Below, one piece after another: positions 1 through 64,000 of a DNA stretch of 64,000 bases. Under the pieces are notes generated by a model. That model was not told where the DNA came from and did no database searches. It saw only the letters and a list, made by a program, of their open reading frames with translations. The position numbers and the translations under genes are program-made. The stretch's first letter is position 1. Each line of letters begins with the position of its first letter. Source of the stretch: Akkermansiaceae bacterium (GTDB taxonomy: Bacteria > Gemmatimonadota > Gemmatimonadetes > Palauibacterales > Palauibacteraceae); the NCBI GenBank assembly GCA_964195715.1, contig CAXMRU010000057.1:5015-69014 (forward strand), given 5' to 3'.

Positions 1-270
1 GACTCTGAATCACGAACATCTCAATCGGCTCCCCGTGGGTTCGGGCCCCCTCGGACCCGGCTGAGATCTGGTTTGATGACGGATCTAAAGTCTTTCAAAT
101 GACTATCAACAGTTTATCATCAACAGGAGGGTTGTGGGACCTTCGCTTGATCGCAATAGCAGAAGTGGTATCATCGGTCGCCTGGTCGGCAGTCTGAGAT
201 TCGAGACGGAGGAAGAGGCAACCGGCGACCTGAAGGCCTGTACATATTTCGACGGAGATCCAGGACCAGC

Positions 271-1452
271 ATGTCAAAGCACGAAGCTGTAATTCCCGGG
301 AACAGGTCTTCGAGGAGCGGCCGCTGGCTGGCAGTCTGCTTGCCCGCCCTGGCACTGTTCGCGCTGGCCTGTAGCCAGGAAGCCGAGCAGGGAGCGGCAG
401 TGTCAGCGAGCGATGAGCCGGCAGTAGAGATCTGGGCACACCCGGTCCGGAGCGGGATCAGAGTGTCCGCCCCTCTCGACCTCAAGGCGTCCTCCCGCAC
501 AGTCGTGTGGGGAATCGATGGAGTGGTGCGCGCCGTCATGCGGTATCAGCCCTCGAAGGGCGAGTACGCAGTGTTCGGATTCCGGGACCGTCAGCCTGTG
601 GAGGTGGCGAGCCCCGTACGTCTGGCTGTCGCGGAGAACACCGGCGTATTCGTGTTCGACGACTCCACGGGCATGCTGGATCTCTACTCACCTGGCGGCC
701 AGCATTTGCGCGGATTCGATCCCCATATGCGGCCGTCGATCCTCGAGATCTCTCGACGTCCCTTGCGGCTCACGTACGGGGTGCGGGCCTTCGGCGAGGA
801 CACGATTCCGACCCTGGCCGTCATTCAGACGAACTTCCTGGGGCAGGATCCGGACACGTTGCTCTCTCCCGATGTCGGGCCCGAGTCGCTGCGACAGGCA
901 CCTGCAGTACGCGGCAACCTCGTCGCCACACCCTCCGTGAGCGGCCTGTGGCTGTTCGCGAAGGCGATATCGGACACCGTATTCGAGGTGTCGGGCGTGG
1001 GGCCTTCCCGGAAACTGGTCCTGCCGGAGACCTTTGCCCTTCGGGCGGGCGTGATCGCAGATCTCCAGCAGCAGATTCTGTGGGTGGTCACGCCGCGCCC
1101 CACCGGCGGACTGGACTACGAGGGTTATGACATCTCCGACAGCGGCGATGGCGCCGAGATCATCGACGGGGCTACGGCCTACCTTGGCGCCCGGTCCACC
1201 CCTCAGTACTTCTCGGCCAAGGTCGCGTTCGACGGGACCGTGTCCGGTTGGTGGCGCTCGGAGAGAGGTGTGTTCTCTCCGAGAGGTTACGACATGCGGA
1301 TCGATGATCTGCGCACCGGCGCGGTTCAGGCTCGCGAAGGGCGCACGCAGAGGCGGGCTGTCAAACTTGAAACATGGGAACGCGAACTGCAGGCACTCGA
1401 AGAAGCACGTGAGGAGCGCGAGGTTCTCCGTAAGGAGGAAGAGCTCGAGTAG
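271..1452 (+). CDS. hypothetical lipoprotein with C-terminal coiled-coil
   Basis: 393-aa ORF. N-terminal signal with lipobox-like LALFALAC-S. Charged Glu/Arg-rich coiled-coil tail. No recognisable catalytic motif. Confidence 0.45.
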   Translation: MSKHEAVIPGNRSSRSGRWLAVCLPALALFALACSQEAEQGAAVSASDEPAVEIWAHPVRSGIRVSAPLDLKASSRTVVWGIDGVVRAVMRYQPSKGEYAVFGFRDRQPVEVASPVRLAVAENTGVFVFDDSTGMLDLYSPGGQHLRGFDPHMRPSILEISRRPLRLTYGVRAFGEDTIPTLAVIQTNFLGQDPDTLLSPDVGPESLRQAPAVRGNLVATPSVSGLWLFAKAISDTVFEVSGVGPSRKLVLPETFALRAGVIADLQQQILWVVTPRPTGGLDYEGYDISDSGDGAEIIDGATAYLGARSTPQYFSAKVAFDGTVSGWWRSERGVFSPRGYDMRIDDLRTGAVQAREGRTQRRAVKLETWERELQALEEAREEREVLRKEEELE

Positions 1453-1585
1453 GAGTAGGACAGCCCAGGCGTTTCCGGTGCGTTCCGGCCACAGATGACA
1501 AGAGGGCCCACCCCACACGGGACCGGCCCTCTTCTCCGATCGCTCCTCGGTACTTCTCGACGAGGCTCTCTGAAAAGTCCCTCTG

Positions 1586-3013
1586 TCAGATGCCGCCCTT
1601 GGCCACCTCGTCGTACAGGCGGGCGATCGTCTCGATGCCCTTGTGATACGTCGCCATGTCTATCCACTCGTTCGGTGCGTGCGCGTTCCCACCTGGTGGC
1701 GCGAAGCCAAGCAGCAGCACCGGCCCCTTGAATATTTCCTCGAACAGGGGAATGATCGGGATCGATCCCCCTTCGCCGATGTAGACCGGTCGCTGCCCGA
1801 ACGAATCCTCGAGCGCCTTCGCCGCCGCCTCGACCAGGGGACTGTCAGGATTCCCCGCCCAGGGCCAGCCGCCGTGCGATGGAACGACCTTCACGGTCAC
1901 GCCCTCGGGCGCTAGCGACTTGATGTACTTCGTGAACAGCTCTGCGATCTCGTCCGGGTCCTGGTCCGCCACGAGTCGCATTGAGATCTTGGCGCTCGCC
2001 TTGGCCGGCAGGACGGTCTTCGAGCCGTCCCCCGTGAAGCCGGAGATCATGCCGTTCACGTCAAGCGCCGGTCGGTACCACAGGCGTTCCAGCGTATTGT
2101 AGCCTTCCTCGCCGCCGAGGGATGGGGCGCCGGTTTCCTCCAGGAACTCCTCGTCCGTGTACGGGAGCGCGCTGACTTTCTCCCGCTCGCTGTCCGTCAT
2201 CGGGCGTACGCGATCGTAGAACCCGGGAATGGTCACGCGGCCCTCGTCGTCCTTGAGCCCGGCAATCATCCGGGCAAGGGCGATCGCCGGGTTCACGACC
2301 GCCCCTCCATAGCTGCCCGAGTGAAGGTCCGTGGCCGGCCCGTCCACGAACACTTCCAGGTAGGCGATGCCGCGCAGACCCGTACCGATCGAGGGAATGT
2401 CGATCCCCAGCATCCCGGTGTCGCTGACGATCACGGCGTCGCACGACAGACGCGCCGCCTGCTCATGCAGGAATCTCTCCAGGTGCGTGCTACCGACCTC
2501 TTCCTCTCCCTCGATGCACAGCTTCACATTGACCGGCATCCCGAATCCGCCCAGGAGACGAGTCTCGAGGGCCTTGATGTGCATGTGGACCTGTCCCTTG
2601 TCATCGTTCGTGCCGCGCGCGTACATACGGCCATCGCGCACGTCGGGCTCAAAAGGCGGCGAGTCCCAGAGATCGATCGGATCCACCGACTGCACGTCGT
2701 AGTGCCCGTACACGAGCAGCGTGGGCGCGTCCGGATCGACGATCTTTTCGGCCACGACGAATGGATTCCCGTCGGTCGGAATGATCTCGACGTTGTCCAT
2801 CCCCGCCGCACGGATGGCGTCCGCCAGCCACTCGGCGCAGCGAGCCAGGTCGCCCTCGAAACCCGTCTCCGTGCTTACGCTGGGAATGCTCAGGAACTCC
2901 ACGAGCTCTTTTTCAAATCGCTCACCGTTCGAGCGGAAGTATGCGGTCAGGTCTGCACTCACGATTCTACTCCGCTTGTTTAATGTTGCGTGAAGATTCG
3001 CCACTCCGCTCAA
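1586..3013 (-). CDS. M20 family dipeptidase / peptidase (ArgE/DapE/PepV-like)
   Basis: 475-aa ORF with M20 signatures (LLVYGHYDVQ, ARGTNDDKGQ, metal-binding His/Asp/Glu pattern). A GTG at 2962 preceded by GGAG would remove the 47-nt overlap with the upstream dehydrogenase, so the start is uncertain. Confidence 0.8.
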   Translation of the reverse strand: MSGVANLHATLNKRSRIVSADLTAYFRSNGERFEKELVEFLSIPSVSTETGFEGDLARCAEWLADAIRAAGMDNVEIIPTDGNPFVVAEKIVDPDAPTLLVYGHYDVQSVDPIDLWDSPPFEPDVRDGRMYARGTNDDKGQVHMHIKALETRLLGGFGMPVNVKLCIEGEEEVGSTHLERFLHEQAARLSCDAVIVSDTGMLGIDIPSIGTGLRGIAYLEVFVDGPATDLHSGSYGGAVVNPAIALARMIAGLKDDEGRVTIPGFYDRVRPMTDSEREKVSALPYTDEEFLEETGAPSLGGEEGYNTLERLWYRPALDVNGMISGFTGDGSKTVLPAKASAKISMRLVADQDPDEIAELFTKYIKSLAPEGVTVKVVPSHGGWPWAGNPDSPLVEAAAKALEDSFGQRPVYIGEGGSIPIIPLFEEIFKGPVLLLGFAPPGGNAHAPNEWIDMATYHKGIETIARLYDEVAKGGI

Positions 3014-4247
3014 GAGCCATTTCGAGAGCGGCAGCTAGAAGGCCGTGCTCCGCGTTTCCTGCCCGGCACACCACCTCATCCACGGCGTCTCCGACCGTGG
3101 CCTCGATTGATTCGAAGACGATATGAGGCTGCAGCGGGAAATCGGAGCGGCTCTGGCACGCGAAGGCGTGCGCCGTGCCACAGCTCGCTATGATGTCTGC
3201 CATTACGGTGAATCGCTCGTCGGCCTCTTGCTCAACCGACGTATCGCCCGGGGAATCTGCCGCGAACGGGTGATTGGCCCCGGCAACGATGGATCGGACT
3301 CCCGCGTCGTGCAATCGGTCGAGAACTGTACGGTCCAGCGTTCCGGACGCCGCAGCAGCGACGAGCATGTCGGCGGGGGTATCGAACAACCCCTCCGGCG
3401 ACACCCAAAGAGAACCATCGCGCACCGCCGGCAGCGTGTTTCCTTCCCGACGGAGCAACAGCTCCTCGATCTCGTTCACCGATAATCCCGCCTCGTCCAG
3501 GATGCCACCCCGCGCGTCCACGATGCCCACGATTCGGAATCCGGCTCGTACCATGTAGAGCGCCGTCGCTCCACCCACAGTCCCGAAGCCCTGGAGCAAC
3601 ACTCTGGTATCGGAGGGTTCATGTCCCTGATGGTGGAGAAGACGCAAGGCGGACTGGGTCACGCTGTACCCGGTCACGAGCGCGAAAACACGGGCCTCCT
3701 TGCCGGCCAGGCCGTACTCCGGTGGCACTGGCTGATCGAGGCCAATGTGCATGAGCTCACAGCGGCGGCCGAGAGCTTCGCCGTCCAGTCCAAAATGGCC
3801 GCGCAGCACGCCGATCTGCGGATGTCCGACCCCGATGTCGCGGCATATCGGGATCACCTCATCGATCTCGCTCACGTTCAGGTCACCGGCCGTGCCGTAC
3901 CGAGTAAGGAGCTCGGAGCGGATCGCGCCGAACCAGCGTTCCAGAACCTGCGCCTTGCGAGGGTCTGATGGATCGAAGTCGATGCCCGACTTCGCGCCAC
4001 CGATGTCCGGGCCGGCGAACGCGAATTTCAGCTCCATCGCCTTTGCCAGGAAGGTCACTTCGTCGCGGGTCAGCCCGACCCGCATGCGCGTGCCGCCGCC
4101 GGCCGCGCCTCCCTTGAGGCTGTTGATGACGAGCCATCCCCGGGCGGCGGTTTCCCTATCGTTCCACTCGAAAACGATCTCGGGCGCCGCCCGGAAGTAC
4201 TCCTGATAGTCCTGCCAGACCTCTTCGTCGCGCGTGTTGCCTGCCAT
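2967..4247 (-). CDS. Glu/Leu/Phe/Val-family amino-acid dehydrogenase
   Basis: Start set at the internal ATG (MAGNTRDEEV...). The ORF's upstream extension is Arg/Pro-rich junk. Motifs: LKGGAAGGGTRM (glycine-rich region of ELFV dehydrogenases) and NAD-binding GFGTVGG. Confidence 0.75.
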   Translation of the reverse strand: MAGNTRDEEVWQDYQEYFRAAPEIVFEWNDRETAARGWLVINSLKGGAAGGGTRMRVGLTRDEVTFLAKAMELKFAFAGPDIGGAKSGIDFDPSDPRKAQVLERWFGAIRSELLTRYGTAGDLNVSEIDEVIPICRDIGVGHPQIGVLRGHFGLDGEALGRRCELMHIGLDQPVPPEYGLAGKEARVFALVTGYSVTQSALRLLHHQGHEPSDTRVLLQGFGTVGGATALYMVRAGFRIVGIVDARGGILDEAGLSVNEIEELLLRREGNTLPAVRDGSLWVSPEGLFDTPADMLVAAAASGTLDRTVLDRLHDAGVRSIVAGANHPFAADSPGDTSVEQEADERFTVMADIIASCGTAHAFACQSRSDFPLQPHIVFESIEATVGDAVDEVVCRAGNAEHGLLAAALEMALERSGESSRNIKQAE

Positions 4248-4275
4248 CACCTGGCCGGGCTGCGCGAGACGCGGA

Positions 4276-6267
4276 TCAGCCTTCGACCGCCTCCCACTCG
4301 TTGTTCGATCGATCCAGATCCGGGTAGTAGCCGTCCGGATCGATCGTGACTTTCTGCAGGTCGCCCGAGGTGGCCACCGTACCGGTCGCCGTCCGTGTAC
4401 CGGCCCACACCGAGGCTGGCCACACAACCGTTTCGGACGAACCATCGGCGTACTCGAGCCTCATCTCCACGGGCATGACGCCGCTGGACAGGTTCGACAC
4501 GGTGATGTCGGCGGAACCGGCGCCAGGCAGGACTTGATCCAGCGCTTGATCCAGCGTCGCCTCGCCAAAGAACCAGGGCTGCCAGAACCAGTCGAGGTCC
4601 GCGGCGGCGGCTTCCGACATCATCGCGAAAAAGTCCCACGGCATGGGGTGCTTGAACGCCCAGGTCGCCGCGTAGTCCTTGTAGAACGCGTCGAACTTCT
4701 CCTGGCCGATCATGTGCCCAATGGTGTGGAGCAGCATCCCCGGCTTGCTGTACGCGGCGACATTCTGACCGAACATGTGCTCGGCGTAGTCCGCGTGACC
4801 CATGATGGGCTCCTGCATCTCCATCTGGACGACCATCTGGTAGCCCCGGTCGTCGCCCGGACGCGTGACAGGATTCTCGTAATAGTCGGCCATGGCGAGC
4901 GACGTATTGTACGTCGTCAGGCCTTCGTCCATCCAGGGATACGCCATCTCCTTCGTGCCGACGATCATCGGCATCCAGAAGTGGCTCAGCTCGTGCGTAA
5001 CGACGCCGTTGAGCCCCCGATCCTTGGCCTGGTGGGTGATGAACGTGATCATCGGGTATTCCATCCCGCTGACCTCGGGCGGACCCATGGCAGCCGTAGC
5101 CTGCGGATACGGATACGGAAGGATGTAGTCAGAGAAGAACTCGATGGCGTGCTTGGCATACAGGGTTGCCGGGGCCCAGTGGTCCATCGCCGGATCGAAC
5201 ACGTTCTGGATCAGCGCCCTGCCCCGCTCGTGCCCGGTCTCGGCGCCGGTGACGTGCCACACGTAGGTACCACCCGCGGCGAACGCGAAGTCGCGTACCA
5301 TCTCGGCTTCGAGGCGCCATGTATGCCAACCGTCGTCCGACGGGGCCGTCGCGTTGCCGGCTTCCCTGTCCTCGATGCTAACGACCTTAACGACCGTGTC
5401 GAGCGCGGCGGCAGACTCGAGAGTTTGCACAGCCTCGGGCCGCAGGACCTCGTCCGCGTTCGTGAGCATACCGGTGCCCACGACGAGCCATCCCTCGGGG
5501 ACCGTCACGTCCACCGTGAAGTTGCCGTAGTCCGTGTAGAACTCGCCGCTGCCCAGGTAGGGGGATTGGTCCTGCCCGAACACGTCGTCGAACACTGCAA
5601 CCTGGGGATACCACTGGGCGAGCTGGAAGATCTCGTTGTTCAGGTGGCCCATGCGGAAGCCGCCGCTTCCGGCGACGACGAACGACCAGTCCACCTCGAG
5701 CTCGATCACACCGCCGGAAGCGAGCGGCTCCGGAAGCGAGATCACCGCGAGCGTTCCGTTCACACGGTACCCGGGATCCTGCGGCCCGCGCTGCTGCTGT
5801 CCGAAGAATCGCCGGGACGGAAGCTCGTCGAGGTCCATGCCGCCGGCCGCGACGCGGTCAAGCGTCATACCGCCGGTGATAGTGGTACTCCGGCCGCGTG
5901 GCGAGCCTTCCGCGAACACATTCTGGTACAGGTGAAGTACGATGACCGGACGCTCGTGTGGCGTCTCGTTGCGGATCGTGATCGTCTCACTCGCCGTCAC
6001 GAGGGCGGTCTCCGGCTCGATCTTCACATCGATGTCGTAGTCTACCCACTGCTGCCAGTAGTCGGGGCCCGGTCGGCCATCCGCCGTGCGGGTGCCCGCC
6101 TCGATCGCGGCAACGTAGCCGTCGGGGGGCTGCACCGGGTTGAATACGGGATAGTCGACGACCAGTCCTTCCCCGTCCGCCGGGTTGCTAGCCTGAGCCG
6201 CGACCTGCGGCGCAGTGGCACCCACCATGATCGCGATCGCTGTGACTCGATAACTCCACACTTTCAT
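4276..6267 (-). CDS. secreted M1-family zinc metallopeptidase
   Basis: Signal peptide MKVWSYRVTAIAIMVGATAPQVAAQA. HExxH (VTHELSHFWM) followed by WMDEGLTTY, the gluzincin third-ligand Glu. About 664 aa. Confidence 0.7.
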   Translation of the reverse strand: MKVWSYRVTAIAIMVGATAPQVAAQASNPADGEGLVVDYPVFNPVQPPDGYVAAIEAGTRTADGRPGPDYWQQWVDYDIDVKIEPETALVTASETITIRNETPHERPVIVLHLYQNVFAEGSPRGRSTTITGGMTLDRVAAGGMDLDELPSRRFFGQQQRGPQDPGYRVNGTLAVISLPEPLASGGVIELEVDWSFVVAGSGGFRMGHLNNEIFQLAQWYPQVAVFDDVFGQDQSPYLGSGEFYTDYGNFTVDVTVPEGWLVVGTGMLTNADEVLRPEAVQTLESAAALDTVVKVVSIEDREAGNATAPSDDGWHTWRLEAEMVRDFAFAAGGTYVWHVTGAETGHERGRALIQNVFDPAMDHWAPATLYAKHAIEFFSDYILPYPYPQATAAMGPPEVSGMEYPMITFITHQAKDRGLNGVVTHELSHFWMPMIVGTKEMAYPWMDEGLTTYNTSLAMADYYENPVTRPGDDRGYQMVVQMEMQEPIMGHADYAEHMFGQNVAAYSKPGMLLHTIGHMIGQEKFDAFYKDYAATWAFKHPMPWDFFAMMSEAAAADLDWFWQPWFFGEATLDQALDQVLPGAGSADITVSNLSSGVMPVEMRLEYADGSSETVVWPASVWAGTRTATGTVATSGDLQKVTIDPDGYYPDLDRSNNEWEAVEG

Positions 6268-6411
6268 CACTCTCCACCTCCCCATCGTCCTCTACCTCCG
6301 TGTAGTGTTCTATCTGACGCCTGATCCCCTCCCGTCAGTAACAGATATGGTCCGGTTCCCGCTGCCTGTTCAACAGGCTGTTCAAGAGGTACAGCCATTA
6401 AGACGGGCAAC

Positions 6412-7803
6412 CTACTTCGGAGCCTCGAAGTCCGTCCAGTTGAGGAGAGGCAACAACTGGTGCCTGCCTTCGTGTCGCCAGTCAGGCGGTGGCCACGCCA
6501 CTGAGCCGAGTGGCGCGATTCGGCCCACACCCAGACGAGTCGCGAGCACAGCGAGTTTCCGGAGTCCTTCCGCGCCAGAGAATCCGAACGTCTGGATCCT
6601 CCCCTCCAGGGGCCTCAGCACCTCTTCAAGGGTCTCGAGGTCCGGAACCCGGTGAACCCAGACTACGCGAGGCAGTGATTCTGTCCGGGCCGCCGGGCTC
6701 TCGCTGACCAGGATCGTCCAGGCCAGGGACTCGCCCGGCGCTTCGACTCCCAATCCTCCGTCCCCGTACCCTCCGAATTCAAACATCGCACGCGCCGAGC
6801 GGATCGCCACGGCTTCCTCCGCCGTCGGATCGGGAGGAGGGTGATCCCGGGTTCGCTCCTCGAGAGCGCCGGCGAGACGGCTCACGAATGCACCGGTAGC
6901 CAAGCCAACCACGTACACAAGGCGAGGCGACACGCAACCCTGCTGATCGTAAGCACATACGTCCCTGGCGAGGGCCGCAGCCGCTTCCTCCTGTGGAGTG
7001 TCCGGCAGCAAGACGGCCACGCCGGTTCGGGGACCGTACGAAATCAGGTCTGTATGCGCCGGCAGCGCGCCCCGCACAGCCTCCACCGCCGCAGCACCGC
7101 CGTACACCACGACCTTACCGGCCCATTTAGTCCACTCACGCCACGCCGCCGGGAAGTGCGATCCGGGCCACCATGTCGCAGCGAGCGAGCGACCCAGCAG
7201 TGGATCTTCCTCGGCCAGCAGACGAGCGAACATCGGGAGCAGCCCGGGCTCGGCCTCTGGCAGCTTGCACAGAACACCCGAGCGGGCCAGAAGAGCCCGG
7301 ATCGTGGCCGTAATCGCTACGCCGGGAACGTTGCCGGCAAGTACCTGCAGCACCACGGGCGCGCCGACGGCTCTACGCCGCCGGACGCCCGGACCTTCCC
7401 ATCGCTCATCCCGCACGAAGCCGTCGAGCACTGCGGGGCCGCCCAGTTCCGAGTCGACCAGTCCCGCGAGTGCGTCGGTCGTCCACGTCCGGGCCATCCC
7501 GTCCAGGGTGTCACGTATCAGGCGGTCGTCCCACCCGAGTTCGGCGTGAAGGAGCTCCCTCGTGGCAATGCCCGCGCTCCCTTCGGCCGTGAGCCGCGCG
7601 GCGGCGGCCCCGATCGCCTGGATCACGTCTGTGGTCGCCCGATGAGCCCGCGCTTCGAGCGCTCCCTCCCTGATGTGCGCCGCCACGATCCCGGCCTCCG
7701 TGCCTGACAGGGACGGGGCCCGGAAGGCGCTCCCGGCATGTGTGCGTCCCTCCAACCACTCGGTGGGCGTCGGAAGCCCCGGAAGGTGCCAGGCTTCAAA
7801 CAT
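6412..7803 (-). CDS. LuxC-like acyl-CoA (fatty acyl) reductase
   Basis: About 463 aa, start chosen at MFEAWHLPG. Aldehyde-dehydrogenase-like fold with the LuxC-type catalytic Cys context (YDQQGCVSPRLVYVV) and GNVPG. Overlaps the upstream LuxE-like gene by 8 nt. Confidence 0.6.
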   Translation of the reverse strand: MFEAWHLPGLPTPTEWLEGRTHAGSAFRAPSLSGTEAGIVAAHIREGALEARAHRATTDVIQAIGAAAARLTAEGSAGIATRELLHAELGWDDRLIRDTLDGMARTWTTDALAGLVDSELGGPAVLDGFVRDERWEGPGVRRRRAVGAPVVLQVLAGNVPGVAITATIRALLARSGVLCKLPEAEPGLLPMFARLLAEEDPLLGRSLAATWWPGSHFPAAWREWTKWAGKVVVYGGAAAVEAVRGALPAHTDLISYGPRTGVAVLLPDTPQEEAAAALARDVCAYDQQGCVSPRLVYVVGLATGAFVSRLAGALEERTRDHPPPDPTAEEAVAIRSARAMFEFGGYGDGGLGVEAPGESLAWTILVSESPAARTESLPRVVWVHRVPDLETLEEVLRPLEGRIQTFGFSGAEGLRKLAVLATRLGVGRIAPLGSVAWPPPDWRHEGRHQLLPLLNWTDFEAPK

Positions 7804-8914
7804 GCTCCTGCGCCTCCAGAAGCTCCGCGGTCGCCAGCGAGCACCCACGGGGCGGCGCTCCCTCCGTGCGGCCGATCCATTCGATTCCCTCACCGACGAT
7901 GCGGCCCCTGTCTTCAGTGAGCACCGAGCACACGCTGCCCAGGTTCGCCAGATCGTAGTGACACAGGATTCCGGTCTGGCCGTCCGGGAGCTCCTCGAGT
8001 GTCACGGGATCAAGCACCCACGACCGCAGCCACGGCGGACCCAGCAGCGGCACGCCTGGATCGCCATGGCCGTAGCGCTGCGACAGCAGTTCGGTCATCC
8101 CGAACTCGTTGACGATCGTCTCGAGCCGGAGACCCAGCTGGCCGCACAGACCTGTCAGAACGGCGGCGCGCTCCAGGCCCTCACGCGCCTTCACGCCTCC
8201 CGTATCCATCAGTCTGGATCCCGATGGGAGCGGGGACGTGATGGATCGTCCGTCCGTCAGCCGCTCCAGCCATTCAGCGAATCCGAGCGTCGTCCCCAGA
8301 AGGCACAGCGGCAGGTCCAACCGGACGGCGTACGCCACCACGCCGTCCAGCGCCGTCCAGTCGACTCCGTCCGCGGTCGCAACGCTGCCTCCAAGCTCAC
8401 TCGCGAAGCCCGCGCGAACGTCATCCAGCATCCAGCCGAGCGATGATGTCGGATCATACGTAAAGGATGGTGGTAAAGTCACTATGTTTGCTGCGACTTC
8501 ACCCTCGAGGACGAATGCGCGGAACGTGGCGCGAAGCGAAGCACGATACAGCTCCAGAGACCGGACCAGGTGACGCCCCCTCCGTGAAGACCCACGGCTC
8601 GTCCCACTCGTCAGGAATGTGAGCTTCGCCCCACTGGAAGGTCCGACGATCAGGTCCACCGCGCGAAAGGCAGCCGTCGGAACCGGTGGCACGTCCCTCC
8701 ACCCGGACACATCGCCGGGCCTCACACGTCGGGTTTCGCAGTACTTGCGGTATGTCGAGTTCTCCGCGAACTGCAATGCGAACGCGCGCCGCGCCCACTC
8801 ATTCAGCCGATCGTCGTCCCATTCGCTCCCACCCGGCATCCACCGATCGAACGCGGCCGCACACTCGGCCGCCAGTGAGTCGAAGTCGTTCCCAACCGGC
8901 GTGTGTATCGTCAT
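7796..8914 (-). CDS. LuxE-like acyl-protein synthetase (acyl-AMP forming)
   Basis: Start set at MTIHTPVGNDF. Adenylate-forming signature FLTSGTSRGSS. Overall resemblance to the LuxE acyl-protein synthetase family. About 372 aa. Confidence 0.6.
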   Translation of the reverse strand: MTIHTPVGNDFDSLAAECAAAFDRWMPGGSEWDDDRLNEWARRAFALQFAENSTYRKYCETRRVRPGDVSGWRDVPPVPTAAFRAVDLIVGPSSGAKLTFLTSGTSRGSSRRGRHLVRSLELYRASLRATFRAFVLEGEVAANIVTLPPSFTYDPTSSLGWMLDDVRAGFASELGGSVATADGVDWTALDGVVAYAVRLDLPLCLLGTTLGFAEWLERLTDGRSITSPLPSGSRLMDTGGVKAREGLERAAVLTGLCGQLGLRLETIVNEFGMTELLSQRYGHGDPGVPLLGPPWLRSWVLDPVTLEELPDGQTGILCHYDLANLGSVCSVLTEDRGRIVGEGIEWIGRTEGAPPRGCSLATAELLEAQEHV

Positions 8915-9041
8915 ACGCGAAATGTGTGCGCGGGAACCCGGAGCGACAAGCGGAGGACCTGCGGTGGGGAGGAAGTTGCCGGCGCGGGCACGGTCATGGT
9001 CATGGGCCAACTGGTCCCGCGCCCGCCGCACGTGTGCTGAT

Positions 9042-10355
9042 TCAGTGCGTATCCAACCTACCTGTGTGATGTTCTCCTTTACGTACCCACTTTACCTCCA
9101 CGGCATCTTCGTGTTCCGCATCGGCCAACACCTGACGTAACGTCGCTACGCTACTACAGTTCACCTTATCTACCTCAACCACGACGTCCCCATCTCGCAG
9201 GCCCATCCGATCCGCCGGAGTGTCCCGGATCACGCGCATCACCAGGAGGCCATCGTCCACCCCTTCGAAGTATTCCGCCAGGCTTCCGCCGAGCTCCCGG
9301 AATTCCGCTCCGGCCACTCTCATATCGCTGAAAAGCAGCGTCCGCAACTGGCCCGGAACGGGGCGATGCGCAACGTAATAAGCCCATTCTCCGCGGGGAT
9401 CGGTGCGCGTCGTCACGGACAGGGTCAGGCCCAGCGAATCGGTTCCCAGCGTCCGGACCTCGGCGCGCAGGCGGACCAGCGAATCAAGGTGCACCCGGGC
9501 TGACCGAAACGATGAATCCCGCACCCTGACCAGGCGCCTTGCGAGCTCCTCGTTTTCCCACACGTAACGTGGCAGATCCACTCGCACTTCCACGCGTGCT
9601 CCACTCTCCTCATCCTGGGTCACGTCTGCTTCGGACCGCTGGCCCTCGACGACCCTGGCCTGCGCCAACCTTCCGTCGTGCTCCCGCATTCTCTGCAGGA
9701 TTACGCCTGCCTTCTCCGGGTCCCCGACCTCGATCTTGAAGCTGCCCTCATCATCTTCATGGAAGAAGACGAATGCGTTACCGTGCGTACGAAGTGATTC
9801 CAGGCGAACCTCGACCTCATTCAATCGGGCTCGGAGGGAGGGGATCCGCACCACGCGCACGCCTCCTGACGCGTCCTCTGCGAGCTCCTCCGGAAGACCG
9901 AAGAACATCGTCCGCACGTTCATCCACGGATCGGCGGGACGCATTTCGGGCGTGACCCGGATCGTCATTCGGCCGGACGCCCGAGCCAGGCCGAGCTGCA
10001 CCGGCACACCGGCCTCCAGTCCGAGCAGAGCCGCCCGCCCCTCCAGCGTCGTGACGTCCAGTCCATCCACCGACAGCAGCGTGTCCCTTGCCTGCACACC
10101 GGCGAGATCGGCCGGGCCATTCACGACCACCGAGCTCACGACGGGGGGCTGACCACACCTTTCCTCGGCCCTCATGAGCGCATCGCACCGTTCTTCCAGC
10201 AGGACACCGATGCGGGCTTTCTCCTCCTGGACCCAGTTGACCTCTGGCTCCTGCGCTGACAGGCGGCTCGTTCCCGCGACTGTCAAGATCAGCATCGTGG
10301 CGACGACGGCCAGACTCGCTGACAGGCGTCTCATGTTGTGTCGCAACGTCTCCAT
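9042..10355 (-). CDS. secreted PDZ-domain protein (two PDZ domains)
   Basis: Signal peptide. Two PDZ-like segments (GLDVTTLEGRAALLGLEAGVPVQLGLAR and GLRDGDVVVEVDKVNCSSVATLRQVL). No protease catalytic triad recognised. Confidence 0.55.
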   Translation of the reverse strand: METLRHNMRRLSASLAVVATMLILTVAGTSRLSAQEPEVNWVQEEKARIGVLLEERCDALMRAEERCGQPPVVSSVVVNGPADLAGVQARDTLLSVDGLDVTTLEGRAALLGLEAGVPVQLGLARASGRMTIRVTPEMRPADPWMNVRTMFFGLPEELAEDASGGVRVVRIPSLRARLNEVEVRLESLRTHGNAFVFFHEDDEGSFKIEVGDPEKAGVILQRMREHDGRLAQARVVEGQRSEADVTQDEESGARVEVRVDLPRYVWENEELARRLVRVRDSSFRSARVHLDSLVRLRAEVRTLGTDSLGLTLSVTTRTDPRGEWAYYVAHRPVPGQLRTLLFSDMRVAGAEFRELGGSLAEYFEGVDDGLLVMRVIRDTPADRMGLRDGDVVVEVDKVNCSSVATLRQVLADAEHEDAVEVKWVRKGEHHTGRLDTH

Positions 10356-10425
10356 CCTATATCCCCATGCGGATTTTCATCCACTCGTTCGTCAAACAGC
10401 GTCCGCTCCACAGCCCCACGCTCCC

Positions 10426-11124
10426 TCAGTACTCGGATCCTGTCATGCGCAGGGTCTGATCCAATTGACCGGCCAGGTCCTCTCTCTCGTCTACCAGCTG
10501 GAACAAGAAGTTGTTGAGCACGGGATCCGCTGGAGCCTCGCGTAGTGCGTCGCGAGATGCATCGATCATCGCATCGAGATGCGTGATTCTCTCAGCGACC
10601 GCCGCGGGCCCGGCTTCCCACCTGTTCGCTTCGAAATCACCGTCTCGAAGCTGCTGCAGGTCTGCAACCGTCCGCAGGTATGCCTCGGCCGGCTCAATCA
10701 CCATCAGGGATTCGGGGGACGCATCCGTCAGCGGCCCCACGCTTCCATTCCGGTCATCGGCTACGGTCGCCGCACCCTGTGCTCCATCGGGTCCGGCATC
10801 GATTCTCTGACCCACCATCAGACCGGCAGCGAACAACGCCACCACGGCCGCCGCCTGCAGCGGCCAGCTCATCGCCTTACGCCAGATCGGTGAGACGGTC
10901 GCCGCTCGCCGAGTTTCCAGGCCCAGCTGCTCCTCGATGCGATCCCACTCGCCCTCCGGTGGCTCGAGATCGGGCAGTCCGGATAAGGCCATCCGCATAC
11001 GGCTCATCTGCTCGTACTCGCGAGCGCACTCCTCACAGTCAGCCACGTGCTCCAGCCCGCCGGGTACGCTCCCAGGGTCGTCGAGCAGTGCCGAGATCCG
11101 TTCTCTATTCAGATGCTCAGGCAT
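10426..11124 (-). CDS. anti-sigma factor, zinc-binding (ZAS/ChrR-like) with one TM helix
   Basis: N-terminal HVADCEECAREY (HxxxCxxC zinc motif). Central TM segment WPLQAAAVVALFAAGLMVG. Its 8-nt overlap with the upstream ECF sigma gene is typical of sigma/anti-sigma pairs. Confidence 0.65.
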   Translation of the reverse strand: MPEHLNRERISALLDDPGSVPGGLEHVADCEECAREYEQMSRMRMALSGLPDLEPPEGEWDRIEEQLGLETRRAATVSPIWRKAMSWPLQAAAVVALFAAGLMVGQRIDAGPDGAQGAATVADDRNGSVGPLTDASPESLMVIEPAEAYLRTVADLQQLRDGDFEANRWEAGPAAVAERITHLDAMIDASRDALREAPADPVLNNFLFQLVDEREDLAGQLDQTLRMTGSEY

Positions 11125-11665
11125 GATTACCCGCTTCGTTTCTCTCCCGGGCCGGCGCCAGCAGATTTCGCATGCGCGCCCGGGCTTTGTGCAACTGCGA
11201 TTTCGACGTTCCCACGGCCACCCCCATCCGACCCGCGATCTCTTCGTGCGTCAGGCCTTCCACGTCGTGCAGTACGAGGACCTTTCTATAGCCCGGCGAC
11301 AACTGGTCCATCGCCTGGCTGAGCACTTTCTGGTTCAGCACCGTCTCGTCCGTCGGCGGTGGAGACGACCGCGGTTCGGCAGCAGCCTCCACGTCCGGCC
11401 TCTTGCTCTGTCGTCGCAGCCGGTTCAGAGCCGCGTTCACCGCCAGACGATGCATCCAGGTGCCGAATGACGACTCTCCCCGGAACAGGTGCAGCTTCTG
11501 AAATGCTCGCACCCAGGCGTCCTGCGACACGTCCTCCGCGAGGTGGTCGTCACCGACCATCCTCCGAACCACGGAGTACACGCGGCCACTGTGCGCCGAG
11601 TAGAGTGCTGCCATCGCGCGGCGGTCACCCTTCCTGGCCGCCGCGATCAGCTGAACGTCAGACAT
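11117..11665 (-). CDS. ECF (sigma-70 family, group 4) RNA polymerase sigma factor
   Basis: 182 aa. Region 2 (DVSQDAWVRAFQKLHLFRGESSFGTWMHRLAVNAALNRLR) and region 4 HTH (LTHEEIAGRMGVAVGTSKSQLHKAR). Confidence 0.85.
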   Translation of the reverse strand: MSDVQLIAAARKGDRRAMAALYSAHSGRVYSVVRRMVGDDHLAEDVSQDAWVRAFQKLHLFRGESSFGTWMHRLAVNAALNRLRRQSKRPDVEAAAEPRSSPPPTDETVLNQKVLSQAMDQLSPGYRKVLVLHDVEGLTHEEIAGRMGVAVGTSKSQLHKARARMRNLLAPARERNEAGNHA

Positions 11666-11734
11666 TCGCCTCGTTTCTCATGATCGTCGGTATTTGGACG
11701 GGTAGGGGAGTCCCACGGTTGTCTGCTCGGGGGG

Positions 11735-12637
11735 TCAGTCCGCGGTGGGGTCGCCTTCCAGCCGCCGCATCAGCCACGGCGTCGCCAGGTAAGCGGCCAT
11801 CGCCACCATCAGCCCGACCATCGCATCGATCCCGTAGTGGAATCGCCCGTATACCGTCCCGAGGGCTAGAGACACCGCGAAGGGCGCCATGATCCAGAAG
11901 ACTCGCTTGCTCTCGCGCCCGGTAGCGAACCATGCCGACATGGTGGCCGCCACATGCGAGGAGGGGAACGCTGTGCCCTTGGAGGATCCGGACTCGAGGA
12001 TCGTGTGTACGAGCAAGAACAGCTTCCCGTCCGACGCCTCGCCGGCGATCTGCGGGAAGTCGTAGCGGGGACCCGCCACAGGAAAGACCGAAAAGCACAA
12101 ATAGCAGACGAAGAAGGCCAGGGCGATCGTGAACGAGGCCCGCTCCAGCGCCCTGGGCCCCTTCAGCAGGAATGCGGCCACCGCCGCTCCCGGCACGATA
12201 AGGTAGTACGACAAATACCCGAGGTGCAGCATCTCGGAGAACCAGAGGCGGCCGTACCAGTCGCTGAACACCATGGCCAGCTGGGTCCCGAACAACAATT
12301 CCTCCCACATCATCACCGTGGGATCGAAGTAGCCTGTCACGTGGAGCTGGTTCAGTGGCGCCAGTTCCAGGTACAGCAGCGGTGTAAGCGCGACCGGATA
12401 GAACAGCCGGAAGAACAGCACGAATCCGTTCGTCGGGAGCGTGAACGACGCCATCCACCAGATGAGTCCCATGGCGGCCAGGTGCAGCACGGCGATCCCG
12501 ACACCGAAGCCCGTGATGCTCGTCAGGGCAACAACACCCGTCGCCGCCAGATACGCCATCGTGAGGTAATCGACTGCGAGCGGCCCGCGGCTGCGCATTT
12601 CCGTTTCGGCTCTGAATCCCTTGATCACCTGAGCCAT
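11735..12637 (-). CDS. PAP2 / sphingomyelin-synthase-like integral membrane protein (candidate sphingolipid head-group transferase)
   Basis: Polytopic membrane protein. PAP2/SMS-type catalytic motifs PSSHVAAT and RFHYGIDAMVG (an HYxxD-type motif). Part of the tightly packed lipid operon. Confidence 0.55.
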   Translation of the reverse strand: MAQVIKGFRAETEMRSRGPLAVDYLTMAYLAATGVVALTSITGFGVGIAVLHLAAMGLIWWMASFTLPTNGFVLFFRLFYPVALTPLLYLELAPLNQLHVTGYFDPTVMMWEELLFGTQLAMVFSDWYGRLWFSEMLHLGYLSYYLIVPGAAVAAFLLKGPRALERASFTIALAFFVCYLCFSVFPVAGPRYDFPQIAGEASDGKLFLLVHTILESGSSKGTAFPSSHVAATMSAWFATGRESKRVFWIMAPFAVSLALGTVYGRFHYGIDAMVGLMVAMAAYLATPWLMRRLEGDPTAD

Positions 12638-13623
12638 CCGTGTTCACGGTACCAGCGACCGGTCTCCTCCATCGCCTCGCGCAGTCGCGTGGTGGCGCGC
12701 CACCCGAGTGAGGCTTCGGCTTCTCGCGGATCGGCCGTCCAGTCCAATCGCGAGAGGTCGTCCGCCGTACGGCGATCGAATTGCGGGGGCATCCGGACGA
12801 GTCGCGCCGCGGCCTCCGCCACAGTCCCACCAACCTGCCAGAGCGCGTTCGGAATCTTCACAAGGCGGACGGGCTTTCCTACGGCGTTGCCCAGCGCCTC
12901 GCCCATGTCGGCCCAGCTCACGATCTCGGGGCCCACGATGGGGATTGGCTTGAGGTCCACATCCGGACGCGCCACGGCACGAATGACCGCATCGGCCACG
13001 TCCTTCACGTACACCGGCTGCAGCCGACCCTTGCTGGTCGGCACCGGCAGCAGGCCGGTCTTCGCCACCTTGAACAGGTTCAGCGAGTCCTCGTCTCTCG
13101 GACCGTAGATGCCTCCGGGCCGCAGGATCACACCCATCATCGCCCCGGTCTGCTCCGAGAGCACCTGGAACAGACGGCGTTCGCCGGCCAGCTTGCTCTC
13201 GCCGTATGCGCTCGTCGGCCGATCGGCGGCGGGGCCGCTGTCGCCGGCCCGACGGTCCGGGCCGCGCGCCGCCAGGCTGCTGACGAGGACGAAGCGGCGC
13301 ACTCCGGCGTCAACGGCCCCGAGCGCCAGCCCCTGCGTGCCCTCGGCGTTCACCGCGAAGTAGTCGGCATCCGACTTCGCGCGGGTCAGACCCGCCGAGT
13401 GCACCACGACATCAACTCCTTCGAGCGCAACTGCCAGTTCCGCGGCAGACCGCACGTCTGCCGTCACACGCTCTATTGGGAGAGACTCGATCCACCTGAG
13501 ATTGCTGGTCTTCCGCACAGTGCACCGAACAGCCCACCCCTCGACGAGGAGTGCCTCGGCCACGTGGCTGCCCAGAAATCCCGTAGCCCCGGTGAGCAGA
13601 ACGGTGTGGGAAGTGCCGGACAC
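12625..13623 (-). CDS. NAD(P)-dependent epimerase/dehydratase-family SDR (candidate 3-ketosphinganine / ceramide reductase)
   Basis: N-terminal Rossmann VLLTGATGFLGSHV and an extended-SDR fold. 5-nt gap to the upstream N-acyltransferase-like gene and 13-nt overlap with the downstream PAP2 gene. Confidence 0.75.
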   Translation of the reverse strand: MSGTSHTVLLTGATGFLGSHVAEALLVEGWAVRCTVRKTSNLRWIESLPIERVTADVRSAAELAVALEGVDVVVHSAGLTRAKSDADYFAVNAEGTQGLALGAVDAGVRRFVLVSSLAARGPDRRAGDSGPAADRPTSAYGESKLAGERRLFQVLSEQTGAMMGVILRPGGIYGPRDEDSLNLFKVAKTGLLPVPTSKGRLQPVYVKDVADAVIRAVARPDVDLKPIPIVGPEIVSWADMGEALGNAVGKPVRLVKIPNALWQVGGTVAEAAARLVRMPPQFDRRTADDLSRLDWTADPREAEASLGWRATTRLREAMEETGRWYREHGWLR

Positions 13624-13628
13624 CGGAC

Positions 13629-14762
13629 TCAGAGTTCCCTATCGTACATGCGGAATCGCTTGTACGCCGTCGAGCCCAGTTTCTCCAGCGGCTTTCGCAT
13701 CGGGTAGTTGTGCTCGAGGATCCACCCGAATTCCCCGGCGACTATGCCCTTCGCGGAGCCCTCACGAAAGATCCGCAGGTACAGGAGGTTGTCGATCCCC
13801 TTGTGCCGGAATTCCGGCACAAGGCCCAGCGTCAGCACCCGGCACATGTCGATGCTCTTCGCCCGGTGCAGCACTTTCAGAAGACCGAACGGAAACAAGC
13901 GACCACGCGCCTTGATCAGGGCCTGATTGTAGTCCTTCAGCCACAGGGCGAAGCCTATGGGCTCCCCGTCCTCGTTCTCCGCGAAGATGACCTGCTCGGG
14001 ATCCTTCATCACGGCCACCTTGAGCTCGTGGGCCATGAACCGGATCTCGTCATCCGTCATCGGAACGAAGCCCCAGTTCTCTTCCCACGCCTTGTTGTAC
14101 ACGTACAAGACGCGTTCGAGCTCGGCCGCGAAGTCTTCCTTGCGCAATGTGCGAAGGGACACGTTCAGTCTCTTCGAGAGCCGTTCCTCTCGCTTGAGCA
14201 GGAATTCCGGTGGACTGTTGTTGTCCAGGTAGTAGGCGACCATGCCCATGGCGGCGTGGAACCCCGCATTCTCGATCAGGTCCTCGTAGTAGTCGGGGTT
14301 GTACGGCATCATGATGGTCGGTGGACGATCGAACCCCTCGACCAGCAGCGCGGCGCTCTCGTTCGTAGAGAAGTTGGCCGGGCCCCGTATCACCTCGAGA
14401 CCGCGATCTCGCAGCCAATCGGATGCGGTGTCCAGGAGCTCGTTTGCCACTTTCTGCTCGTCCACGCACTCAAAGAACCCGAAGAACCCTACGGGCTCGT
14501 CGTGGTAGGCGACGTGGTTCCGATTATGGATTGCGACGATCCGACCGACCGTTTCGCCACCTCGCATGGCGATGTACGGCTGGACCTCGGAGTGCTTGTG
14601 GAAAGGGTGCTTCCCCCGATCGAACATGACCTTCATGTCGCGGAGCAGGGGCGCGACCCAGTTCGGGTCTCCCTCGTAGATGCGATACGGCAGGTCAAGA
14701 AACCGGCGGAACTCCTTCTTGCCGTCCGCCGGAATGACTTGTACGTCCGGCGACCCCGTCAC
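13629..14762 (-). CDS. N-acyltransferase-like protein (candidate bacterial ceramide synthase)
   Basis: About 377 aa if started at a GTG that overlaps the serine palmitoyltransferase (Spt) gene's TGA stop as GTGA. The longer ORF would overlap Spt by 300 nt. The function is inferred mainly from operon context with Spt and the reductase. The acyl-CoA N-acyltransferase fold was not verified. Confidence 0.45.
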   Translation of the reverse strand: MTGSPDVQVIPADGKKEFRRFLDLPYRIYEGDPNWVAPLLRDMKVMFDRGKHPFHKHSEVQPYIAMRGGETVGRIVAIHNRNHVAYHDEPVGFFGFFECVDEQKVANELLDTASDWLRDRGLEVIRGPANFSTNESAALLVEGFDRPPTIMMPYNPDYYEDLIENAGFHAAMGMVAYYLDNNSPPEFLLKREERLSKRLNVSLRTLRKEDFAAELERVLYVYNKAWEENWGFVPMTDDEIRFMAHELKVAVMKDPEQVIFAENEDGEPIGFALWLKDYNQALIKARGRLFPFGLLKVLHRAKSIDMCRVLTLGLVPEFRHKGIDNLLYLRIFREGSAKGIVAGEFGWILEHNYPMRKPLEKLGSTAYKRFRMYDREL

Positions 14763-15961
14763 GTCACCTCTATCCCGTGTCCGAGGACCCCGAACTTCTT
14801 GCCGACCCGTGCGAGTTGCTCGAGCACGAAGTCGAGTTGCTCGTCGGTGTGGGTCGCCATGTAGCTGGTACGCAGGCAGCACCTGCCCTCGGGGACGGCC
14901 GGTGGCGCCACCGGGTTCGTGAAGACCCCGGCGTCGAACAGTTCCCGCCAGATCAGGAACGTCTGCTCTACCGGACCGATGAGAATTGGAATGACGGGCG
15001 TTTCCGTGCGCCCGATATCGAAGCCCAGAATCGTAAGCTCCTTCATCATCCGGTGCGTATTGGCCCACAGCCGTTCCTGCCGCTCCGGCTCGGTACGGAT
15101 GATCTCCAGGGCCTTGATGACGGTCGCGACGGACGCAGGAGGCATGCTGGCGCTGAAGATCAGCGCCCGCGCGTTGTTCTGCAGGTAGTCGATAACCAGG
15201 GCATCACCTGCGACGAAGCCACCGATCGAGGCGAGCGACTTACTGAATGTACCGCTGATAAGGTCCACCTCGTCGGTCAGGCCGAAGTGGGCCGCCGTGC
15301 CCGCGCCGTGCGGCCCGAGCACGCCCAGGGAGTGAGCGTCATCCACCATGATGGCCGCCGAGTATTTCTTAGCCAGCGGGACCAGGTTGGGAAGATCGGC
15401 GATGTCGCCTTCCATGCTGTACACGCCGTCCACGACGATCATCTTGCCACGATCGCCCTTCACTGCCTCGAGCAGTCGCTCGAGATGGTCGAAGTCAGCA
15501 TGTCGGAACCGCTGGATGTCGCCGAAGCCAAGTCGCGCACCGTCCTGTATGCATGCGTGGTCCAGCTTGTCCAGGAAGACCGTGTCGTTGCGCGCTATCA
15601 GGGCCCCGATGGTACCGAGGTTTGTCTGATAGCCGGTGCTGAAGACGAGCGCCGCTTCCTTGTTTACGAAATCGGCCAGATCTTCTTCCAGCTGGTCGTG
15701 CAGATCGAGGTTCCCGTTCAGGAAACGGCTTCCCGTACAGCCGCTGCCGTACTTGTCGAGAGCCGCCTTGGCAGCCTCGATGATCCTGGGGTCGTGAGTA
15801 AGCCCCATGTAGTTGTTGGAACCCACCATGACCTTCGTGTGGCCGTCGATGACGACTTCGGTGTCGGCCGAAGACTCGATTCTCTGGAAGTACGGATACA
15901 GCCCCGCCGCCCGCAGCTCCCGGGTGATGGTGAAGTTCGCGCACTTCTCGAACACATGCAT
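14759..15961 (-). CDS. spt: serine palmitoyltransferase-like alpha-oxoamine synthase (PLP-dependent)
   Basis: Start set at MHVFEKCANF. Very close to Sphingomonas Spt by eye: GSNNYMGLTHDP, GSGCTGSRFLNGN, VFSTGYQTNLG, RFRHAD, GVYSMEGDIA, GTFSKSLASIGGFV (PLP-lysine). About 400 aa. Confidence 0.85.
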   Translation of the reverse strand: MHVFEKCANFTITRELRAAGLYPYFQRIESSADTEVVIDGHTKVMVGSNNYMGLTHDPRIIEAAKAALDKYGSGCTGSRFLNGNLDLHDQLEEDLADFVNKEAALVFSTGYQTNLGTIGALIARNDTVFLDKLDHACIQDGARLGFGDIQRFRHADFDHLERLLEAVKGDRGKMIVVDGVYSMEGDIADLPNLVPLAKKYSAAIMVDDAHSLGVLGPHGAGTAAHFGLTDEVDLISGTFSKSLASIGGFVAGDALVIDYLQNNARALIFSASMPPASVATVIKALEIIRTEPERQERLWANTHRMMKELTILGFDIGRTETPVIPILIGPVEQTFLIWRELFDAGVFTNPVAPPAVPEGRCCLRTSYMATHTDEQLDFVLEQLARVGKKFGVLGHGIEVT

Positions 15962-16104
15962 GCTGTGTCGACCCTTGAACGAGTGGCGGAGACTCGCGCT
16001 GCAGATTCGCAGGCTTGACCAAGTGAAAAAAAGGTACCTGAGGAAACGCGGGCGAGCAAGCAAGTTGCCCGTTCTGACGCGGCTCTCCGACGCGGCGAGA
16101 GCCC

Positions 16105-17250
16105 GTGGAGAGCAGCCGCTTGCCCACGCGACGGCATAGGCTCATCCTGCGCGTTGTGACTCGCAACCGATGCACCGACAGGCTTCGAGGGGCCCTCCCC
16201 TTTTCGCTCCTCACCCTCGCGCTGGGCGGCTGCGCCAGCACGGCCGGGCCGGTCGCGGGACCGGCTGGTGGCACTTCCGAAGAGGTGCTCTCCGCTCCGG
16301 TCGTGGACCCCGCGATCGAAGCGACCGCAGACACCCCGATTCCGGACGCGGTGGACTCCGTAGCCTCGCCGGGACTCGATCTCGATTCTCTCGTCGCCCT
16401 GATCCGGTCCGAGGCAGCACACGAGAGACCGCGTTCAATTCTTCCGTTCGGCGTCGCCTGGACGCCCGTCCAGCCGATCGAGGGATCGGCGATCGTCTTC
16501 AGGGTGATGCAACCCCGTGGCGGACTCGAGCCTGAAGCTGTCGCCGGCCGGTTCGCGGACGGCGTCGTCCGGTTCGGACGAGCCAGGCACACCTGGCTCG
16601 GCTTCGCAGCCGTGCCGATCGGCACGAGCGGCATTCTTCAACTCGATCTCGAGTTTCGGTTCGGCGACGGATCGATGTATCAGCAACAGGTTGGCATCGA
16701 AGTCGCGCCCAGGGTGTGGGAGCAGACTTCCCTGAGCGTCGCCCCGAGATTCTCCTCTCCACCGCCCGAGGTTCAGGATCGGATCGCCCGGGACCGGAAG
16801 CAGTTCCGCGCGGTGCTGGATTCCGCTTCGCCCGAATGGCTGCTCGACGGCCCCTTCGCTCTACCCAGGCCCTTCGACGTGACGGCCGAGTTCGGCCAGG
16901 AGCGCGTGTTCAACGGAGAGATGCAGAGCCGCCACACCGGACTCGACCTGCGGGGCCCGGTCGGTGAGCCCGTTCATGCAGCCGGTCGGGGCCGTGTCGT
17001 GCTGACAGGCGACTTCTACTTCTCGGGAAACGGCGTCTTCCTGGACCACGGCCTCGGGGTCTATACGGGGTACTTCCACCTGTCCGAGATTCTGGTGCCC
17101 GAGGGGGAGATGGTCGAGACCGGCGAGCTCATCGGTCGCGTCGGAGCGACGGGCCGCGTGACCGGACCTCACCTGCACTGGTCCTTGTGGGTGGACGGAA
17201 CCGGCCAGGACGCCGGCAGCCTGCTGGAAGTGGAGATACCGCTGCCCTGA
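16105..17250 (+). CDS. M23 (LytM) family peptidase lipoprotein
   Basis: Lipobox LLTLALGGCAS. C-terminal M23 motifs HTGLDLRGPVGEPVHAAGRGRVV and GPHLHWSLWVDG. Confidence 0.7.
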   Translation: MESSRLPTRRHRLILRVVTRNRCTDRLRGALPFSLLTLALGGCASTAGPVAGPAGGTSEEVLSAPVVDPAIEATADTPIPDAVDSVASPGLDLDSLVALIRSEAAHERPRSILPFGVAWTPVQPIEGSAIVFRVMQPRGGLEPEAVAGRFADGVVRFGRARHTWLGFAAVPIGTSGILQLDLEFRFGDGSMYQQQVGIEVAPRVWEQTSLSVAPRFSSPPPEVQDRIARDRKQFRAVLDSASPEWLLDGPFALPRPFDVTAEFGQERVFNGEMQSRHTGLDLRGPVGEPVHAAGRGRVVLTGDFYFSGNGVFLDHGLGVYTGYFHLSEILVPEGEMVETGELIGRVGATGRVTGPHLHWSLWVDGTGQDAGSLLEVEIPLP

Positions 17251-17476
17251 AACAAAAGCCGCCTGACGGCTCCGGCACGTGACGGCGAGGCTCATACCGT
17301 ATCGGCTCGAAACACGTCAGACGGCCATCTTCGGTCGTTCGATTGATTGAAACGCCACACCCCCTCCCAGTGTTCCCCACCATCCGATTCCCGATCTCGA
17401 TTCTTGCTTTCACCGCAGGCGAGGAACACTTTGGCTCCCCGGAATCAACCATGACAGGTCGCGGATTGGAAGGCTA

Positions 17477-19120
17477 ATGACACGGATCGCACTGGTGCTG
17501 GGTGGCGGCGCGTCGCTCGGCTCTTATATCGGCGGAGCGGTGACGGAGATCATCAGAGCCGTCGAGGGCAATCGTCAAAGAGAGACGGTCGTTATCGACG
17601 TGATCACGGGCGCCTCGGCAGGTGCGCTGAACGCAGCCCTCGCCGCACGTTGCCTGACGGTGAACCGACACTTGCTCCCGTGGATCGAGCGGGCGTGGGT
17701 CGACGGCGCGGATGCATCCGTTCTCCTGAACCCGGCTCGGCCGGAACGGGAGGGCTGGCTCGATATCTCGGTTCTCGACGAGCTCACGCGAACCCTCGTC
17801 GATTCGGACGCGGCTTCCGACGACGGCGCCTCGAAGGCGGCAGGCAAGTCTGTACGGCTGGGCTTCACCCTCGCCAATCTGTACGGTGTACCTTACGACT
17901 ACCGGTACCGCTTTCTGAATGAGCCCGAGCGGTCGTTCGGTGCGCGCGTTCACACCGACAACATCCGATTCGATCTGACTACGAAGAGTCGGGCCGGTAA
18001 TCCAGTATGGGGAGAGATTGCGGGTGCCGCTGTCGCTTCCGCGAGTTTTCCGTTCGCCTTCCCGTCTCGCCGGATCGGCCGACGCAAGGCCGACTATCCG
18101 GGAGCGCGGCTGAGTGCCGGACCCGACGGCAAAGTCGACATGTGGTACCTCGACGGAGGGCTGTTCGACAACGCTCCCCTCGGGCTCGCCCGCGACCTGG
18201 TCGAGCTCGAGACTGGCCACCGGAACGACGATCGGCGCTACCTGTTCGTAGAGCCGGGCTTCGAGAGCTCGGGCCCGGGTCCTCTCGGTTCCGACGGTCC
18301 ACCCGGCACGCTCACGGGCATGGCTTCAGCACTTGCGCGCGCGGTTCTCGGACAGGGCGCAGCCCGCGACTGGATGGTGGCCAACCGGATCAACTCGCGT
18401 CTCGAGATTCTGCAGGCTCTCGTGAAGCGGTTACCCGAGCTCGCTCCGGAACTGACCGATCCGCAGGCCCTGGCTCTTGGTCGGTATATCGGCGAGCTGG
18501 CGGAACACGTCGCCGAGATCCAGGTGGCTGCGGACGGAGGCGACGTCGAGGGCGCAGATGACCCGGTCGTGGACTATCTCGACTCGCAGGTCGAGCGCAT
18601 CGAGATCGATCCGGCTTACTCCGGGACCCTGTCGCGCATCGATTCGCGCGCCGGCCGTGCCCGTCTCGCGAAGCTGATTTTCGTGCTCGAAGCCGCGGGG
18701 GGACTGCAGGACAAGGACGTCCTGCCTCTCTACCTCGTCGCGCCGGAGACCAGCGAGTCGCTGTCGGGCGACTTCCTGGGCCACTTCGGCGGCTTTTTCA
18801 ACCGGGAGTGGCGCGCAAACGACTTCCGGGCCGGCAGGCGTGATGCCCGCCGGGTCATCGAGGAAACTCTGCCTGACGTGATTTCGTACGATCCGGGGGA
18901 CAAAGCTGATTACCGGGTCGAGAAGATCGACCCGAGTTTCGCTTCGATTCCCACCGCGGGCCGAGCCCGTCTGAAGGATCTGGTCGATGCCGAAGCGGAC
19001 CGCGTGTTGTCTGAGCTGCGGCCAGGACCGATCGCTGCCGCTTTCGGTTGGGCGTGGAAGCCCGTCGTTCGGCGGTGGGCGGCGGAGCGCACCATGACCG
19101 CCCTGCGCGGCGCGCGCTGA
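17477..19120 (+). CDS. patatin-like phospholipase family protein
   Basis: GGGASLGSYIGG oxyanion region, GASAG serine nucleophile (GxSxG), catalytic Asp in DGGLFDNAP. 547 aa with a long C-terminal extension. Confidence 0.8.
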   Translation: MTRIALVLGGGASLGSYIGGAVTEIIRAVEGNRQRETVVIDVITGASAGALNAALAARCLTVNRHLLPWIERAWVDGADASVLLNPARPEREGWLDISVLDELTRTLVDSDAASDDGASKAAGKSVRLGFTLANLYGVPYDYRYRFLNEPERSFGARVHTDNIRFDLTTKSRAGNPVWGEIAGAAVASASFPFAFPSRRIGRRKADYPGARLSAGPDGKVDMWYLDGGLFDNAPLGLARDLVELETGHRNDDRRYLFVEPGFESSGPGPLGSDGPPGTLTGMASALARAVLGQGAARDWMVANRINSRLEILQALVKRLPELAPELTDPQALALGRYIGELAEHVAEIQVAADGGDVEGADDPVVDYLDSQVERIEIDPAYSGTLSRIDSRAGRARLAKLIFVLEAAGGLQDKDVLPLYLVAPETSESLSGDFLGHFGGFFNREWRANDFRAGRRDARRVIEETLPDVISYDPGDKADYRVEKIDPSFASIPTAGRARLKDLVDAEADRVLSELRPGPIAAAFGWAWKPVVRRWAAERTMTALRGAR

Positions 19121-19150
19121 GCGACACACGGCGGAGCAAAGGAGGGACGC

Positions 19151-19474
19151 ATGGCCGACCTCAAGAAAATCGCTCTCTCGATGCAGCAGTTGTTCCTGCT
19201 GATCGTGGTGGTGGCCGTAGTGTTCTTCGCGTTCTTGAACCTGGATTCGGTCACGATTGACCTGTTCTTCACCACGGTAACCACGAGTATCGCCCTCCTC
19301 CTGCTCGTGCCCCTGGCCGCGGGAATGCTCCTCGGCTGGCTCGGCGGTCGCCTGCGCGGCAGGAAGAAGGAGCAGGCGAAGCTCGGCGCCGGCCCGGCGG
19401 AGTTGCCGGCCGGTGACGAGGCCGTGAAAGACGTGGACTGGGAGAACCTGGACCTCGACAAGATCGAGGTCTAG
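19151..19474 (+). CDS. LapA-family (DUF1049) small inner-membrane protein
   Basis: 107 aa with two TM helices and the typical LapA N-terminus LFLLIVVVAVVFFAFLN. Confidence 0.55.
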   Translation: MADLKKIALSMQQLFLLIVVVAVVFFAFLNLDSVTIDLFFTTVTTSIALLLLVPLAAGMLLGWLGGRLRGRKKEQAKLGAGPAELPAGDEAVKDVDWENLDLDKIEV

Positions 19475-19485
19475 CCGGTCGCCGC

Positions 19486-21498
19486 CTACTTCTCCTCGAA
19501 AGGCACGATCTTCCCCGCAAACGCTGACGCCAGCACTGTGTAGGGGCTGGCAAGATACACCTGCCCCGGCCCGCTTCGTCCGGGGAAATTCCGGTTGATC
19601 GAGCTGACCGTCACCGTGTCCGAATCGAAGCTCACACCCGGTCCGGCGTTGATACAGGCTCCGCATCCAGGTGGCAGCACGTCGATCCCGGCCTCCACGA
19701 ACAGGTCGTGATAGCCCCGGTCGCGCGCGAATTCTTCGACCTCGAGCGACCCGTACTGCAGCCAGGCCTGGACCCGCCCCGGAACCCGACGCCCGTCGCG
19801 CAGCGCTTGCCGCACAACGCGGGCTGCCATTTCGATGTCGTCCCATTTGGCACCGGTGCATGAACCCGCATACACGATGTCCACTTCTACGTCGCCCTCG
19901 AGCTCATCGATCGCCACGCCGTTCCCGGGATCGCCCGGGGTGGCGACCATGGGCCGCAGCTCGGAGGCGTCGATCGTCATTGTCCACTCGTAGATCGCGC
20001 CCTCATCACTGTACAGATCATCGGTCAGGGCTTCCGTCTCGCTGCGCCCCATGCCGCGGTGCGAGACCAGCCAGTCGATCGTGGTCTCGTCCGGCGCCAC
20101 GATTCCCGTAAACCCACCGACTTCGGCCGCCATGTTCGTGAGCGTGGCCCGTTCGTCAATGCTCAGCGCACGAACCGCCTCTCCGGTGTACTCGAGAATC
20201 TTCCCGATCGCGTCGCCGCTGCGCACGTACGGATGGCGCAGGACCTCCAGCATCATGTCCTTGGCCGTGACGTTGTCCGCCTTGCGACCGGTGATCTCGA
20301 TCCGCACCGAGGCGGGAACGCGCAGTCGGACGTCGCGCGTGGCCCACGAGTTCACGAGGGCTGTCGTGCCGACCCCGAACGCGAAGCAACCGAGAGCCCC
20401 GGAGTGCGGCGTGTGCGAATCGCTGCCCACCACAACCTGGCCGGGTAGGGCATAGTCACCCAGCACCTTCACGTGGCAGATAGCTTCGGACCCGATCCGG
20501 TCGGGAAGCTCTCCGTGCAGCCGAATTCCCTGCTTCGCCGCGAACTCGCGCTGCCGATCGTGGAGCCCGTGGGCCGCGTCGAGCAGGCCCGCTGCCTTCT
20601 TCTCCTCACTGATCACCTGATCCAGAAACGCGAGGTGATCGCGGAAGAAGTAGATGCTGCCAGGCTCGTTGAGTTCAGCATCCTCTCCGGCGAATGCCTC
20701 CCAGAACGTGGCGGCCATCGGGGTCACATACTCGTGGCTGAACCGGATGTCCGTCCGGATGAACCCCGCATCGCCCGGAGCCACCGCGTCTACACCGACG
20801 TTGTCGGCGGCCAGGTCCGCCACCCAGTGCCGGGCCAGGATCTTCTCGGAGACCGTCATCGGCCGGGTCGCCTCAGTAACGACGGCCGGTACCTGCACCA
20901 GGCTCTTCAGACGCGCCACGGCATAGTCCAGCAGGCCGCCATACTCGATGATGTCCCTCTGGATCTTGCCGGCCTCGCCGATGAAGGACTCGAGCGGAAT
21001 CTCTTCGCCCCTGCGGATGCGATCGATCAGCGAGAAATCCGTGGAAGTGAAGATGCCCAGATTCTCGCAGTTCTCACGGTAGATCCGCTCGATATTTTCG
21101 GCGATGACGACCCGGATGCCGGCGGCGCGCTCCGCGTACGGCGCGGCCTCACGACTCGACCCCTTCCCCCGGCGCTTGCCCGAAACGGCCGCCACGAAGC
21201 TTCCACCGATCACATCGCCCTTGCCGACCGGGTGCTCGCCCTCGCAGAGGAGGCCGACGTATGGATACTGCCCCAGCGTCTCGTCGTAGTAGTAGCACAC
21301 CCAGCCAGGTGTGATCTCATCGGTGCTGATATCGTTGCGGAGGGGAATGGACGGATCCCAATCCAGGTCCTCTCCGGCCAGTTGTCGTCGGATCAGCTCC
21401 GGGTCCTCGGTCAGAAACAGGACTCTGCCCTTCAGGCGCACCGTCGCCGGTCGTTTGCTCACCTCACGTGCCAGCAGTCTATCGAGCATCTGCACCAC
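19486..21498 (-). CDS. aconitase-family hydro-lyase (fused LeuD-like swivel + LeuC-like catalytic domains)
   Basis: The N-terminal 190 aa resemble the small-subunit swivel domain. The C-terminal part has the Fe-S cluster motifs GSDSHTPHSG and GCGACINAGPG. Large-subunit catalytic domain follows small-subunit swivel domain. Confidence 0.7.
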   Translation of the reverse strand: MVQMLDRLLAREVSKRPATVRLKGRVLFLTEDPELIRRQLAGEDLDWDPSIPLRNDISTDEITPGWVCYYYDETLGQYPYVGLLCEGEHPVGKGDVIGGSFVAAVSGKRRGKGSSREAAPYAERAAGIRVVIAENIERIYRENCENLGIFTSTDFSLIDRIRRGEEIPLESFIGEAGKIQRDIIEYGGLLDYAVARLKSLVQVPAVVTEATRPMTVSEKILARHWVADLAADNVGVDAVAPGDAGFIRTDIRFSHEYVTPMAATFWEAFAGEDAELNEPGSIYFFRDHLAFLDQVISEEKKAAGLLDAAHGLHDRQREFAAKQGIRLHGELPDRIGSEAICHVKVLGDYALPGQVVVGSDSHTPHSGALGCFAFGVGTTALVNSWATRDVRLRVPASVRIEITGRKADNVTAKDMMLEVLRHPYVRSGDAIGKILEYTGEAVRALSIDERATLTNMAAEVGGFTGIVAPDETTIDWLVSHRGMGRSETEALTDDLYSDEGAIYEWTMTIDASELRPMVATPGDPGNGVAIDELEGDVEVDIVYAGSCTGAKWDDIEMAARVVRQALRDGRRVPGRVQAWLQYGSLEVEEFARDRGYHDLFVEAGIDVLPPGCGACINAGPGVSFDSDTVTVSSINRNFPGRSGPGQVYLASPYTVLASAFAGKIVPFEEK

Positions 21499-21750
21499 CG
21501 CTCAGGGAACGCCGTAAGTTCTTTCCTGACGCTTTTTCGCCGGCGGCCTCTTCGCCTTCACGTCCGGAATCGGGGGCGGTCAATCTATTCAGGGCGACAC
21601 GGCGAGGCGACCCTGCCGGCGCGCGGACACGACGAGTCGCATCGGATCGCCCGAACCCGCTCCTCCCATTATACTCAACGCCCCTCGCGACCCTCGAATC
21701 AGAGGGGTGCGAGACTGTACCATAAGTGTACCATAATTGAGAGGTTCGTC

Positions 21751-22353
21751 ATGACTACCGTTTTCGTCCGCTTCACACTTGTGGCCTTCGTTGTCGTGGC
21801 GGCGGGGTGCAACAAGGTCAACCAGGACCAGTTCGACCAGTCGATGGCGCATATGCAGTCGCAGTTGGACGAGCAGGACGCCGGCATCGAGACCAACGCA
21901 GCAGGCATCGAGGCGCTACAGGCAGAACTGGACGCCTTGCAGGCAGATCTCGAGGAGCTGGCAGACGAGTATCAAGCGAGCGTGGAGCGGTTCCAGGATC
22001 ACATCCTGTTCGCGACGCCCGTCAACTTCGAGTTCGATTCATACGATGTGCGCGACGGCGACTATGTTTTCCTCGACCGCTTCGCCATGGTCGTGAGCCA
22101 CCACTACGGCAGCTCCGTCGTGACCATCCAGGGCTTCGCGGACCCGGCGGGTCCGGAGGACTACAACAGGCTTCTGTCGCAGAAGCGGGCCGAGAAAGTG
22201 GCCGCGTACCTCGTCGATCGGGGACTCGACGCCGGTTCGGTCCGTGCGGTAGGCCTGGGTGAGGTCCGGCCGGTGGCTCCCGGCGAGTGGGGGGAGGCCG
22301 AAGGAGGCTTGAAGAACCGGCGCGTCACGTTCGTGATCGAGTCAGCCGGATAA
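21751..22353 (+). CDS. OmpA-family lipoprotein (peptidoglycan-associated)
   Basis: ATG at 21751 preceded by GAGAGG. Lipobox VVAAGCN. Coiled-coil linker. OmpA C-terminal domain (TIQGFADPAGPEDYNRLLSQKRAEKVAAYLV ... NRRVTFVI). Confidence 0.8.
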   Translation: MTTVFVRFTLVAFVVVAAGCNKVNQDQFDQSMAHMQSQLDEQDAGIETNAAGIEALQAELDALQADLEELADEYQASVERFQDHILFATPVNFEFDSYDVRDGDYVFLDRFAMVVSHHYGSSVVTIQGFADPAGPEDYNRLLSQKRAEKVAAYLVDRGLDAGSVRAVGLGEVRPVAPGEWGEAEGGLKNRRVTFVIESAG

Positions 22354-22413
22354 TCGTCGCACACCGCGGGGCGGGGCCTCTCACGCCTCGCGGTTTCTTG
22401 CTGGGAGGGCCGT

Positions 22414-22752
22414 TTGAGCACGATCAGCTACGACGAGTTCGAAAAGGTCGACATCCGGGTCGGCACGATTGTCGAGGCCGAGGAGTTTCCCCGGGCCCGG
22501 AAACCACTGTACCGACTCCGAATCGATTTCGGCCCCGAAGTCGGGGAGCGGCAGTCGGCGGCCGGCCTTCCCGGACGTTACCTGCTGGAAGAGCTGGTCG
22601 GCAGGCAGGTGATCGCGGTCCTTAATCTCGGGGTCCGCAACATCGCGGGCTTCGAGTCGGAGTGTCTGACGCTCGGACTTCCGGACGAGGAAGGGGAGAC
22701 CATCCTCCTGGCACCCACCTGTGCCGTTCCGAACGGCGGCAAGATCTTCTGA
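22414..22752 (+). CDS. tRNA-binding protein (CsaA/EMAP/Myf-like)
   Basis: 112 aa. FEKVDIRVGTIVEAEEFP ... LTLG is a classic tRNA-binding OB fold. Confidence 0.8.
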   Translation: MSTISYDEFEKVDIRVGTIVEAEEFPRARKPLYRLRIDFGPEVGERQSAAGLPGRYLLEELVGRQVIAVLNLGVRNIAGFESECLTLGLPDEEGETILLAPTCAVPNGGKIF

Positions 22753-22773
22753 CCTTCCAGGCCAAGAGAAAGA

Positions 22774-23727
22774 ATGGAGAATCCGGAGCCCGGCGACGGC
22801 TACACGGCTCTCACCGAGAGCGTAGCGACCTGGACGGATCCTGACCGGGTCGTCATCCGAATCGGAGGGCCACGGGCCGACCGGATGCTCAACGGTCTGC
22901 TCAGCACGGATATCACGCTGCTGCAACCCGGCGATGCCGCTCTCTCTTTCGTCCTTACGTCGAAGGGGCGTCCGGTAGCCCTTCCGAGAGTCATTCGCAC
23001 GCAGGACGCGATTCTGCTCGATGTCAGTCGAGCTGCCCTGTCCGGCCTTCTCGACCACTTCGGGACGTATCTGCCGCCGAGATTCGCCACCGTCACGCTC
23101 CTCGAGGGAGCGAGACGGATCAGTCTTTTAGGTCCCCGCTCCGAAGGCGTGGCAGCCGAAGTGGCAGCCGCCTCGGGCTGTCTGTTCATCCCGAGGCACC
23201 TCTCCGACGGCGGAGGCGTGGATATATACTTGCTTTCGGATGAGGATCGATCGGCCGTGGTCACCATCGAGGTAGCCATCTCCGCCGCCGGTGGACTGAG
23301 CGCATCGGCCGCGGACTACAACACCTGGCGCATCGAGCGAGGGATCCCGGTCTTCGGGGCCGACATCACCGCGGACAATCTGCCGCAGGAGACGGGCCTA
23401 GTGGAACGCGCCGTGAGCTTCGACAAGGGGTGCTTTACTGGCCAGGAGGTGGTGGCTCGCATCCACTATCGCGGCCACGTCAACCGCCACCTGCGCGGCC
23501 TCCGGTCCACCGACCCGTCCACCCGATCATGCCTCCAGCCCGAAGTGGCCCTGTACTCGAAAGGGCGGGCCGTGGGCGCCGTGACGTCTTCGTGCGACTC
23601 GCCACGCTTTGGACCTATCTGCCTGGCCTACGTGCGGCGAGAGGTCGCCCCCGGCGATGAGATCGGAGTATCGCCGGACGTCCAGACCGGTTGGCTTGTG
23701 AGCGAGATTCCCTTTACGTCACCGTAA
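22774..23727 (+). CDS. YgfZ/GcvT-like folate-binding protein
   Basis: YNTWRIERGIPVFGADITADNLPQETGL..VSFDKGCFTGQEVVARIHYRGHVNR matches the YgfZ signature. Confidence 0.75.
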   Translation: MENPEPGDGYTALTESVATWTDPDRVVIRIGGPRADRMLNGLLSTDITLLQPGDAALSFVLTSKGRPVALPRVIRTQDAILLDVSRAALSGLLDHFGTYLPPRFATVTLLEGARRISLLGPRSEGVAAEVAAASGCLFIPRHLSDGGGVDIYLLSDEDRSAVVTIEVAISAAGGLSASAADYNTWRIERGIPVFGADITADNLPQETGLVERAVSFDKGCFTGQEVVARIHYRGHVNRHLRGLRSTDPSTRSCLQPEVALYSKGRAVGAVTSSCDSPRFGPICLAYVRREVAPGDEIGVSPDVQTGWLVSEIPFTSP

Positions 23728-23746
23728 AGCGCTTGGGTGGTGGCGT

Positions 23747-24895
23747 TTGCAGGTAGCCCGAGAGAGGCGTAGTTTGGCCCGCGGTTCCGGCATCTCTCCT
23801 TACCAGGATGGGCACCTGAAGGCGCTCGACAGACGGGACATGCGTTCTCTGTACCGACTCCTGTGGCTCACGCGGGCCCTGGAGGAACGGCTGGAGATCA
23901 TCTTCAAGCAGGGCCATGTGGTCGGAGGCCTCTATCGCAGCCTCGGCCAGGAGGCCACCGCCGTGGGCTGCGGGTACGCCCTCTCGGATGGCGACTGGAT
24001 CGCCCCCTCAATTCGCGACCTCGGAGCCCTGCTGGCCCGCGGTATCGAACCACGCGATATCCTCAGGCAGTACACCGCGCGAGGCACATCGCTGTGCGCC
24101 GGCAAGGACAACACCAATCACTTCACGGTTCCCGAGCTTGGCATTCTAGGACCGATCAGCCCTCTCGGGACCCAGCTATGCGTGCTGAACGGGGTGGCTC
24201 TGAGCTTCCGGACGCGAGGAGAGCCCCGGGTGTGCTTCACTTTCCAGGGTGATGGGGCGAGTCGCACGGGCACTTCGCACGAGGGCCTGGCGATGGCCGC
24301 GGCGCTGAATCTCCCGATCGTTGTCGTGCTCGAGCACAACCGGTGGGCTTTCGGCACTCCGAGTACCGCCGAGGCAGCGGTTGAGAACTGGGCCGATGTC
24401 GCGGGAGCATACGGCGTCCCGGCAGTCACCGTGGACGGCAACGACGTGCTGCAGGTCTACGACGCTGCCGCACAGGCGCTCGCCAGGGCCCGGGCGGGCG
24501 ACGGGATGACGATCATCGTTTCGGAGACGTATCGCATGCTTGGCCACGCCCAGCACGATGGCCAGCGTTACGTACCGGAAGACGAGCTGATCGAATGGCG
24601 TGACCACGACCCGATCCGCAGCTTCGAGATCTACCTGGTCGAATTCGGCTTCGAATCAGAGACCAGCCTCTCGGAAGTTCGAGCTGAGGTCGCCGCGGGA
24701 CTGGATGTAGCAACGGACGATGTGCTGGCCGAGCCGTATCCAGCGCCCGGTGAGGCACGCAGTCGGGTATACGGTAATGCGGAACTCGACGCGGCCATTC
24801 CGTGGACTCGCGGTGAGGTCCCGGGCTACGAAGGCCTGGTGAGGGCAAGGCCTTCAGCGACCCGCGCGACCACCCGGCAGTCGCAAGGAGCATGA
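23747..24895 (+). CDS. 2-oxoacid dehydrogenase E1 component alpha subunit (TPP-dependent)
   Basis: TPP-binding GDG...N motif (FQGDGASRTGTSHEGLAMAAALNLPIVVVLEHN). Overlaps the E1 beta gene start as ATGA. The start is uncertain; M32 is possible. Confidence 0.75.
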   Translation: MQVARERRSLARGSGISPYQDGHLKALDRRDMRSLYRLLWLTRALEERLEIIFKQGHVVGGLYRSLGQEATAVGCGYALSDGDWIAPSIRDLGALLARGIEPRDILRQYTARGTSLCAGKDNTNHFTVPELGILGPISPLGTQLCVLNGVALSFRTRGEPRVCFTFQGDGASRTGTSHEGLAMAAALNLPIVVVLEHNRWAFGTPSTAEAAVENWADVAGAYGVPAVTVDGNDVLQVYDAAAQALARARAGDGMTIIVSETYRMLGHAQHDGQRYVPEDELIEWRDHDPIRSFEIYLVEFGFESETSLSEVRAEVAAGLDVATDDVLAEPYPAPGEARSRVYGNAELDAAIPWTRGEVPGYEGLVRARPSATRATTRQSQGA

Positions 24896-25890
24896 TGACG
24901 AGCGGCGAGACCAGGGAAACGACCTACCTCACGGCGATCCGTGAAGCACTGCAGGAGGAGATGCGGGCTGACGAGACCGTCTTCATGCTCGGCGAGGACA
25001 TCGGCGTATACGGCGGTGCCTTCAAGGTCACCGAGGGCTTCCTGGAGGAATTCGGCCCGGATCGCGTGATCGATACACCGATCAGCGAGGCAGCGATCGT
25101 GGGCGCGGCGATCGGCGCAGCTCACATGGGATTGAAGCCCGTAGCGGAGATGCAGTTTATCGATTTCATCGCACCCGCATTCGACATGATCGTCAACTTC
25201 GCCGCCAAGTCGCGCTACCGGACGGGGATCGGCGCCGGACTGGTAATCCGCGGACCGTGTGGGGCAGGGGCCCGATCGGGTCCATTTCACTCGCAGTCCG
25301 TGGAATCCTATTTCGCCAACGTGCCGGGCCTGAAGATGGTTGCGCCCGCCCGCGCCTACGACGCCAAGGGTCTCTTGAGGGCCGCCATCCGCGATCCAGA
25401 CCCGGTCCTGTTCTTCGAGCACAAGTTTCTTTACCGAAGGATCAAGGAAGAGCTTCCGACGGAGGGCGAGGTGCTCGTCCCGCTGGGTGAGGCGCGCACA
25501 CACCGGCCGGGGAATGACCTGACGATCGTCACATACGGCGCGATGGTGTTCAAATCGGCCGACGCGGCGGATCGCGTTGCCGCAGAGGACGGCAGCGAGG
25601 TCGAAGTCATCGACCTTCGCACACTGCGGCCGCTCGATACGAAGAGCATCGTGGAGAGCGTCCGCCGCACGGGCAGACTGCTGATCGTTCACGAGGCACC
25701 CCGGTTCGGCGGTTTCGCGGGCGAAATCACGGCGCAGGTCTGTGAAGAAGCGTTCGAGTGGCTGGATGCGCCCATTCGGCGTGTCACGGCGATCGACACC
25801 CCGGTGCCGTACGCGCCGACGTTGGAGGACTACTACCTCCCGGGGGAAGAAGACATAGTGTCAGCCGCCCGGTGGCTGCTGGCGTATTGA
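24892..25890 (+). CDS. 2-oxoacid dehydrogenase E1 component beta subunit
   Basis: Transketolase-like pyrimidine-binding and C-terminal domains (TYLTAIREAL, GEDIGVYGGAFKVT, FQSQSVESYFANVPGLKMVAP). Confidence 0.9.
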   Translation: MMTSGETRETTYLTAIREALQEEMRADETVFMLGEDIGVYGGAFKVTEGFLEEFGPDRVIDTPISEAAIVGAAIGAAHMGLKPVAEMQFIDFIAPAFDMIVNFAAKSRYRTGIGAGLVIRGPCGAGARSGPFHSQSVESYFANVPGLKMVAPARAYDAKGLLRAAIRDPDPVLFFEHKFLYRRIKEELPTEGEVLVPLGEARTHRPGNDLTIVTYGAMVFKSADAADRVAAEDGSEVEVIDLRTLRPLDTKSIVESVRRTGRLLIVHEAPRFGGFAGEITAQVCEEAFEWLDAPIRRVTAIDTPVPYAPTLEDYYLPGEEDIVSAARWLLAY

Positions 25891-25976
25891 GGACCCGGCC
25901 TCGCGAAGGCTGTTGAACAATTACAGTCTTTCAGGGCCGGATAGTTGATCGTACCGACAGGAAAGAGGAACAAGAG

Positions 25977-27383
25977 ATGTCCAAGGTAGACGTAATCATG
26001 CCGCAGATGGGAGAGTCCATCGTCGAGGGTACGCTCACACGGTGGCTCAAGCAGGTGGGTGAGACCGTGGAGCGCGACGAGGATCTGTTCGAGATTTCCA
26101 CGGACAAGGTGGACGCCGACATTCCGGCCCCCGTAGGCGGAACGCTGGCCGAGATCCTCGTCGAGGAGGGCGCGACCGTCGAGGTCAACACGGTCGTGGC
26201 CAGGATCGACACCGAAGGAGGAGCGGCGAGCGCGCCAGAACCGGCGGCAGAGACGACTGAGACCGCTCCTGCGGCCGAGGCGGAGCCCGCTACAGCGCCA
26301 GAACCGGTAGTCGAGGCTCCGGTCGTCGCAACACCTGCCTCCCCCGTGGAGGATGAGCGACCGGCCACTCGCGAGGAGCGGCTTCAGACCAGGTCGACCC
26401 CGCTCGTTCGCAAGATCGCGGCGGAGCACGACGTCGACCTGTCCGACATCTCGGGCACGGGCATAGCGGGCCGCGTCACGCGGGACGACATCATGGCTCA
26501 CATCGAGGGCCGGGCCGCGGCTCCTGCGGTTGCCGCTGCGCCCGCAGCCGCGCCCGCAGTTCCGGCCGCGCCCGTCTCCACGCCGCCGGCCCCTCCCGGT
26601 CCGTCCGGCACGATGCAGGTTCCCATCCATGGCGCTACGCTCGAAATCCGCATCCCGGCCGCCCCGATCCGGGAAGGTGATACCATCGAAGAGATGAGTC
26701 GCGTGCGGCTCCGCACGATGGAACACATGTTGATGTCGAAGCGCATCTCGGCCCATGTGACGTCGGTCAACGAGATCGATTTCGAACACGTGGTTCGGCT
26801 GCGGAAGAAGTTTAGGCCGAGGTTCGCCGAGCAGGGCGTGAAGCTGACCTACGGTCCCTTCATCATGAAGGCCGTGACCGAGGCTCTGCGTGAGTATCCG
26901 ATCCTCAATGCCTCTGTAGACGGCACCCGGATCATCTATCACCGCGACATCAACCTCGGGATCGCCGTGGCCGTGGCGGACGGCAAGGAGCTCATCGTTC
27001 CGGTTCTCAAGAACGCCGACCAACTCAGCCTGATGGGGCTTACGACCGGGGCCAACGAACTGGCAGAGAAAGCGCGTACGAAGACACTGGACTTCGACGA
27101 TATCCAGGGCGGCAGTTTCACGATCACGAACGTGGGTGTATTCGGAAACCAGTTCGGCATGCCCATCATCAGCCAGCCGCAGGTCGCCATTCTCGGCACG
27201 GGCGTGATAGAGAAGCGACCCGTCGTTGTCCAGGACACGATGGGGAACGACGTGGTGGGCATCCGCCATATGTCGTACTTCGGCCTGAGCTACGACCACC
27301 GGGTCGTGGATGGGGCGATCGCCGCCTTCTGGCTGAACAAGGTGAAGGAGGTGATCGAGAACTTCCCGGAGGACGTGATCTAG
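25977..27383 (+). CDS. 2-oxoacid dehydrogenase E2 (dihydrolipoamide acyltransferase)
   Basis: Lipoyl domain (MPQMGESIVEGTL...EISTDKVDADIPAP), Ala/Pro linkers, E3-binding domain, catalytic DHRVVDG. Confidence 0.9.
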   Translation: MSKVDVIMPQMGESIVEGTLTRWLKQVGETVERDEDLFEISTDKVDADIPAPVGGTLAEILVEEGATVEVNTVVARIDTEGGAASAPEPAAETTETAPAAEAEPATAPEPVVEAPVVATPASPVEDERPATREERLQTRSTPLVRKIAAEHDVDLSDISGTGIAGRVTRDDIMAHIEGRAAAPAVAAAPAAAPAVPAAPVSTPPAPPGPSGTMQVPIHGATLEIRIPAAPIREGDTIEEMSRVRLRTMEHMLMSKRISAHVTSVNEIDFEHVVRLRKKFRPRFAEQGVKLTYGPFIMKAVTEALREYPILNASVDGTRIIYHRDINLGIAVAVADGKELIVPVLKNADQLSLMGLTTGANELAEKARTKTLDFDDIQGGSFTITNVGVFGNQFGMPIISQPQVAILGTGVIEKRPVVVQDTMGNDVVGIRHMSYFGLSYDHRVVDGAIAAFWLNKVKEVIENFPEDVI

Positions 27384-27617
27384 GAGCCTGTCCGGGAGTC
27401 CCGAGCTACCGGTTCACGGCGGTCTTCCACCCGGAAGGCCGCCGTTTCTTCTGTCCGACACACACTGCGCCGGCCCTTCATCCCACCCCTGAGGGGAACG
27501 AAAGTGTGCGGTTTCGGTACATATCGTCCCGCAGCCGCACACAACGCGCCGGTGAAACTGGCCAAGCAGTACCTTGTAATGGTAATGAAACAAACATGTT
27601 ATGGCGTTCGTGCGAGG

Positions 27618-27633
27618 TGGCACAAGCGTTGCA
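27618..27633 (+). promoter_or_regulatory. sigma-54 (RpoN) -24/-12 promoter
   Basis: TGGCAC-aagcg-TTGCA is an exact consensus GG-N10-GC element, about 120-170 nt upstream of the HlyD-family gene. A GTGTGCGG...CCGCACAC inverted repeat (27504-27542) about 80 bp upstream could be an enhancer (UAS). Confidence 0.55.
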
Positions 27634-27753
27634 ACTGAAACGCTACGCCGTATCGGTGCGTAAAGCAGGATCCAGATACGGTGGAGGGGCGATGTTTCTT
27701 CCTGCCGTAGCCCGTTCGCGAGAACGGGGCCTGAACCGGGCTTCCGGGCCGCC

Positions 27754-29232
27754 GTGGCGGTGGCGGTGAGGCGTTCGGCAACTCAGCATCGAGAGACGGA
27801 GATGGAGAAGACAAACGGTGATGCGGCGGGGACGCCGGTCGGCACGACGCGTGAACGAACACGTCCGCGCGTGATAGAGCGTGAAGGAAAGCCTCGTCTG
27901 TCGCTGAAGAAGGGCCGGGGCGGAGAGGGCTCCTCCACCACTTCCAGCAGTTCGGCGCGTTCCGAATCCGGGTCGCGCGTATCGCGCATGGATGTCAAGC
28001 GCGCCCCAAGAGGAAAGAAGAAGCGGAACATATACATCGGGGTCGGCGCCGTTGCGCTGCTCCTGGTGACCTATTTTCTGGCCCGCCTCGAACCAGCGGC
28101 TCCCACGGTGGACCGGAACGTCATCGTGCAGGGAACCGTCGAGCGCGGCGAAATGGTTCGCCAGGTGCGCGGCTCAGGCACGCTCGTTCCGGAACGGGTG
28201 CAATTCGTGGCCGCTCTTACCGCCGGTCGGGTGGAATCAGTGCACTTCGAGCCGGGCCAGGAGGTAAGCGCGACAGACATCCTCATGGTGATGTCCAATC
28301 CCGATGTCGAGCTCCAGGTGCTCGAAGCCGAGCAGCAGTGGACTGCGGCACAGGCTTCGCTCTTGTCGCTACGCCGGACCCTCGGGACGGGGCTGCTGGC
28401 CCAGGAGGCCGCGGTAGCCGACGCACGAGCCCGGTTCCTTGTGGCGGAGCGCCAGGCCGAAGCGTACGCACGGATGGTCGGTAGCGACTGGGTGTCGGAG
28501 AACGAGTATCAGAACGCACGGGACAACGCCAGCGCTCTCGGGGAGCGGCTGCGCACTGATCAGGCTCGACTGGATCTGATGAACCAGACGAATGACGAAC
28601 AGCTCGCCGTGCAGCGGGACCAGGTGGGCCGGCTGGCCAACATCTACCGCTACTACCAGGAGCGGGCGTCCAACATGCGGGTCAAGGCCGGCGCCGAGGG
28701 CGTTCTCCAGGACTTCGATCTCGAGGTAGGACAGTGGGTGCAGGCAGGCACGACGCTCGCCCGGGTGGCCAGACCCGAGAGACTCAAAGCCGAGATCAGA
28801 ATCCCACAGACGCAGGCACGCGACGTCCAGGTCGGACAGGCCGCCTTCGTGGACACACGCACCGACACGATTCCCGGACGTGTGCGCCGTGTCGATCCGA
28901 ACGTGCAGGGCGGCTCCGTCCTCGTAGAAGTCACGCTGGAGGGAGACCTTCCGACCGGGGCTCGCCCCGACCTCTCCGTCGACGGGACCATCGAGCTGGA
29001 ACGTCTCAACGATGTGCTCCACGTGGGCCGCCCGGCGTATGGCCAGAGCCACAGTACTGTCAGCCTGTTCAGGGTAACCGAAGACGGCAACGCTGCCGAG
29101 CGCGTAACCGTGCGGCTCGGCCGCAGCAGCGTGAACCAGATAGAAGTCGTGGAAGGTCTCCGAGAGGGAGACGTGATCGTCCTCTCGGACATGTCCCGGT
29201 ACGACGACGTAGACCGAGTGCGTATCAGGTAA
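27754..29232 (+). CDS. HlyD-family periplasmic adaptor (membrane fusion protein, MacA-like)
   Basis: N-terminal TM helix, long coiled-coil hairpin, beta-barrel and lipoyl-like domains. Start may be MEKTNGD (27802). Confidence 0.75.
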   Translation: MAVAVRRSATQHRETEMEKTNGDAAGTPVGTTRERTRPRVIEREGKPRLSLKKGRGGEGSSTTSSSSARSESGSRVSRMDVKRAPRGKKKRNIYIGVGAVALLLVTYFLARLEPAAPTVDRNVIVQGTVERGEMVRQVRGSGTLVPERVQFVAALTAGRVESVHFEPGQEVSATDILMVMSNPDVELQVLEAEQQWTAAQASLLSLRRTLGTGLLAQEAAVADARARFLVAERQAEAYARMVGSDWVSENEYQNARDNASALGERLRTDQARLDLMNQTNDEQLAVQRDQVGRLANIYRYYQERASNMRVKAGAEGVLQDFDLEVGQWVQAGTTLARVARPERLKAEIRIPQTQARDVQVGQAAFVDTRTDTIPGRVRRVDPNVQGGSVLVEVTLEGDLPTGARPDLSVDGTIELERLNDVLHVGRPAYGQSHSTVSLFRVTEDGNAAERVTVRLGRSSVNQIEVVEGLREGDVIVLSDMSRYDDVDRVRIR

Positions 29233-29273
29233 CGCCGACGCGACGCGTCGCCACGAGGAGAGAGAGTCACGGG

Positions 29274-29981
29274 ATGGACAACGGCACACCGCTGATCCGG
29301 ATGGAGGGCGTCAAGAAGGTTTTCTACACGGATGAGATGGAGACGCACGCCCTGGCGGACATTCACCTCGACATTCACGACGGTGAGTTCACGGAAGTGG
29401 TGGGCCCCTCGGGGTGCGGGAAGTCCACGCTCCTGTCGCTGGTCGGGCTGCTGGACACGGCCACGGAGGGTGACTACTGGCTGGACGGCGAGCCCGTGGT
29501 CAAGCTCACGGCCTCGGAGCGGGCCCGGGTCCGGAACCGGCACATCGGGTTCATATTCCAGGCCTTCAACCTGATCGGCGACCTCACGGTATACGAGAAC
29601 GTCGAACTGCCGCTCACATATCGCGGCATGGCCGCCCCCGAGCGCAAGGACCGAGTCCACCGCGCCCTCGAGCGCGTCGGCATGGGCCACCGCATGGATC
29701 ACTATCCGTCGCAGCTCTCAGGCGGTCAGCAGCAGAGGGTGGCCGCGGCGCGCGCCGTGGTCGGCGACCCCTTGATCCTCCTGGCCGACGAGCCCACGGG
29801 AAACCTCGACTCCACAAACGGTGAGGCAGTCATGGACCTCCTGAAGGAGCTCCACGCAGAGGGATCCACCATCCTGATGGTGACCCACGACCCCCGCTAT
29901 TCCAAGTACGCCGAGCGGACCATTCATCTGTTCGACGGGCGCATCGTCGAAGAGCGATCGGCCGAGACGAAGACCGAGTGA
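29274..29981 (+). CDS. ABC transporter ATP-binding protein (MacB/LolD/FtsE-like ATPase), stand-alone
   Basis: Walker A GPSGCGKST, Q-loop, signature LSGGQQQRV, Walker B ILLADEPT, H-loop. GAGGAG RBS. 235 aa with no fused or adjacent permease. Confidence 0.85.
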   Translation: MDNGTPLIRMEGVKKVFYTDEMETHALADIHLDIHDGEFTEVVGPSGCGKSTLLSLVGLLDTATEGDYWLDGEPVVKLTASERARVRNRHIGFIFQAFNLIGDLTVYENVELPLTYRGMAAPERKDRVHRALERVGMGHRMDHYPSQLSGGQQQRVAAARAVVGDPLILLADEPTGNLDSTNGEAVMDLLKELHAEGSTILMVTHDPRYSKYAERTIHLFDGRIVEERSAETKTE

Positions 29982-31351
29982 TCATGAGCGACTACAGAGC
30001 CAGCATTCTCGTCGCCGACGACCAGGCGGACGTCCTGGCGGCGCTTCGCCTGCTGTTGAAGGCAGAAGGTTACGATATCGCCACTGCGTCCTCGCCGGCA
30101 GAGGTCCTCGAGCTCCTGGATCTGGACGAGTTCGACTGCCTGCTGCTGGATCTCAACTACACGCGCGACACGACGTCCGGGCAGGAGGGGCTCGATCTGC
30201 TTCCCCGGATCCAGGCGCTCGACAGCACACTCCCCATCATCGTCATGACAGCGTGGGGAAGCATCGAGAGCACGGTAGAGGCAATGCGGCGCGGAGCCCG
30301 CGACTACATCGAGAAGCCGTGGGACAACGACCGACTGCTCGCCACGATTTCTTCACAGCTCGAGCTGGTGCAGGCGGTCCGGCGAGCGCAGTTCCTCGAG
30401 GCCGAGAACGAAATGCTCCGGGACGCAGATGTACCGGAGCTGATCGCGGATTCGCGAGCGATGCAGCCCGTGCTCCGGCTCATCGAGCGGGTCGGGCCAT
30501 CGGACGCCAACGTGCTGATCACAGGCCAGCCGGGGACCGGAAAAGAAGTAGTGGCCCGCTGGCTGCACTATCGCTCGAACCGGGCGGACCGTCCCCTCGT
30601 GACAGTGAACACGGGCGGATTGTCCGAGGGCGTGTTCGAGAGCGAAATGTTCGGGCACGTGAAGGGAGCGTTCACGGACGCGAAGGCCGACCGGGTCGGT
30701 TACTTCGAGCTCGCAGGCCACGGCACACTCTTCCTGGACGAGATCGGCAACCTGCCCCTCACACAGCAGGCCAAGCTGCTGCGCGTTCTCGAGTCGGGCG
30801 AGTTCCAGCGAGTCGGTACCTCCAAGGCTCGCAAGGTGGATGTGCGCATCCTCACGGCCACCAACTCGAACCTGGAGCGCTCCGTGGCGGACGGTACGTT
30901 CCGCGAGGATCTCTACTATCGGCTGAACACCGTGGAGATCAGCCTCCCGCCGCTTCGGGAGAGACGCGAGGACATCCCGCTGCTGGCAGCCCACTTCCTG
31001 AGGGTCAGCGGCGCAAAGTACGGACGCCCCGACCTGGCGTTCTCGCCCGCAGCTATGGACGCGCTTCTCAGGCACCCGTGGCCGGGTAACATCCGAGAGC
31101 TCAGACATTCTGTCGAGCGGGCGGTCCTTCTGACCGATAACCACCATGTCGAGGTCGAACATCTGGGGCTGCGCCAGGCTGCGGAAGGATCGCTCCGGCT
31201 CGAGGCCGTTCCGCTGGATGAAGCCGAGCGAATTCTGATCCGCAAGGCACTGTCGAGGAACCGGGGAAACGTGAGCCGCGCCGCAAACGACCTCGGCCTC
31301 AGCCGCAGCGCGCTGTACCGTCGCCTGAAGCGCCACGGCCTTCACGCCTGA
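29978..31351 (+). CDS. sigma-54-dependent response regulator (NtrC family)
   Basis: Receiver domain with phospho-acceptor Asp in DCLLLDLNY. AAA+ sigma54-interaction domain (GESGTGKE-like GQPGTGKEVV, GAFTDA, ESEMFGH). C-terminal Fis-type HTH. ATGA overlap with the ABC ATPase gene. Confidence 0.9.
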   Translation: MIMSDYRASILVADDQADVLAALRLLLKAEGYDIATASSPAEVLELLDLDEFDCLLLDLNYTRDTTSGQEGLDLLPRIQALDSTLPIIVMTAWGSIESTVEAMRRGARDYIEKPWDNDRLLATISSQLELVQAVRRAQFLEAENEMLRDADVPELIADSRAMQPVLRLIERVGPSDANVLITGQPGTGKEVVARWLHYRSNRADRPLVTVNTGGLSEGVFESEMFGHVKGAFTDAKADRVGYFELAGHGTLFLDEIGNLPLTQQAKLLRVLESGEFQRVGTSKARKVDVRILTATNSNLERSVADGTFREDLYYRLNTVEISLPPLRERREDIPLLAAHFLRVSGAKYGRPDLAFSPAAMDALLRHPWPGNIRELRHSVERAVLLTDNHHVEVEHLGLRQAAEGSLRLEAVPLDEAERILIRKALSRNRGNVSRAANDLGLSRSALYRRLKRHGLHA

Positions 31352-31372
31352 GGATCTGACAGGAGGCGGCAG

Positions 31373-32716
31373 ATGAACCAGCACGGCGCCAGGCGCCGAA
31401 TCCGCAAGCGACTCACCTACCAGCGAGCAATACCGCTCCTCGCCATGCTTTCTGGTTTACCTGCGGTGCTGGTGACTCTCGTTCTCGTGTGGACGGGCGA
31501 CCACGCCAGCCGGACGCAGTGGACCGTCACCGTCTTCGTTCTCGGCTCCTGGATCTCCCTCCTCATTGCGATGCGCGACCGGCTCGTCAGGCCTCTCCAT
31601 GCGGTCTCCAACATGCTCGAGGCACTGCGTGAGGGAGACTATTCGCTGCGTACCCGGGCACCAGCCAGGGACGACGCGCTGGGCCTCATTCTCCACGAAG
31701 TGAACGAGCTAGCCGGATCATTTCACAATCAGCGGCTGGATGCGCTCGAAGCTTCCAACCTCCTCACCAGAGTAATGACTGTCATCGACGTGGCGCTGTT
31801 CTCGTTCGACGACCAGGACCGTCTACGACTGATCAACCGGACAGGTGAGGACCTGCTCAGCCGCAAGGAAGACGAGGTGCTCGGACACACCGCAGAGGAC
31901 CTCGGACTCAGCGAGTGCCTTCTCGGTGAGACACCCCGGGTGATGGACGTGGCCGTGGCCGAAGGTTTCGGTCGCTGGGAGCTGCGCCGACGCAGCTTCC
32001 GATGGGAAGGACGACCGCACCGGCTGGTCGTTCTCGTGGACCTGAGTCAGGTGCTGCGAGACGAGGAGCGCGTCGCCTGGCAACGCCTGATTCGCGTGCT
32101 CAGCCACGAAATCAACAACTCGCTCACTCCCATCAAATCGATCGCCACGAGCTTAAGCGCCATGCTCGAGCGTGACGGCGACCGGACGGAGCGCGACGAG
32201 GATCTAAAGGAAGGACTACGGGTCATCTCCGGCAGGTCGGAGGCACTGGGTCGGTTCATGTCCTCGTACGCCCGACTGGCGAAACTGCCGCGGCCGCAGA
32301 AGCGAGAGATCAGCGTCCAGGAATGGGTGCAGCGGGTGGCCAGTCTCGAGTCACGGCTCGAAGTGGAGGTGATCGACAGCCAGGACGTTCGCATCGAGGC
32401 GGACGGCGACCAGCTGGACCAGCTGCTGATCAACCTGCTCGACAACGCAGTGGACGCGTCTCTCGAAACAGGTGGAACGGTGCGCATGGGATGGTGCGAG
32501 TCAGATGGATGCGTACAGGTGCGCGTGGAGGACGAAGGGCCCGGTCTCGCTCAGACGGCCAATCTGTTCGTGCCCTTCTTCACGACCAAGCCCAGGGGCT
32601 CCGGCATCGGTCTCGCTCTGAGCCGCCAGATCGCGGAGGCGCACGGCGGACGGGTACGGCTGCACAATCGCAAGGATGGTCCGGGCTGCGTGGCTGAGGT
32701 GCGATTGCCCCTCTAG
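31373..32716 (+). CDS. sensor histidine kinase
   Basis: Two TM helices, HisKA H-box (LSHEINNSLTPI), HATPase_c N/G1/G2 boxes (LINLLDNAVDAS, DEGPGL, GSGIGLALS). Confidence 0.85.
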   Translation: MNQHGARRRIRKRLTYQRAIPLLAMLSGLPAVLVTLVLVWTGDHASRTQWTVTVFVLGSWISLLIAMRDRLVRPLHAVSNMLEALREGDYSLRTRAPARDDALGLILHEVNELAGSFHNQRLDALEASNLLTRVMTVIDVALFSFDDQDRLRLINRTGEDLLSRKEDEVLGHTAEDLGLSECLLGETPRVMDVAVAEGFGRWELRRRSFRWEGRPHRLVVLVDLSQVLRDEERVAWQRLIRVLSHEINNSLTPIKSIATSLSAMLERDGDRTERDEDLKEGLRVISGRSEALGRFMSSYARLAKLPRPQKREISVQEWVQRVASLESRLEVEVIDSQDVRIEADGDQLDQLLINLLDNAVDASLETGGTVRMGWCESDGCVQVRVEDEGPGLAQTANLFVPFFTTKPRGSGIGLALSRQIAEAHGGRVRLHNRKDGPGCVAEVRLPL

Positions 32717-35163
32717 GGCCGCGCGCGGAGGGAGTTAAACAGGAGCGGGAAGGTCGCCAGAGACTGACCGCGGTACTGGGGTCGGATGCCAAAAAGCACC
32801 ACACGACCGCGACCGATGGGAACTTCGACGATGGCCGAGGCGCTGGACAGTACAGATACCCCGTGTACCCAGCCGCTTAGCACTCTCGGCCGTGCTCCAT
32901 ACGTCGCTATTGAAACGGCTGCACTCCCGGCGGGAAGGTCGAACGCGCCTCCGCCTTCGATCCACGCGGCCGGCTGCGGTGGCATGCCTCGCCCGACCGT
33001 CGTAGCCGTGTCTACGTGCAACTGCACTTGCGCACCCGGAGCCAAGAATACGTCTCCAGCCTGACCCCGAAGCCGATCTGTCACCGGAAGTCCGAGCCTT
33101 TCGATGACCCAGCCCGATGAGGCCCCGAGCGCTACGAGAGTTCCACCTTCCTCCACGAACGTTCTCAGCTCCTGCGCGCCGACCGCGCCGAGTCCACCCG
33201 TGTACTGGACCGGCATCGACCCTGTGGCCCAGCCTTCGTCCAGCACGGTCTCCGCGATCGACGGCAGCACGATGCTCGTGAACCTGTGGGCCAGGCCACC
33301 TTGCCTCACCTGTTGATCGTGCACCGTGGCATACGGAATCTCGTGGCGATCGAACAGCCAGCGAGTCCAGCCTTCGTCCGCTACCGGGACCCACGGCTGG
33401 TACAGGCCGACCAACAGTCCTGCCTCGCCTGACACGCCCGGCGCGCGCGGAGGAGACAGCACTGGTGGTCGGTCCATGCGGACCATCTCACCGGCCGGCA
33501 TGCCGCGCACCGCCTCGGCCTCAACGCCCAGAAGGAGCGGAAGGTTGTGCGCCGTGACATCGTACGGTTCTCTGGCGGGCCCACGACTTCCGTCTGGAAC
33601 GCCGGGGTACGCCTGGGGGGCCAGCAGCACCTGGGCGAACGCGGCATACGGCTGGCGCATGTCAACGACCAGACTACCCGGCCGGAACGTCGACGTCCCG
33701 ACACGCAATTCGCCGGTCGCCACCTGGATCTCCACCTGGCCCAACAGCAGAATCCGGGCGAGCTCGGCCATAGAGGCCTCGTTGTCCCGTCCTCCGGGAA
33801 TCACCCATGCCCGGGGCCATTCAGGCCATCCGGCCACTGCCCGCTCTCCGACTGTCACGAAGTTGTCGAGCCACGCCTCCCGGGAACCGGCGGCGCTCTT
33901 CAACAGCGCCAACGCTCCCGATTCCATGTAATCCAGGATGTCCGCCAGGTCCCACCGCCCGCCGGGCCACGGAACGGGCTGGTTCCACGCCGGATACGCC
34001 GGCCAGCCTCCGTCAGTCGCGCGAAGCTCCTCGGGCAGGATGTCGACCGGCGTGGCCATGCGTGCGCTGGCCGTCTCGCTCAAGAGGCGGACCGCAGCAT
34101 GGTAGTGGGCGTAGGCTCGGGCAGGGCCCCACGCGTCGTAGCTGGCGTTCACCACGACGCCCATCTTTCCCTGCTTAAGCAGCTCCCACGCGATGGCCGT
34201 GCCGAGGGCGTTCGCTGCCGCCGTAAGCAGCGGATCTACGTTCGGCTCGATCGGATCGAGCCAGGGCGGGACGAAGTAACGGCTCCCCGTCGGGTCCTGC
34301 TGGTGGATGTCGTGCACGATCTGCGGATGCCACTCGTTGTATACGCGCTCCACCACGCTGCGTGTCTCCACCTGTGTGAAGGCGTTCCAGTCACGGTTGT
34401 TGTCGTGGCCCGCGTAGTGGTGGTAGAGGAACGGGGGAGGGGACCCCTCCCACGGCATGCTCACTGACGCCCGATACCAATCTGCCACCATGTCCACGCC
34501 GTCGGGGTTCAAGGACGGCACGATGAGCACCACGCACTCCCGAAGCACTTTCAGCATCGTCGGATCGGTAGCCGAGGCCAACCGATACGCAAGCTCCAGC
34601 ACCGCCAGAGGCCCTCCAACCTCGGTCGGGTGGATCCCTGTTGTGATCAGGACGACGAGGCGCCCGTTACGAATCAACTCCGCGCGTTCAGCGGGATCGG
34701 CGATCCGGCGTGGATCCGCGAGCCGCGCCTGCACGGCCCTGATCTCTGCGAGGCTCGCCTGGTTCGCGGGGTCCGTGATCGTCGCCAGCACCATCGGGCG
34801 ATCCAGGGTGCTCCGACCGATCGTATCCAGGCGAACCCGATCGCTCTGGCGAGCCAGCGCTTCCAGGTAGCTCGTGGCCTGGTCCCAGTCCACGACGTGG
34901 TAGTCCTCGCCGGGCCGAAAACCGAGGTGCGCCTCGGGAGGATCCGGTGGCAGGCGCAACTCGCTCTCGCCGTCCGGCTCCTGCGCTGGCAGTGGTCCGA
35001 CGACAGCCAGGACGACGAGGAACGGAACAACCACGCGTGGCCACCGGCACGGACGGTTTCGCGGCCGGACTGCGCCGGCGACCGGCTCAGGAGACCAGTG
35101 CCGGAACATCGGCGAGCGAAGTGACGATGTAGTCCGGGCGCTCGGCAGGCATCGCTTCCTCAA
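32713..35163 (-). CDS. secreted M14-family zinc carboxypeptidase
   Basis: Signal peptide. Zn-ligand motifs HPTE and HYAGHDNNRDW of M14 carboxypeptidases. About 800 aa. An alternative start at MFRHW (35109) is possible. Confidence 0.7.
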   Translation of the reverse strand: MRKRCLPSARTTSSLRSPMFRHWSPEPVAGAVRPRNRPCRWPRVVVPFLVVLAVVGPLPAQEPDGESELRLPPDPPEAHLGFRPGEDYHVVDWDQATSYLEALARQSDRVRLDTIGRSTLDRPMVLATITDPANQASLAEIRAVQARLADPRRIADPAERAELIRNGRLVVLITTGIHPTEVGGPLAVLELAYRLASATDPTMLKVLRECVVLIVPSLNPDGVDMVADWYRASVSMPWEGSPPPFLYHHYAGHDNNRDWNAFTQVETRSVVERVYNEWHPQIVHDIHQQDPTGSRYFVPPWLDPIEPNVDPLLTAAANALGTAIAWELLKQGKMGVVVNASYDAWGPARAYAHYHAAVRLLSETASARMATPVDILPEELRATDGGWPAYPAWNQPVPWPGGRWDLADILDYMESGALALLKSAAGSREAWLDNFVTVGERAVAGWPEWPRAWVIPGGRDNEASMAELARILLLGQVEIQVATGELRVGTSTFRPGSLVVDMRQPYAAFAQVLLAPQAYPGVPDGSRGPAREPYDVTAHNLPLLLGVEAEAVRGMPAGEMVRMDRPPVLSPPRAPGVSGEAGLLVGLYQPWVPVADEGWTRWLFDRHEIPYATVHDQQVRQGGLAHRFTSIVLPSIAETVLDEGWATGSMPVQYTGGLGAVGAQELRTFVEEGGTLVALGASSGWVIERLGLPVTDRLRGQAGDVFLAPGAQVQLHVDTATTVGRGMPPQPAAWIEGGGAFDLPAGSAAVSIATYGARPRVLSGWVHGVSVLSSASAIVEVPIGRGRVVLFGIRPQYRGQSLATFPLLFNSLRARP

Positions 35164-35860
35164 GAAGGGCCGGGTCGAACTTCCCTGTCCGAACCTGGAT
35201 CGTGGTCAATCCCGCGGCCCTGCCACCCTGCACGTCTGTCTCGAAGTCGTCACCCACGACGGCGAGGCTCTCCCTCCGTATGCCGAGAAGAGAGGAAGCC
35301 GCGGCGAAGAAAGCGGCCGACGGCTTGCCAACAAGGGTGGCCTGCTGGCGACTGGCGTACTCGAGCGCCGCCACGAACGGGCCAGCGTCCAGCGTCGGCC
35401 CGTCGTCCGTGAGCCAGAACCGGTTACGATGGATCGCCACCAGACGGGCACCGGAGCGCAGGCTCTTGAAGCCCTCGTTGAGCCGCTGGAAAGTGAACCC
35501 GCTACCCAGGTCACCGACGAGAACCGCGTCCGGCCTGTCCTCGGTGATCTCGAAATCGGCAAAATCCGCACGAGTCGACTCGGATACCAACAGGTGCACC
35601 CGCCGCACACCCTCATCCCTCAGCCAGCGGGCGGCCGCCACCGGCGCACTGAAGATCTCCTTTTCCTCCACTACGAGGCCCAGGGAGCCGAGATACGCGA
35701 TGATGTCTGACCGGCACATCCTGCTCGTGTTGGTCGTAAACACGAACGGAATTGCGGAAGCCCGCAACCGATCGATCGCGGCGACGGAGCCGGAGATGAG
35801 CTCGCAGGCCAGATAGACCGTCCCATCCAGGTCTATCAGCAGACCCTCGATCGACCTCAT
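35087..35860 (-). CDS. HAD-IIA family hydrolase (NagD/UMPase-like)
   Basis: Motif I DLDGTVY, motif II FVFTTNTS, C-terminal GD...D motif (VVGDDFETDVQGG). Confidence 0.75.
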   Translation of the reverse strand: MRSIEGLLIDLDGTVYLACELISGSVAAIDRLRASAIPFVFTTNTSRMCRSDIIAYLGSLGLVVEEKEIFSAPVAAARWLRDEGVRRVHLLVSESTRADFADFEITEDRPDAVLVGDLGSGFTFQRLNEGFKSLRSGARLVAIHRNRFWLTDDGPTLDAGPFVAALEYASRQQATLVGKPSAAFFAAASSLLGIRRESLAVVGDDFETDVQGGRAAGLTTIQVRTGKFDPALLEEAMPAERPDYIVTSLADVPALVS

Positions 35861-36026
35861 CCCTCAGACCTCCGCGTCATTCTTCGCGTCCCCGGCAGAT
35901 TGCCGACGATGCCCGGGTTGCCGACGGCTTGCCTCCCCGGCGGCTCTTGCTGCGCGGCGACGGTCGCGCGATGCTTCCACTATAAGCTAGACGCTCTGAC
36001 AAGCCCATGAAACCCGGACGGAAACC

Positions 36027-37274
36027 GTGCCCGAACTGACTCCGTTTCCCGCCCTTCGCTTCACCGACTCCGCCGGTGACATCTCGTCTCTTCTCGCGCC
36101 GCCCTACGACGTCATCGACGACGTCGAGGCTGAGGCCCTGCGGCACCGAAGCGAGCATAATTGTGTACGCCTGATACTGCCCGAAGGCTCTCCGGGCGAG
36201 CGGTACGAAGCCGCCGCGCAGACCCTGCGCGCGTGGATTTCGGACCGTACCCTGGCCATCGACCCGAACCCCTCGGTATACGTGTACAGGCAGGTTTTCA
36301 CTTCCGACGGACAGAAACTCGACCGAATGGCCCTGTTCGCCTCCCTGCGCCTTACGCCGTATGAGGATGGCGAGGTCCTTCCGCACGAGCGAACACATGC
36401 CGGTCCGAAGAAGGACCGTCTCGCCCTCACGCTCGCTACCCGTACCCAACTCTCGCCAGTCTTCATGATCGCCCGGGATCGGGACGAGGAGTTTCTCTTT
36501 CTCGAGCGCGACGTTGTGGCCAGCCCCCCGGATGTCCGGGCCGTTACGCCCGATGGTACCCGGCACGAACTGTGGGTCGTAGGAGGTGAGCGAAGCAGGA
36601 AGCTCTGCGCAGCAGCCGGCTCACACCCACTGCTCATCGCGGACGGTCACCACCGCTACGAAACTGCGCTAGCCGTCGCAGAAACGCTTGGTGATGACGT
36701 AAAGGGGGCATATTTACTGACTTGTGTAGTAAGCCAACAGGACCCAGGGCTCATCGTACAGCCCACCCACAGGGTCCTCTCCCGGCAACCGGAAGCTGTG
36801 GGGGAGGAATTCGACTGGGTGGCCCGGCTCGCGGAGACCTTCGACCTGGAGGACCTGGGTCACATGGACCCGCTCGAGGCCCAGGCACGGGCGGCATCAG
36901 CAGATGGAGGTTCATTCGTTCTCCTCCCGAGCGGCGCAGACCATGCCTGGTTCGCGACGCCGTGCCAGGCGACGCTCGAATCGGCTGGATTTCAGGCAGA
37001 ACGTGGCAGAATCGCGGCCGTGGTCTTCGATGAGCTCGTCCTCGGGGCTCTCTATGGGCTGAGCGCAGACGAAGCCTCGCACTCCGGCGTGCTGTCGTAC
37101 GCTCGTGAACCGGTAGCAGCGGCAGCGCGGGCCGCCACAGGATGCGCGTTCATCCTGCCACCCGTGTCACTCGAGGATGTCTGGGATACAACCACGCGAG
37201 GCGGCCGGCTTCCCCCGAAATCGACGTACTTCGAGCCTAAGATGCCGTCCGGTCTTCTGTTTCGGCCTCTCTGA
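36027..37274 (+). CDS. DUF1015 family protein
   Basis: Conserved DUF1015 blocks (LLAPPYDVIDD, IADGHHRYETALA). Confidence 0.75.
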   Translation: MPELTPFPALRFTDSAGDISSLLAPPYDVIDDVEAEALRHRSEHNCVRLILPEGSPGERYEAAAQTLRAWISDRTLAIDPNPSVYVYRQVFTSDGQKLDRMALFASLRLTPYEDGEVLPHERTHAGPKKDRLALTLATRTQLSPVFMIARDRDEEFLFLERDVVASPPDVRAVTPDGTRHELWVVGGERSRKLCAAAGSHPLLIADGHHRYETALAVAETLGDDVKGAYLLTCVVSQQDPGLIVQPTHRVLSRQPEAVGEEFDWVARLAETFDLEDLGHMDPLEAQARAASADGGSFVLLPSGADHAWFATPCQATLESAGFQAERGRIAAVVFDELVLGALYGLSADEASHSGVLSYAREPVAAAARAATGCAFILPPVSLEDVWDTTTRGGRLPPKSTYFEPKMPSGLLFRPL

Positions 37275-37350
37275 CGAAGTATCACTTCAAGCGAGAGACC
37301 TGCGGATGCCTGTTTGCAGCCACCGGCCTCTCGGGATAGCTTCGGGCGCC

Positions 37351-38274
37351 ATGCATACTACAGAGTCGAGCCCGGACGAGCGCCGGGTCGTCCATGTCGC
37401 GCACAGCCCGGACTCCGACGATGCCTTCATGTTTTACGGACTGGCATCGGGAGCCGTCGAGACAGGCGAGCTGAGCTTCGAACACGAGCTGGAAGGGATC
37501 CAGGAGCTCAACGAGCGGGCCATGCGAGGCGAGCTGGAAGTGACAGCGGTGTCGATACATGCATACGCCTACCTGACTGATCGCTACGTACTCCTTCCGC
37601 ACGGGGCGAGCATGGGCGAGGGGTATGGTCCATGCCTGGTCGGTCGGGAGCCGATGGACAGGGAGGCGATCGCGTCGTCCACGGTTGCGGTGCCGGGCGA
37701 ACTCACGTCGGCCTACCTGGCTCTCAAGCTATGGGAACCGCGGGTCCGGACCGTGGTGATGCCTTTTGACGCCATTCTCGAGGCGGTTCGGGACGGAACC
37801 GTCGAGTTGGGACTCATCATCCACGAGGGTCAGCTCACCTACGCGGACGAGAAGCTCGTCCTTCTGGAAGACCTGGGCCGATGGTGGAAGGAGGACACAG
37901 GCCTTCCTCTCCCCCTCGGCGGTAACGTGATCCGGCGTGACCTGGGTCCGGAGCTGATTCCTCGGATCTCCGATTACCTGCGCAGAAGCATCGCGTTCGC
38001 CCTCGACCACAGGGAGCAGGCGATGGACTACGCCATGGGCTTCGCGAGAGGTCTGGATCGGCAGACCGCGGATGATTTCGTGAGCATGTATGTGAACAGC
38101 CGAACCCTCGACTACGGTGCGGATGGCAGAGAAGCGGTGCGCCTGTTTCTGGCACGGGGGGTCGAGGCCGGGCTCGTACCTGGGCCCGTCGCAGTCGAGT
38201 TCGTGGACCAGGATGTCGCTGGAGAGAATGCGGCGCCAGGTCAGGTACCCGGTTCTCAGGTCACGCTCACGTAG
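37351..38274 (+). CDS. MqnA/MqnD-family protein (futalosine-pathway menaquinone biosynthesis, 1,4-dihydroxy-6-naphthoate synthase-like)
   Basis: N-terminus RVVHVAHSPDSDDAFMFYGLA resembles the MqnD start (GxSPCPNDTFxFYAL). Periplasmic-binding-protein-like fold. Start uncertain (ATGs at 37306 and 37351). Confidence 0.55.
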   Translation: MHTTESSPDERRVVHVAHSPDSDDAFMFYGLASGAVETGELSFEHELEGIQELNERAMRGELEVTAVSIHAYAYLTDRYVLLPHGASMGEGYGPCLVGREPMDREAIASSTVAVPGELTSAYLALKLWEPRVRTVVMPFDAILEAVRDGTVELGLIIHEGQLTYADEKLVLLEDLGRWWKEDTGLPLPLGGNVIRRDLGPELIPRISDYLRRSIAFALDHREQAMDYAMGFARGLDRQTADDFVSMYVNSRTLDYGADGREAVRLFLARGVEAGLVPGPVAVEFVDQDVAGENAAPGQVPGSQVTLT

Positions 38275-38720
38275 GCGTCGAGCTGTTCGATCCCGAGCCC
38301 CGCGATACGCCGGAGAGCCGATCGTCGGGTGACGAAGAGTTCCGAGTTCCCGGCGAGGCCCGTGGCTATGTGAATCGCGCGGGTCAGGCTTCCACCGACC
38401 TGCGCCTTCACCTGGGCCGCTTGCCCCGCGATCGTCGCGGACAGCGCCACGACCTCGAGTCCTGGTAGCGCCGACAGCAGCATCTCGACCCGCACCGCCG
38501 TCGAATCGTGCCCCGATCGATAGGGCTCCGCCAGAAGCTGATACACGCTGATGGCCGACGTTCGCGCTTCGAACTCTCCATCGCGTACGCCGCCGAGAAC
38601 CACCCGGGTGAGAGGCACGTACCTGGGATCAGCAGCCAGATGCAGTGCCAGCACGGCCGCATCAATGTACACGACTCCTGCGTCCCCCAGGGCCTTGCGA
38701 AGACCAGCGGTGTCACTCAC
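38256..38720 (-). CDS. vapC: PIN-domain toxin (VapC-like)
   Basis: 154 aa from a GTG that overlaps the antitoxin stop and is preceded by GGAGGTG. N-terminal VVYIDAAVL (conserved PIN Asp), 8-nt overlap with the upstream AbrB-type gene. Confidence 0.5.
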   Translation of the reverse strand: MSDTAGLRKALGDAGVVYIDAAVLALHLAADPRYVPLTRVVLGGVRDGEFEARTSAISVYQLLAEPYRSGHDSTAVRVEMLLSALPGLEVVALSATIAGQAAQVKAQVGGSLTRAIHIATGLAGNSELFVTRRSALRRIAGLGIEQLDAYVSVT

Positions 38721-38940
38721 CGCGCACCTCCGGCCATAGTTCGCCTGCCGTACCGGCCGAGGCAGCGAGGATTCCCTCCAGCTCGACGACCACGTCGCGA
38801 GGCTCTCTGCGCATTTCGATGACTCCGTCACCTGTGACGGTAACGAGAAGACGGTCTCCCGGCCTGAGACCCAGCGCCGCTCGAGCTTCGCGTGGCACGA
38901 CGATCTGGTGTTTGCTGCTCATTTTCACGGATGAGGACAT
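38713..38940 (-). CDS. vapB: AbrB/MazE/SpoVT-family antitoxin (VapB-like)
   Basis: 75 aa. GGAGG RBS 7 nt upstream of the ATG. SSKHQIVVPREARAALGLRPGDRLLV is a swapped-hairpin (AbrB-type) DNA-binding motif. Confidence 0.6.
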   Translation of the reverse strand: MSSSVKMSSKHQIVVPREARAALGLRPGDRLLVTVTGDGVIEMRREPRDVVVELEGILAASAGTAGELWPEVRGE

Positions 38941-39085
38941 ATCTCCGCCTCCGCTCGGGGGTCCTTTACGGAACAACTTTACGGCGGCACCGTCCCGGCG
39001 CGAAAGGGCTCGAGCGCTGACAGATTACATGAAAACCCTGGATGGCGGCGCAGGGACGCGCATCAACCAGCGACCCTCAAGGAGA

Positions 39086-40042
39086 TCAGAGGACCCGGTA
39101 CAGGAATGCTGCGTACCCCACGAGGAGGAGGGCGCCCTCCCACCGGTTCACCTTCTTCCCGGTGTAGGCAAGAGGTATGAGGGCAAGGCAGAAGATCATG
39201 GCAGGCACGACCTGAGTCGCGACCGTATCCGACGACAGCTGCAGGGGGCTGAGCAGGGCTGCCGTGCCGAGCACCAGGCCCAGGTTGAATATGTTCGACC
39301 CGATCACGTTGCCGATCGCGATGTCTCCCATGCCACGGGCCGCGGCAGCGATCGTGGACGCGAGCTCAGGGAGCGATGTTCCAACGGCCACCATGGTCGC
39401 ACCGATAACTTCCTCGGGGACCTGGTACGCGATGGCGATCTTCGTGGCCGACTCGATCATCCAGGAGGCGCCTGCGAGAAGGAGTGCCGTCCCGAAGGCT
39501 ACCCTCAGCCAGTTCACGTACGGTCGGCGTATGGTGTTTCTATCGTGAGACTTAGCGTCGATACGGGCCGCCTGAAACTGACCGGTCTCCGTCTCCGACT
39601 TCCCCCAGCGGATCAGGTACGCCATGTACAGGGCGAAGCCGCTGACGAGGATCAGGCCTTCCACGAAGCCCAGCACGGCGTTCGAGGCGAATACCATCAC
39701 CGCGGCGAGAACGACCACCATCAGGGGCGCCTCTCGCTGCAACAGCTTCCGGTGGACGCTGATAGGCCGGATCATCGCGCCGAGGCCCACGATCAGGCCC
39801 ACGTTCGCCACCGTCGATCCGAACACGTTGCCGACTGCGATCCCAGTCTGGCCACGCAGAACTGCACCCGTTGAGACAACTAGCTCGGGAGCCGACGTGC
39901 CGAAGGCAACGACGGTCAGGCCGACGAGCAATGGGCTCACGCCACGGTGCTCCGCGACCCGGGAAGCTCCGGTCACCAACCAGTCCGCCCCGAGGGTCAG
40001 GGCGGTCAAGCTGACCAGGAATAGAAGGGCCTCAACCACCAT
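39086..40042 (-). CDS. Ca2+/Na+ antiporter (CaCA family, YrbG-like)
   Basis: Two internal alpha-repeats with GTSAPEL and GTSLPELA signature motifs. About 10 TM helices. Confidence 0.85.
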   Translation of the reverse strand: MVVEALLFLVSLTALTLGADWLVTGASRVAEHRGVSPLLVGLTVVAFGTSAPELVVSTGAVLRGQTGIAVGNVFGSTVANVGLIVGLGAMIRPISVHRKLLQREAPLMVVVLAAVMVFASNAVLGFVEGLILVSGFALYMAYLIRWGKSETETGQFQAARIDAKSHDRNTIRRPYVNWLRVAFGTALLLAGASWMIESATKIAIAYQVPEEVIGATMVAVGTSLPELASTIAAAARGMGDIAIGNVIGSNIFNLGLVLGTAALLSPLQLSSDTVATQVVPAMIFCLALIPLAYTGKKVNRWEGALLLVGYAAFLYRVL

Positions 40043-40063
40043 GACGGTTCCTCACACCATTAA

Positions 40064-40124
40064 TGTGGAAAACCGTCCCCTCGGTCGACACACCACGGGC
40101 ACCCCTGTGGACAACTGTGGATAA
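40064..40124 (+). promoter_or_regulatory. cluster of three DnaA-box-like 9-mers
   Basis: TGTGGAAAA (40064-40072), TGTGGACAA (40106-40114) and a perfect TGTGGATAA (40116-40124), all in the same orientation. They lie in the promoter region of the antiporter gene, downstream of the bactofilin gene. Confidence 0.4.
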
Positions 40125-40178
40125 TTGGCCACTCGAAGTGCGAGTAAGCAAGTACAAGTCCGTGAACCGGTTACGACG

Positions 40179-40637
40179 TCATGTCAGCTGGCTCTGGACT
40201 GATCCGGCGTCGTGTTGAGCCGGCTTCTCCCCATGTTTGGTCGCGCCAACGGGCTTTTCCGCGCCCTGTCCACCCATGTGGAATTGTCCGTCCACCTGAC
40301 CACCTTCGTCGAGCTTGATTCTCCTGCTGCGAATGTCGCCTTGAATGCGGCACGAAGCCTGTAATTCGATGCGGCTGTCGGCGCTGATGCTGCCGTTGAC
40401 CCGACCGGCCACGATTGCATCCTGGGTGACGACGTCCCCCAGAACGACCCCTTCCTTGCCGATCACAACGCTCTTGGCCGCCTTGACCGAACCTTCGATC
40501 TGACCTTCGACACGAATTGTGCCGTCGCTCGTGCAATCCCCGACTACTTTCATGCCGGGCCCGATGATCGATACGACGTCAGCGACGTCCCTCGTCGAGG
40601 CGTCCGTCCGGTTCCTCGTCTTCGTCATCTCGCTCAT
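40179..40637 (-). CDS. bactofilin (DUF583 polymer-forming cytoskeletal protein)
   Basis: Start MSEMTK, with AAAGGA 5-10 nt upstream. Core repeat-like beta-helix sequence (SIIGPGMKVVGDCTSDGTIRVEGQIEGSVKAAKSVVIGKEGVVLGDVV...). Pro/Gly-rich basic C-tail. Confidence 0.75.
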   Translation of the reverse strand: MSEMTKTRNRTDASTRDVADVVSIIGPGMKVVGDCTSDGTIRVEGQIEGSVKAAKSVVIGKEGVVLGDVVTQDAIVAGRVNGSISADSRIELQASCRIQGDIRSRRIKLDEGGQVDGQFHMGGQGAEKPVGATKHGEKPAQHDAGSVQSQLT

Positions 40638-40705
40638 TCCTTTCACTGTCCCTTCCGGGTCGCCGCGGCTCGACCCACCTTTATCAGGTCGCTGAAGAAC
40701 CCTGT

Positions 40706-41491
40706 TCAGGTCCCTTCCACAAGATAATCGAGCGGGTCCACGGGTACGCCCTGTCGCTCGATCTCGACGTGCAGGTGCGGAGCGGTCGATCGGCCGCTGT
40801 TTCCCGACAGGGCAATCACCTCTCCTACCTCCACCGAGTCGCCCGGGCCTACGAACAGCCATGAGTTGTGCGCGTACAAGCTGCTCAGTTCATCATCGTG
40901 TGCGACTCGAACGTATAGTCCGTACTCCGGGTCGTCCCCCGTCTCGGAGACCCGCCCGGTACGAGACGTGCGCACGTACGAACCCACCGGCACGGCGATG
41001 TCCACGCCCACATGCCCGTCCGGCGGAGCGGCAGTCGTGTCCCCGAAATTCCGCGTCACGAAGCCCTGTTCGACCACGGGCCACACAAAGCCCGCGCTGG
41101 CTTCCTGTTCACTTACGCGGCGCTCGCTCGCTTCCTTCTCAGACAATGGAGGGAGCAGAATGTCACGTTGCGACCTTCCAAGCTCTCCTCCCATCACCAC
41201 TCTCAGCTGCCGGTACTCGGCCTCGAGGCGCTCAACACGCTCTGCTACGACCCTCATCGCCGCATTTTCACGCTGCAAGTCGGAGACCTCCGCTTCCAGA
41301 GCCGCAATTTCGTCCCCGGAAGCCAGGTTGCCTACCCACCGGCCGGCGCCGAAGAAGGCTGCGCCGAGGGCGGTCAACAGCACCGTTGCCAGCAGTGTCA
41401 CCTTCGCGCGCGACAGCGCCACTGTGCGGGACTGCACTTCTCCTTCCCGCACCACGATCAGCGTCCAGCGCCGGCGTCCTTCCGCGTTCAT
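40706..41491 (-). CDS. M23 (LytM) peptidase with N-terminal TM helix and coiled coil
   Basis: TM segment TLLATVLLTALGAAFFGAG. Coiled coil. M23 motifs HVGVDIAVPVGSYV and SGRSTAPHLHVEI. ATGA overlap with the parB gene's stop. Confidence 0.75.
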   Translation of the reverse strand: MNAEGRRRWTLIVVREGEVQSRTVALSRAKVTLLATVLLTALGAAFFGAGRWVGNLASGDEIAALEAEVSDLQRENAAMRVVAERVERLEAEYRQLRVVMGGELGRSQRDILLPPLSEKEASERRVSEQEASAGFVWPVVEQGFVTRNFGDTTAAPPDGHVGVDIAVPVGSYVRTSRTGRVSETGDDPEYGLYVRVAHDDELSSLYAHNSWLFVGPGDSVEVGEVIALSGNSGRSTAPHLHVEIERQGVPVDPLDYLVEGT

Positions 41492-42387
41492 CGTTCTCCG
41501 AACAGCTCGCCGGCGTCAGCCGCGTCGAGAAGTGCGCGCGTCACGCGTTCGAATTCGTCCGGATCATGAAACGGAATTCGGATTTCGCCCTGGTTGCGCG
41601 CGCGCAGCGTCACCTTGACGTTCGTCCCATACGCGCGGGACAGCAGCACGGCCGCCTTGCGGGCGACTGGGTCTTCGCGCGCCGGTCCTCGCTTACCGCC
41701 CGGGGGTCCTCGCTTCTTGCCAGTTCGTGCCCGGGACTCGGTCTCGCGTACCGACAGCCCCTTCGCTGCAACTTCCCGCGCGAGCGCTACCTGATCCGCC
41801 TCTCCCTCAACCGACAGAATGGCCCGGGCGTGCCCGGCGGTGATCGCCCCTTCGCTCAGCAGGTCACGAACTGCAGCGGGAAGCGTGAGAAGCCGCAGCG
41901 CGTTCGCCACGGTCGAGCGGTCCCGTCCCACTCGCTTCGCCGCTTCTTTCTGAGTGAGACCGAAACCGTCGATCAACTGCTGGTAACCCACGGCCTCCTC
42001 GAGCGGGCCCAGATCCTCCCTCTGGAGGTTCTCCACGAGTGCCACGACCAGCATCTGTTCGTCGCTGAGTGGCCTGACTATCGTGGGCGCCTTTTCCCAA
42101 CCGAGGCGCGTGAGCACCCGCCACCTACGCTCGCCCGCCACCAGCTCGAAATCGAGGCCGGCCGGCCGGACTACCAGGGGCTGCAGCAAGCCGTTTTCAC
42201 GGATCGACGCCTCGAGCTCGTCGAGGGCCTCGCCCTCGAATTGCCTGCGCGGCTGGAACGGGTTGGGTCGGATACGGCCTACCTCGATCTCCCGGATCGG
42301 CATTTTGCCGGACGCCGGCTCCTCGAGGTATTCCCCGAGAAGGGCTCCGAGTCCTTTGCCGAGACGCCGTGCTTCAGGTTTGGGCAA
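41488..42387 (-). CDS. parB: chromosome partitioning protein ParB/Spo0J
   Basis: TTG start preceded by AAGGGGG. It overlaps the parA stop. ParB box I/II (RLGKGLGALL; PIREIEVGRIRPNPFQPRR; GLLQPLVVRP; GERRWRV). HTH. 299 aa. Confidence 0.85.
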   Translation of the reverse strand: MPKPEARRLGKGLGALLGEYLEEPASGKMPIREIEVGRIRPNPFQPRRQFEGEALDELEASIRENGLLQPLVVRPAGLDFELVAGERRWRVLTRLGWEKAPTIVRPLSDEQMLVVALVENLQREDLGPLEEAVGYQQLIDGFGLTQKEAAKRVGRDRSTVANALRLLTLPAAVRDLLSEGAITAGHARAILSVEGEADQVALAREVAAKGLSVRETESRARTGKKRGPPGGKRGPAREDPVARKAAVLLSRAYGTNVKVTLRARNQGEIRIPFHDPDEFERVTRALLDAADAGELFGER

Positions 42388-43171
42388 CGACGGCCCCCTT
42401 CCTCTCTTCGTCCCGGCGCACGATCTCCGACGCCAGGCTGAGGTATCCCCGGGCGCCGGTCGACAGCACATCGTACAGCGCGATCGGCTGTCCGAAGCTC
42501 GGCGCCTCGGCGAGTCGAACATTCCGGGGAATCCAGGTCTTGAAAACCTTCGCCCCGAAGTACTCCTCCGCCTCTCCCTTCACCTGCTTAGACAGGTTGA
42601 GGCGCGAGTCGAACATCGTCAGTAGCACCCCTTCAATGCCCAGTTCCGGATTGATGCTCCGCTGAACGATCCGCACCGTGTTCAGCAACTGGCTCAGCCC
42701 CTCGAGCGCGTAGAACTCGCACTGGATAGGGATCAGTACGGTGTCTGCCGCTACAAGGGCGTTGAGCGTGAGCAGGCCGAGCGAAGGAGGAGAGTCGATG
42801 AGGACGTACTCGTATCGGTCCCGGATCGGCTCCATGATCTCACGCAGTACGCGCTCCCGCCGTGGCCGCTCGATCAATTCGACCTCAGCTCCGGCAAGAT
42901 CTCGGCTCGCCGGGACCACATCCAGCATGGGGAAGTGGATCGCCGGTCGAATTGCGTCTTCCAAGGCCTGCCCATCCACGAGACAGTCGTACACATCCGG
43001 CGCGCCGCTTTCTCTGGCGATCCCGAGGCCGCTGGATGCGTTGCCCTGCGGATCACAATCGATGACAAGCGTTTTCTTCTCCGCGATCGCCAGGGAAGCA
43101 CCCAGGTTGATGGCGGTGGTGGTCTTGCCGACTCCGCCCTTCTGGTTAGCTATGGCGATGACTCGCGACAT
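42374..43171 (-). CDS. parA: chromosome partitioning ATPase ParA/Soj
   Basis: Deviant Walker A KGGVGKTT. ParA family throughout. Confidence 0.9.
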   Translation of the reverse strand: MSRVIAIANQKGGVGKTTTAINLGASLAIAEKKTLVIDCDPQGNASSGLGIARESGAPDVYDCLVDGQALEDAIRPAIHFPMLDVVPASRDLAGAEVELIERPRRERVLREIMEPIRDRYEYVLIDSPPSLGLLTLNALVAADTVLIPIQCEFYALEGLSQLLNTVRIVQRSINPELGIEGVLLTMFDSRLNLSKQVKGEAEEYFGAKVFKTWIPRNVRLAEAPSFGQPIALYDVLSTGARGYLSLASEIVRRDEERKGAVVAQT

Positions 43172-43327
43172 CTGTACTCCGCACTAAAACGTTGTTATTA
43201 AACAAGTTACCGCTACGTCTATGTCGGGGCAGCGTCGCCTCGAGAACCTCAACCCGCTCGGAGTGGATCTTCCTGTTCCACGGGGCGAGGAATATACGGC
43301 GGGTCCGTGTGTGAGCCAAGAAAACAA

Positions 43328-43343
43328 TGTTGCACGTGAAACA
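43328..43343. promoter_or_regulatory. parS site (ParB-binding centromere), copy 1
   Basis: TGTTGCACGTGAAACA matches the parS consensus TGTTNCACGTGAAACA. It is immediately upstream of parA. Confidence 0.7.
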
Positions 43344-43365
43344 TCTTGCGACTCCGCCGTTCCTG

Positions 43366-43381
43366 TGTTGCACGTGAAACA
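43366..43381. promoter_or_regulatory. parS site, copy 2
   Basis: Identical 16-mer TGTTGCACGTGAAACA, 38 bp from copy 1. Confidence 0.7.
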
Positions 43382-43388
43382 ACTGCAA

Positions 43389-45281
43389 TCAAGTGATCTC
43401 GCAGTCTCCCGGGACCATCCTCCGTCCGCGCTTCCGTACCTCCACGAGAAGGTTCTGAAGATCGGAGGGAGACACTCCTGGAATGCGTGCCGCCTGACCC
43501 ATGGTCTGCGGCCGAACCGTTGACAGTTTCTGCCGAGCTTCAAGTGACAACGACCGAAAATCCAGGTATGGGGCATCCGGAGGCAGCAGCAAACCCTCCC
43601 GCTCGGCCAGAGCAGTCGCTCGTTCTTCCTCGCGACGTATGTAGCCGTCGTACTTCACCTCCATCTCAACGACCGCGAGCGCATCAAGCCCCAGGCCCGG
43701 ATCACGAACGGGACCGTCTTCCGCCACCAGCGCCCGAAGCGTCACCTCTGGCCGGCGTACGAGACGGATCAGAGGTTTTCGCTCGGTAAGCGGGCTGCTA
43801 CTGCGGTCAACCAGCCACTCGTTGGCTTCGGCAGGATCAATCCGCTCCTCTCGAATCCACTTACGGGTTCGCTCGAGGTCCTCCAGATGCCCGTCCAGAC
43901 GCACCAACTCCTCCTCCGACAGCAGACCAAGCCGCTCCGCTACCGGGCCCATGCGTAACAGCGCATTGTCCTGTCTGAGCATGAGCCGGAATTCAGCTCT
44001 TGACGTGAACAGTCGATATGGCTCGTCTACTCCACGAGTCACGAGGTCGTCCACGAGGACTCCGATGTACGCTTCGTCCCGCCCGGGTACCCACGGTTCC
44101 CGATCAAGCGCCGCGTGGGCTGCATTCACCCCTGCGACCACGCCCTGTGCGGCGGCCTCTTCGTAACCCGTCGTGCCGTTCACTTGACCCGCCAGGTACA
44201 GTCCATGCAAGCACTTGAGCGCCAGTGTTCGCCCGAGCTGCAAAGGAGGGAAGAAGTCGTACTCGATTGCATAACCGGGTTGAGTCATACGGGCGTTCTC
44301 CAGGCCCGGCACCGCACGCAGGAATTCACGTTGAACATCCGGGGGCAACGACGTGGAGAGACCGTTTACGTACAGCTCTGAGGTTTCCAACCCTTCCGGT
44401 TCGAGAAATACCTGGTGTCCACTCGCCTCAGGGAACTTGACGATCTTGTCTTCGATCGACGGGCAGTACCGCGGACCCTGTGAAGCGAGCACCCCTCCGT
44501 ACAGAGCCGATCGATCCAGGTTGGATTGGACAATCTCCTTTACTTCCTCACCCGCGCGCGCTATCCAGCATGGCCGCCTCTCGAGTCCGCCGCTCACCTC
44601 CCAGTGCGAGAACCTGTATCCGTCCTCCTCGCCGTCCTGCCGCTCCAGGCGGTCAAGGTCCACACTCCGGCCATCCACTCGGGGTGGCGTGCCTGTCTTG
44701 AAGCGTCGCGCCTCCAGCCCCAGGTCGCGCATCTGATCCGCCAGCGCCACGGAAGGAGCATCTCCCGCCCTACCTGCAGCAAACTCCCTCTCGACACCGA
44801 TCCGAATGCTGCCACGCAGGAACGTGCCGGCCGTGAGCACGACGCTGCGTGCTGCGAACTCACTGCCGTCCGCACATACGACTCCCGAGACCCGCTCTCC
44901 TTCCATGCGCAGCACGGAAACAGTCCCCTGGAACATCTCCAGCCCGCGCTGCTCCTCCAGCAGCGAGCGGATCTCTCGCGAATAGAGACCCCTGTCGCAC
45001 TGGGCCCTCGGCGCCCAGACCGCCGGCCCCTTGCTGCGATTCAGCATTCGGAAGTGCAGCGTGGTACGATCAGCGGCTCGTCCCATAAGTCCGCCCAGCG
45101 CATCTACTTCCCGCACCACGGTTCCCTTCGCAACACCGCCGATCGCCGGGTTGCAGGACATCTGTCCGACCCGTGCAAGGAACGACGTCACGAGCAGCGT
45201 CTTCGCGCCGGCCCTCGCGGACGCATTCGCAGCCTCCGAGCCCGCGTGGCCCCCGCCGATGACGATCACGTCGTAGTACAT
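43389..45281 (-). CDS. mnmG: tRNA uridine-5-carboxymethylaminomethyl modification enzyme MnmG (GidA)
   Basis: Start MYYDVIVIGGGHAGSEAA (FAD Rossmann), with AGGAGAGGA RBS. The ORF's upstream extension was rejected. 631 aa. Confidence 0.9.
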   Translation of the reverse strand: MYYDVIVIGGGHAGSEAANASARAGAKTLLVTSFLARVGQMSCNPAIGGVAKGTVVREVDALGGLMGRAADRTTLHFRMLNRSKGPAVWAPRAQCDRGLYSREIRSLLEEQRGLEMFQGTVSVLRMEGERVSGVVCADGSEFAARSVVLTAGTFLRGSIRIGVEREFAAGRAGDAPSVALADQMRDLGLEARRFKTGTPPRVDGRSVDLDRLERQDGEEDGYRFSHWEVSGGLERRPCWIARAGEEVKEIVQSNLDRSALYGGVLASQGPRYCPSIEDKIVKFPEASGHQVFLEPEGLETSELYVNGLSTSLPPDVQREFLRAVPGLENARMTQPGYAIEYDFFPPLQLGRTLALKCLHGLYLAGQVNGTTGYEEAAAQGVVAGVNAAHAALDREPWVPGRDEAYIGVLVDDLVTRGVDEPYRLFTSRAEFRLMLRQDNALLRMGPVAERLGLLSEEELVRLDGHLEDLERTRKWIREERIDPAEANEWLVDRSSSPLTERKPLIRLVRRPEVTLRALVAEDGPVRDPGLGLDALAVVEMEVKYDGYIRREEERATALAEREGLLLPPDAPYLDFRSLSLEARQKLSTVRPQTMGQAARIPGVSPSDLQNLLVEVRKRGRRMVPGDCEIT

Positions 45282-45399
45282 TCCTCTCCTGGTTCCTATC
45301 CCCGGTTCCGGGCGCCCCGCCAAATCCGAGGCTCCCGCTCCCGCGGACCCTTCTTCAGCTTCGGGCCGCGCGGCCCGCCAAACTAGGGACGATAGGTCG

Positions 45400-45687
45400 A
45401 TGCAGCCAAGTATGGATGAGTCACGGGTCGGCTTTGTCATCGAGGGCCGCGTACAGGCGGTCGGATTCCGGTGGTGGGCCCGGTGCTCGGCAATCCGGCT
45501 TGGCCTGCGCGGAACCGTGCGTAACCGAACGGATGGTTCGGTGGAAATACATGCCTCCGGCTCTCCTGATGCGCTGCAGATATTCGTCGCGGCACTCCGT
45601 ACGGGGCCGCCGGGCGCCCGGGTGGATGTCGTGCGCCCCATCACGTCCACCGGCGAGTTACCCGCGGACTTCCGCGCGATTCTCTGA
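45400..45687 (+). CDS. acyP: acylphosphatase
   Basis: VIEGRVQAVGFRWWA..GLRGTVRNRTDGSVEIHASG is the acylphosphatase signature. Confidence 0.8.
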   Translation: MQPSMDESRVGFVIEGRVQAVGFRWWARCSAIRLGLRGTVRNRTDGSVEIHASGSPDALQIFVAALRTGPPGARVDVVRPITSTGELPADFRAIL

Positions 45688-45760
45688 GGCCGGCACTTTT
45701 TCACTTTGCAGGTGTATCCCCGTAGCATTCTGACACCTACCGCGCGAGGATGAACGCATC

Positions 45761-46558
45761 ATGATAGAGCTGCCAGACGTCGAGCGAATGATCGACGCCT
45801 TTGCCGGATACGCCACCGGGAAGACCGTGTCCGTTGTCCTCATTGACGACAAGGAGACCGTCGACCTGGATGCCGATCAGGCCGCCGAGCACATCCAGGG
45901 CCATGCCATCGACACCGTCGAACGGCGCGGAAAGTACGTCGTTCTCCGTTTCCGCTCCGAAGTAAGCCTTATCTTCGACATGGGATCCGACGGCGAAGTG
46001 TATCTCGAGTCGCAGACGGCGCCGCCCCGTGAAACTAGCAAGATCCGGCTTCAGTTCGCCGCCGGCCGCGAGCTTCGCTTCGCCTCCAGTGGCACCAACG
46101 GCGATGTTCATCTCCTTGAAGGTGAGGACCTTTCGGGTTTCGGCCTCCTCAACAATCTCGGCCTCGATCCGCTCAGCGAGGAACTCACGCCGGACCGATT
46201 CATACACATGGCACGCCAGCGTACACGTAGCACTCTGAAGGGTCTCCTGATGAACGAGGAGGTCGTGGCGGGCATCGGAAACGAGTACGCGGACGAGATC
46301 TGCTTCCAGGCCAGTATCCGGCCCGACTGCAAGGTCGGGGACCTGTCCGACGAGCAGCTCGCCCGGATTCAGAAGTACCTGAGGCGTGTGCTGCGCCGGG
46401 CGACTCTGCACTGGCAGGCGGCGCATTCCGACCCGGGGTGGCTCATCAACCGGCGGCATCCGGGGCATACGTGTCCCCGATGCATGAGCGAGCTGGAATC
46501 CCTGAGTGTAGTGGGAAAGCGGACGTATCTCTGTCCCAGGTGCCAGCGAGCAGCCTGA
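45761..46558 (+). CDS. Fpg/Nei-family DNA glycosylase (H2TH + zinc finger), atypical N-terminus
   Basis: N-terminal IELPDVE. H2TH GIGNEYADEICFQASIRP. C4 zinc finger CPRC...CPRC. Residue 2 is Ile, not the canonical catalytic Pro. Confidence 0.8.
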   Translation: MIELPDVERMIDAFAGYATGKTVSVVLIDDKETVDLDADQAAEHIQGHAIDTVERRGKYVVLRFRSEVSLIFDMGSDGEVYLESQTAPPRETSKIRLQFAAGRELRFASSGTNGDVHLLEGEDLSGFGLLNNLGLDPLSEELTPDRFIHMARQRTRSTLKGLLMNEEVVAGIGNEYADEICFQASIRPDCKVGDLSDEQLARIQKYLRRVLRRATLHWQAAHSDPGWLINRRHPGHTCPRCMSELESLSVVGKRTYLCPRCQRAA

Positions 46559-46577
46559 CAGGCTCCTGCTGGCCGGA

Positions 46578-47942
46578 CTACTTGCCCACGCAGAATGAGC
46601 TGAACACGACGTCCAGAACGTCGTCGGTGGTAACAGTTCCGAGCAGATCTTCCAGGGCGAGTGTGGCATCCTGAACGTGTGTGCCGGCGACTTCGCTCGG
46701 CAGCCCGCCGACGCGGGCTGCCTGGAAGGCCTCCACGTCCTCCCAGGCCTTCGTCAGACACCTCACCTGGCGCTCCCTCGTGACGATCGGAACTTCCTCT
46801 TCTCCTCGGACTCCCGAGAAAGCTCTCTGCAGAAGGGCTTCCCGCAATTCCGGTATCCCTTCGCCCGTGTGAGCGGAGATGCACACCTCCATCTCCAACC
46901 CGACGGTCGTCGCTTTCCCGCAATCCGGGTGTAGGTCGGCCTTCGTGCGCAGTACGAGGATGCGTGATCCGTCCGTTCGCCCGTATTCGGCAAGGAAATC
47001 CGTCTCGTCAGCTCCTGGTTGCCTTCCCGCCTCCACGCACAGCAACACGATGTCCGCCCGATCCAGGTAGCTCCGCGCTACTTCGATTCCCATCTTCGCA
47101 ACGCGTCCCGGGTCTTCTCCAAGACCCGCTGTGTCGACCACGCGAAACGGATACCCTGCAACGCTCACGAGAGCCTCGATCGCGTCCCTCGTGGTGCCGG
47201 GTTCCTCTGTCACGATCGCGCGCTCGAAACCCAGTAACGCGTTGAAAAGACTAGACTTACCTGCGTTGGGCCTGCCCGCCATCACGGTGAGCGCACCGTC
47301 GCGGAGAAGTTCCCCTTCGGGCACGAGGTCGAGCATGCGGGCGAGTTGATCACTGAGCTGGATCGCGGTCCCGTCGATTCGCTCTGCCGGAACCGGTCCG
47401 TCGTCCTCCTCGGGAAAGTCTATGTCGTAGGCGAGCAGGGCCTGAAGCTCAAGCAGTCCTTGCCGCAGGTCTTCGATCCGTCGCGACAGACCCCGCTCCA
47501 ACTGAAAGAGGGCCGCTCGATGCATGGCTGGTGATCGGGCTTCGATCAGATCCAGCGTCGCTTCGACCTGCATGAGGTCCATCTTGCCGTTGAGGAAGGC
47601 CCGACGAGTAAACTCTCCGGGCTCCGCCGGCCGCGACCCGGCCGCACACACCGCCTCGAGCACGAGCTGGGGAGCCAGGGCCCCGCCATGGCAGCTGAGC
47701 TCCAGCATGTCTTCTCCCGTATAGGACGCGGGCGCCTTGAAACGCACGGCGACCACTTCGTCTACGGGAAGCCCCGTCCCCGGATGACGAACGGTCGCGT
47801 GCTGCGTCACCCGAGGCTCTGCAGGGGGAAGCCCAAGCTCCGTGGCGATGGCAAACGAGCCCGGGCCGCTGACACGGACCACCGCGAGCGCACTCCTCCC
47901 AGGAGGCGTCGAGATGGCCGCGATCGTGTTCTGGTGAGGCAT
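46578..47942 (-). CDS. mnmE: tRNA modification GTPase MnmE (TrmE)
   Basis: N-terminal IAAISTPPGRSALAVVRVSG, G-domain GRPNAGKSSLFNAL, C-terminal CIGK-like ...FCVGK. Confidence 0.9.
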   Translation of the reverse strand: MPHQNTIAAISTPPGRSALAVVRVSGPGSFAIATELGLPPAEPRVTQHATVRHPGTGLPVDEVVAVRFKAPASYTGEDMLELSCHGGALAPQLVLEAVCAAGSRPAEPGEFTRRAFLNGKMDLMQVEATLDLIEARSPAMHRAALFQLERGLSRRIEDLRQGLLELQALLAYDIDFPEEDDGPVPAERIDGTAIQLSDQLARMLDLVPEGELLRDGALTVMAGRPNAGKSSLFNALLGFERAIVTEEPGTTRDAIEALVSVAGYPFRVVDTAGLGEDPGRVAKMGIEVARSYLDRADIVLLCVEAGRQPGADETDFLAEYGRTDGSRILVLRTKADLHPDCGKATTVGLEMEVCISAHTGEGIPELREALLQRAFSGVRGEEEVPIVTRERQVRCLTKAWEDVEAFQAARVGGLPSEVAGTHVQDATLALEDLLGTVTTDDVLDVVFSSFCVGK

Positions 47943-47989
47943 GCCCGGGCTCGCTGGAGGGCGCGCAGACGGCTCGAGCGGCGGGATTC

Positions 47990-49768
47990 CTATCCGCCGC
48001 CCCGATCGTTCTTCTTGCTGACCGTCTTGTTCTGGTCCGCCTTGCGCTTCGCCGCCATCCGCTCCTTCGACAGGTACAACTGCTGCGGCAGAGAGGCCAG
48101 GTTGCTCGTGGCGTAGTACAGGTTCAGTCCCGACGGGAAGTTGGCGAACATAACGGTGAACACGAGCGGCATAACGTACGTCATCATCTTCATCTGCGGG
48201 TTCGCCTCCATCCCGCGCTGCCCGATCCAGGAGAGCAGGAACATCGAGGCGCCCATGAGGAGCGGAATGATGTAGAGCGGATCCTTGAGCGACAGATCAG
48301 GAAGCCACAGGAACGGCACGCCCCGGAGTTCGATCGTGCTCCGGAAAACGAAGAACAGAGCGAACAGGATGGGCATCGGGACTAGCATGGGAAGACACCC
48401 GCCTAGCGGGTTCACGTTGTGCTCCTTGTACAGCTTCATCATCTCGGACTGGAGCTTCTGCGGCTCGTCCTTGTACTTTGCCTGCAGCTCCTTCATCAGA
48501 GGCTGCACCTGCATCTGCGCGAGCTGCGCGCGCATCGACTTCTGGTACAGAGGGAACAGCACCACCCGCATCGCTACGCCGAAAATTATGAGCACCCATC
48601 CGTAGGCGATTCCCAGGAATCCGTGCATCCATGTCAGGACGACCATTACGATCCCGACGAGAGGCCGGATAATCGGCCGCATCCACCGCCAGCCGTACGG
48701 GTTGACGTTCTCGAGGTCCCGGGAGTGTCCGACGGCCTCCAACCGCCGGTACTCCTGCGGTCCGAGGTAGGCCTGAAAAGCGAACCCCTCGGTACCGGCC
48801 GGGACCGGGAGCGAGGTTACCATTCCCGCGGTGTTCTCGGCTGGCTCGCCGATCGCGAGGAACCCCCCGAATTGCGGCCCCTCCTCCTGAGACACGAGCG
48901 CGATCAGGAAGTACTTGTTCCTCACGGCAACCCAGTCGAACGGGCCTCCCTCCGCCGCCTGCACATCGCCCGGATGCACTTTGCTCAGGTTCACCGATCG
49001 GATGGCGCCGCCCTGGCCGCGCACTACGTACGCGAGCTGACGGTAGTCGTCCACCTCGTCCTTTTCGTTGGTCTTGAGGCCGTGCCCGAGCGAGGTGAGG
49101 ATGGAATAGCCCCGGTCGCCGATGCCCTGGACACGCCCGGACACGTCCACGATGTACGTGTCCAGCGCGAAGCCATACGTCACGATCAGTTCGGCCGCAC
49201 CCGACGGGAACGGGTATCGGAAGACGATCGAGTCCCTCGGATTGTTCTCAGTGAGGGTCAGGTCCGTGCGGTCGACGGTGAAGGTCTGACCATCGACACG
49301 CACCGTATCTCCCCCGACCGTGATCCTGTAGCCTAACACGCGGTCGCCGTCGCGGATGAGCTGGGCGCGAGGATCACCATCCCCATTATCCACGTACGAC
49401 GCATACTTCAGGAGTTCCGCCGATATCAGCGCCGCTCCCCGGGTCGAGAACCGGAGCTTGAGCAGGTCGGTGGTAACCGTGACCGTGGCCGCTTCTGGCT
49501 CCGACAGGTCCACGCGTTCCTGTCCATCCCCCTGTTCACCCGCCACCGCTCCGGCGAGCCCCCGTCCGCCGTCTTCCACGGGAAGTGTCGGCTCCGCACC
49601 GCCCGGGTTCAAATCCCTTTCGAGACCCTCGACCGGAGATTCTTCAGCCACCAGGGCCGAGTCCGGCGCCACGGAACCCAGCGGCGGCTCCGGACTCGGG
49701 AACAGCACGTTGCTCAGGAAGATCACCCCGATCGTGAGGACCACGGCCAGGACTACTCGCTTCTCCAT
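47990..49768 (-). CDS. yidC: membrane protein insertase YidC
   Basis: Start MEKRVVLAVVLTIGVIF, with GAGG RBS. Large periplasmic domain, then a conserved 5-TM core (…MKELQAKYKDEPQKLQSEMMKLYKEHNVNPLGGCLPMLVPMPILFALF…). The ORF's upstream extension was rejected. Confidence 0.85.
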   Translation of the reverse strand: MEKRVVLAVVLTIGVIFLSNVLFPSPEPPLGSVAPDSALVAEESPVEGLERDLNPGGAEPTLPVEDGGRGLAGAVAGEQGDGQERVDLSEPEAATVTVTTDLLKLRFSTRGAALISAELLKYASYVDNGDGDPRAQLIRDGDRVLGYRITVGGDTVRVDGQTFTVDRTDLTLTENNPRDSIVFRYPFPSGAAELIVTYGFALDTYIVDVSGRVQGIGDRGYSILTSLGHGLKTNEKDEVDDYRQLAYVVRGQGGAIRSVNLSKVHPGDVQAAEGGPFDWVAVRNKYFLIALVSQEEGPQFGGFLAIGEPAENTAGMVTSLPVPAGTEGFAFQAYLGPQEYRRLEAVGHSRDLENVNPYGWRWMRPIIRPLVGIVMVVLTWMHGFLGIAYGWVLIIFGVAMRVVLFPLYQKSMRAQLAQMQVQPLMKELQAKYKDEPQKLQSEMMKLYKEHNVNPLGGCLPMLVPMPILFALFFVFRSTIELRGVPFLWLPDLSLKDPLYIIPLLMGASMFLLSWIGQRGMEANPQMKMMTYVMPLVFTVMFANFPSGLNLYYATSNLASLPQQLYLSKERMAAKRKADQNKTVSKKNDRGGG

Positions 49769-50028
49769 CTGTCCTCTGTCAGGTATGGTGTTGCCACCCC
49801 GTGCACTCCTCCCTCGGCCTCTGGCACCGGGTCGATCCCGTGTCCGCCGAACGGGTGGCACCTGCCCACGCGCCTGACTGCCAGCCAGGAGCCTCGCGCC
49901 GCGCCGTGACGCTCGACCGCGATGCGCGCGTACTCCGAGCAGCTCGGGGTGTAACGACAGCTCGCCGGGAACAACGGGGAAAGGCCCGCCTGATACGCTC
50001 GGATCCAGAACAGGAGGAAGTGCTTCAT
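49753..50028 (-). CDS. yidD: membrane protein insertion efficiency factor YidD
   Basis: LIRAYQAGLSPLFPASCRYTPSCSEYARIAVERHG is the YidD signature. ATGA-type overlap with rnpA. Confidence 0.85.
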   Translation of the reverse strand: MKHFLLFWIRAYQAGLSPLFPASCRYTPSCSEYARIAVERHGAARGSWLAVRRVGRCHPFGGHGIDPVPEAEGGVHGVATPYLTEDRWRSE

Positions 50029-50384
50029 TCAGCCGCCGTGCACCGACCGAGCGCACTCCGCAACGCGTCGAATCCCAGCTCGTATGCTCCCGGCCGTGCC
50101 CGAATCAGGATTTCAGGCGGTGGCGTCTCGTCTCGAGCCCCCGGAAGCCAGGTCGTGCGAACGCACTCCCTCAACCGCCGTTTGAGACGGTTACGCTCCA
50201 CAATCGTATGTCCGTAGCGAGGAACGACGATGCCCGCGCGGGCCCGGTGCGTCCGCGAGACCGCGCGATACACCTCCAGCGGCCCGCAACGCCGCCGCGA
50301 ACCCTGTTTAACGAGGGTCCGGATCTCGGGCCCGCGTCGAAGGCGGGCCGACCTTGGATACCGAAAACGGCGTCCGTCACCCAA
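50025..50384 (-). CDS. rnpA: ribonuclease P protein component RnpA
   Basis: RnpA core (LRRGPEIRTL..., GIVVPRYGHTIVERNRLKRRLRE, LIRARPGA). There is no in-frame ATG after the rpmH stop. Proposed TTG start at 50384; the start is uncertain. Confidence 0.6.
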   Translation of the reverse strand: MGDGRRFRYPRSARLRRGPEIRTLVKQGSRRRCGPLEVYRAVSRTHRARAGIVVPRYGHTIVERNRLKRRLRECVRTTWLPGARDETPPPEILIRARPGAYELGFDALRSALGRCTAAE

Positions 50385-50410
50385 GGGTCGGGCGATCGCG
50401 CTCGGGGGGC

Positions 50411-50578
50411 CTACCGGCGGTGCTTCGGACTGATTTCGTCGCTCACCGTCAGGGAGTGGCGTCCCTTTCGGCGACGACGGGCAAGGACCTTGCGACCCGC
50501 CTTCGTCTTCATGCGGGCACGGAAGCCATGGTCCTTCAGTCTTTTGCGTCGGCTTGGATTCCTGAACGTCGGCTGCAT
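50411..50578 (-). CDS. rpmH: 50S ribosomal protein L34
   Basis: Not in the supplied ORF list (<60 aa). Hand translation gives [55 protein letters not shown]. Classical rpmH-rnpA-yidD-yidC-mnmE order. Confidence 0.8.
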
Positions 50579-50635
50579 TCTTCTCTCGCTCGTGCATCGG
50601 GGTTCTTGCCCCGCTCATTTGATAGAAAGCCTCTA

Positions 50636-50664
50636 AGACTAGGTGCACTCCGGTGTTCTGTCAA
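50636..50664 (-). promoter_or_regulatory. sigma70-like promoter for rpmH
   Basis: On the minus strand: TTGACA - 17 nt - TAGTCT, about 60 nt upstream of the rpmH ATG. Confidence 0.45.
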
Positions 50665-50713
50665 TCGTTTTCCGCTTGACGACGCGTATATATTCCAGGT
50701 GTCCGTGTCCTCG

Positions 50714-50742
50714 TTGACAGTGTCTGGCGTGATCTCTACAAT
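50714..50742 (+). promoter_or_regulatory. sigma70-like promoter for dnaA
   Basis: TTGACA - 17 nt - TACAAT (consensus -35/-10), about 40 nt upstream of the dnaA ATG. Divergent from the rpmH promoter. Confidence 0.5.
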
Positions 50743-50779
50743 GGACGGCCCCGTTTACCTCCCGATCAACTGGGCATTC

Positions 50780-52171
50780 ATGGAGCTGACGGCTACCGAA
50801 GTCTGGTCTTCGATCATTACCGCCGCGCGGGACGTGCTGCCTGAGCAGACGTTTCGTACGTGGCTTGCATCTACCGAGGCGGTCGGCCTGTCCGACGACA
50901 CGCTGGTCGTCGCCGCCCCGACCCGCTTCGCGGTAGAGTGGATTGAGGACAAGTACGGAGATCTGCTCCGGGACCTGGCCAGCAGGTCGATGGGCAGGCC
51001 CCTCGAGTTGCGCTTCGAGCACCACGGTACTGGCAACCGACTCGTGTTTCCAGAGATCGTAGCGGATAGCGGCGCTCTCGTGCCGGAAACCCCGGCGCTT
51101 CAACCGACAGCAAAACCGGACGCGCGTACGGCTGTCGAGGGAGCGAAACATGCGGGGCTGAACCAGCGCTACACATTTGAGCGGTTCGTGATCGGTGGGA
51201 ACAGCCAGCTCGCGGCTGCGGCATGCCGCGGAGTTGCCGACTCGCCGGCGCAGCTCTACAACCCGTTGTTCATCTACGGCGATACGGGACTCGGCAAGAC
51301 CCACCTGATGCACGCGATCGGCCACGAAATCCTCGGGCGATCGCCCGAGACCCAGATCGCGTACGTCCCATCCGAACAATTCACGAACGAGATGATCTCG
51401 GCGATCAGGAGCGGGCGCACTCCCGAGTTCCGGCAGCGATATCGGCGTATCGACATCCTTCTCGTGGACGACGTTCACTTCCTCGGGAACAAGGAAGGAA
51501 CACAGGAAGAGTTCTTCCACACATTCAATTCGCTATACGACGCTCACCGGCAGATCGTCATCACGAGCGATCGCCCTCCTCAAGAGATTCCCGGTCTCCA
51601 GGAGCGGTTGGTCTCCCGGTTCGAGTGGGGACTGGTCACCGACATCAAACCGCCGGACTTTGAGACGCGCGTCGCGATCCTGCAGAAGAAGGCCACTGAA
51701 GACCGGCTCACGTTGGACGAGGAAGTCATAGAATTTATTGCCCGCAACCGGAAGTCCTCCGTCAGACAGCTCGAGGGCGCCGTCATCAAGCTCCTGGCCT
51801 ACAGTTCACTTACCCGCCGCGAGATCAACCTTGACCTGGCACGTGAGGCGCTTGGACCACGGCTCGAGGATGAGATTGGCCTACGCGTCACAGCGGTCGA
51901 GATTCGGCAGAAGACGGCACAAGCGTGGGGCGTAACGGTAGAAAACCTCGTATCCAAGCGGCGGACGAAGCCCCTCACTGTTCCACGTCAGGTAGCCATG
52001 TACCTGATCAAGACGACCCTGGATCTCCCTTATACGGAAATCGGTGTGCTGTTCGGTGGCAGAGATCACTCGACTGTGATCCACTCCGTTAATAAGGTCG
52101 AAGCGGACATGGCCTCGAATCCGGAGTTTCGAGCACGAGTCCGGCGGCTACAGGACGAGCTTATACGCTGA
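50780..52171 (+). CDS. dnaA: chromosomal replication initiator DnaA
   Basis: Start MELTATEVWSSI (DnaA domain I). AAA+ Walker A GDTGLGKTHL, sensor motifs, C-terminal DNA-binding domain (RQVAMYLIK...). 463 aa. Confidence 0.9.
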   Translation: MELTATEVWSSIITAARDVLPEQTFRTWLASTEAVGLSDDTLVVAAPTRFAVEWIEDKYGDLLRDLASRSMGRPLELRFEHHGTGNRLVFPEIVADSGALVPETPALQPTAKPDARTAVEGAKHAGLNQRYTFERFVIGGNSQLAAAACRGVADSPAQLYNPLFIYGDTGLGKTHLMHAIGHEILGRSPETQIAYVPSEQFTNEMISAIRSGRTPEFRQRYRRIDILLVDDVHFLGNKEGTQEEFFHTFNSLYDAHRQIVITSDRPPQEIPGLQERLVSRFEWGLVTDIKPPDFETRVAILQKKATEDRLTLDEEVIEFIARNRKSSVRQLEGAVIKLLAYSSLTRREINLDLAREALGPRLEDEIGLRVTAVEIRQKTAQAWGVTVENLVSKRRTKPLTVPRQVAMYLIKTTLDLPYTEIGVLFGGRDHSTVIHSVNKVEADMASNPEFRARVRRLQDELIR

Positions 52172-52471
52172 GTCACGCGGTCAATACTTATCACCAGAGT
52201 CTCTGTTGAAATGGAGTTGACTCCTGGGCATTTCGTCTGCCTCAGCCAGTCGGACGGTGGATTGATGTGGACGCCGAAGCTACTTTCCCCGGATGATGCA
52301 CATGGGGTGCGGGAGATGGCCCGGCGGCTTCTTGCAGCCTTCCGGCTAGCTGCGACTTATTGTCCACGTTTCCACGGCCCCTACTAATACTACTGTAGAT
52401 GAAATTATTAGAGTAGGAGAAAACGTCTTTCCCCGGCCCTGTGCGGGTCGAAGGAGCGAAAGAGGACCTCC
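52172..52471. other. dnaA-dnaN intergenic region with AT-rich stretch (candidate oriC / DNA-unwinding element)
   Basis: 52381-52426 (CTACTAATACTACTGTAGATGAAATTATTAGAGTAGG) is strikingly AT-rich in a ~67% GC genome. Several degenerate DnaA-box-like 9-mers with 2 mismatches (TTATCACCA, TTGTCCACG). Confidence 0.4.
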
Positions 52472-53575
52472 ATGAAGCTTTCCGTAACACGCGACAGCCT
52501 GCACACCGGAATGGGAGCCGTTTCTGCTACCATACCGACGAAGACCACCTTGCCTGTCCTCTCGAACATCCTGCTCGACGCAAAGGATGGAAAACTCACG
52601 CTGAGCGGTACGGACCTCGATATTTCTGTGTCTGTTTCGATCGATGCGGAAATTGAAGTGGAGGGATCGGTGACGGTACCGGCGAAGAAGTTTGCTGAGA
52701 TCGCCCGAGAACTCCCGGCAGCACCCGTGCATATCCAGGCGGATGGAGTGGAAATCCGCATCGAGAGCGGTAAGAGCCGTTTCAAGCTGTTCGGGCTGCC
52801 GACAGAGGAGTTCCCGAGCTTCCCGGAGGTTGATTCCGGAGAGGCCTGGACGATGCAGGCAACGGACCTGCACGAGCTGATCAGTAAGACGTCGTTCGCT
52901 GCTTCCACCGAAGAAAGTCGGCCCATCCTGAACGGTGTACTCTGGCAGCTCGGGAAAGGGAAGGCGTCGATGGTTGCAACGAACGGTCACCGGCTGGCGC
53001 GCCTGACCGTTCCCCTGGAAGGTGGAGGTGCGCCGGAAGCTGATCTGATTGTTCCACCGAAGGCTCTACAGCAGGTAAGCCGGCTATTTCAGAAAGAGGG
53101 AGAGATCGCAGTATCGAAATCTCGCAACCACCTCGCTTTTCGAACGGACAGCCGCGCGGTATTCACTCGCTTGATAGAGGGTCCGTATCCGAACTATCAG
53201 CAGGTAATTCCGGCCGATAACGATAAGAAGGCAATAGTGAGCCGGGATGGCCTCGCCGCCGCAATTCGTCGTATGGCTGTCGTAGCAAGTGACCAGACGC
53301 ACCGCGTCCGCATGAGCTTCAGCGAGGGAAGTCTCTCCTTCCGCGTCCAGACTCCGGATCTCGGAGAGGCCGAGGAGGAGATGGTCGTCGACTACGAGGG
53401 CGAGAAGATCGAGATCGGGTTTAACGCCAATTACTTGTTGGAGGTGCTCCGATACATGCCGGAGGAAGATGTCCTGGTGGAATTCAAGGCTCCAGAAAGA
53501 GCCGCCACCTTCAAGCCGGCGAGTGGAAAGCTTGACTACCTCTGTCTGGTGATGCCCCTGCGGCTGCTGGACTGA
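52472..53575 (+). CDS. dnaN: DNA polymerase III beta subunit (sliding clamp)
   Basis: 367 aa. Three-domain beta-clamp pattern (MKLSVTRDSL..., LLDAKDGKLTLSGTDLDISV...). Confidence 0.9.
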   Translation: MKLSVTRDSLHTGMGAVSATIPTKTTLPVLSNILLDAKDGKLTLSGTDLDISVSVSIDAEIEVEGSVTVPAKKFAEIARELPAAPVHIQADGVEIRIESGKSRFKLFGLPTEEFPSFPEVDSGEAWTMQATDLHELISKTSFAASTEESRPILNGVLWQLGKGKASMVATNGHRLARLTVPLEGGGAPEADLIVPPKALQQVSRLFQKEGEIAVSKSRNHLAFRTDSRAVFTRLIEGPYPNYQQVIPADNDKKAIVSRDGLAAAIRRMAVVASDQTHRVRMSFSEGSLSFRVQTPDLGEAEEEMVVDYEGEKIEIGFNANYLLEVLRYMPEEDVLVEFKAPERAATFKPASGKLDYLCLVMPLRLLD

Positions 53576-53611
53576 TATACGACAGAAACCTTCATCTCGG
53601 ACGGAACGGGC

Positions 53612-54028
53612 TCAACCTCCCCCGTAGTCGGCCCACAGGTCCCGGTCCTCGTGAACTCTCACGAGGACGAGAGCGCAGGAATCGGGAAGCGTTGAAGCAA
53701 GCCGATTCCACACGACACGAGCGAGGTTCTCGCTCGTCGGAATCACCCCGACGCGGAATTCGGGGAGATCGTTCAGGAAGGCGTGATCCATCGGCTCTAC
53801 AACGGCTTTCTGGAGAAGCCGATCGAGCACCGCCAGGTCTATGACCATGCCTGTATCCGGGTGGATCTCGCCCCGCACGGTGACTTCTACGCGATAGTTA
53901 TGGCCGTGACCGGGCGCGCGGGCACAGCGACCGAAGGTGGTCTCGTTGCGGGCCGCATCCCACTCGGGTCGGTAGTATTGATGACCGGCCGGGAACTCCA
54001 CGGCTCGAGTGAGGCTCGCTCTGGACAT
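53612..54028 (-). CDS. queD: 6-carboxy-5,6,7,8-tetrahydropterin synthase QueD (PTPS family)
   Basis: GHGHNY, CxxxHGH-type motif (RCARAPGHGHNYRVEV) and the catalytic region of PTPS/QueD. Confidence 0.85.
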   Translation of the reverse strand: MSRASLTRAVEFPAGHQYYRPEWDAARNETTFGRCARAPGHGHNYRVEVTVRGEIHPDTGMVIDLAVLDRLLQKAVVEPMDHAFLNDLPEFRVGVIPTSENLARVVWNRLASTLPDSCALVLVRVHEDRDLWADYGGG

Positions 54029-54083
54029 GCCTCAAGATAACGATTGCCGCGTCCGACGAAACGCGGAGAAGGGATAGAAGACC

Positions 54084-56207
54084 ATGCTGGACAGCTTGCT
54101 GCGACCGAAGTCGATCGCAGTCGTCGGCGCCAGCCGGCGGGCCGGGAGTATTGGAAACGGGATGCTCCGGCACCTGGTGGAGAGTGGCTTCACGGGACCG
54201 GTGTATCCGGTGAACCCGACGGCGGACTCGGTGAATTCCGTGCCGGCGTATCCCTCCATCAAGGCCCTCCCCGCAGTGCCTGACCTCGCGGTGATTATCG
54301 TTCCGAAGGACCTGGTCATCGGTGTGGTCCGGGAGTGCGTCGAGACCGGGATTAAGGGGCTCGTAATAATCACCGCGGGCTTCCGGGAGGTCGGCGGCGA
54401 GGGTGTGGAGCTCGAAAGAGAGCTCCTTGCTCTCGTGCGCGAGAACGGGCTGCGCATGGTCGGGCCCAACTGCATGGGCGTGATGAACACGTCGCCTGCC
54501 GTATCCATGAATGCCACGTTCGCACCGGCGATGCCTCCGAACGGGGGAATCGCGTTCATGAGCCAGTCGGGTGCGATGGGCATGACGATCCTCGACTACG
54601 CCATGGAGTACGGCATAGGGATCAGTCAGTTCGTGTCGATGGGAAACAAGGCTGATGTTTCCGGTAACGACCTGATCGAGTACTGGCAGGACGACGACGA
54701 GGTCGGCGTGATTCTCATGTACATCGAAGGCTTTGGGAATCCGCGCCACTTCACGACGCTCGCGAGGCGAGTCACGCGTCGGAAGCCGGTCCTGGCCGTG
54801 AAGGCGGGCCGCTCCGAGGCCGGGGCGAAGGCGGCCTCGAGCCACACCGGGGCCCTGGCGCAGGTGGACATAGCCACGGATGCGCTGTTCGCGCAGTGCG
54901 GTGTGCTGAGGGCAGATACGGTCGAGAGTCTGTTCGACGCGGCGATTGCGTTCAGCAAGGCGCCGCTTCCCCGGGGACCGAGAGTGGCCATCCTCACGAA
55001 CGCCGGCGGGCCCGGGATCATCATCGCGGACGCGTGCGAGGGGTTTGGCCTGGACGTGGCGCCACTTTCAGAGGAAACGCAGGACAAGCTGCGCGACCAC
55101 TTGCCGGCCGAAGCCAGCGTGGCCAACCCCGTGGACATGATCGCCAGCGCAACGCCGGGACAGGTGGAGCGTGCGATGCGGATCATCGCTGCCGATCCGG
55201 GGATCGACTCGGTGATCGCCTCGTATGTGCCACTCGGGTTGGAAGCGCCCGTGATCGCCGCCTCGATCAAGCGCGGCGCTGAAGGGTGCGGAAAGCCGGT
55301 CCTGGCCGTGCTGATGAGCAAGCGGGGTCTCCCGCAAGGGATGGCTGAGCTACAGGACTCGCCTATCCCGGCGTACCGGTTTCCCGAATCGGCTGCACGG
55401 GCACTGGGTGAGATGTGGCGATACAAGCAATGGCTGGACCGACCGGCTGCCGAGGTTCGCCGCTTTGACGTCGACGCTGCGCGCGTGCACGAGCTCGTCG
55501 CCGCAGCGATCCGTGACGGTCGGGAGGGGCTCAGCGTAACCGAAGCGTTCGAGGTTCTCGAGTGCTACGGCATTCCGGTCGCGCCGTTTCGGATCGCCAC
55601 ACAGGAGGAGGATGTCCTTGGCGCCGCGGTCGAGATGGGATACCCGATCGTGCTCAAGGCTGTGTCGCAGGACATCGTGCACAAGACGGAAGCGGGTGCC
55701 GTGAAGCTCGACCTTCGGGACGAGGACAGCCTGCGCACAGCGTGGCAAGAGATCTCGGCTGCTCTGGAGGGCGAGAGCGACGAGGCCCGGCAGGCCGGGG
55801 TGCTGGTGCAACGCATGTGGACGCGCGGTCGCGAGACGATCGTGGGCATGACGATGGAGCCGCAATTCGGACCGATCGTCATGTTCGGCCTCGGAGGCGT
55901 GTACGTCGAAGTGCTGCGGGACGTGGCTTTCCGGGTGCAGCCCGTAAGCACGGTGGACGCGGCCGAGATGATCCGCTCGTTGCGGGGCTACCGGATCCTC
56001 GAGGGTGTGCGTGGCGAGAAGGGAGTAGATCTGGAGCAACTGGCCGAAGTGATCGGGCGTGTGAGCCAGCTCGTAGGCGACCAGCCCGAGATCCTGGAGA
56101 TGGACATCAATCCGTTCCTGGCGTTTCCGAAGGGGCAGGACAGCGTGGCGGTGGACGCCCGGTTCCGCGTAGGGCCGGCCGACTCCACGGAAGGCAGAAG
56201 CTGGTGA
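54084..56207 (+). CDS. ADP-forming acyl-CoA synthetase (fused alpha/beta; acetate--CoA ligase [ADP-forming]-like)
   Basis: N-terminal CoA-binding domain (SIAVVGASRRAGSIG), succinyl-CoA-synthetase-like ligase-CoA domain, C-terminal ATP-grasp. 707 aa and no GNAT domain, so not a Pat acetyltransferase. Confidence 0.8.
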   Translation: MLDSLLRPKSIAVVGASRRAGSIGNGMLRHLVESGFTGPVYPVNPTADSVNSVPAYPSIKALPAVPDLAVIIVPKDLVIGVVRECVETGIKGLVIITAGFREVGGEGVELERELLALVRENGLRMVGPNCMGVMNTSPAVSMNATFAPAMPPNGGIAFMSQSGAMGMTILDYAMEYGIGISQFVSMGNKADVSGNDLIEYWQDDDEVGVILMYIEGFGNPRHFTTLARRVTRRKPVLAVKAGRSEAGAKAASSHTGALAQVDIATDALFAQCGVLRADTVESLFDAAIAFSKAPLPRGPRVAILTNAGGPGIIIADACEGFGLDVAPLSEETQDKLRDHLPAEASVANPVDMIASATPGQVERAMRIIAADPGIDSVIASYVPLGLEAPVIAASIKRGAEGCGKPVLAVLMSKRGLPQGMAELQDSPIPAYRFPESAARALGEMWRYKQWLDRPAAEVRRFDVDAARVHELVAAAIRDGREGLSVTEAFEVLECYGIPVAPFRIATQEEDVLGAAVEMGYPIVLKAVSQDIVHKTEAGAVKLDLRDEDSLRTAWQEISAALEGESDEARQAGVLVQRMWTRGRETIVGMTMEPQFGPIVMFGLGGVYVEVLRDVAFRVQPVSTVDAAEMIRSLRGYRILEGVRGEKGVDLEQLAEVIGRVSQLVGDQPEILEMDINPFLAFPKGQDSVAVDARFRVGPADSTEGRSW

Positions 56208-56884
56208 GCTATGCCGGGGAGCCGGTGGCGTGGGAGGACGACTCCGTACCGTTTCCAGCGAATCTCGGTCTCACGTGGTGGGACTGTCTCACGTCGCCGG
56301 ACCGGTTCTTCTCGCGCCTGTCCTGGGAGGGAACGTTCGCGCGCCCCATCCTCTACTACCTGATCGTAGCCATCCTTGGCGGGACGCTCAGCCTGTTCTG
56401 GCTCGTCTGGGGCCCGTGGGGGGCCGCGAGCCAACTCGGACTCACGCTCGAATGGCAGCTGCTGATCTTCTTCCTCACGCCGTTCGCCGTGCTTCTGGCA
56501 CTGGGGTTGGCTACCTCGATCCAGCACTTGTTCGTACTCATGCTTGCGCAGGAACGGAGGGGTTTCGGCGCCACAGCCACCGTGTTCTGCTACTCGAGCG
56601 GAGTCGGGTTGCTCACGGCCGTGCTCCCGCCGGCGTTCGGGTTCGGTGCGGCAGCCGGGGGGCTCTTCGGGTCGTTCTACCTCGTCGTGTATTCCATGCT
56701 TGCTGTCGCGGTGCAGCTCTGGTACGTCGCCGTCCTGGTGTTCGGCATGCGCCGGGCCCACTCTACGACGACCGGCCGGGCGATTGCCATCGTACTGCTT
56801 CCGATAGGCGTCGGGTTCGCGCTTGCCCTCGGCCTGGCGATCGTGGCCGCCGCCCTCATAGCCCTCGCGGAGCTTCCCGTTTGA
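56204..56884 (+). CDS. Yip1-domain membrane protein
   Basis: GTG start overlapping the upstream TGA (GTGA), with GGAAGG RBS. Five TM helices with Yip1/DUF1282 topology. The N-terminal part of the longer ORF lies antisense inside the upstream gene and was rejected. Confidence 0.55.
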   Translation: MSYAGEPVAWEDDSVPFPANLGLTWWDCLTSPDRFFSRLSWEGTFARPILYYLIVAILGGTLSLFWLVWGPWGAASQLGLTLEWQLLIFFLTPFAVLLALGLATSIQHLFVLMLAQERRGFGATATVFCYSSGVGLLTAVLPPAFGFGAAAGGLFGSFYLVVYSMLAVAVQLWYVAVLVFGMRRAHSTTTGRAIAIVLLPIGVGFALALGLAIVAAALIALAELPV

Positions 56885-57696
56885 GCAACCTGCGCCACGT
56901 CACGGAGCGCATCGAACGCGAAGAGTTCGCCCGCGGACACATTGCGCTCGGCGACACACCCGCCGTGCCACGCCCGGCGGCAACGATCGTCCTGGCCTGG
57001 CCTGAGCCGGGCACGACGACGTATCGCGTGCTCCTGCTCAAGCGCCCCGACGCGGCCCGTTTCGCGGCTGGAGCGTACGTCTTCGCCGGCGGTGTGATCG
57101 ATAAGGCCGACGCATCACCGGAAGCACTCTGCCTGCTGCCGCCTGACCTGCGACAGCCCGAGGGCCCCGCGGCCGTGGCGGCGCTCAGGGAGTTGTTCGA
57201 GGAGACCGGATTTCTGATCGCCGATAGGCCAGTGAACGCGGAGCGGGCGGCCCGCGTCCGGGGATCGCTGCTGCGCGGGGAACTGGGCTTTGCGGAGGCC
57301 GCGGCGGAGCTTGGCGCCACATTCCGTAACGTTCGGGCCGCCTATCTGTCGCGCTGGGTGACTCCGGCCCGCTTCGCGCGCCGGTATGATACGCGCTTCT
57401 TTCTCACGATCCTCGACGCGGAGACCCCTCCGGACCCGGAGCTCACGCAGGAGCTGGTGGGGCATGTGTGGATCACGCCGGCCGAAGCGGTGCGGGCGTT
57501 CGCCGCCGCCGAGCTCCCGATGCTGTTTCCGACGCGAAGTACCCTCCAGCAGCTGGCGGAAGAGACCGACATCGCGGCCTTGCTGAGCTCCTGCCATGGC
57601 AGCGAGCCGGAGGCTGTGGAACCACGCCTCGTCGTGCGGGGAGATTCGGTCCGGCCCGTGCTGCCCGGGGATCCGGAGTACGATGAGGCAGAGTGA
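56881..57696 (+). CDS. NUDIX hydrolase, CoA-pyrophosphatase-like
   Basis: TTGA overlap start. NuCoA-like motif LLLKRPDAARFAAGAYVFAGGVID upstream of Nudix box REx2EETG (AAVAALRELFEETGF). Confidence 0.65.
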   Translation: MSNLRHVTERIEREEFARGHIALGDTPAVPRPAATIVLAWPEPGTTTYRVLLLKRPDAARFAAGAYVFAGGVIDKADASPEALCLLPPDLRQPEGPAAVAALRELFEETGFLIADRPVNAERAARVRGSLLRGELGFAEAAAELGATFRNVRAAYLSRWVTPARFARRYDTRFFLTILDAETPPDPELTQELVGHVWITPAEAVRAFAAAELPMLFPTRSTLQQLAEETDIAALLSSCHGSEPEAVEPRLVVRGDSVRPVLPGDPEYDEAE

Positions 57697-58519
57697 ATCG
57701 TTCCGCGTCCCCGAGCCGGTCTCCTGGTTCGTTGCGTCCAATCCAGGACCTCTTACGCTGGATGGAACACGCTGCTACCGGGTGGGCGACAAGCGTGTTG
57801 TGCTCGTGGATCCCGGTCCCGCAATGCCGGGGCAGCTGGATCGACTCGAGAAGCTGGTGGACGGCCGTCCGGTCGAAGCGATCTGCCTGACACATGCCCA
57901 CGCGGATCACTCGGGCATCGCCGCTGGGGCCGCGGAGTGTTTCGGAGCGTCGGTCGCCGCGTCGGTGGATACGCTGTCTCGGCTTGGCATCGTCGGCCGT
58001 GCCCTGGCGGGTGGTGACACGATCCCGGTGGATGGGGGAGCCCTCCGCTTGAGGGCACTCGAGGCGCCCGGCCATTCGGCGGACCACCTGGCGTATCTGC
58101 TGGAGCCAGGCCGGTGCGTGTTCACCGGAGATCTCGTTCTGGGGGCGGGAAGCAGTGTAGTTCTGCACCCGGACGGCGAGGTGAGGGCTTGCCTCGCGAG
58201 CTTCAGTCGTATTCTGTCCCTGCGTCCGGGCTGCCTCTATCCGGGGCACGGCCCACCGGTCGACGATGGGGAGGCGCGCGTGAGGGACTACCGGGAACAC
58301 CGGATCGAGAGACACGGGCAGGTGATCGAAGCAGTGCAGACAGGTGCTCGCACGGTCGAGAACGTGCGGAAGCTCGTGTACGGTGACCTGGCCCCGGATC
58401 TTGAGAAGGCGGCCGACGCCGCCATTCGGGCCCACATCGTGTATATGCGAGAGCAGGGCGACGACGTACCACCGATCGCCGGCCTGGATGATTCGAGTCC
58501 TGGGCCCGAAGAATCATGA
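57683..58519 (+). CDS. MBL-fold metallo-hydrolase
   Basis: HxHxDH motif LTHAHADHSG plus downstream His/Asp ligands (APGHSADH, GDLV, YPGHG). 14-nt overlap with the NUDIX gene. Confidence 0.75.
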   Translation: MRQSESFRVPEPVSWFVASNPGPLTLDGTRCYRVGDKRVVLVDPGPAMPGQLDRLEKLVDGRPVEAICLTHAHADHSGIAAGAAECFGASVAASVDTLSRLGIVGRALAGGDTIPVDGGALRLRALEAPGHSADHLAYLLEPGRCVFTGDLVLGAGSSVVLHPDGEVRACLASFSRILSLRPGCLYPGHGPPVDDGEARVRDYREHRIERHGQVIEAVQTGARTVENVRKLVYGDLAPDLEKAADAAIRAHIVYMREQGDDVPPIAGLDDSSPGPEES

Positions 58520-59754
58520 CGGCCAGGAAAGCCGGGCCCATGGCTTTGGGGATCATCTTCTTCACCGTCTTCCTCGATCTCGTCGGGTTCGGGATCGTTC
58601 TTCCGCTCCTGCCGTTCTACGCGACCGAGTTAGGAGCCTCTCCGTTCGAGGTGGGACTGATCATCGCGTCGTACTCGGCGATGCAGTTCCTGTTCGCGCC
58701 GATCTGGGGTGCTCTCTCGGATCGATACGGAAGGCGATCGTTGTTGCTCATCGGACTCTTCGGCTCGGCCATGTCCTACGTAGTGTTCGGGCTGGCCCGG
58801 TCCCTCGAGGTACTCCTGTTCTCGAGGGTGATCGCCGGTATCATGGGTGCCACCATCCCGGTGGCGCAGGCTTACATCGCCGATTCCACGACGGCGGAGC
58901 GCCGAGCGCGTGGCATGGGTCTGATTGGAGCTGCGTTCGGCCTCGGTTTCATCTTCGGCCCTGCGATCGGGGGCGGCCTCAGCACGTGGGGGTACAGCCT
59001 GCCGGGATTCGCCGCGGCCGGACTCAGCCTTGCGGCGGCCGTTGCGGCGTGGGTGTGGCTTCCCGAGTCACTCTCACCCGAGAATCGCGTGCGTGGCGGA
59101 TTCGGTGTGCTCTCGACCGTCACCGGACGGGCGCGCGCAGCGGTTCGCGTGCTTGGCCGAAAGAGACTTCGGGATCCGATCACCGTGTTCTTCCTCGGGA
59201 CGATGGGGTTCGCCGGATTCACCACGATCTTCCCGCTATTCCTGGAGAACCCGCTCGGCCTGACCGCCGTGTATGCCGGAGGGATGTTCGCGCTGGTCGG
59301 CATGGTGTCGGCCGGGATGCAGGGCGCCCTGATCGGACCGATGGTCGAACGTTACGGCGAACGCGCGATGGCCGCCCTCGGAGGGCTGTCGCTGGCGGCC
59401 GGAGTGATCTTCATGGGGCTGGTGCAGACGATTGTCGCGACCATGATCAGTCTGCTGTTCGTGGGGATCGGTTGGGGACTCATGGCGCCGTCCCTCCAGA
59501 GCCTCGTGTCGCGCCGGGCGATGGCGAACGAGCAGGGCGAAGTTCTCGGCGTAAACCAGTCGGCCAGCGCCCTGGCGAGGGTCATCGGGCCGGTGACCGC
59601 CGGGTGGGCCTACGGAGCTCTCGGTGCGGGGATGGGATTCGCAGCGGGCGGCATGCTGATCGCCATCGCAGCGATGTGGGTTCGGGCCATGCGCGACCAG
59701 CCGGAGTCTTTCAACGACCCGCCAGACCTCACGGTGAACGCTCCTTCCGGCTGA
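58516..59754 (+). CDS. MFS transporter (Tet/TCR-like, 12 TM)
   Basis: MFS motif A GALSDRYGRR, 12 predicted TM helices. ATGA overlap with the MBL gene. Confidence 0.85.
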   Translation: MTARKAGPMALGIIFFTVFLDLVGFGIVLPLLPFYATELGASPFEVGLIIASYSAMQFLFAPIWGALSDRYGRRSLLLIGLFGSAMSYVVFGLARSLEVLLFSRVIAGIMGATIPVAQAYIADSTTAERRARGMGLIGAAFGLGFIFGPAIGGGLSTWGYSLPGFAAAGLSLAAAVAAWVWLPESLSPENRVRGGFGVLSTVTGRARAAVRVLGRKRLRDPITVFFLGTMGFAGFTTIFPLFLENPLGLTAVYAGGMFALVGMVSAGMQGALIGPMVERYGERAMAALGGLSLAAGVIFMGLVQTIVATMISLLFVGIGWGLMAPSLQSLVSRRAMANEQGEVLGVNQSASALARVIGPVTAGWAYGALGAGMGFAAGGMLIAIAAMWVRAMRDQPESFNDPPDLTVNAPSG

Positions 59755-60571
59755 CCAGGCCCGGCCGCTCGACCGGGAAATGGCCGTCGAACAGGTGCAT
59801 GGCGGGCCCGGCGAGACGAAGGCGGTAATCACCGTCCGGGTGCGGCTCGTCGGGCACCTGGATGCGGAGGTCGCACCCGCCCCGAACCCGCAGGTCGAGA
59901 CCGGGTTCGCACACCCCCGCTGCCCTGAGCGCGAACACAGAGGCCATCGCGCCACTGCCGCACGCCAGGGTCTCTCCTTCCACTCCCCGCTCGAACGTGC
60001 GGATCGAACCGTGGGTGCGCGTGTCGAGAGTGACCAGGTTGATGTTCGCGCCCTCGGGCCCCAGAGCCGGGTCGTGGCGTATGCGCCGACACACTTCGTC
60101 GATCGAGCCCTCGGGCTGCGAGTCGAGCGGCACCACGAAATGGGGGACCCCGATGTGGACAAGCCAGCCCTCCGCGGGTCCGAACGGTCCTTCCACCGGG
60201 ATGCGCTTGACCACCTCGACGGGCATACGGTACTCGAGCTCGACCCAGTCGCCGTCCACCACGGCCGTGATCTCGGAGTCCGAGGTCTCGATGATGAACG
60301 GCGACCCGTCCACCATGTCCCGGTCGGCGGCAAATCTAGCGGCGCATCGCGTACCGTTGCCGCACGTACCGTACGCAGAGCCGTCGGGGTTGAAGAAGCG
60401 AACGCCGACACGGTTCGAATCCCCGCGCCACACGAGGACGAGTCCGTCGACACCCACGCCGGTGGCGCGATCGCACACGTAGCGGGCTACTGAGGCGCCT
60501 TCTTCATCCGGCCACCGGGCTTCTGTAATAACGAAGTCGTTCCCGGCTCCCGTGTATTTGCCGAAATTCAC
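59729..60571 (-). CDS. dapF: diaminopimelate epimerase
   Basis: GAGNDFV N-terminus, both catalytic Cys motifs (GTCGNGTRC, ACGSGAMAS). Confidence 0.9.
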   Translation of the reverse strand: MNFGKYTGAGNDFVITEARWPDEEGASVARYVCDRATGVGVDGLVLVWRGDSNRVGVRFFNPDGSAYGTCGNGTRCAARFAADRDMVDGSPFIIETSDSEITAVVDGDWVELEYRMPVEVVKRIPVEGPFGPAEGWLVHIGVPHFVVPLDSQPEGSIDEVCRRIRHDPALGPEGANINLVTLDTRTHGSIRTFERGVEGETLACGSGAMASVFALRAAGVCEPGLDLRVRGGCDLRIQVPDEPHPDGDYRLRLAGPAMHLFDGHFPVERPGLVSRKERSP

Positions 60572-60619
60572 CTGTCTCCACTCTCACGCGGATGGTGTTT
60601 GAACGAGAATCGAGGTCCC

Positions 60620-60657
60620 ACAGAAAAGGCCGCGGACTCGACCACGAGTCCACGGCC
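60620..60657 (-). terminator. intrinsic-terminator-like hairpin (minus-strand orientation) in the dapF 5' leader
   Basis: Minus strand: GGCCGTGGACTCG-tggt-CGAGTCCGCGGCC followed by TTTTCTGTG. 13-bp GC-rich stem. No upstream CDS on that strand. Confidence 0.3.
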
Positions 60658-60805
60658 CTCTCTTCGACCTGACTCGACGCGGCTCCACGGCGGCTCCGCT
60701 CGTGCGGCAGGGCCTGACTCGAAGTTGAGTACACATACGCCGGCGCGCAACAGGCGCTGTCAGGGGTTCTTCGGCGACCTGTCAGAGCTCCGCGTCTCAA
60801 CGTGA

Positions 60806-61573
60806 ATGCATCAGGCCGGCCGGCGGCCTATCTTGGGGCGGCCGAACGTGGGTGGTGTGCCCGATCCCGCTCTCAACAAGCCCGGAGACAGGACTGCAAT
60901 GACGGACGCACCAAAACCTCTGGTTCCCTTGCAGCGCGAACGCGAGCAGGCTGTGCAGGTTCTCATCGATCACTACGCCGCAGACAACCTGACGGTGGAG
61001 GAATTCGAGGTGCGCCTCGACGCGGCGTACGCCGCCGCGTCGAGGGTAGAGTTGGAAGGTCTGCTTTCGGGACTGCCGGTCCTGGCTTCGACGACAGATC
61101 AGGCCCAGATTTCCCCGGTGCAGCGCGTCGCGGCGGACGCCGTGCGCGACCACGGCTTTCAGCTCGCGATCATGGGCGGCTACGAGAAGAAGGGGGAGTG
61201 GACACCACCTCGGAAGCTGTACTCGTTGGCCATCATGGGTGGTGCCGGGCTGGACTTCAGGGAGGCCAGGATGCCTCCCGGGGTCACGGAAGTGAACATT
61301 CTGGCCGTGATGGGAGGCGTCGAGGTCCTGGTACCACCGGGGCTGGCGGTCGAGACGCACGGCTTCGGGCTCATGGGTGGATTCGAAGGGGTCGACCAGG
61401 CGGGGGTCGACACGGATCCGGACGCGCCGCGTCTCGTGATCCGAGGCATGGCCTGCATGGGTGGAGTGGAGGTCGCGGTGCGAGAGCCCGGAGAGTCGGC
61501 GCGTGACGCACGTCAGCGGCGCAAGCTGGAGCGAAAAGAACGACGCCAGTTGCGGCGAGGTCAGAAGGAGTAG
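60806..61573 (+). CDS. DUF1707 / LiaF-C-like domain protein
   Basis: N-terminal DUF1707-like region (REREQAVQVLIDHYAADNLTVEEFEVRLD). C-terminal repeated xMGG blocks (IMGG, AIMGG, AVMGGVEVLV, LMGG, CMGGVEVAV) typical of LiaF-like C-terminal domains. Start may be MTDAPKP (60899). Confidence 0.55.
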   Translation: MHQAGRRPILGRPNVGGVPDPALNKPGDRTAMTDAPKPLVPLQREREQAVQVLIDHYAADNLTVEEFEVRLDAAYAAASRVELEGLLSGLPVLASTTDQAQISPVQRVAADAVRDHGFQLAIMGGYEKKGEWTPPRKLYSLAIMGGAGLDFREARMPPGVTEVNILAVMGGVEVLVPPGLAVETHGFGLMGGFEGVDQAGVDTDPDAPRLVIRGMACMGGVEVAVREPGESARDARQRRKLERKERRQLRRGQKE

Positions 61574-61677
61574 AAGCCCGCGGATCTTGAGCCCCGAGCC
61601 GCGGCTCGATATAGTCCCCTCCCGGACGGCGAGGGCGCCGGACGGAATACCACACGCGAACGATTGCGAGGGCTGAC

Positions 61678-62070
61678 ATGTCAGGGATCCCGGAAGGATT
61701 CCAGTATACCGAGGAGCACGAGTACGTCCGGGAGGCCGGCGCGGAGGGCGAGTTTCTGATCGGGATCACGGACTACGCGCAGGGCGAGCTGGGCGACGTG
61801 GTGTTCGTCGAGCTCCCGTCTCCAGGTGACGCGTTCGAGAAGATGGAAGTCTTCGGCACGATCGAGGCGGTCAAGGCCGTATCCGACCTCTACGCTCCGA
61901 TCTCCGGCGAGATCGTGGCCGTCAACGAGACGCTCGATGAAGACCCCGCGCTCGTGAACTCGGATCCGTACGGTGAAGGCTGGATGATTCGCATCCGGGT
62001 GACCGATCCCTCGGAGCTCGACGATCTCCTCACGGCGGAGGCCTACGCCAGTCTGATCGACGAGGGCTAG
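61678..62070 (+). CDS. gcvH: glycine cleavage system H protein
   Basis: Lipoyl-lysine motif IEAVKAVSDLYAP. 130 aa. Confidence 0.9.
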   Translation: MSGIPEGFQYTEEHEYVREAGAEGEFLIGITDYAQGELGDVVFVELPSPGDAFEKMEVFGTIEAVKAVSDLYAPISGEIVAVNETLDEDPALVNSDPYGEGWMIRIRVTDPSELDDLLTAEAYASLIDEG

Positions 62071-62185
62071 CCGGCCGCAGGCCCGGCTCCGGACCCGGTC
62101 CTTCGGGCCCGGCCGGCAGCGCCAGCATTACCGACCGAAGCCTGCGCAGATCTTCGACAGGTTTCCAACGAGGGCAGGAAAACCG

Positions 62186-63520
62186 ATGTCTTTCATTCCG
62201 CACAGCGAAGCCGACCGGCGGGAAATGCTCGACCGGATCGGTGTTTCGGATGTCCGGGATCTGTACGACGATGTCCCGGAAGAGCTGATCCTGGAGGGCG
62301 ACCTCGACATTCCCGGGGCCCTGTCCGAATGGGAAGCGGTCCGCGAGCTGAACCGTCTCGCGGGCGAGAACCGATCACTCGTGTGCTTCGCGGGGGCCGG
62401 CCAGTACGATCACCACGTGCCCGCGGCGGTCGATCACCTGATCCGCCGCAGCGAATTCTATACCGCGTATACTCCGTACCAGCCGGAAGTGTCACAGGGC
62501 ACTCTGCAGGTCATCTACGAGTTCCAGACGATGGTTTGCGAGCTCACGGGGATGGACGTGGCCAACGCTTCCATGTATGACGGGCCGTCCGCGGCGGCCG
62601 AGGCGGCCGTGATGTCCCGGGCCGTGACACGGCGTGGGCGGGTACTGGCCGCGCGGACCGTTCATCCTCACTACAGAAAAGTCACCGACACGTACCTGCG
62701 CGGGCTGGGGGGCGAGCTGGAGCTGGTGCCGGCGGGACCGGACGGCCTCGTTGACCTGGAGGCGCTCTCGGCAGCGCTGGACGGAGACACGGCCTGCTTC
62801 CTGGTCCAATACCCGAACTTCTTCGGCTGCATCGAGGAGTTGGAGCCGATCGCCGAGGTCGTGCACGAGGCGGGAGCGTTGCTCGTTGTGGCCGCCGACG
62901 CGGTGGCGCAGGTGCTGCTACGCTCACCGGGAGAGCTCGGCGCCGACATCGTCGTGGCCGAGGGGCAGCCGTTCGGAAATGCGCCCAGCTTCGGCGGACC
63001 GGTCGTGGGCCTGTTTGCCGCCCGCCAGAAGCTCGTGCGGAAGATGCCCGGGCGGATCGTGGGCGCGACCGTGGACACGGAGGACCGTCGCGGTTACGTG
63101 CTAACCCTGCAGACGCGGGAGCAGCAGATCCGCCGAGCCAAGGCGACCAGCAACATCTGCACGAACCAGGGACTGAACGCCCTCGCCGCTACGATTCACC
63201 TCAGCCTGTTGGGGCGAGAGGGCCTGCGAGACGTAGCCGAATCGTCGGTGCAGAACGCGCACTACGCGTGGCGCAAGCTGCAGGACGTGGACGGCGTCAC
63301 ACCCCTGTTTCCCGATACCCCCTTCGCGCGCGAGTTCGCCGTTGCGACCCGGGAGAATTCCCGGTCCATCCTGGAGCGCGGCTTCGAGGCCGGCATCCTG
63401 GCCGGGGTCTCACTGAGCCGGTTCGCATCGCTCGAGGCGCCGGACGGCCTGCTGCTCGCGTTCACCGAGAAGCGGAGCCGGGAGGAGATCGACCGATTGG
63501 TCGATGTGCTCGCCGGCTGA
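62186..63520 (+). CDS. gcvPA: glycine dehydrogenase (decarboxylating) subunit 1
   Basis: N-terminal MSFIPHSEADRREMLDRIG, PLP-fold, typical 444-aa GcvPA. Confidence 0.9.
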   Translation: MSFIPHSEADRREMLDRIGVSDVRDLYDDVPEELILEGDLDIPGALSEWEAVRELNRLAGENRSLVCFAGAGQYDHHVPAAVDHLIRRSEFYTAYTPYQPEVSQGTLQVIYEFQTMVCELTGMDVANASMYDGPSAAAEAAVMSRAVTRRGRVLAARTVHPHYRKVTDTYLRGLGGELELVPAGPDGLVDLEALSAALDGDTACFLVQYPNFFGCIEELEPIAEVVHEAGALLVVAADAVAQVLLRSPGELGADIVVAEGQPFGNAPSFGGPVVGLFAARQKLVRKMPGRIVGATVDTEDRRGYVLTLQTREQQIRRAKATSNICTNQGLNALAATIHLSLLGREGLRDVAESSVQNAHYAWRKLQDVDGVTPLFPDTPFAREFAVATRENSRSILERGFEAGILAGVSLSRFASLEAPDGLLLAFTEKRSREEIDRLVDVLAG

Positions 63521-63530
63521 GGAGGGACCT

Positions 63531-64000
63531 ATGGGCAAGCTGATCTTTCACGGGCAGTCATGCATTGAGATCGTGACAGGGGATGGCACCCGGCTCCTGG
63601 TCGATCCGTTCCTGACGGACAACCCCATCGCCGACGTCGGCCGCGAGCACTTTCACGACCGGCTCGACTACATCCTCCTCACGCACGGACACTTCGATCA
63701 CGTGGCCGACGCGTGGCCGCTGCTGGACGAAACGGACGCGACATTGATCGCGTCGTTCGAGATCGTGAGCTACGCGCAGGATGTGCTGGGTCACGAGAAG
63801 GCGCATCCGATGCACATCGGCGGCGGGTTCGACTTTCCGTTCGGGCGCGTGAAGATGACGGCGGCGCTACACGGTGGGCAGGTGGCCGGCGAGGGGGCAG
63901 AGGGCTACACGACCTGTCCCGCCGGTCTGCTGATCACGTTGGCTGGCACGGGAATCTACCACGCGGGAGACACGGCGCTCCTCACCGACATGTCGCTGCT
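63531..64000 (+). CDS. UPF0173-type metal-dependent hydrolase (MBL fold), 3'-truncated by window end
   Basis: GAGGAGGGA RBS, then ATG at 63531. MGKLIFHGQSCIEIV...LLTHGHFDHV. The ORF runs off the window and is not in the supplied list. Confidence 0.65.
   Translation, partial: MGKLIFHGQSCIEIVTGDGTRLLVDPFLTDNPIADVGREHFHDRLDYILLTHGHFDHVADAWPLLDETDATLIASFEIVSYAQDVLGHEKAHPMHIGGGFDFPFGRVKMTAALHGGQVAGEGAEGYTTCPAGLLITLAGTGIYHAGDTALLTDMSL

Follow-up and report, generated by a model that had tools for sequence, protein, structure and literature searches.

An origin-proximal parA-parB-M23 peptidase-bactofilin gene cluster whose order is conserved in Gemmatimonadota

Four genes were identified in a row on the minus strand of the window (the whole 64-kb stretch of DNA that was analysed) by Pfam matches and inspection of the open reading frames, in the order parA, parB, an M23 peptidase gene, and a bactofilin gene (Table 1). 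The genes parA and parB overlap by 14 nt, with the TTG start codon of parB at 42387 and the stop codon of parA at 42376-42374. The TTG codon is preceded by the SD sequence GGAAGGGGG, and both the TTG and the SD sequence are kept in 10 close relatives. The ATG of the M23 gene at 41491 overlaps the TGA stop codon of parB as ATGA (4 nt), and the M23 stop codon is separated from the bactofilin start (40628) by a gap of 77 nt. The initial annotation had described four such genes in a row, a parB TTG start overlapping the parA stop, an M23 gene that overlaps parB as ATGA and whose product has a TM helix and a coiled coil, and two adjacent parS sites. Each of these features was recovered: all four genes carry the expected Pfam domains, and the architecture of the M23 protein was supported by hydropathy and an AF2 model.

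A promoter scan detected a single promoter-like site in 39000-44000, a sigma-70-type candidate upstream of parA. Across nine aligned relatives its GTATATT and TTGG stretches are either invariant or conserved, and the adjacent bases vary. Between parA and the stop codon of the bactofilin gene, a simple scan of the minus strand revealed no promoter-like or terminator-like site. A GC-rich hairpin in the gap between the M23 and bactofilin genes was considered as a terminator and rejected, as it is not followed by a U-tract and its stability does not exceed that of shuffled sequence (z = 0.31). A promoter that is undetected by a simple scan could sit in this 77-nt gap. Co-expression of the four genes is well supported by this layout, which suggests that they are co-transcribed as one unit. 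An Rfam search and a repeat scan yielded nothing relevant.

Table 1. Positions of the genes and sites at the locus, numbered within the window.
Feature	Position	Strand	Details
parA	42374..43171	-	265 aa; Pfam AAA_31 2.8e-64, CbiA 7.5e-29
parB	41488..42387	-	299 aa, TTG start; ParB_N 2e-32, HTH_ParB 1.7e-35
M23 metallopeptidase, LmdC-type by layout, bitopic	40706..41491	-	261 aa; Pfam Peptidase_M23 4.8e-26
bactofilin	40179..40628	-	149 aa; Pfam Bactofilin PF04519 4.7e-25
sigma-70-type promoter candidate	43291..43319	-	TTGGCT, 17 nt, TATATT
parS site 1	43366..43381	.	TGTTGCACGTGAAACA, 1 mismatch vs consensus; conserved in relatives
parS site 2	43328..43343	.	TGTTGCACGTGAAACA, 1 mismatch; ends 9 nt upstream of the -35 hexamer; conserved in relatives
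three DnaA boxes	40064..40124	-	TTATCCACA, g, TTGTCCACA, then TTTTCCACA 42 nt on

The parA and parB genes and the parS sites constitute an ordinary origin-proximal chromosome partition system. ParA, for which the window has no second ParA-like ORF, contains the deviant Walker A motif KGGVGKT at residues 11-17, in agreement with the pattern KGGxxK[ST]. ParB carries the ParA-interaction motif LGKGLGALL and the CTP-binding motif GERRWR, both read from its sequence; it scored above the TIGR00180 cutoff (8.7e-51) and below the cutoff of the Noc model, and its match to the Pfam ParB_C domain was weak (0.003). Both proteins are of ordinary length with ordinary motifs, and profile searches of ParA and ParB revealed no extra domain able to dock a bactofilin. 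Two parS matches with one mismatch were observed in the window, compared to 0.07 expected by chance. These sites lie approximately 7.5 kb from dnaA, which starts near 50.8 kb; dnaN starts at 52472, and the cumulative GC skew reaches its minimum at approximately 50-52 kb. The operon had been placed beside the origin, which holds in the sense of origin-proximal and not of adjacent, as dnaA and the skew minimum are approximately 8 kb away from parA.

The M23 protein is predicted to consist of a cytoplasmic beta-hairpin (residues ~9-24), a TM helix (31-49; Kyte-Doolittle peak of 2.06), a coiled coil (~55-99), a linker, and the M23 domain (140-261). Its N terminus has a net positive charge, with seven K+R vs three D+E in residues 1-30. 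The AF2 model contains a continuous helix over residues 28-99 that spans the TM segment and the coiled coil (pLDDT 82-92), and the hairpin strands 9-15 and 18-24 were modelled with low confidence (pLDDT 43-61); the strand-turn-strand sequence pattern of this region is kept in all homologues, including a Bacillota protein in locus L118. Its PDB relatives are ShyA, Csd1, and EnvC. Residues H160, D164, H208, H239, and H241 do not vary across alignments of 20 and 34 homologues, and the HxxxD...H...HxH set is intact, on the basis of which the periplasmic domain is predicted to be catalytically competent. The protein is assigned to the LmdC type by its predicted layout, which matches the published description of LmdC (PMC10945521), and because of this layout the bactofilin and M23 genes would represent a wall-shaping pair of the BacA-LmdC type. 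The pairing of the two genes proposed in the initial annotation is supported in the same way, as this architecture is known to pair with bactofilins. In lineage L055, the hairpin-TM-coiled-coil protein is kept without the M23 domain, which indicates that the pairing does not serve peptidoglycan cleavage in every case.

The bactofilin reading frame is open from 40862, but the gene really begins at an internal ATG. The most likely start is at 40628 (MTKTRNR..., 149 aa), according to an alignment of orthologues and a conserved SD sequence (GAAAGGA); the alternative at 40637 would give the N terminus MSEMTKT. Orthologues in databases are mostly called at 147-149 aa. The protein comprises a beta-helical DUF583 core with disordered tails (PF04519 covered 1-97/98), and it matches the Thermus bactofilin 6RIA (4.8e-9) and Caulobacter BacA 2N3D (1.2e-8) in the PDB. 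The membrane-targeting sequence of BacA is of the MFSKxxK type, in which F2, K4, and K7 are critical (PMC12448750). This canonical sequence is absent from the N terminus of the present bactofilin, and position 2 is not hydrophobic in any of the phylum orthologues (MTKTRNR, MSKRETV, MARKEDR, MAKQAAN), so that F2 is missing. A membrane-targeting sequence at the N terminus is common among bactofilins and is not obligatory.

The parA-parB-M23-bactofilin order was found in every Gemmatimonadota locus examined (approximately 27, with ParB identity down to 44%), a sampling in which Longimicrobiia were not knowingly included. In the 18 Gemmatimonadota genome loci, parA-parB-M23(-bactofilin) is present without exception, and the same four-gene order also occurs in loci L050-L053, L135, and L139. 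Nearly all of the examined loci retain the overlap between parB and the M23 gene, which takes the form ATGA or GTGA in each of the 17 genome loci where the M23 gene can be seen in full. The overlap persists down to 44% ParB and 29% bactofilin identity. In the Gemmatimonadaceae lineage L061/L135, the gap between parB and the M23 gene is approximately 110 nt, and tight coupling of the two genes is therefore not universal. The flanks of the operon vary, with mnmG or yidC upstream and a Na/Ca exchanger, atpC, NIF3, or deoxyhypusine synthase gene downstream. A comparison of the region downstream of parAB had been proposed as a check, and a terminator and a promoter between parB and the M23 gene, along with a linkage that is not conserved, had been named as evidence against the module; the 4-nt overlap and the presence of the linkage in every relative sampled point in the opposite direction. 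The succession of parB and a bactofilin gene is not unique to Gemmatimonadota. In a broad ParB-anchored metagenome sample ranked by ParB similarity, 61 ParB loci extended at least 600 nt downstream, and 10 of them showed this succession; among these are loci of Acidobacteriota and of a Bacillota lineage that has the order parAB-alr-M23-bactofilin. Homologue searches seeded with a divergent M23 protein and with the bactofilin returned Gemmatimonadota matches only. Literature searches, which covered described parB-bactofilin neighbourhoods as well as bactofilins of Gemmatimonadota and Acidobacteria, turned up Myxococcus and nothing else.

Adjacent bactofilin and M23 genes have been reported in 226 species, a list on which Gemmatimonadota do not appear (PMC10945521). 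In the BacA-LmdC systems of Hyphomonas neptunium and Rhodospirillum rubrum, the two genes are likewise adjacent and in the same orientation, and LmdC has the layout predicted for the M23 protein here, being bitopic with a cytoplasmic beta-hairpin, a TM segment, a periplasmic coiled coil, and an intact C-terminal M23 domain; BacA binds to this beta-hairpin of LmdC (Pöhl et al., 2024; PMC10945521). On the other hand, the pair described here is attached to and translationally coupled with parAB, whereas in H. neptunium it forms its own bicistronic operon. Furthermore, the M23 protein has 261 aa vs approximately 380-460 aa for the alphaproteobacterial entries in the table of Pöhl et al., and the bactofilin lacks the MFSK-type peptide of BacA. 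In the CcmA-Csd1 system of Helicobacter pylori, as here, a bactofilin gene adjoins the gene for a peptidoglycan-shaping M23 endopeptidase, and Csd1 (PDB 5J1L) matches the M23 domain (E 4.9e-12). However, Csd1 lacks the hairpin-TM-coiled-coil N-terminal half found here, and CcmA-Csd1 is without a parAB linkage. The link between CcmA and Csd1 has been reported as indirect.

The parA-parB-bacM-MXAN_7474 operon of Myxococcus xanthus, which is said to have been covered also by Koch in 2011, resembles the present locus in that a bactofilin gene lies behind parAB near the origin and the fourth gene encodes an envelope protein. In Myxococcus, bacM directly follows parB and a putative lipoprotein gene comes last, whereas here the M23 gene is located between parB and the bactofilin gene. 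The four Myxococcus genes are co-transcribed (Iniesta, 2014; PMC3899335), and BacM has a role in cell shape and is dispensable for chromosome segregation (PMC5703909, PMC3899335). The initial annotation stated that bactofilins scaffold the ParABS system in Myxococcus, and an organising role of bactofilins for ParABS has indeed been reported in M. xanthus (Lin, 2017; PMC5703909). Its placement of BacNOP-PadC directly downstream of Myxococcus parAB was incorrect, as bacM is found there and bacNOP-padC forms a separate operon (PMC5703909). The BacNOP scaffold, in which bactofilins are functionally tied to ParABS, needs the ParB-fold adaptor PadC (Lin, 2017; PMC5703909). The PadC gene is missing here: no PadC-like adaptor was detected in the 64-kb window, where the ParB profile matched parB alone, and the operon contains no further gene.

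The locus is probably one transcription unit that joins an ordinary ParABS system to a morphogenetic pair of the BacA-LmdC type, an explanation that does not require direct contact of the pair with ParA or ParB. The operon would be driven from the conserved sigma-70-type promoter beside the two parS sites, and ParB bound to the promoter-adjacent parS may control the expression of the whole operon. As in Hyphomonas and Rhodospirillum, which serve as the analogy, the bactofilin would polymerise on the cytoplasmic side and bind the short beta-hairpin with which the single-pass M23 protein begins; this binding would set where the periplasmic M23 domain, on its coiled-coil stalk, cuts peptidoglycan cross-links. 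Because Gemmatimonadota bactofilins are without a membrane-targeting peptide, the M23 protein probably doubles as their membrane anchor. Coupled behind parB, the pair would share timing, gene dosage, and rough stoichiometry with the segregation proteins, and this is presumably the reason why parAB and the bactofilin-M23 pair are linked. If co-regulation were all, it would be unusual for a DNA-binding protein and a membrane peptidase to show conserved translational coupling, and the functional tie could be closer than assumed.

In an alternative, segregation and wall remodelling would be integrated: a bactofilin polymer that the M23 protein tethers to the membrane would capture ParB-parS or sequester ParA in a role similar to that of BacNOP-PadC, PopZ/TipN, or HubP, and origin positioning would be physically coupled to local peptidoglycan hydrolysis. 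A combined segregation and polar wall-remodelling module, as initially proposed, is a hypothesis that the sequence permits. This alternative is considered unlikely, although several observations are in its favour, including the phylum-wide linkage with a conserved start-stop overlap between parB and the M23 gene despite rearranged flanks, the parB-bactofilin successions in other phyla, the role of bactofilins in M. xanthus ParABS, and the bactofilins without the usual membrane-targeting peptide. In addition, Min, MipZ, and PomZ are reportedly missing from Gemmatimonadota, in which the placement of the division plane is described as unusual (PMC11271474). However, the 64-kb window contains neither a PadC-like adaptor nor a second ParA or ParB, the ParA and ParB present are ordinary and have no extra bactofilin-docking domain, and BacM, the sole experimentally studied bactofilin linked to parAB, is dispensable for segregation; gene adjacency by itself cannot establish protein contact. 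On the term “polar”, the sequence evidence is silent. A bolder version, in our view a long shot, is that the bactofilin, held at the membrane by the cytoplasmic hairpin of the M23 protein, would be the missing spatial landmark of the phylum, which would dock ParB-parS or ParA, thereby position the origin, and direct peptidoglycan hydrolysis in the same place. If this were true, local hydrolysis would yield the enigmatic polar spherical appendages and/or set the unusual division plane, and the parB-bactofilin linkages in Acidobacteriota, Myxococcota, and Bacillota would reflect an ancient and widespread partnership of bactofilins with ParABS, with BacNOP-PadC of Myxococcus as a specialised offshoot.

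It is also conceivable, but distinctly improbable, that the operon couples cell division rather than cell shape to segregation, with the M23 protein acting at the septum or in daughter separation in the manner of EnvC, DipM, or NlpD and the bactofilin marking the site. EnvC in the PDB aligns over the coiled coil and the LytM domain (query 62-257, E 6e-11), NCBIfam gave weak matches to DipM, EnvC, and NlpD, and the placement of the division site in this phylum is unexplained. However, none of the NCBIfam scores comes near its family cutoff (e.g., 67.8 vs 740 for DipM). Unlike EnvC and NlpD, which act as activators and are degenerate, the present protein has a full set of invariant Zn and catalytic residues. 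No ftsEX is adjacent to the operon, and an N-terminal hairpin followed by a TM helix, next to a bactofilin, points to LmdC and not to EnvC. Finally, a chance position of the pair behind parAB, devoid of functional or regulatory meaning, within the generally conserved bacterial origin-proximal order rpmH-rnpA-yidC-mnmE-mnmG-parAB is very hard to credit, as the four genes remain together with both flanks reshuffled, the 4-nt overlap is kept at the ParB and bactofilin divergence given above, and similar linkages occur in unrelated phyla.

ParABS systems and bactofilin-M23 pairs are each well studied, and their fusion into a translationally coupled, phylum-conserved operon is undescribed in the literature searched. 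A recent paper on Gemmatimonadota cell biology does not mention bactofilin or M23 proteins. The known division-site systems are missing from the phylum, and its cells make unexplained polar spheres. Because of these two traits, the operon is plainly where genetic work in Gemmatimonas should begin. Furthermore, in the metagenome sample ranked by ParB similarity, a bactofilin gene follows parB in a notable share of cases, and the long-standing question of why bactofilins and ParABS are connected can therefore be tested by comparative genomics and in several phyla.

A cluster of DnaA boxes, including a conserved tandem pair, is located directly 3' of the bactofilin gene (Table 1). Its interpretation as oriC was rejected as the leading reading, as there are just two to three boxes in 136 bp, the boxes are not followed by a TAG/TAA DnaA-trio run or an AT-rich unwinding element, the flanking genes are both transcribed towards the cluster, and the GC-skew minimum lies elsewhere, at approximately 50-52 kb beside dnaA. 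This cluster may be separate from the operon.

All four genes of the minus-strand operon matched their claimed domains with strong Pfam scores, as the initial annotation had proposed. The closest relatives of the window genome were MAGs labelled Gemmatimonadota, including Candidatus Benthicola (order Palauibacterales). The cumulative GC-skew minimum lay at about 50-52 kb, adjoining dnaA; therefore, the operon is origin-proximal (about 8 kb off) and not at the origin. The mnmG-parA gap contained no rsmG (gidB), in contrast to the common mnmG-rsmG-parAB order, and harbored a parS pair and a promoter instead. Downstream of the Na/Ca exchanger, a MazE-type antitoxin is paired with a PIN-domain toxin, and this pair was syntenic in two relatives (L136 and L139).

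Features around the parA-parB-M23 peptidase-bactofilin operon (window coordinates)
Feature	Position	Strand
dnaN	52472-53575	+
dnaA	about 50783-52171	+
rpmH, rnpA, yidD	between dnaA and yidC	-
yidC	47990-50056	-
mnmE	46578-47942	-
fpg	45761-46558	+
mnmG	43389 to about 45275	-
217-bp gap with parS and promoter	43172-43388	
parA	42374-43171	-
parB	41488-42387	-
M23 peptidase	40706-41491	-
bactofilin	40179-40628	-
136-bp gap with DnaA boxes	40043-40178	
Na/Ca exchanger	39086-40042	-
MazE/PIN pair	38256-38976	-

The parB gene most plausibly starts at TTG 42387, 14 nt ahead of the end of the parA stop codon, and is preceded by the Shine-Dalgarno sequence GGAAGGGGG; both elements were kept in ten close relatives. 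The reported parB/M23 overlap was borne out, with the M23 start (ATG 41491) sharing ATGA with the parB TGA, as were the two parS sites, each one base off TGTTTCACGTGAAACA (0.07 matches expected by chance). The bactofilin gene was present as described, and its start was the sole gene call corrected: the frame is open back to 40862, and orthologue alignment together with a conserved GAAAGGA Shine-Dalgarno sequence placed the start at ATG 40628 (MTKTRNR..., 149 aa), with ATG 40637 as the alternative. Most database orthologues were called at 147-149 aa. The sole sigma-70-like promoter in a scan of 39000-44000 was TTGGCT-17-TATATT at 43319-43291, with 9 nt separating its -35 hexamer from the second parS site, an arrangement that suggests autoregulation by ParB. 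An alignment of nine relatives conserved the -10 (GTATATT), the -35 TTGG, and both parS sites, while other spacer bases drifted. No promoter-like or terminator-like site was found in a minus-strand scan inside the cluster, and a GC-rich hairpin within the 77 nt between M23 and the bactofilin folded no more stably than its shuffled versions (z = 0.31). Predicted co-transcription of the four genes is well supported by this gene anatomy.

Conservation was assessed in a ParB-seeded scan with one genome per species (49 loci), analysed by tblastn and HMMs built from orthologues. The order parA-parB-M23 occurred in 18/18 Gemmatimonadota loci reaching far enough, with the bactofilin next in all 17 that were not cut off, and the four-gene order was kept down to 44% ParB, about 36% M23, and 29% bactofilin identity. 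The same order was found when additional homologues of the M23 protein and the bactofilin were looked up. The ATGA overlap was present in 17/17 loci with a whole M23 gene (GTGA in one). Both flanks varied: depending on the lineage, the upstream neighbor was mnmG or, directly, yidC, and an Na/Ca exchanger, a convergent atp operon, an NIF3 gene, or a deoxyhypusine synthase lay downstream. In one Gemmatimonadaceae lineage (L061/L135), a gap of about 110 nt replaces the overlap. A Gemmatimonadaceae-like metagenome locus (L055:998-1483) encodes, between parB (1-nt overlap) and the bactofilin, a 161-aa hairpin-TM-coiled-coil orthologue that lacks the M23 domain, which suggests a function for the anchor/adaptor half apart from peptidoglycan cleavage. 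Neutral synteny, under which this order would carry no function, is very improbable.

The Zn-ligand and catalytic residues of the M23 protein (H160, D164, H208, H239, and H241) were invariant in 20- and 34-sequence alignments, and the protein is predicted to have peptidase activity, in which it would differ from the activators EnvC and NlpD. Residues 1-30 are net positive and precede a strong hydrophobic segment at 31-49. The AlphaFold2 model (mean pLDDT 72) contained two short low-confidence strands (9-15 and 18-24), a single continuous helix at 28-99 (pLDDT 82-92) forming the TM helix and coiled coil, a disordered linker, and a confident M23 domain. The solved relatives ShyA, Csd1, and LytM aligned with the M23 domain only, and EnvC with coiled coil and domain; an NCBIfam search gave sub-threshold matches only. 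A second M23-domain ORF in the window (16078-17247, plus strand) matched the profile in its catalytic domain only (145-252, E 6e-20), and no bactofilin adjoined it.

The bactofilin carries a full-length PF04519 core and matches the Thermus bactofilin (6RIA) and Caulobacter BacA (2N3D). The BacA membrane-targeting sequence MFSKQAKS has a hydrophobic residue at position 2 and two lysines (PMC12448750); no such position-2 residue occurred in the bactofilin or any phylum orthologue (MTKTRNR, MSKRETV, MARKEDR, MAKQAAN, MARKGPT), from which we infer that membrane attachment may depend on the tail of the M23 protein. The operon is probably that of an ordinary ParABS system that also carries a wall-shaping pair of the BacA-LmdC type. 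The bactofilin polymer would bind the cytoplasmic hairpin of the M23 protein and thereby localize periplasmic peptidoglycan cleavage, and linkage to parAB would give the pair shared timing and dosage, possibly with ParB-dependent regulation. Adjacent bactofilin and M23 genes were reported in 226 species, none of them Gemmatimonadota (Pöhl et al., 2024, PMC10945521).

Among 30 genome loci from outside Gemmatimonadota (mostly Alphaproteobacteria), none had an M23 gene in the 6 kb following parB, and a single one, an unclassified "bacterium" MAG (L025, 319-4389), had a bactofilin, 2.6 kb downstream. Its parB-bactofilin interval holds two genes without a Pfam match, one co-oriented with parB and one on the opposite strand, and ATP-synthase b and delta genes come after the bactofilin. 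A metagenome scan with a deliberately broad ParB profile was limited to the best 80 of at least 594 ParB loci by similarity to the query, and its fractions are therefore not population estimates. Sequence downstream of parB extended for 600 nt or more in 61 loci; among these, a bactofilin was next or next but one in 10 and an LmdC-like gene was present in five. The bactofilin directly followed parB, with no M23 gene between, in L059, L068, L070, L080, L088, L089, L113, L123, and L133. Cluster look-ups assigned L059 and L068 to Acidobacteriota (Blastocatellia), L133 to Acidobacteriota (Candidatus Acidoferrales), and L056 to Gemmatimonadaceae; L071 has a GC content of 0.50. In L118 (4238-8647; Candidatus Fermentithermobacillaceae, a low-GC lineage of Bacillota), the order was parA-parB-alanine racemase-M23-bactofilin and the 331-aa M23 protein has a hairpin and TM helix; this looks like an independent second instance of a set of peptidoglycan genes joined to parAB. 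Bactofilins linked to parB outside Gemmatimonadota mostly start with MF or MKF, resembling the canonical membrane-targeting peptide. At 90% identity, the 309-aa L133 ParB (2444-3373) clustered with bactofilins: the representative and the majority of the 995 members of its cluster are bactofilins some 140 aa long. The grouping is either an artefact of the clustering or hints at ParB-bactofilin fusion or read-through proteins in Acidobacteriota. The literature search found no description of a general parB-bactofilin neighborhood, nor of one outside Myxococcus. The phylum-wide parAB-lmdC-like-bactofilin operon is part of a wider trend, apparently undescribed, for bactofilin genes to be found behind parB.

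The initial annotation went further and proposed an integrated segregation and wall-remodeling module; its observation was confirmed and its interpretation partly supported. Such a module is favored by the conserved translational coupling of parB and M23 and by parB-bactofilin linkage recurring across four or more phyla, but a profile search of the 64-kb window found no PadC-like adaptor and the BacM precedent points the other way, and we consider it unlikely. Its premise that bacNOP-padC lies behind parAB in Myxococcus is factually wrong, since in M. xanthus bacM is immediately downstream of parAB and bacNOP-padC is a separate operon (Lin et al., 2017, PMC5703909); parA-parB-bacM-MXAN_7474 is co-transcribed (Iniesta, 2014, PMC3899335). 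BacM acts in cell shape only (Lin et al., 2017), and this precedent argues against an obligatory role in segregation. A division-related role is also less likely than the wall-shaping reading, and rather improbable. According to a 2024 cell-biology study, Gemmatimonadota divide by FtsZ-based fission with unusual plane placement, lack Min, MipZ, and PomZ, and form polar spherical appendages, not buds; bactofilin and M23 are unmentioned in it (PMC11271474).

Directly 3' of the bactofilin, at 40064-40124 (minus strand), lies the best DnaA-box cluster in the window: tandem boxes TTATCCACA g TTGTCCACA, whose starts are 10 bp apart, and a third box 42 nt farther along. The rpmH-dnaA gap contained no DnaA box with up to 2 mismatches, and the dnaA-dnaN gap just four, all with 2 mismatches. 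The pair, invariant between variable flanks, also followed the bactofilin in L001-L014, L018, L022, L026, L048, L050, L052, and L053, with about 8 box-like sites in L014, and was absent from the L061/L135/L055 lineage. It was kept in deep branches where a convergent atpC comes next, and thus cannot be a promoter element there. The cluster may serve to titrate DnaA or in regulation; alternatively, it may be an unusual oriC.
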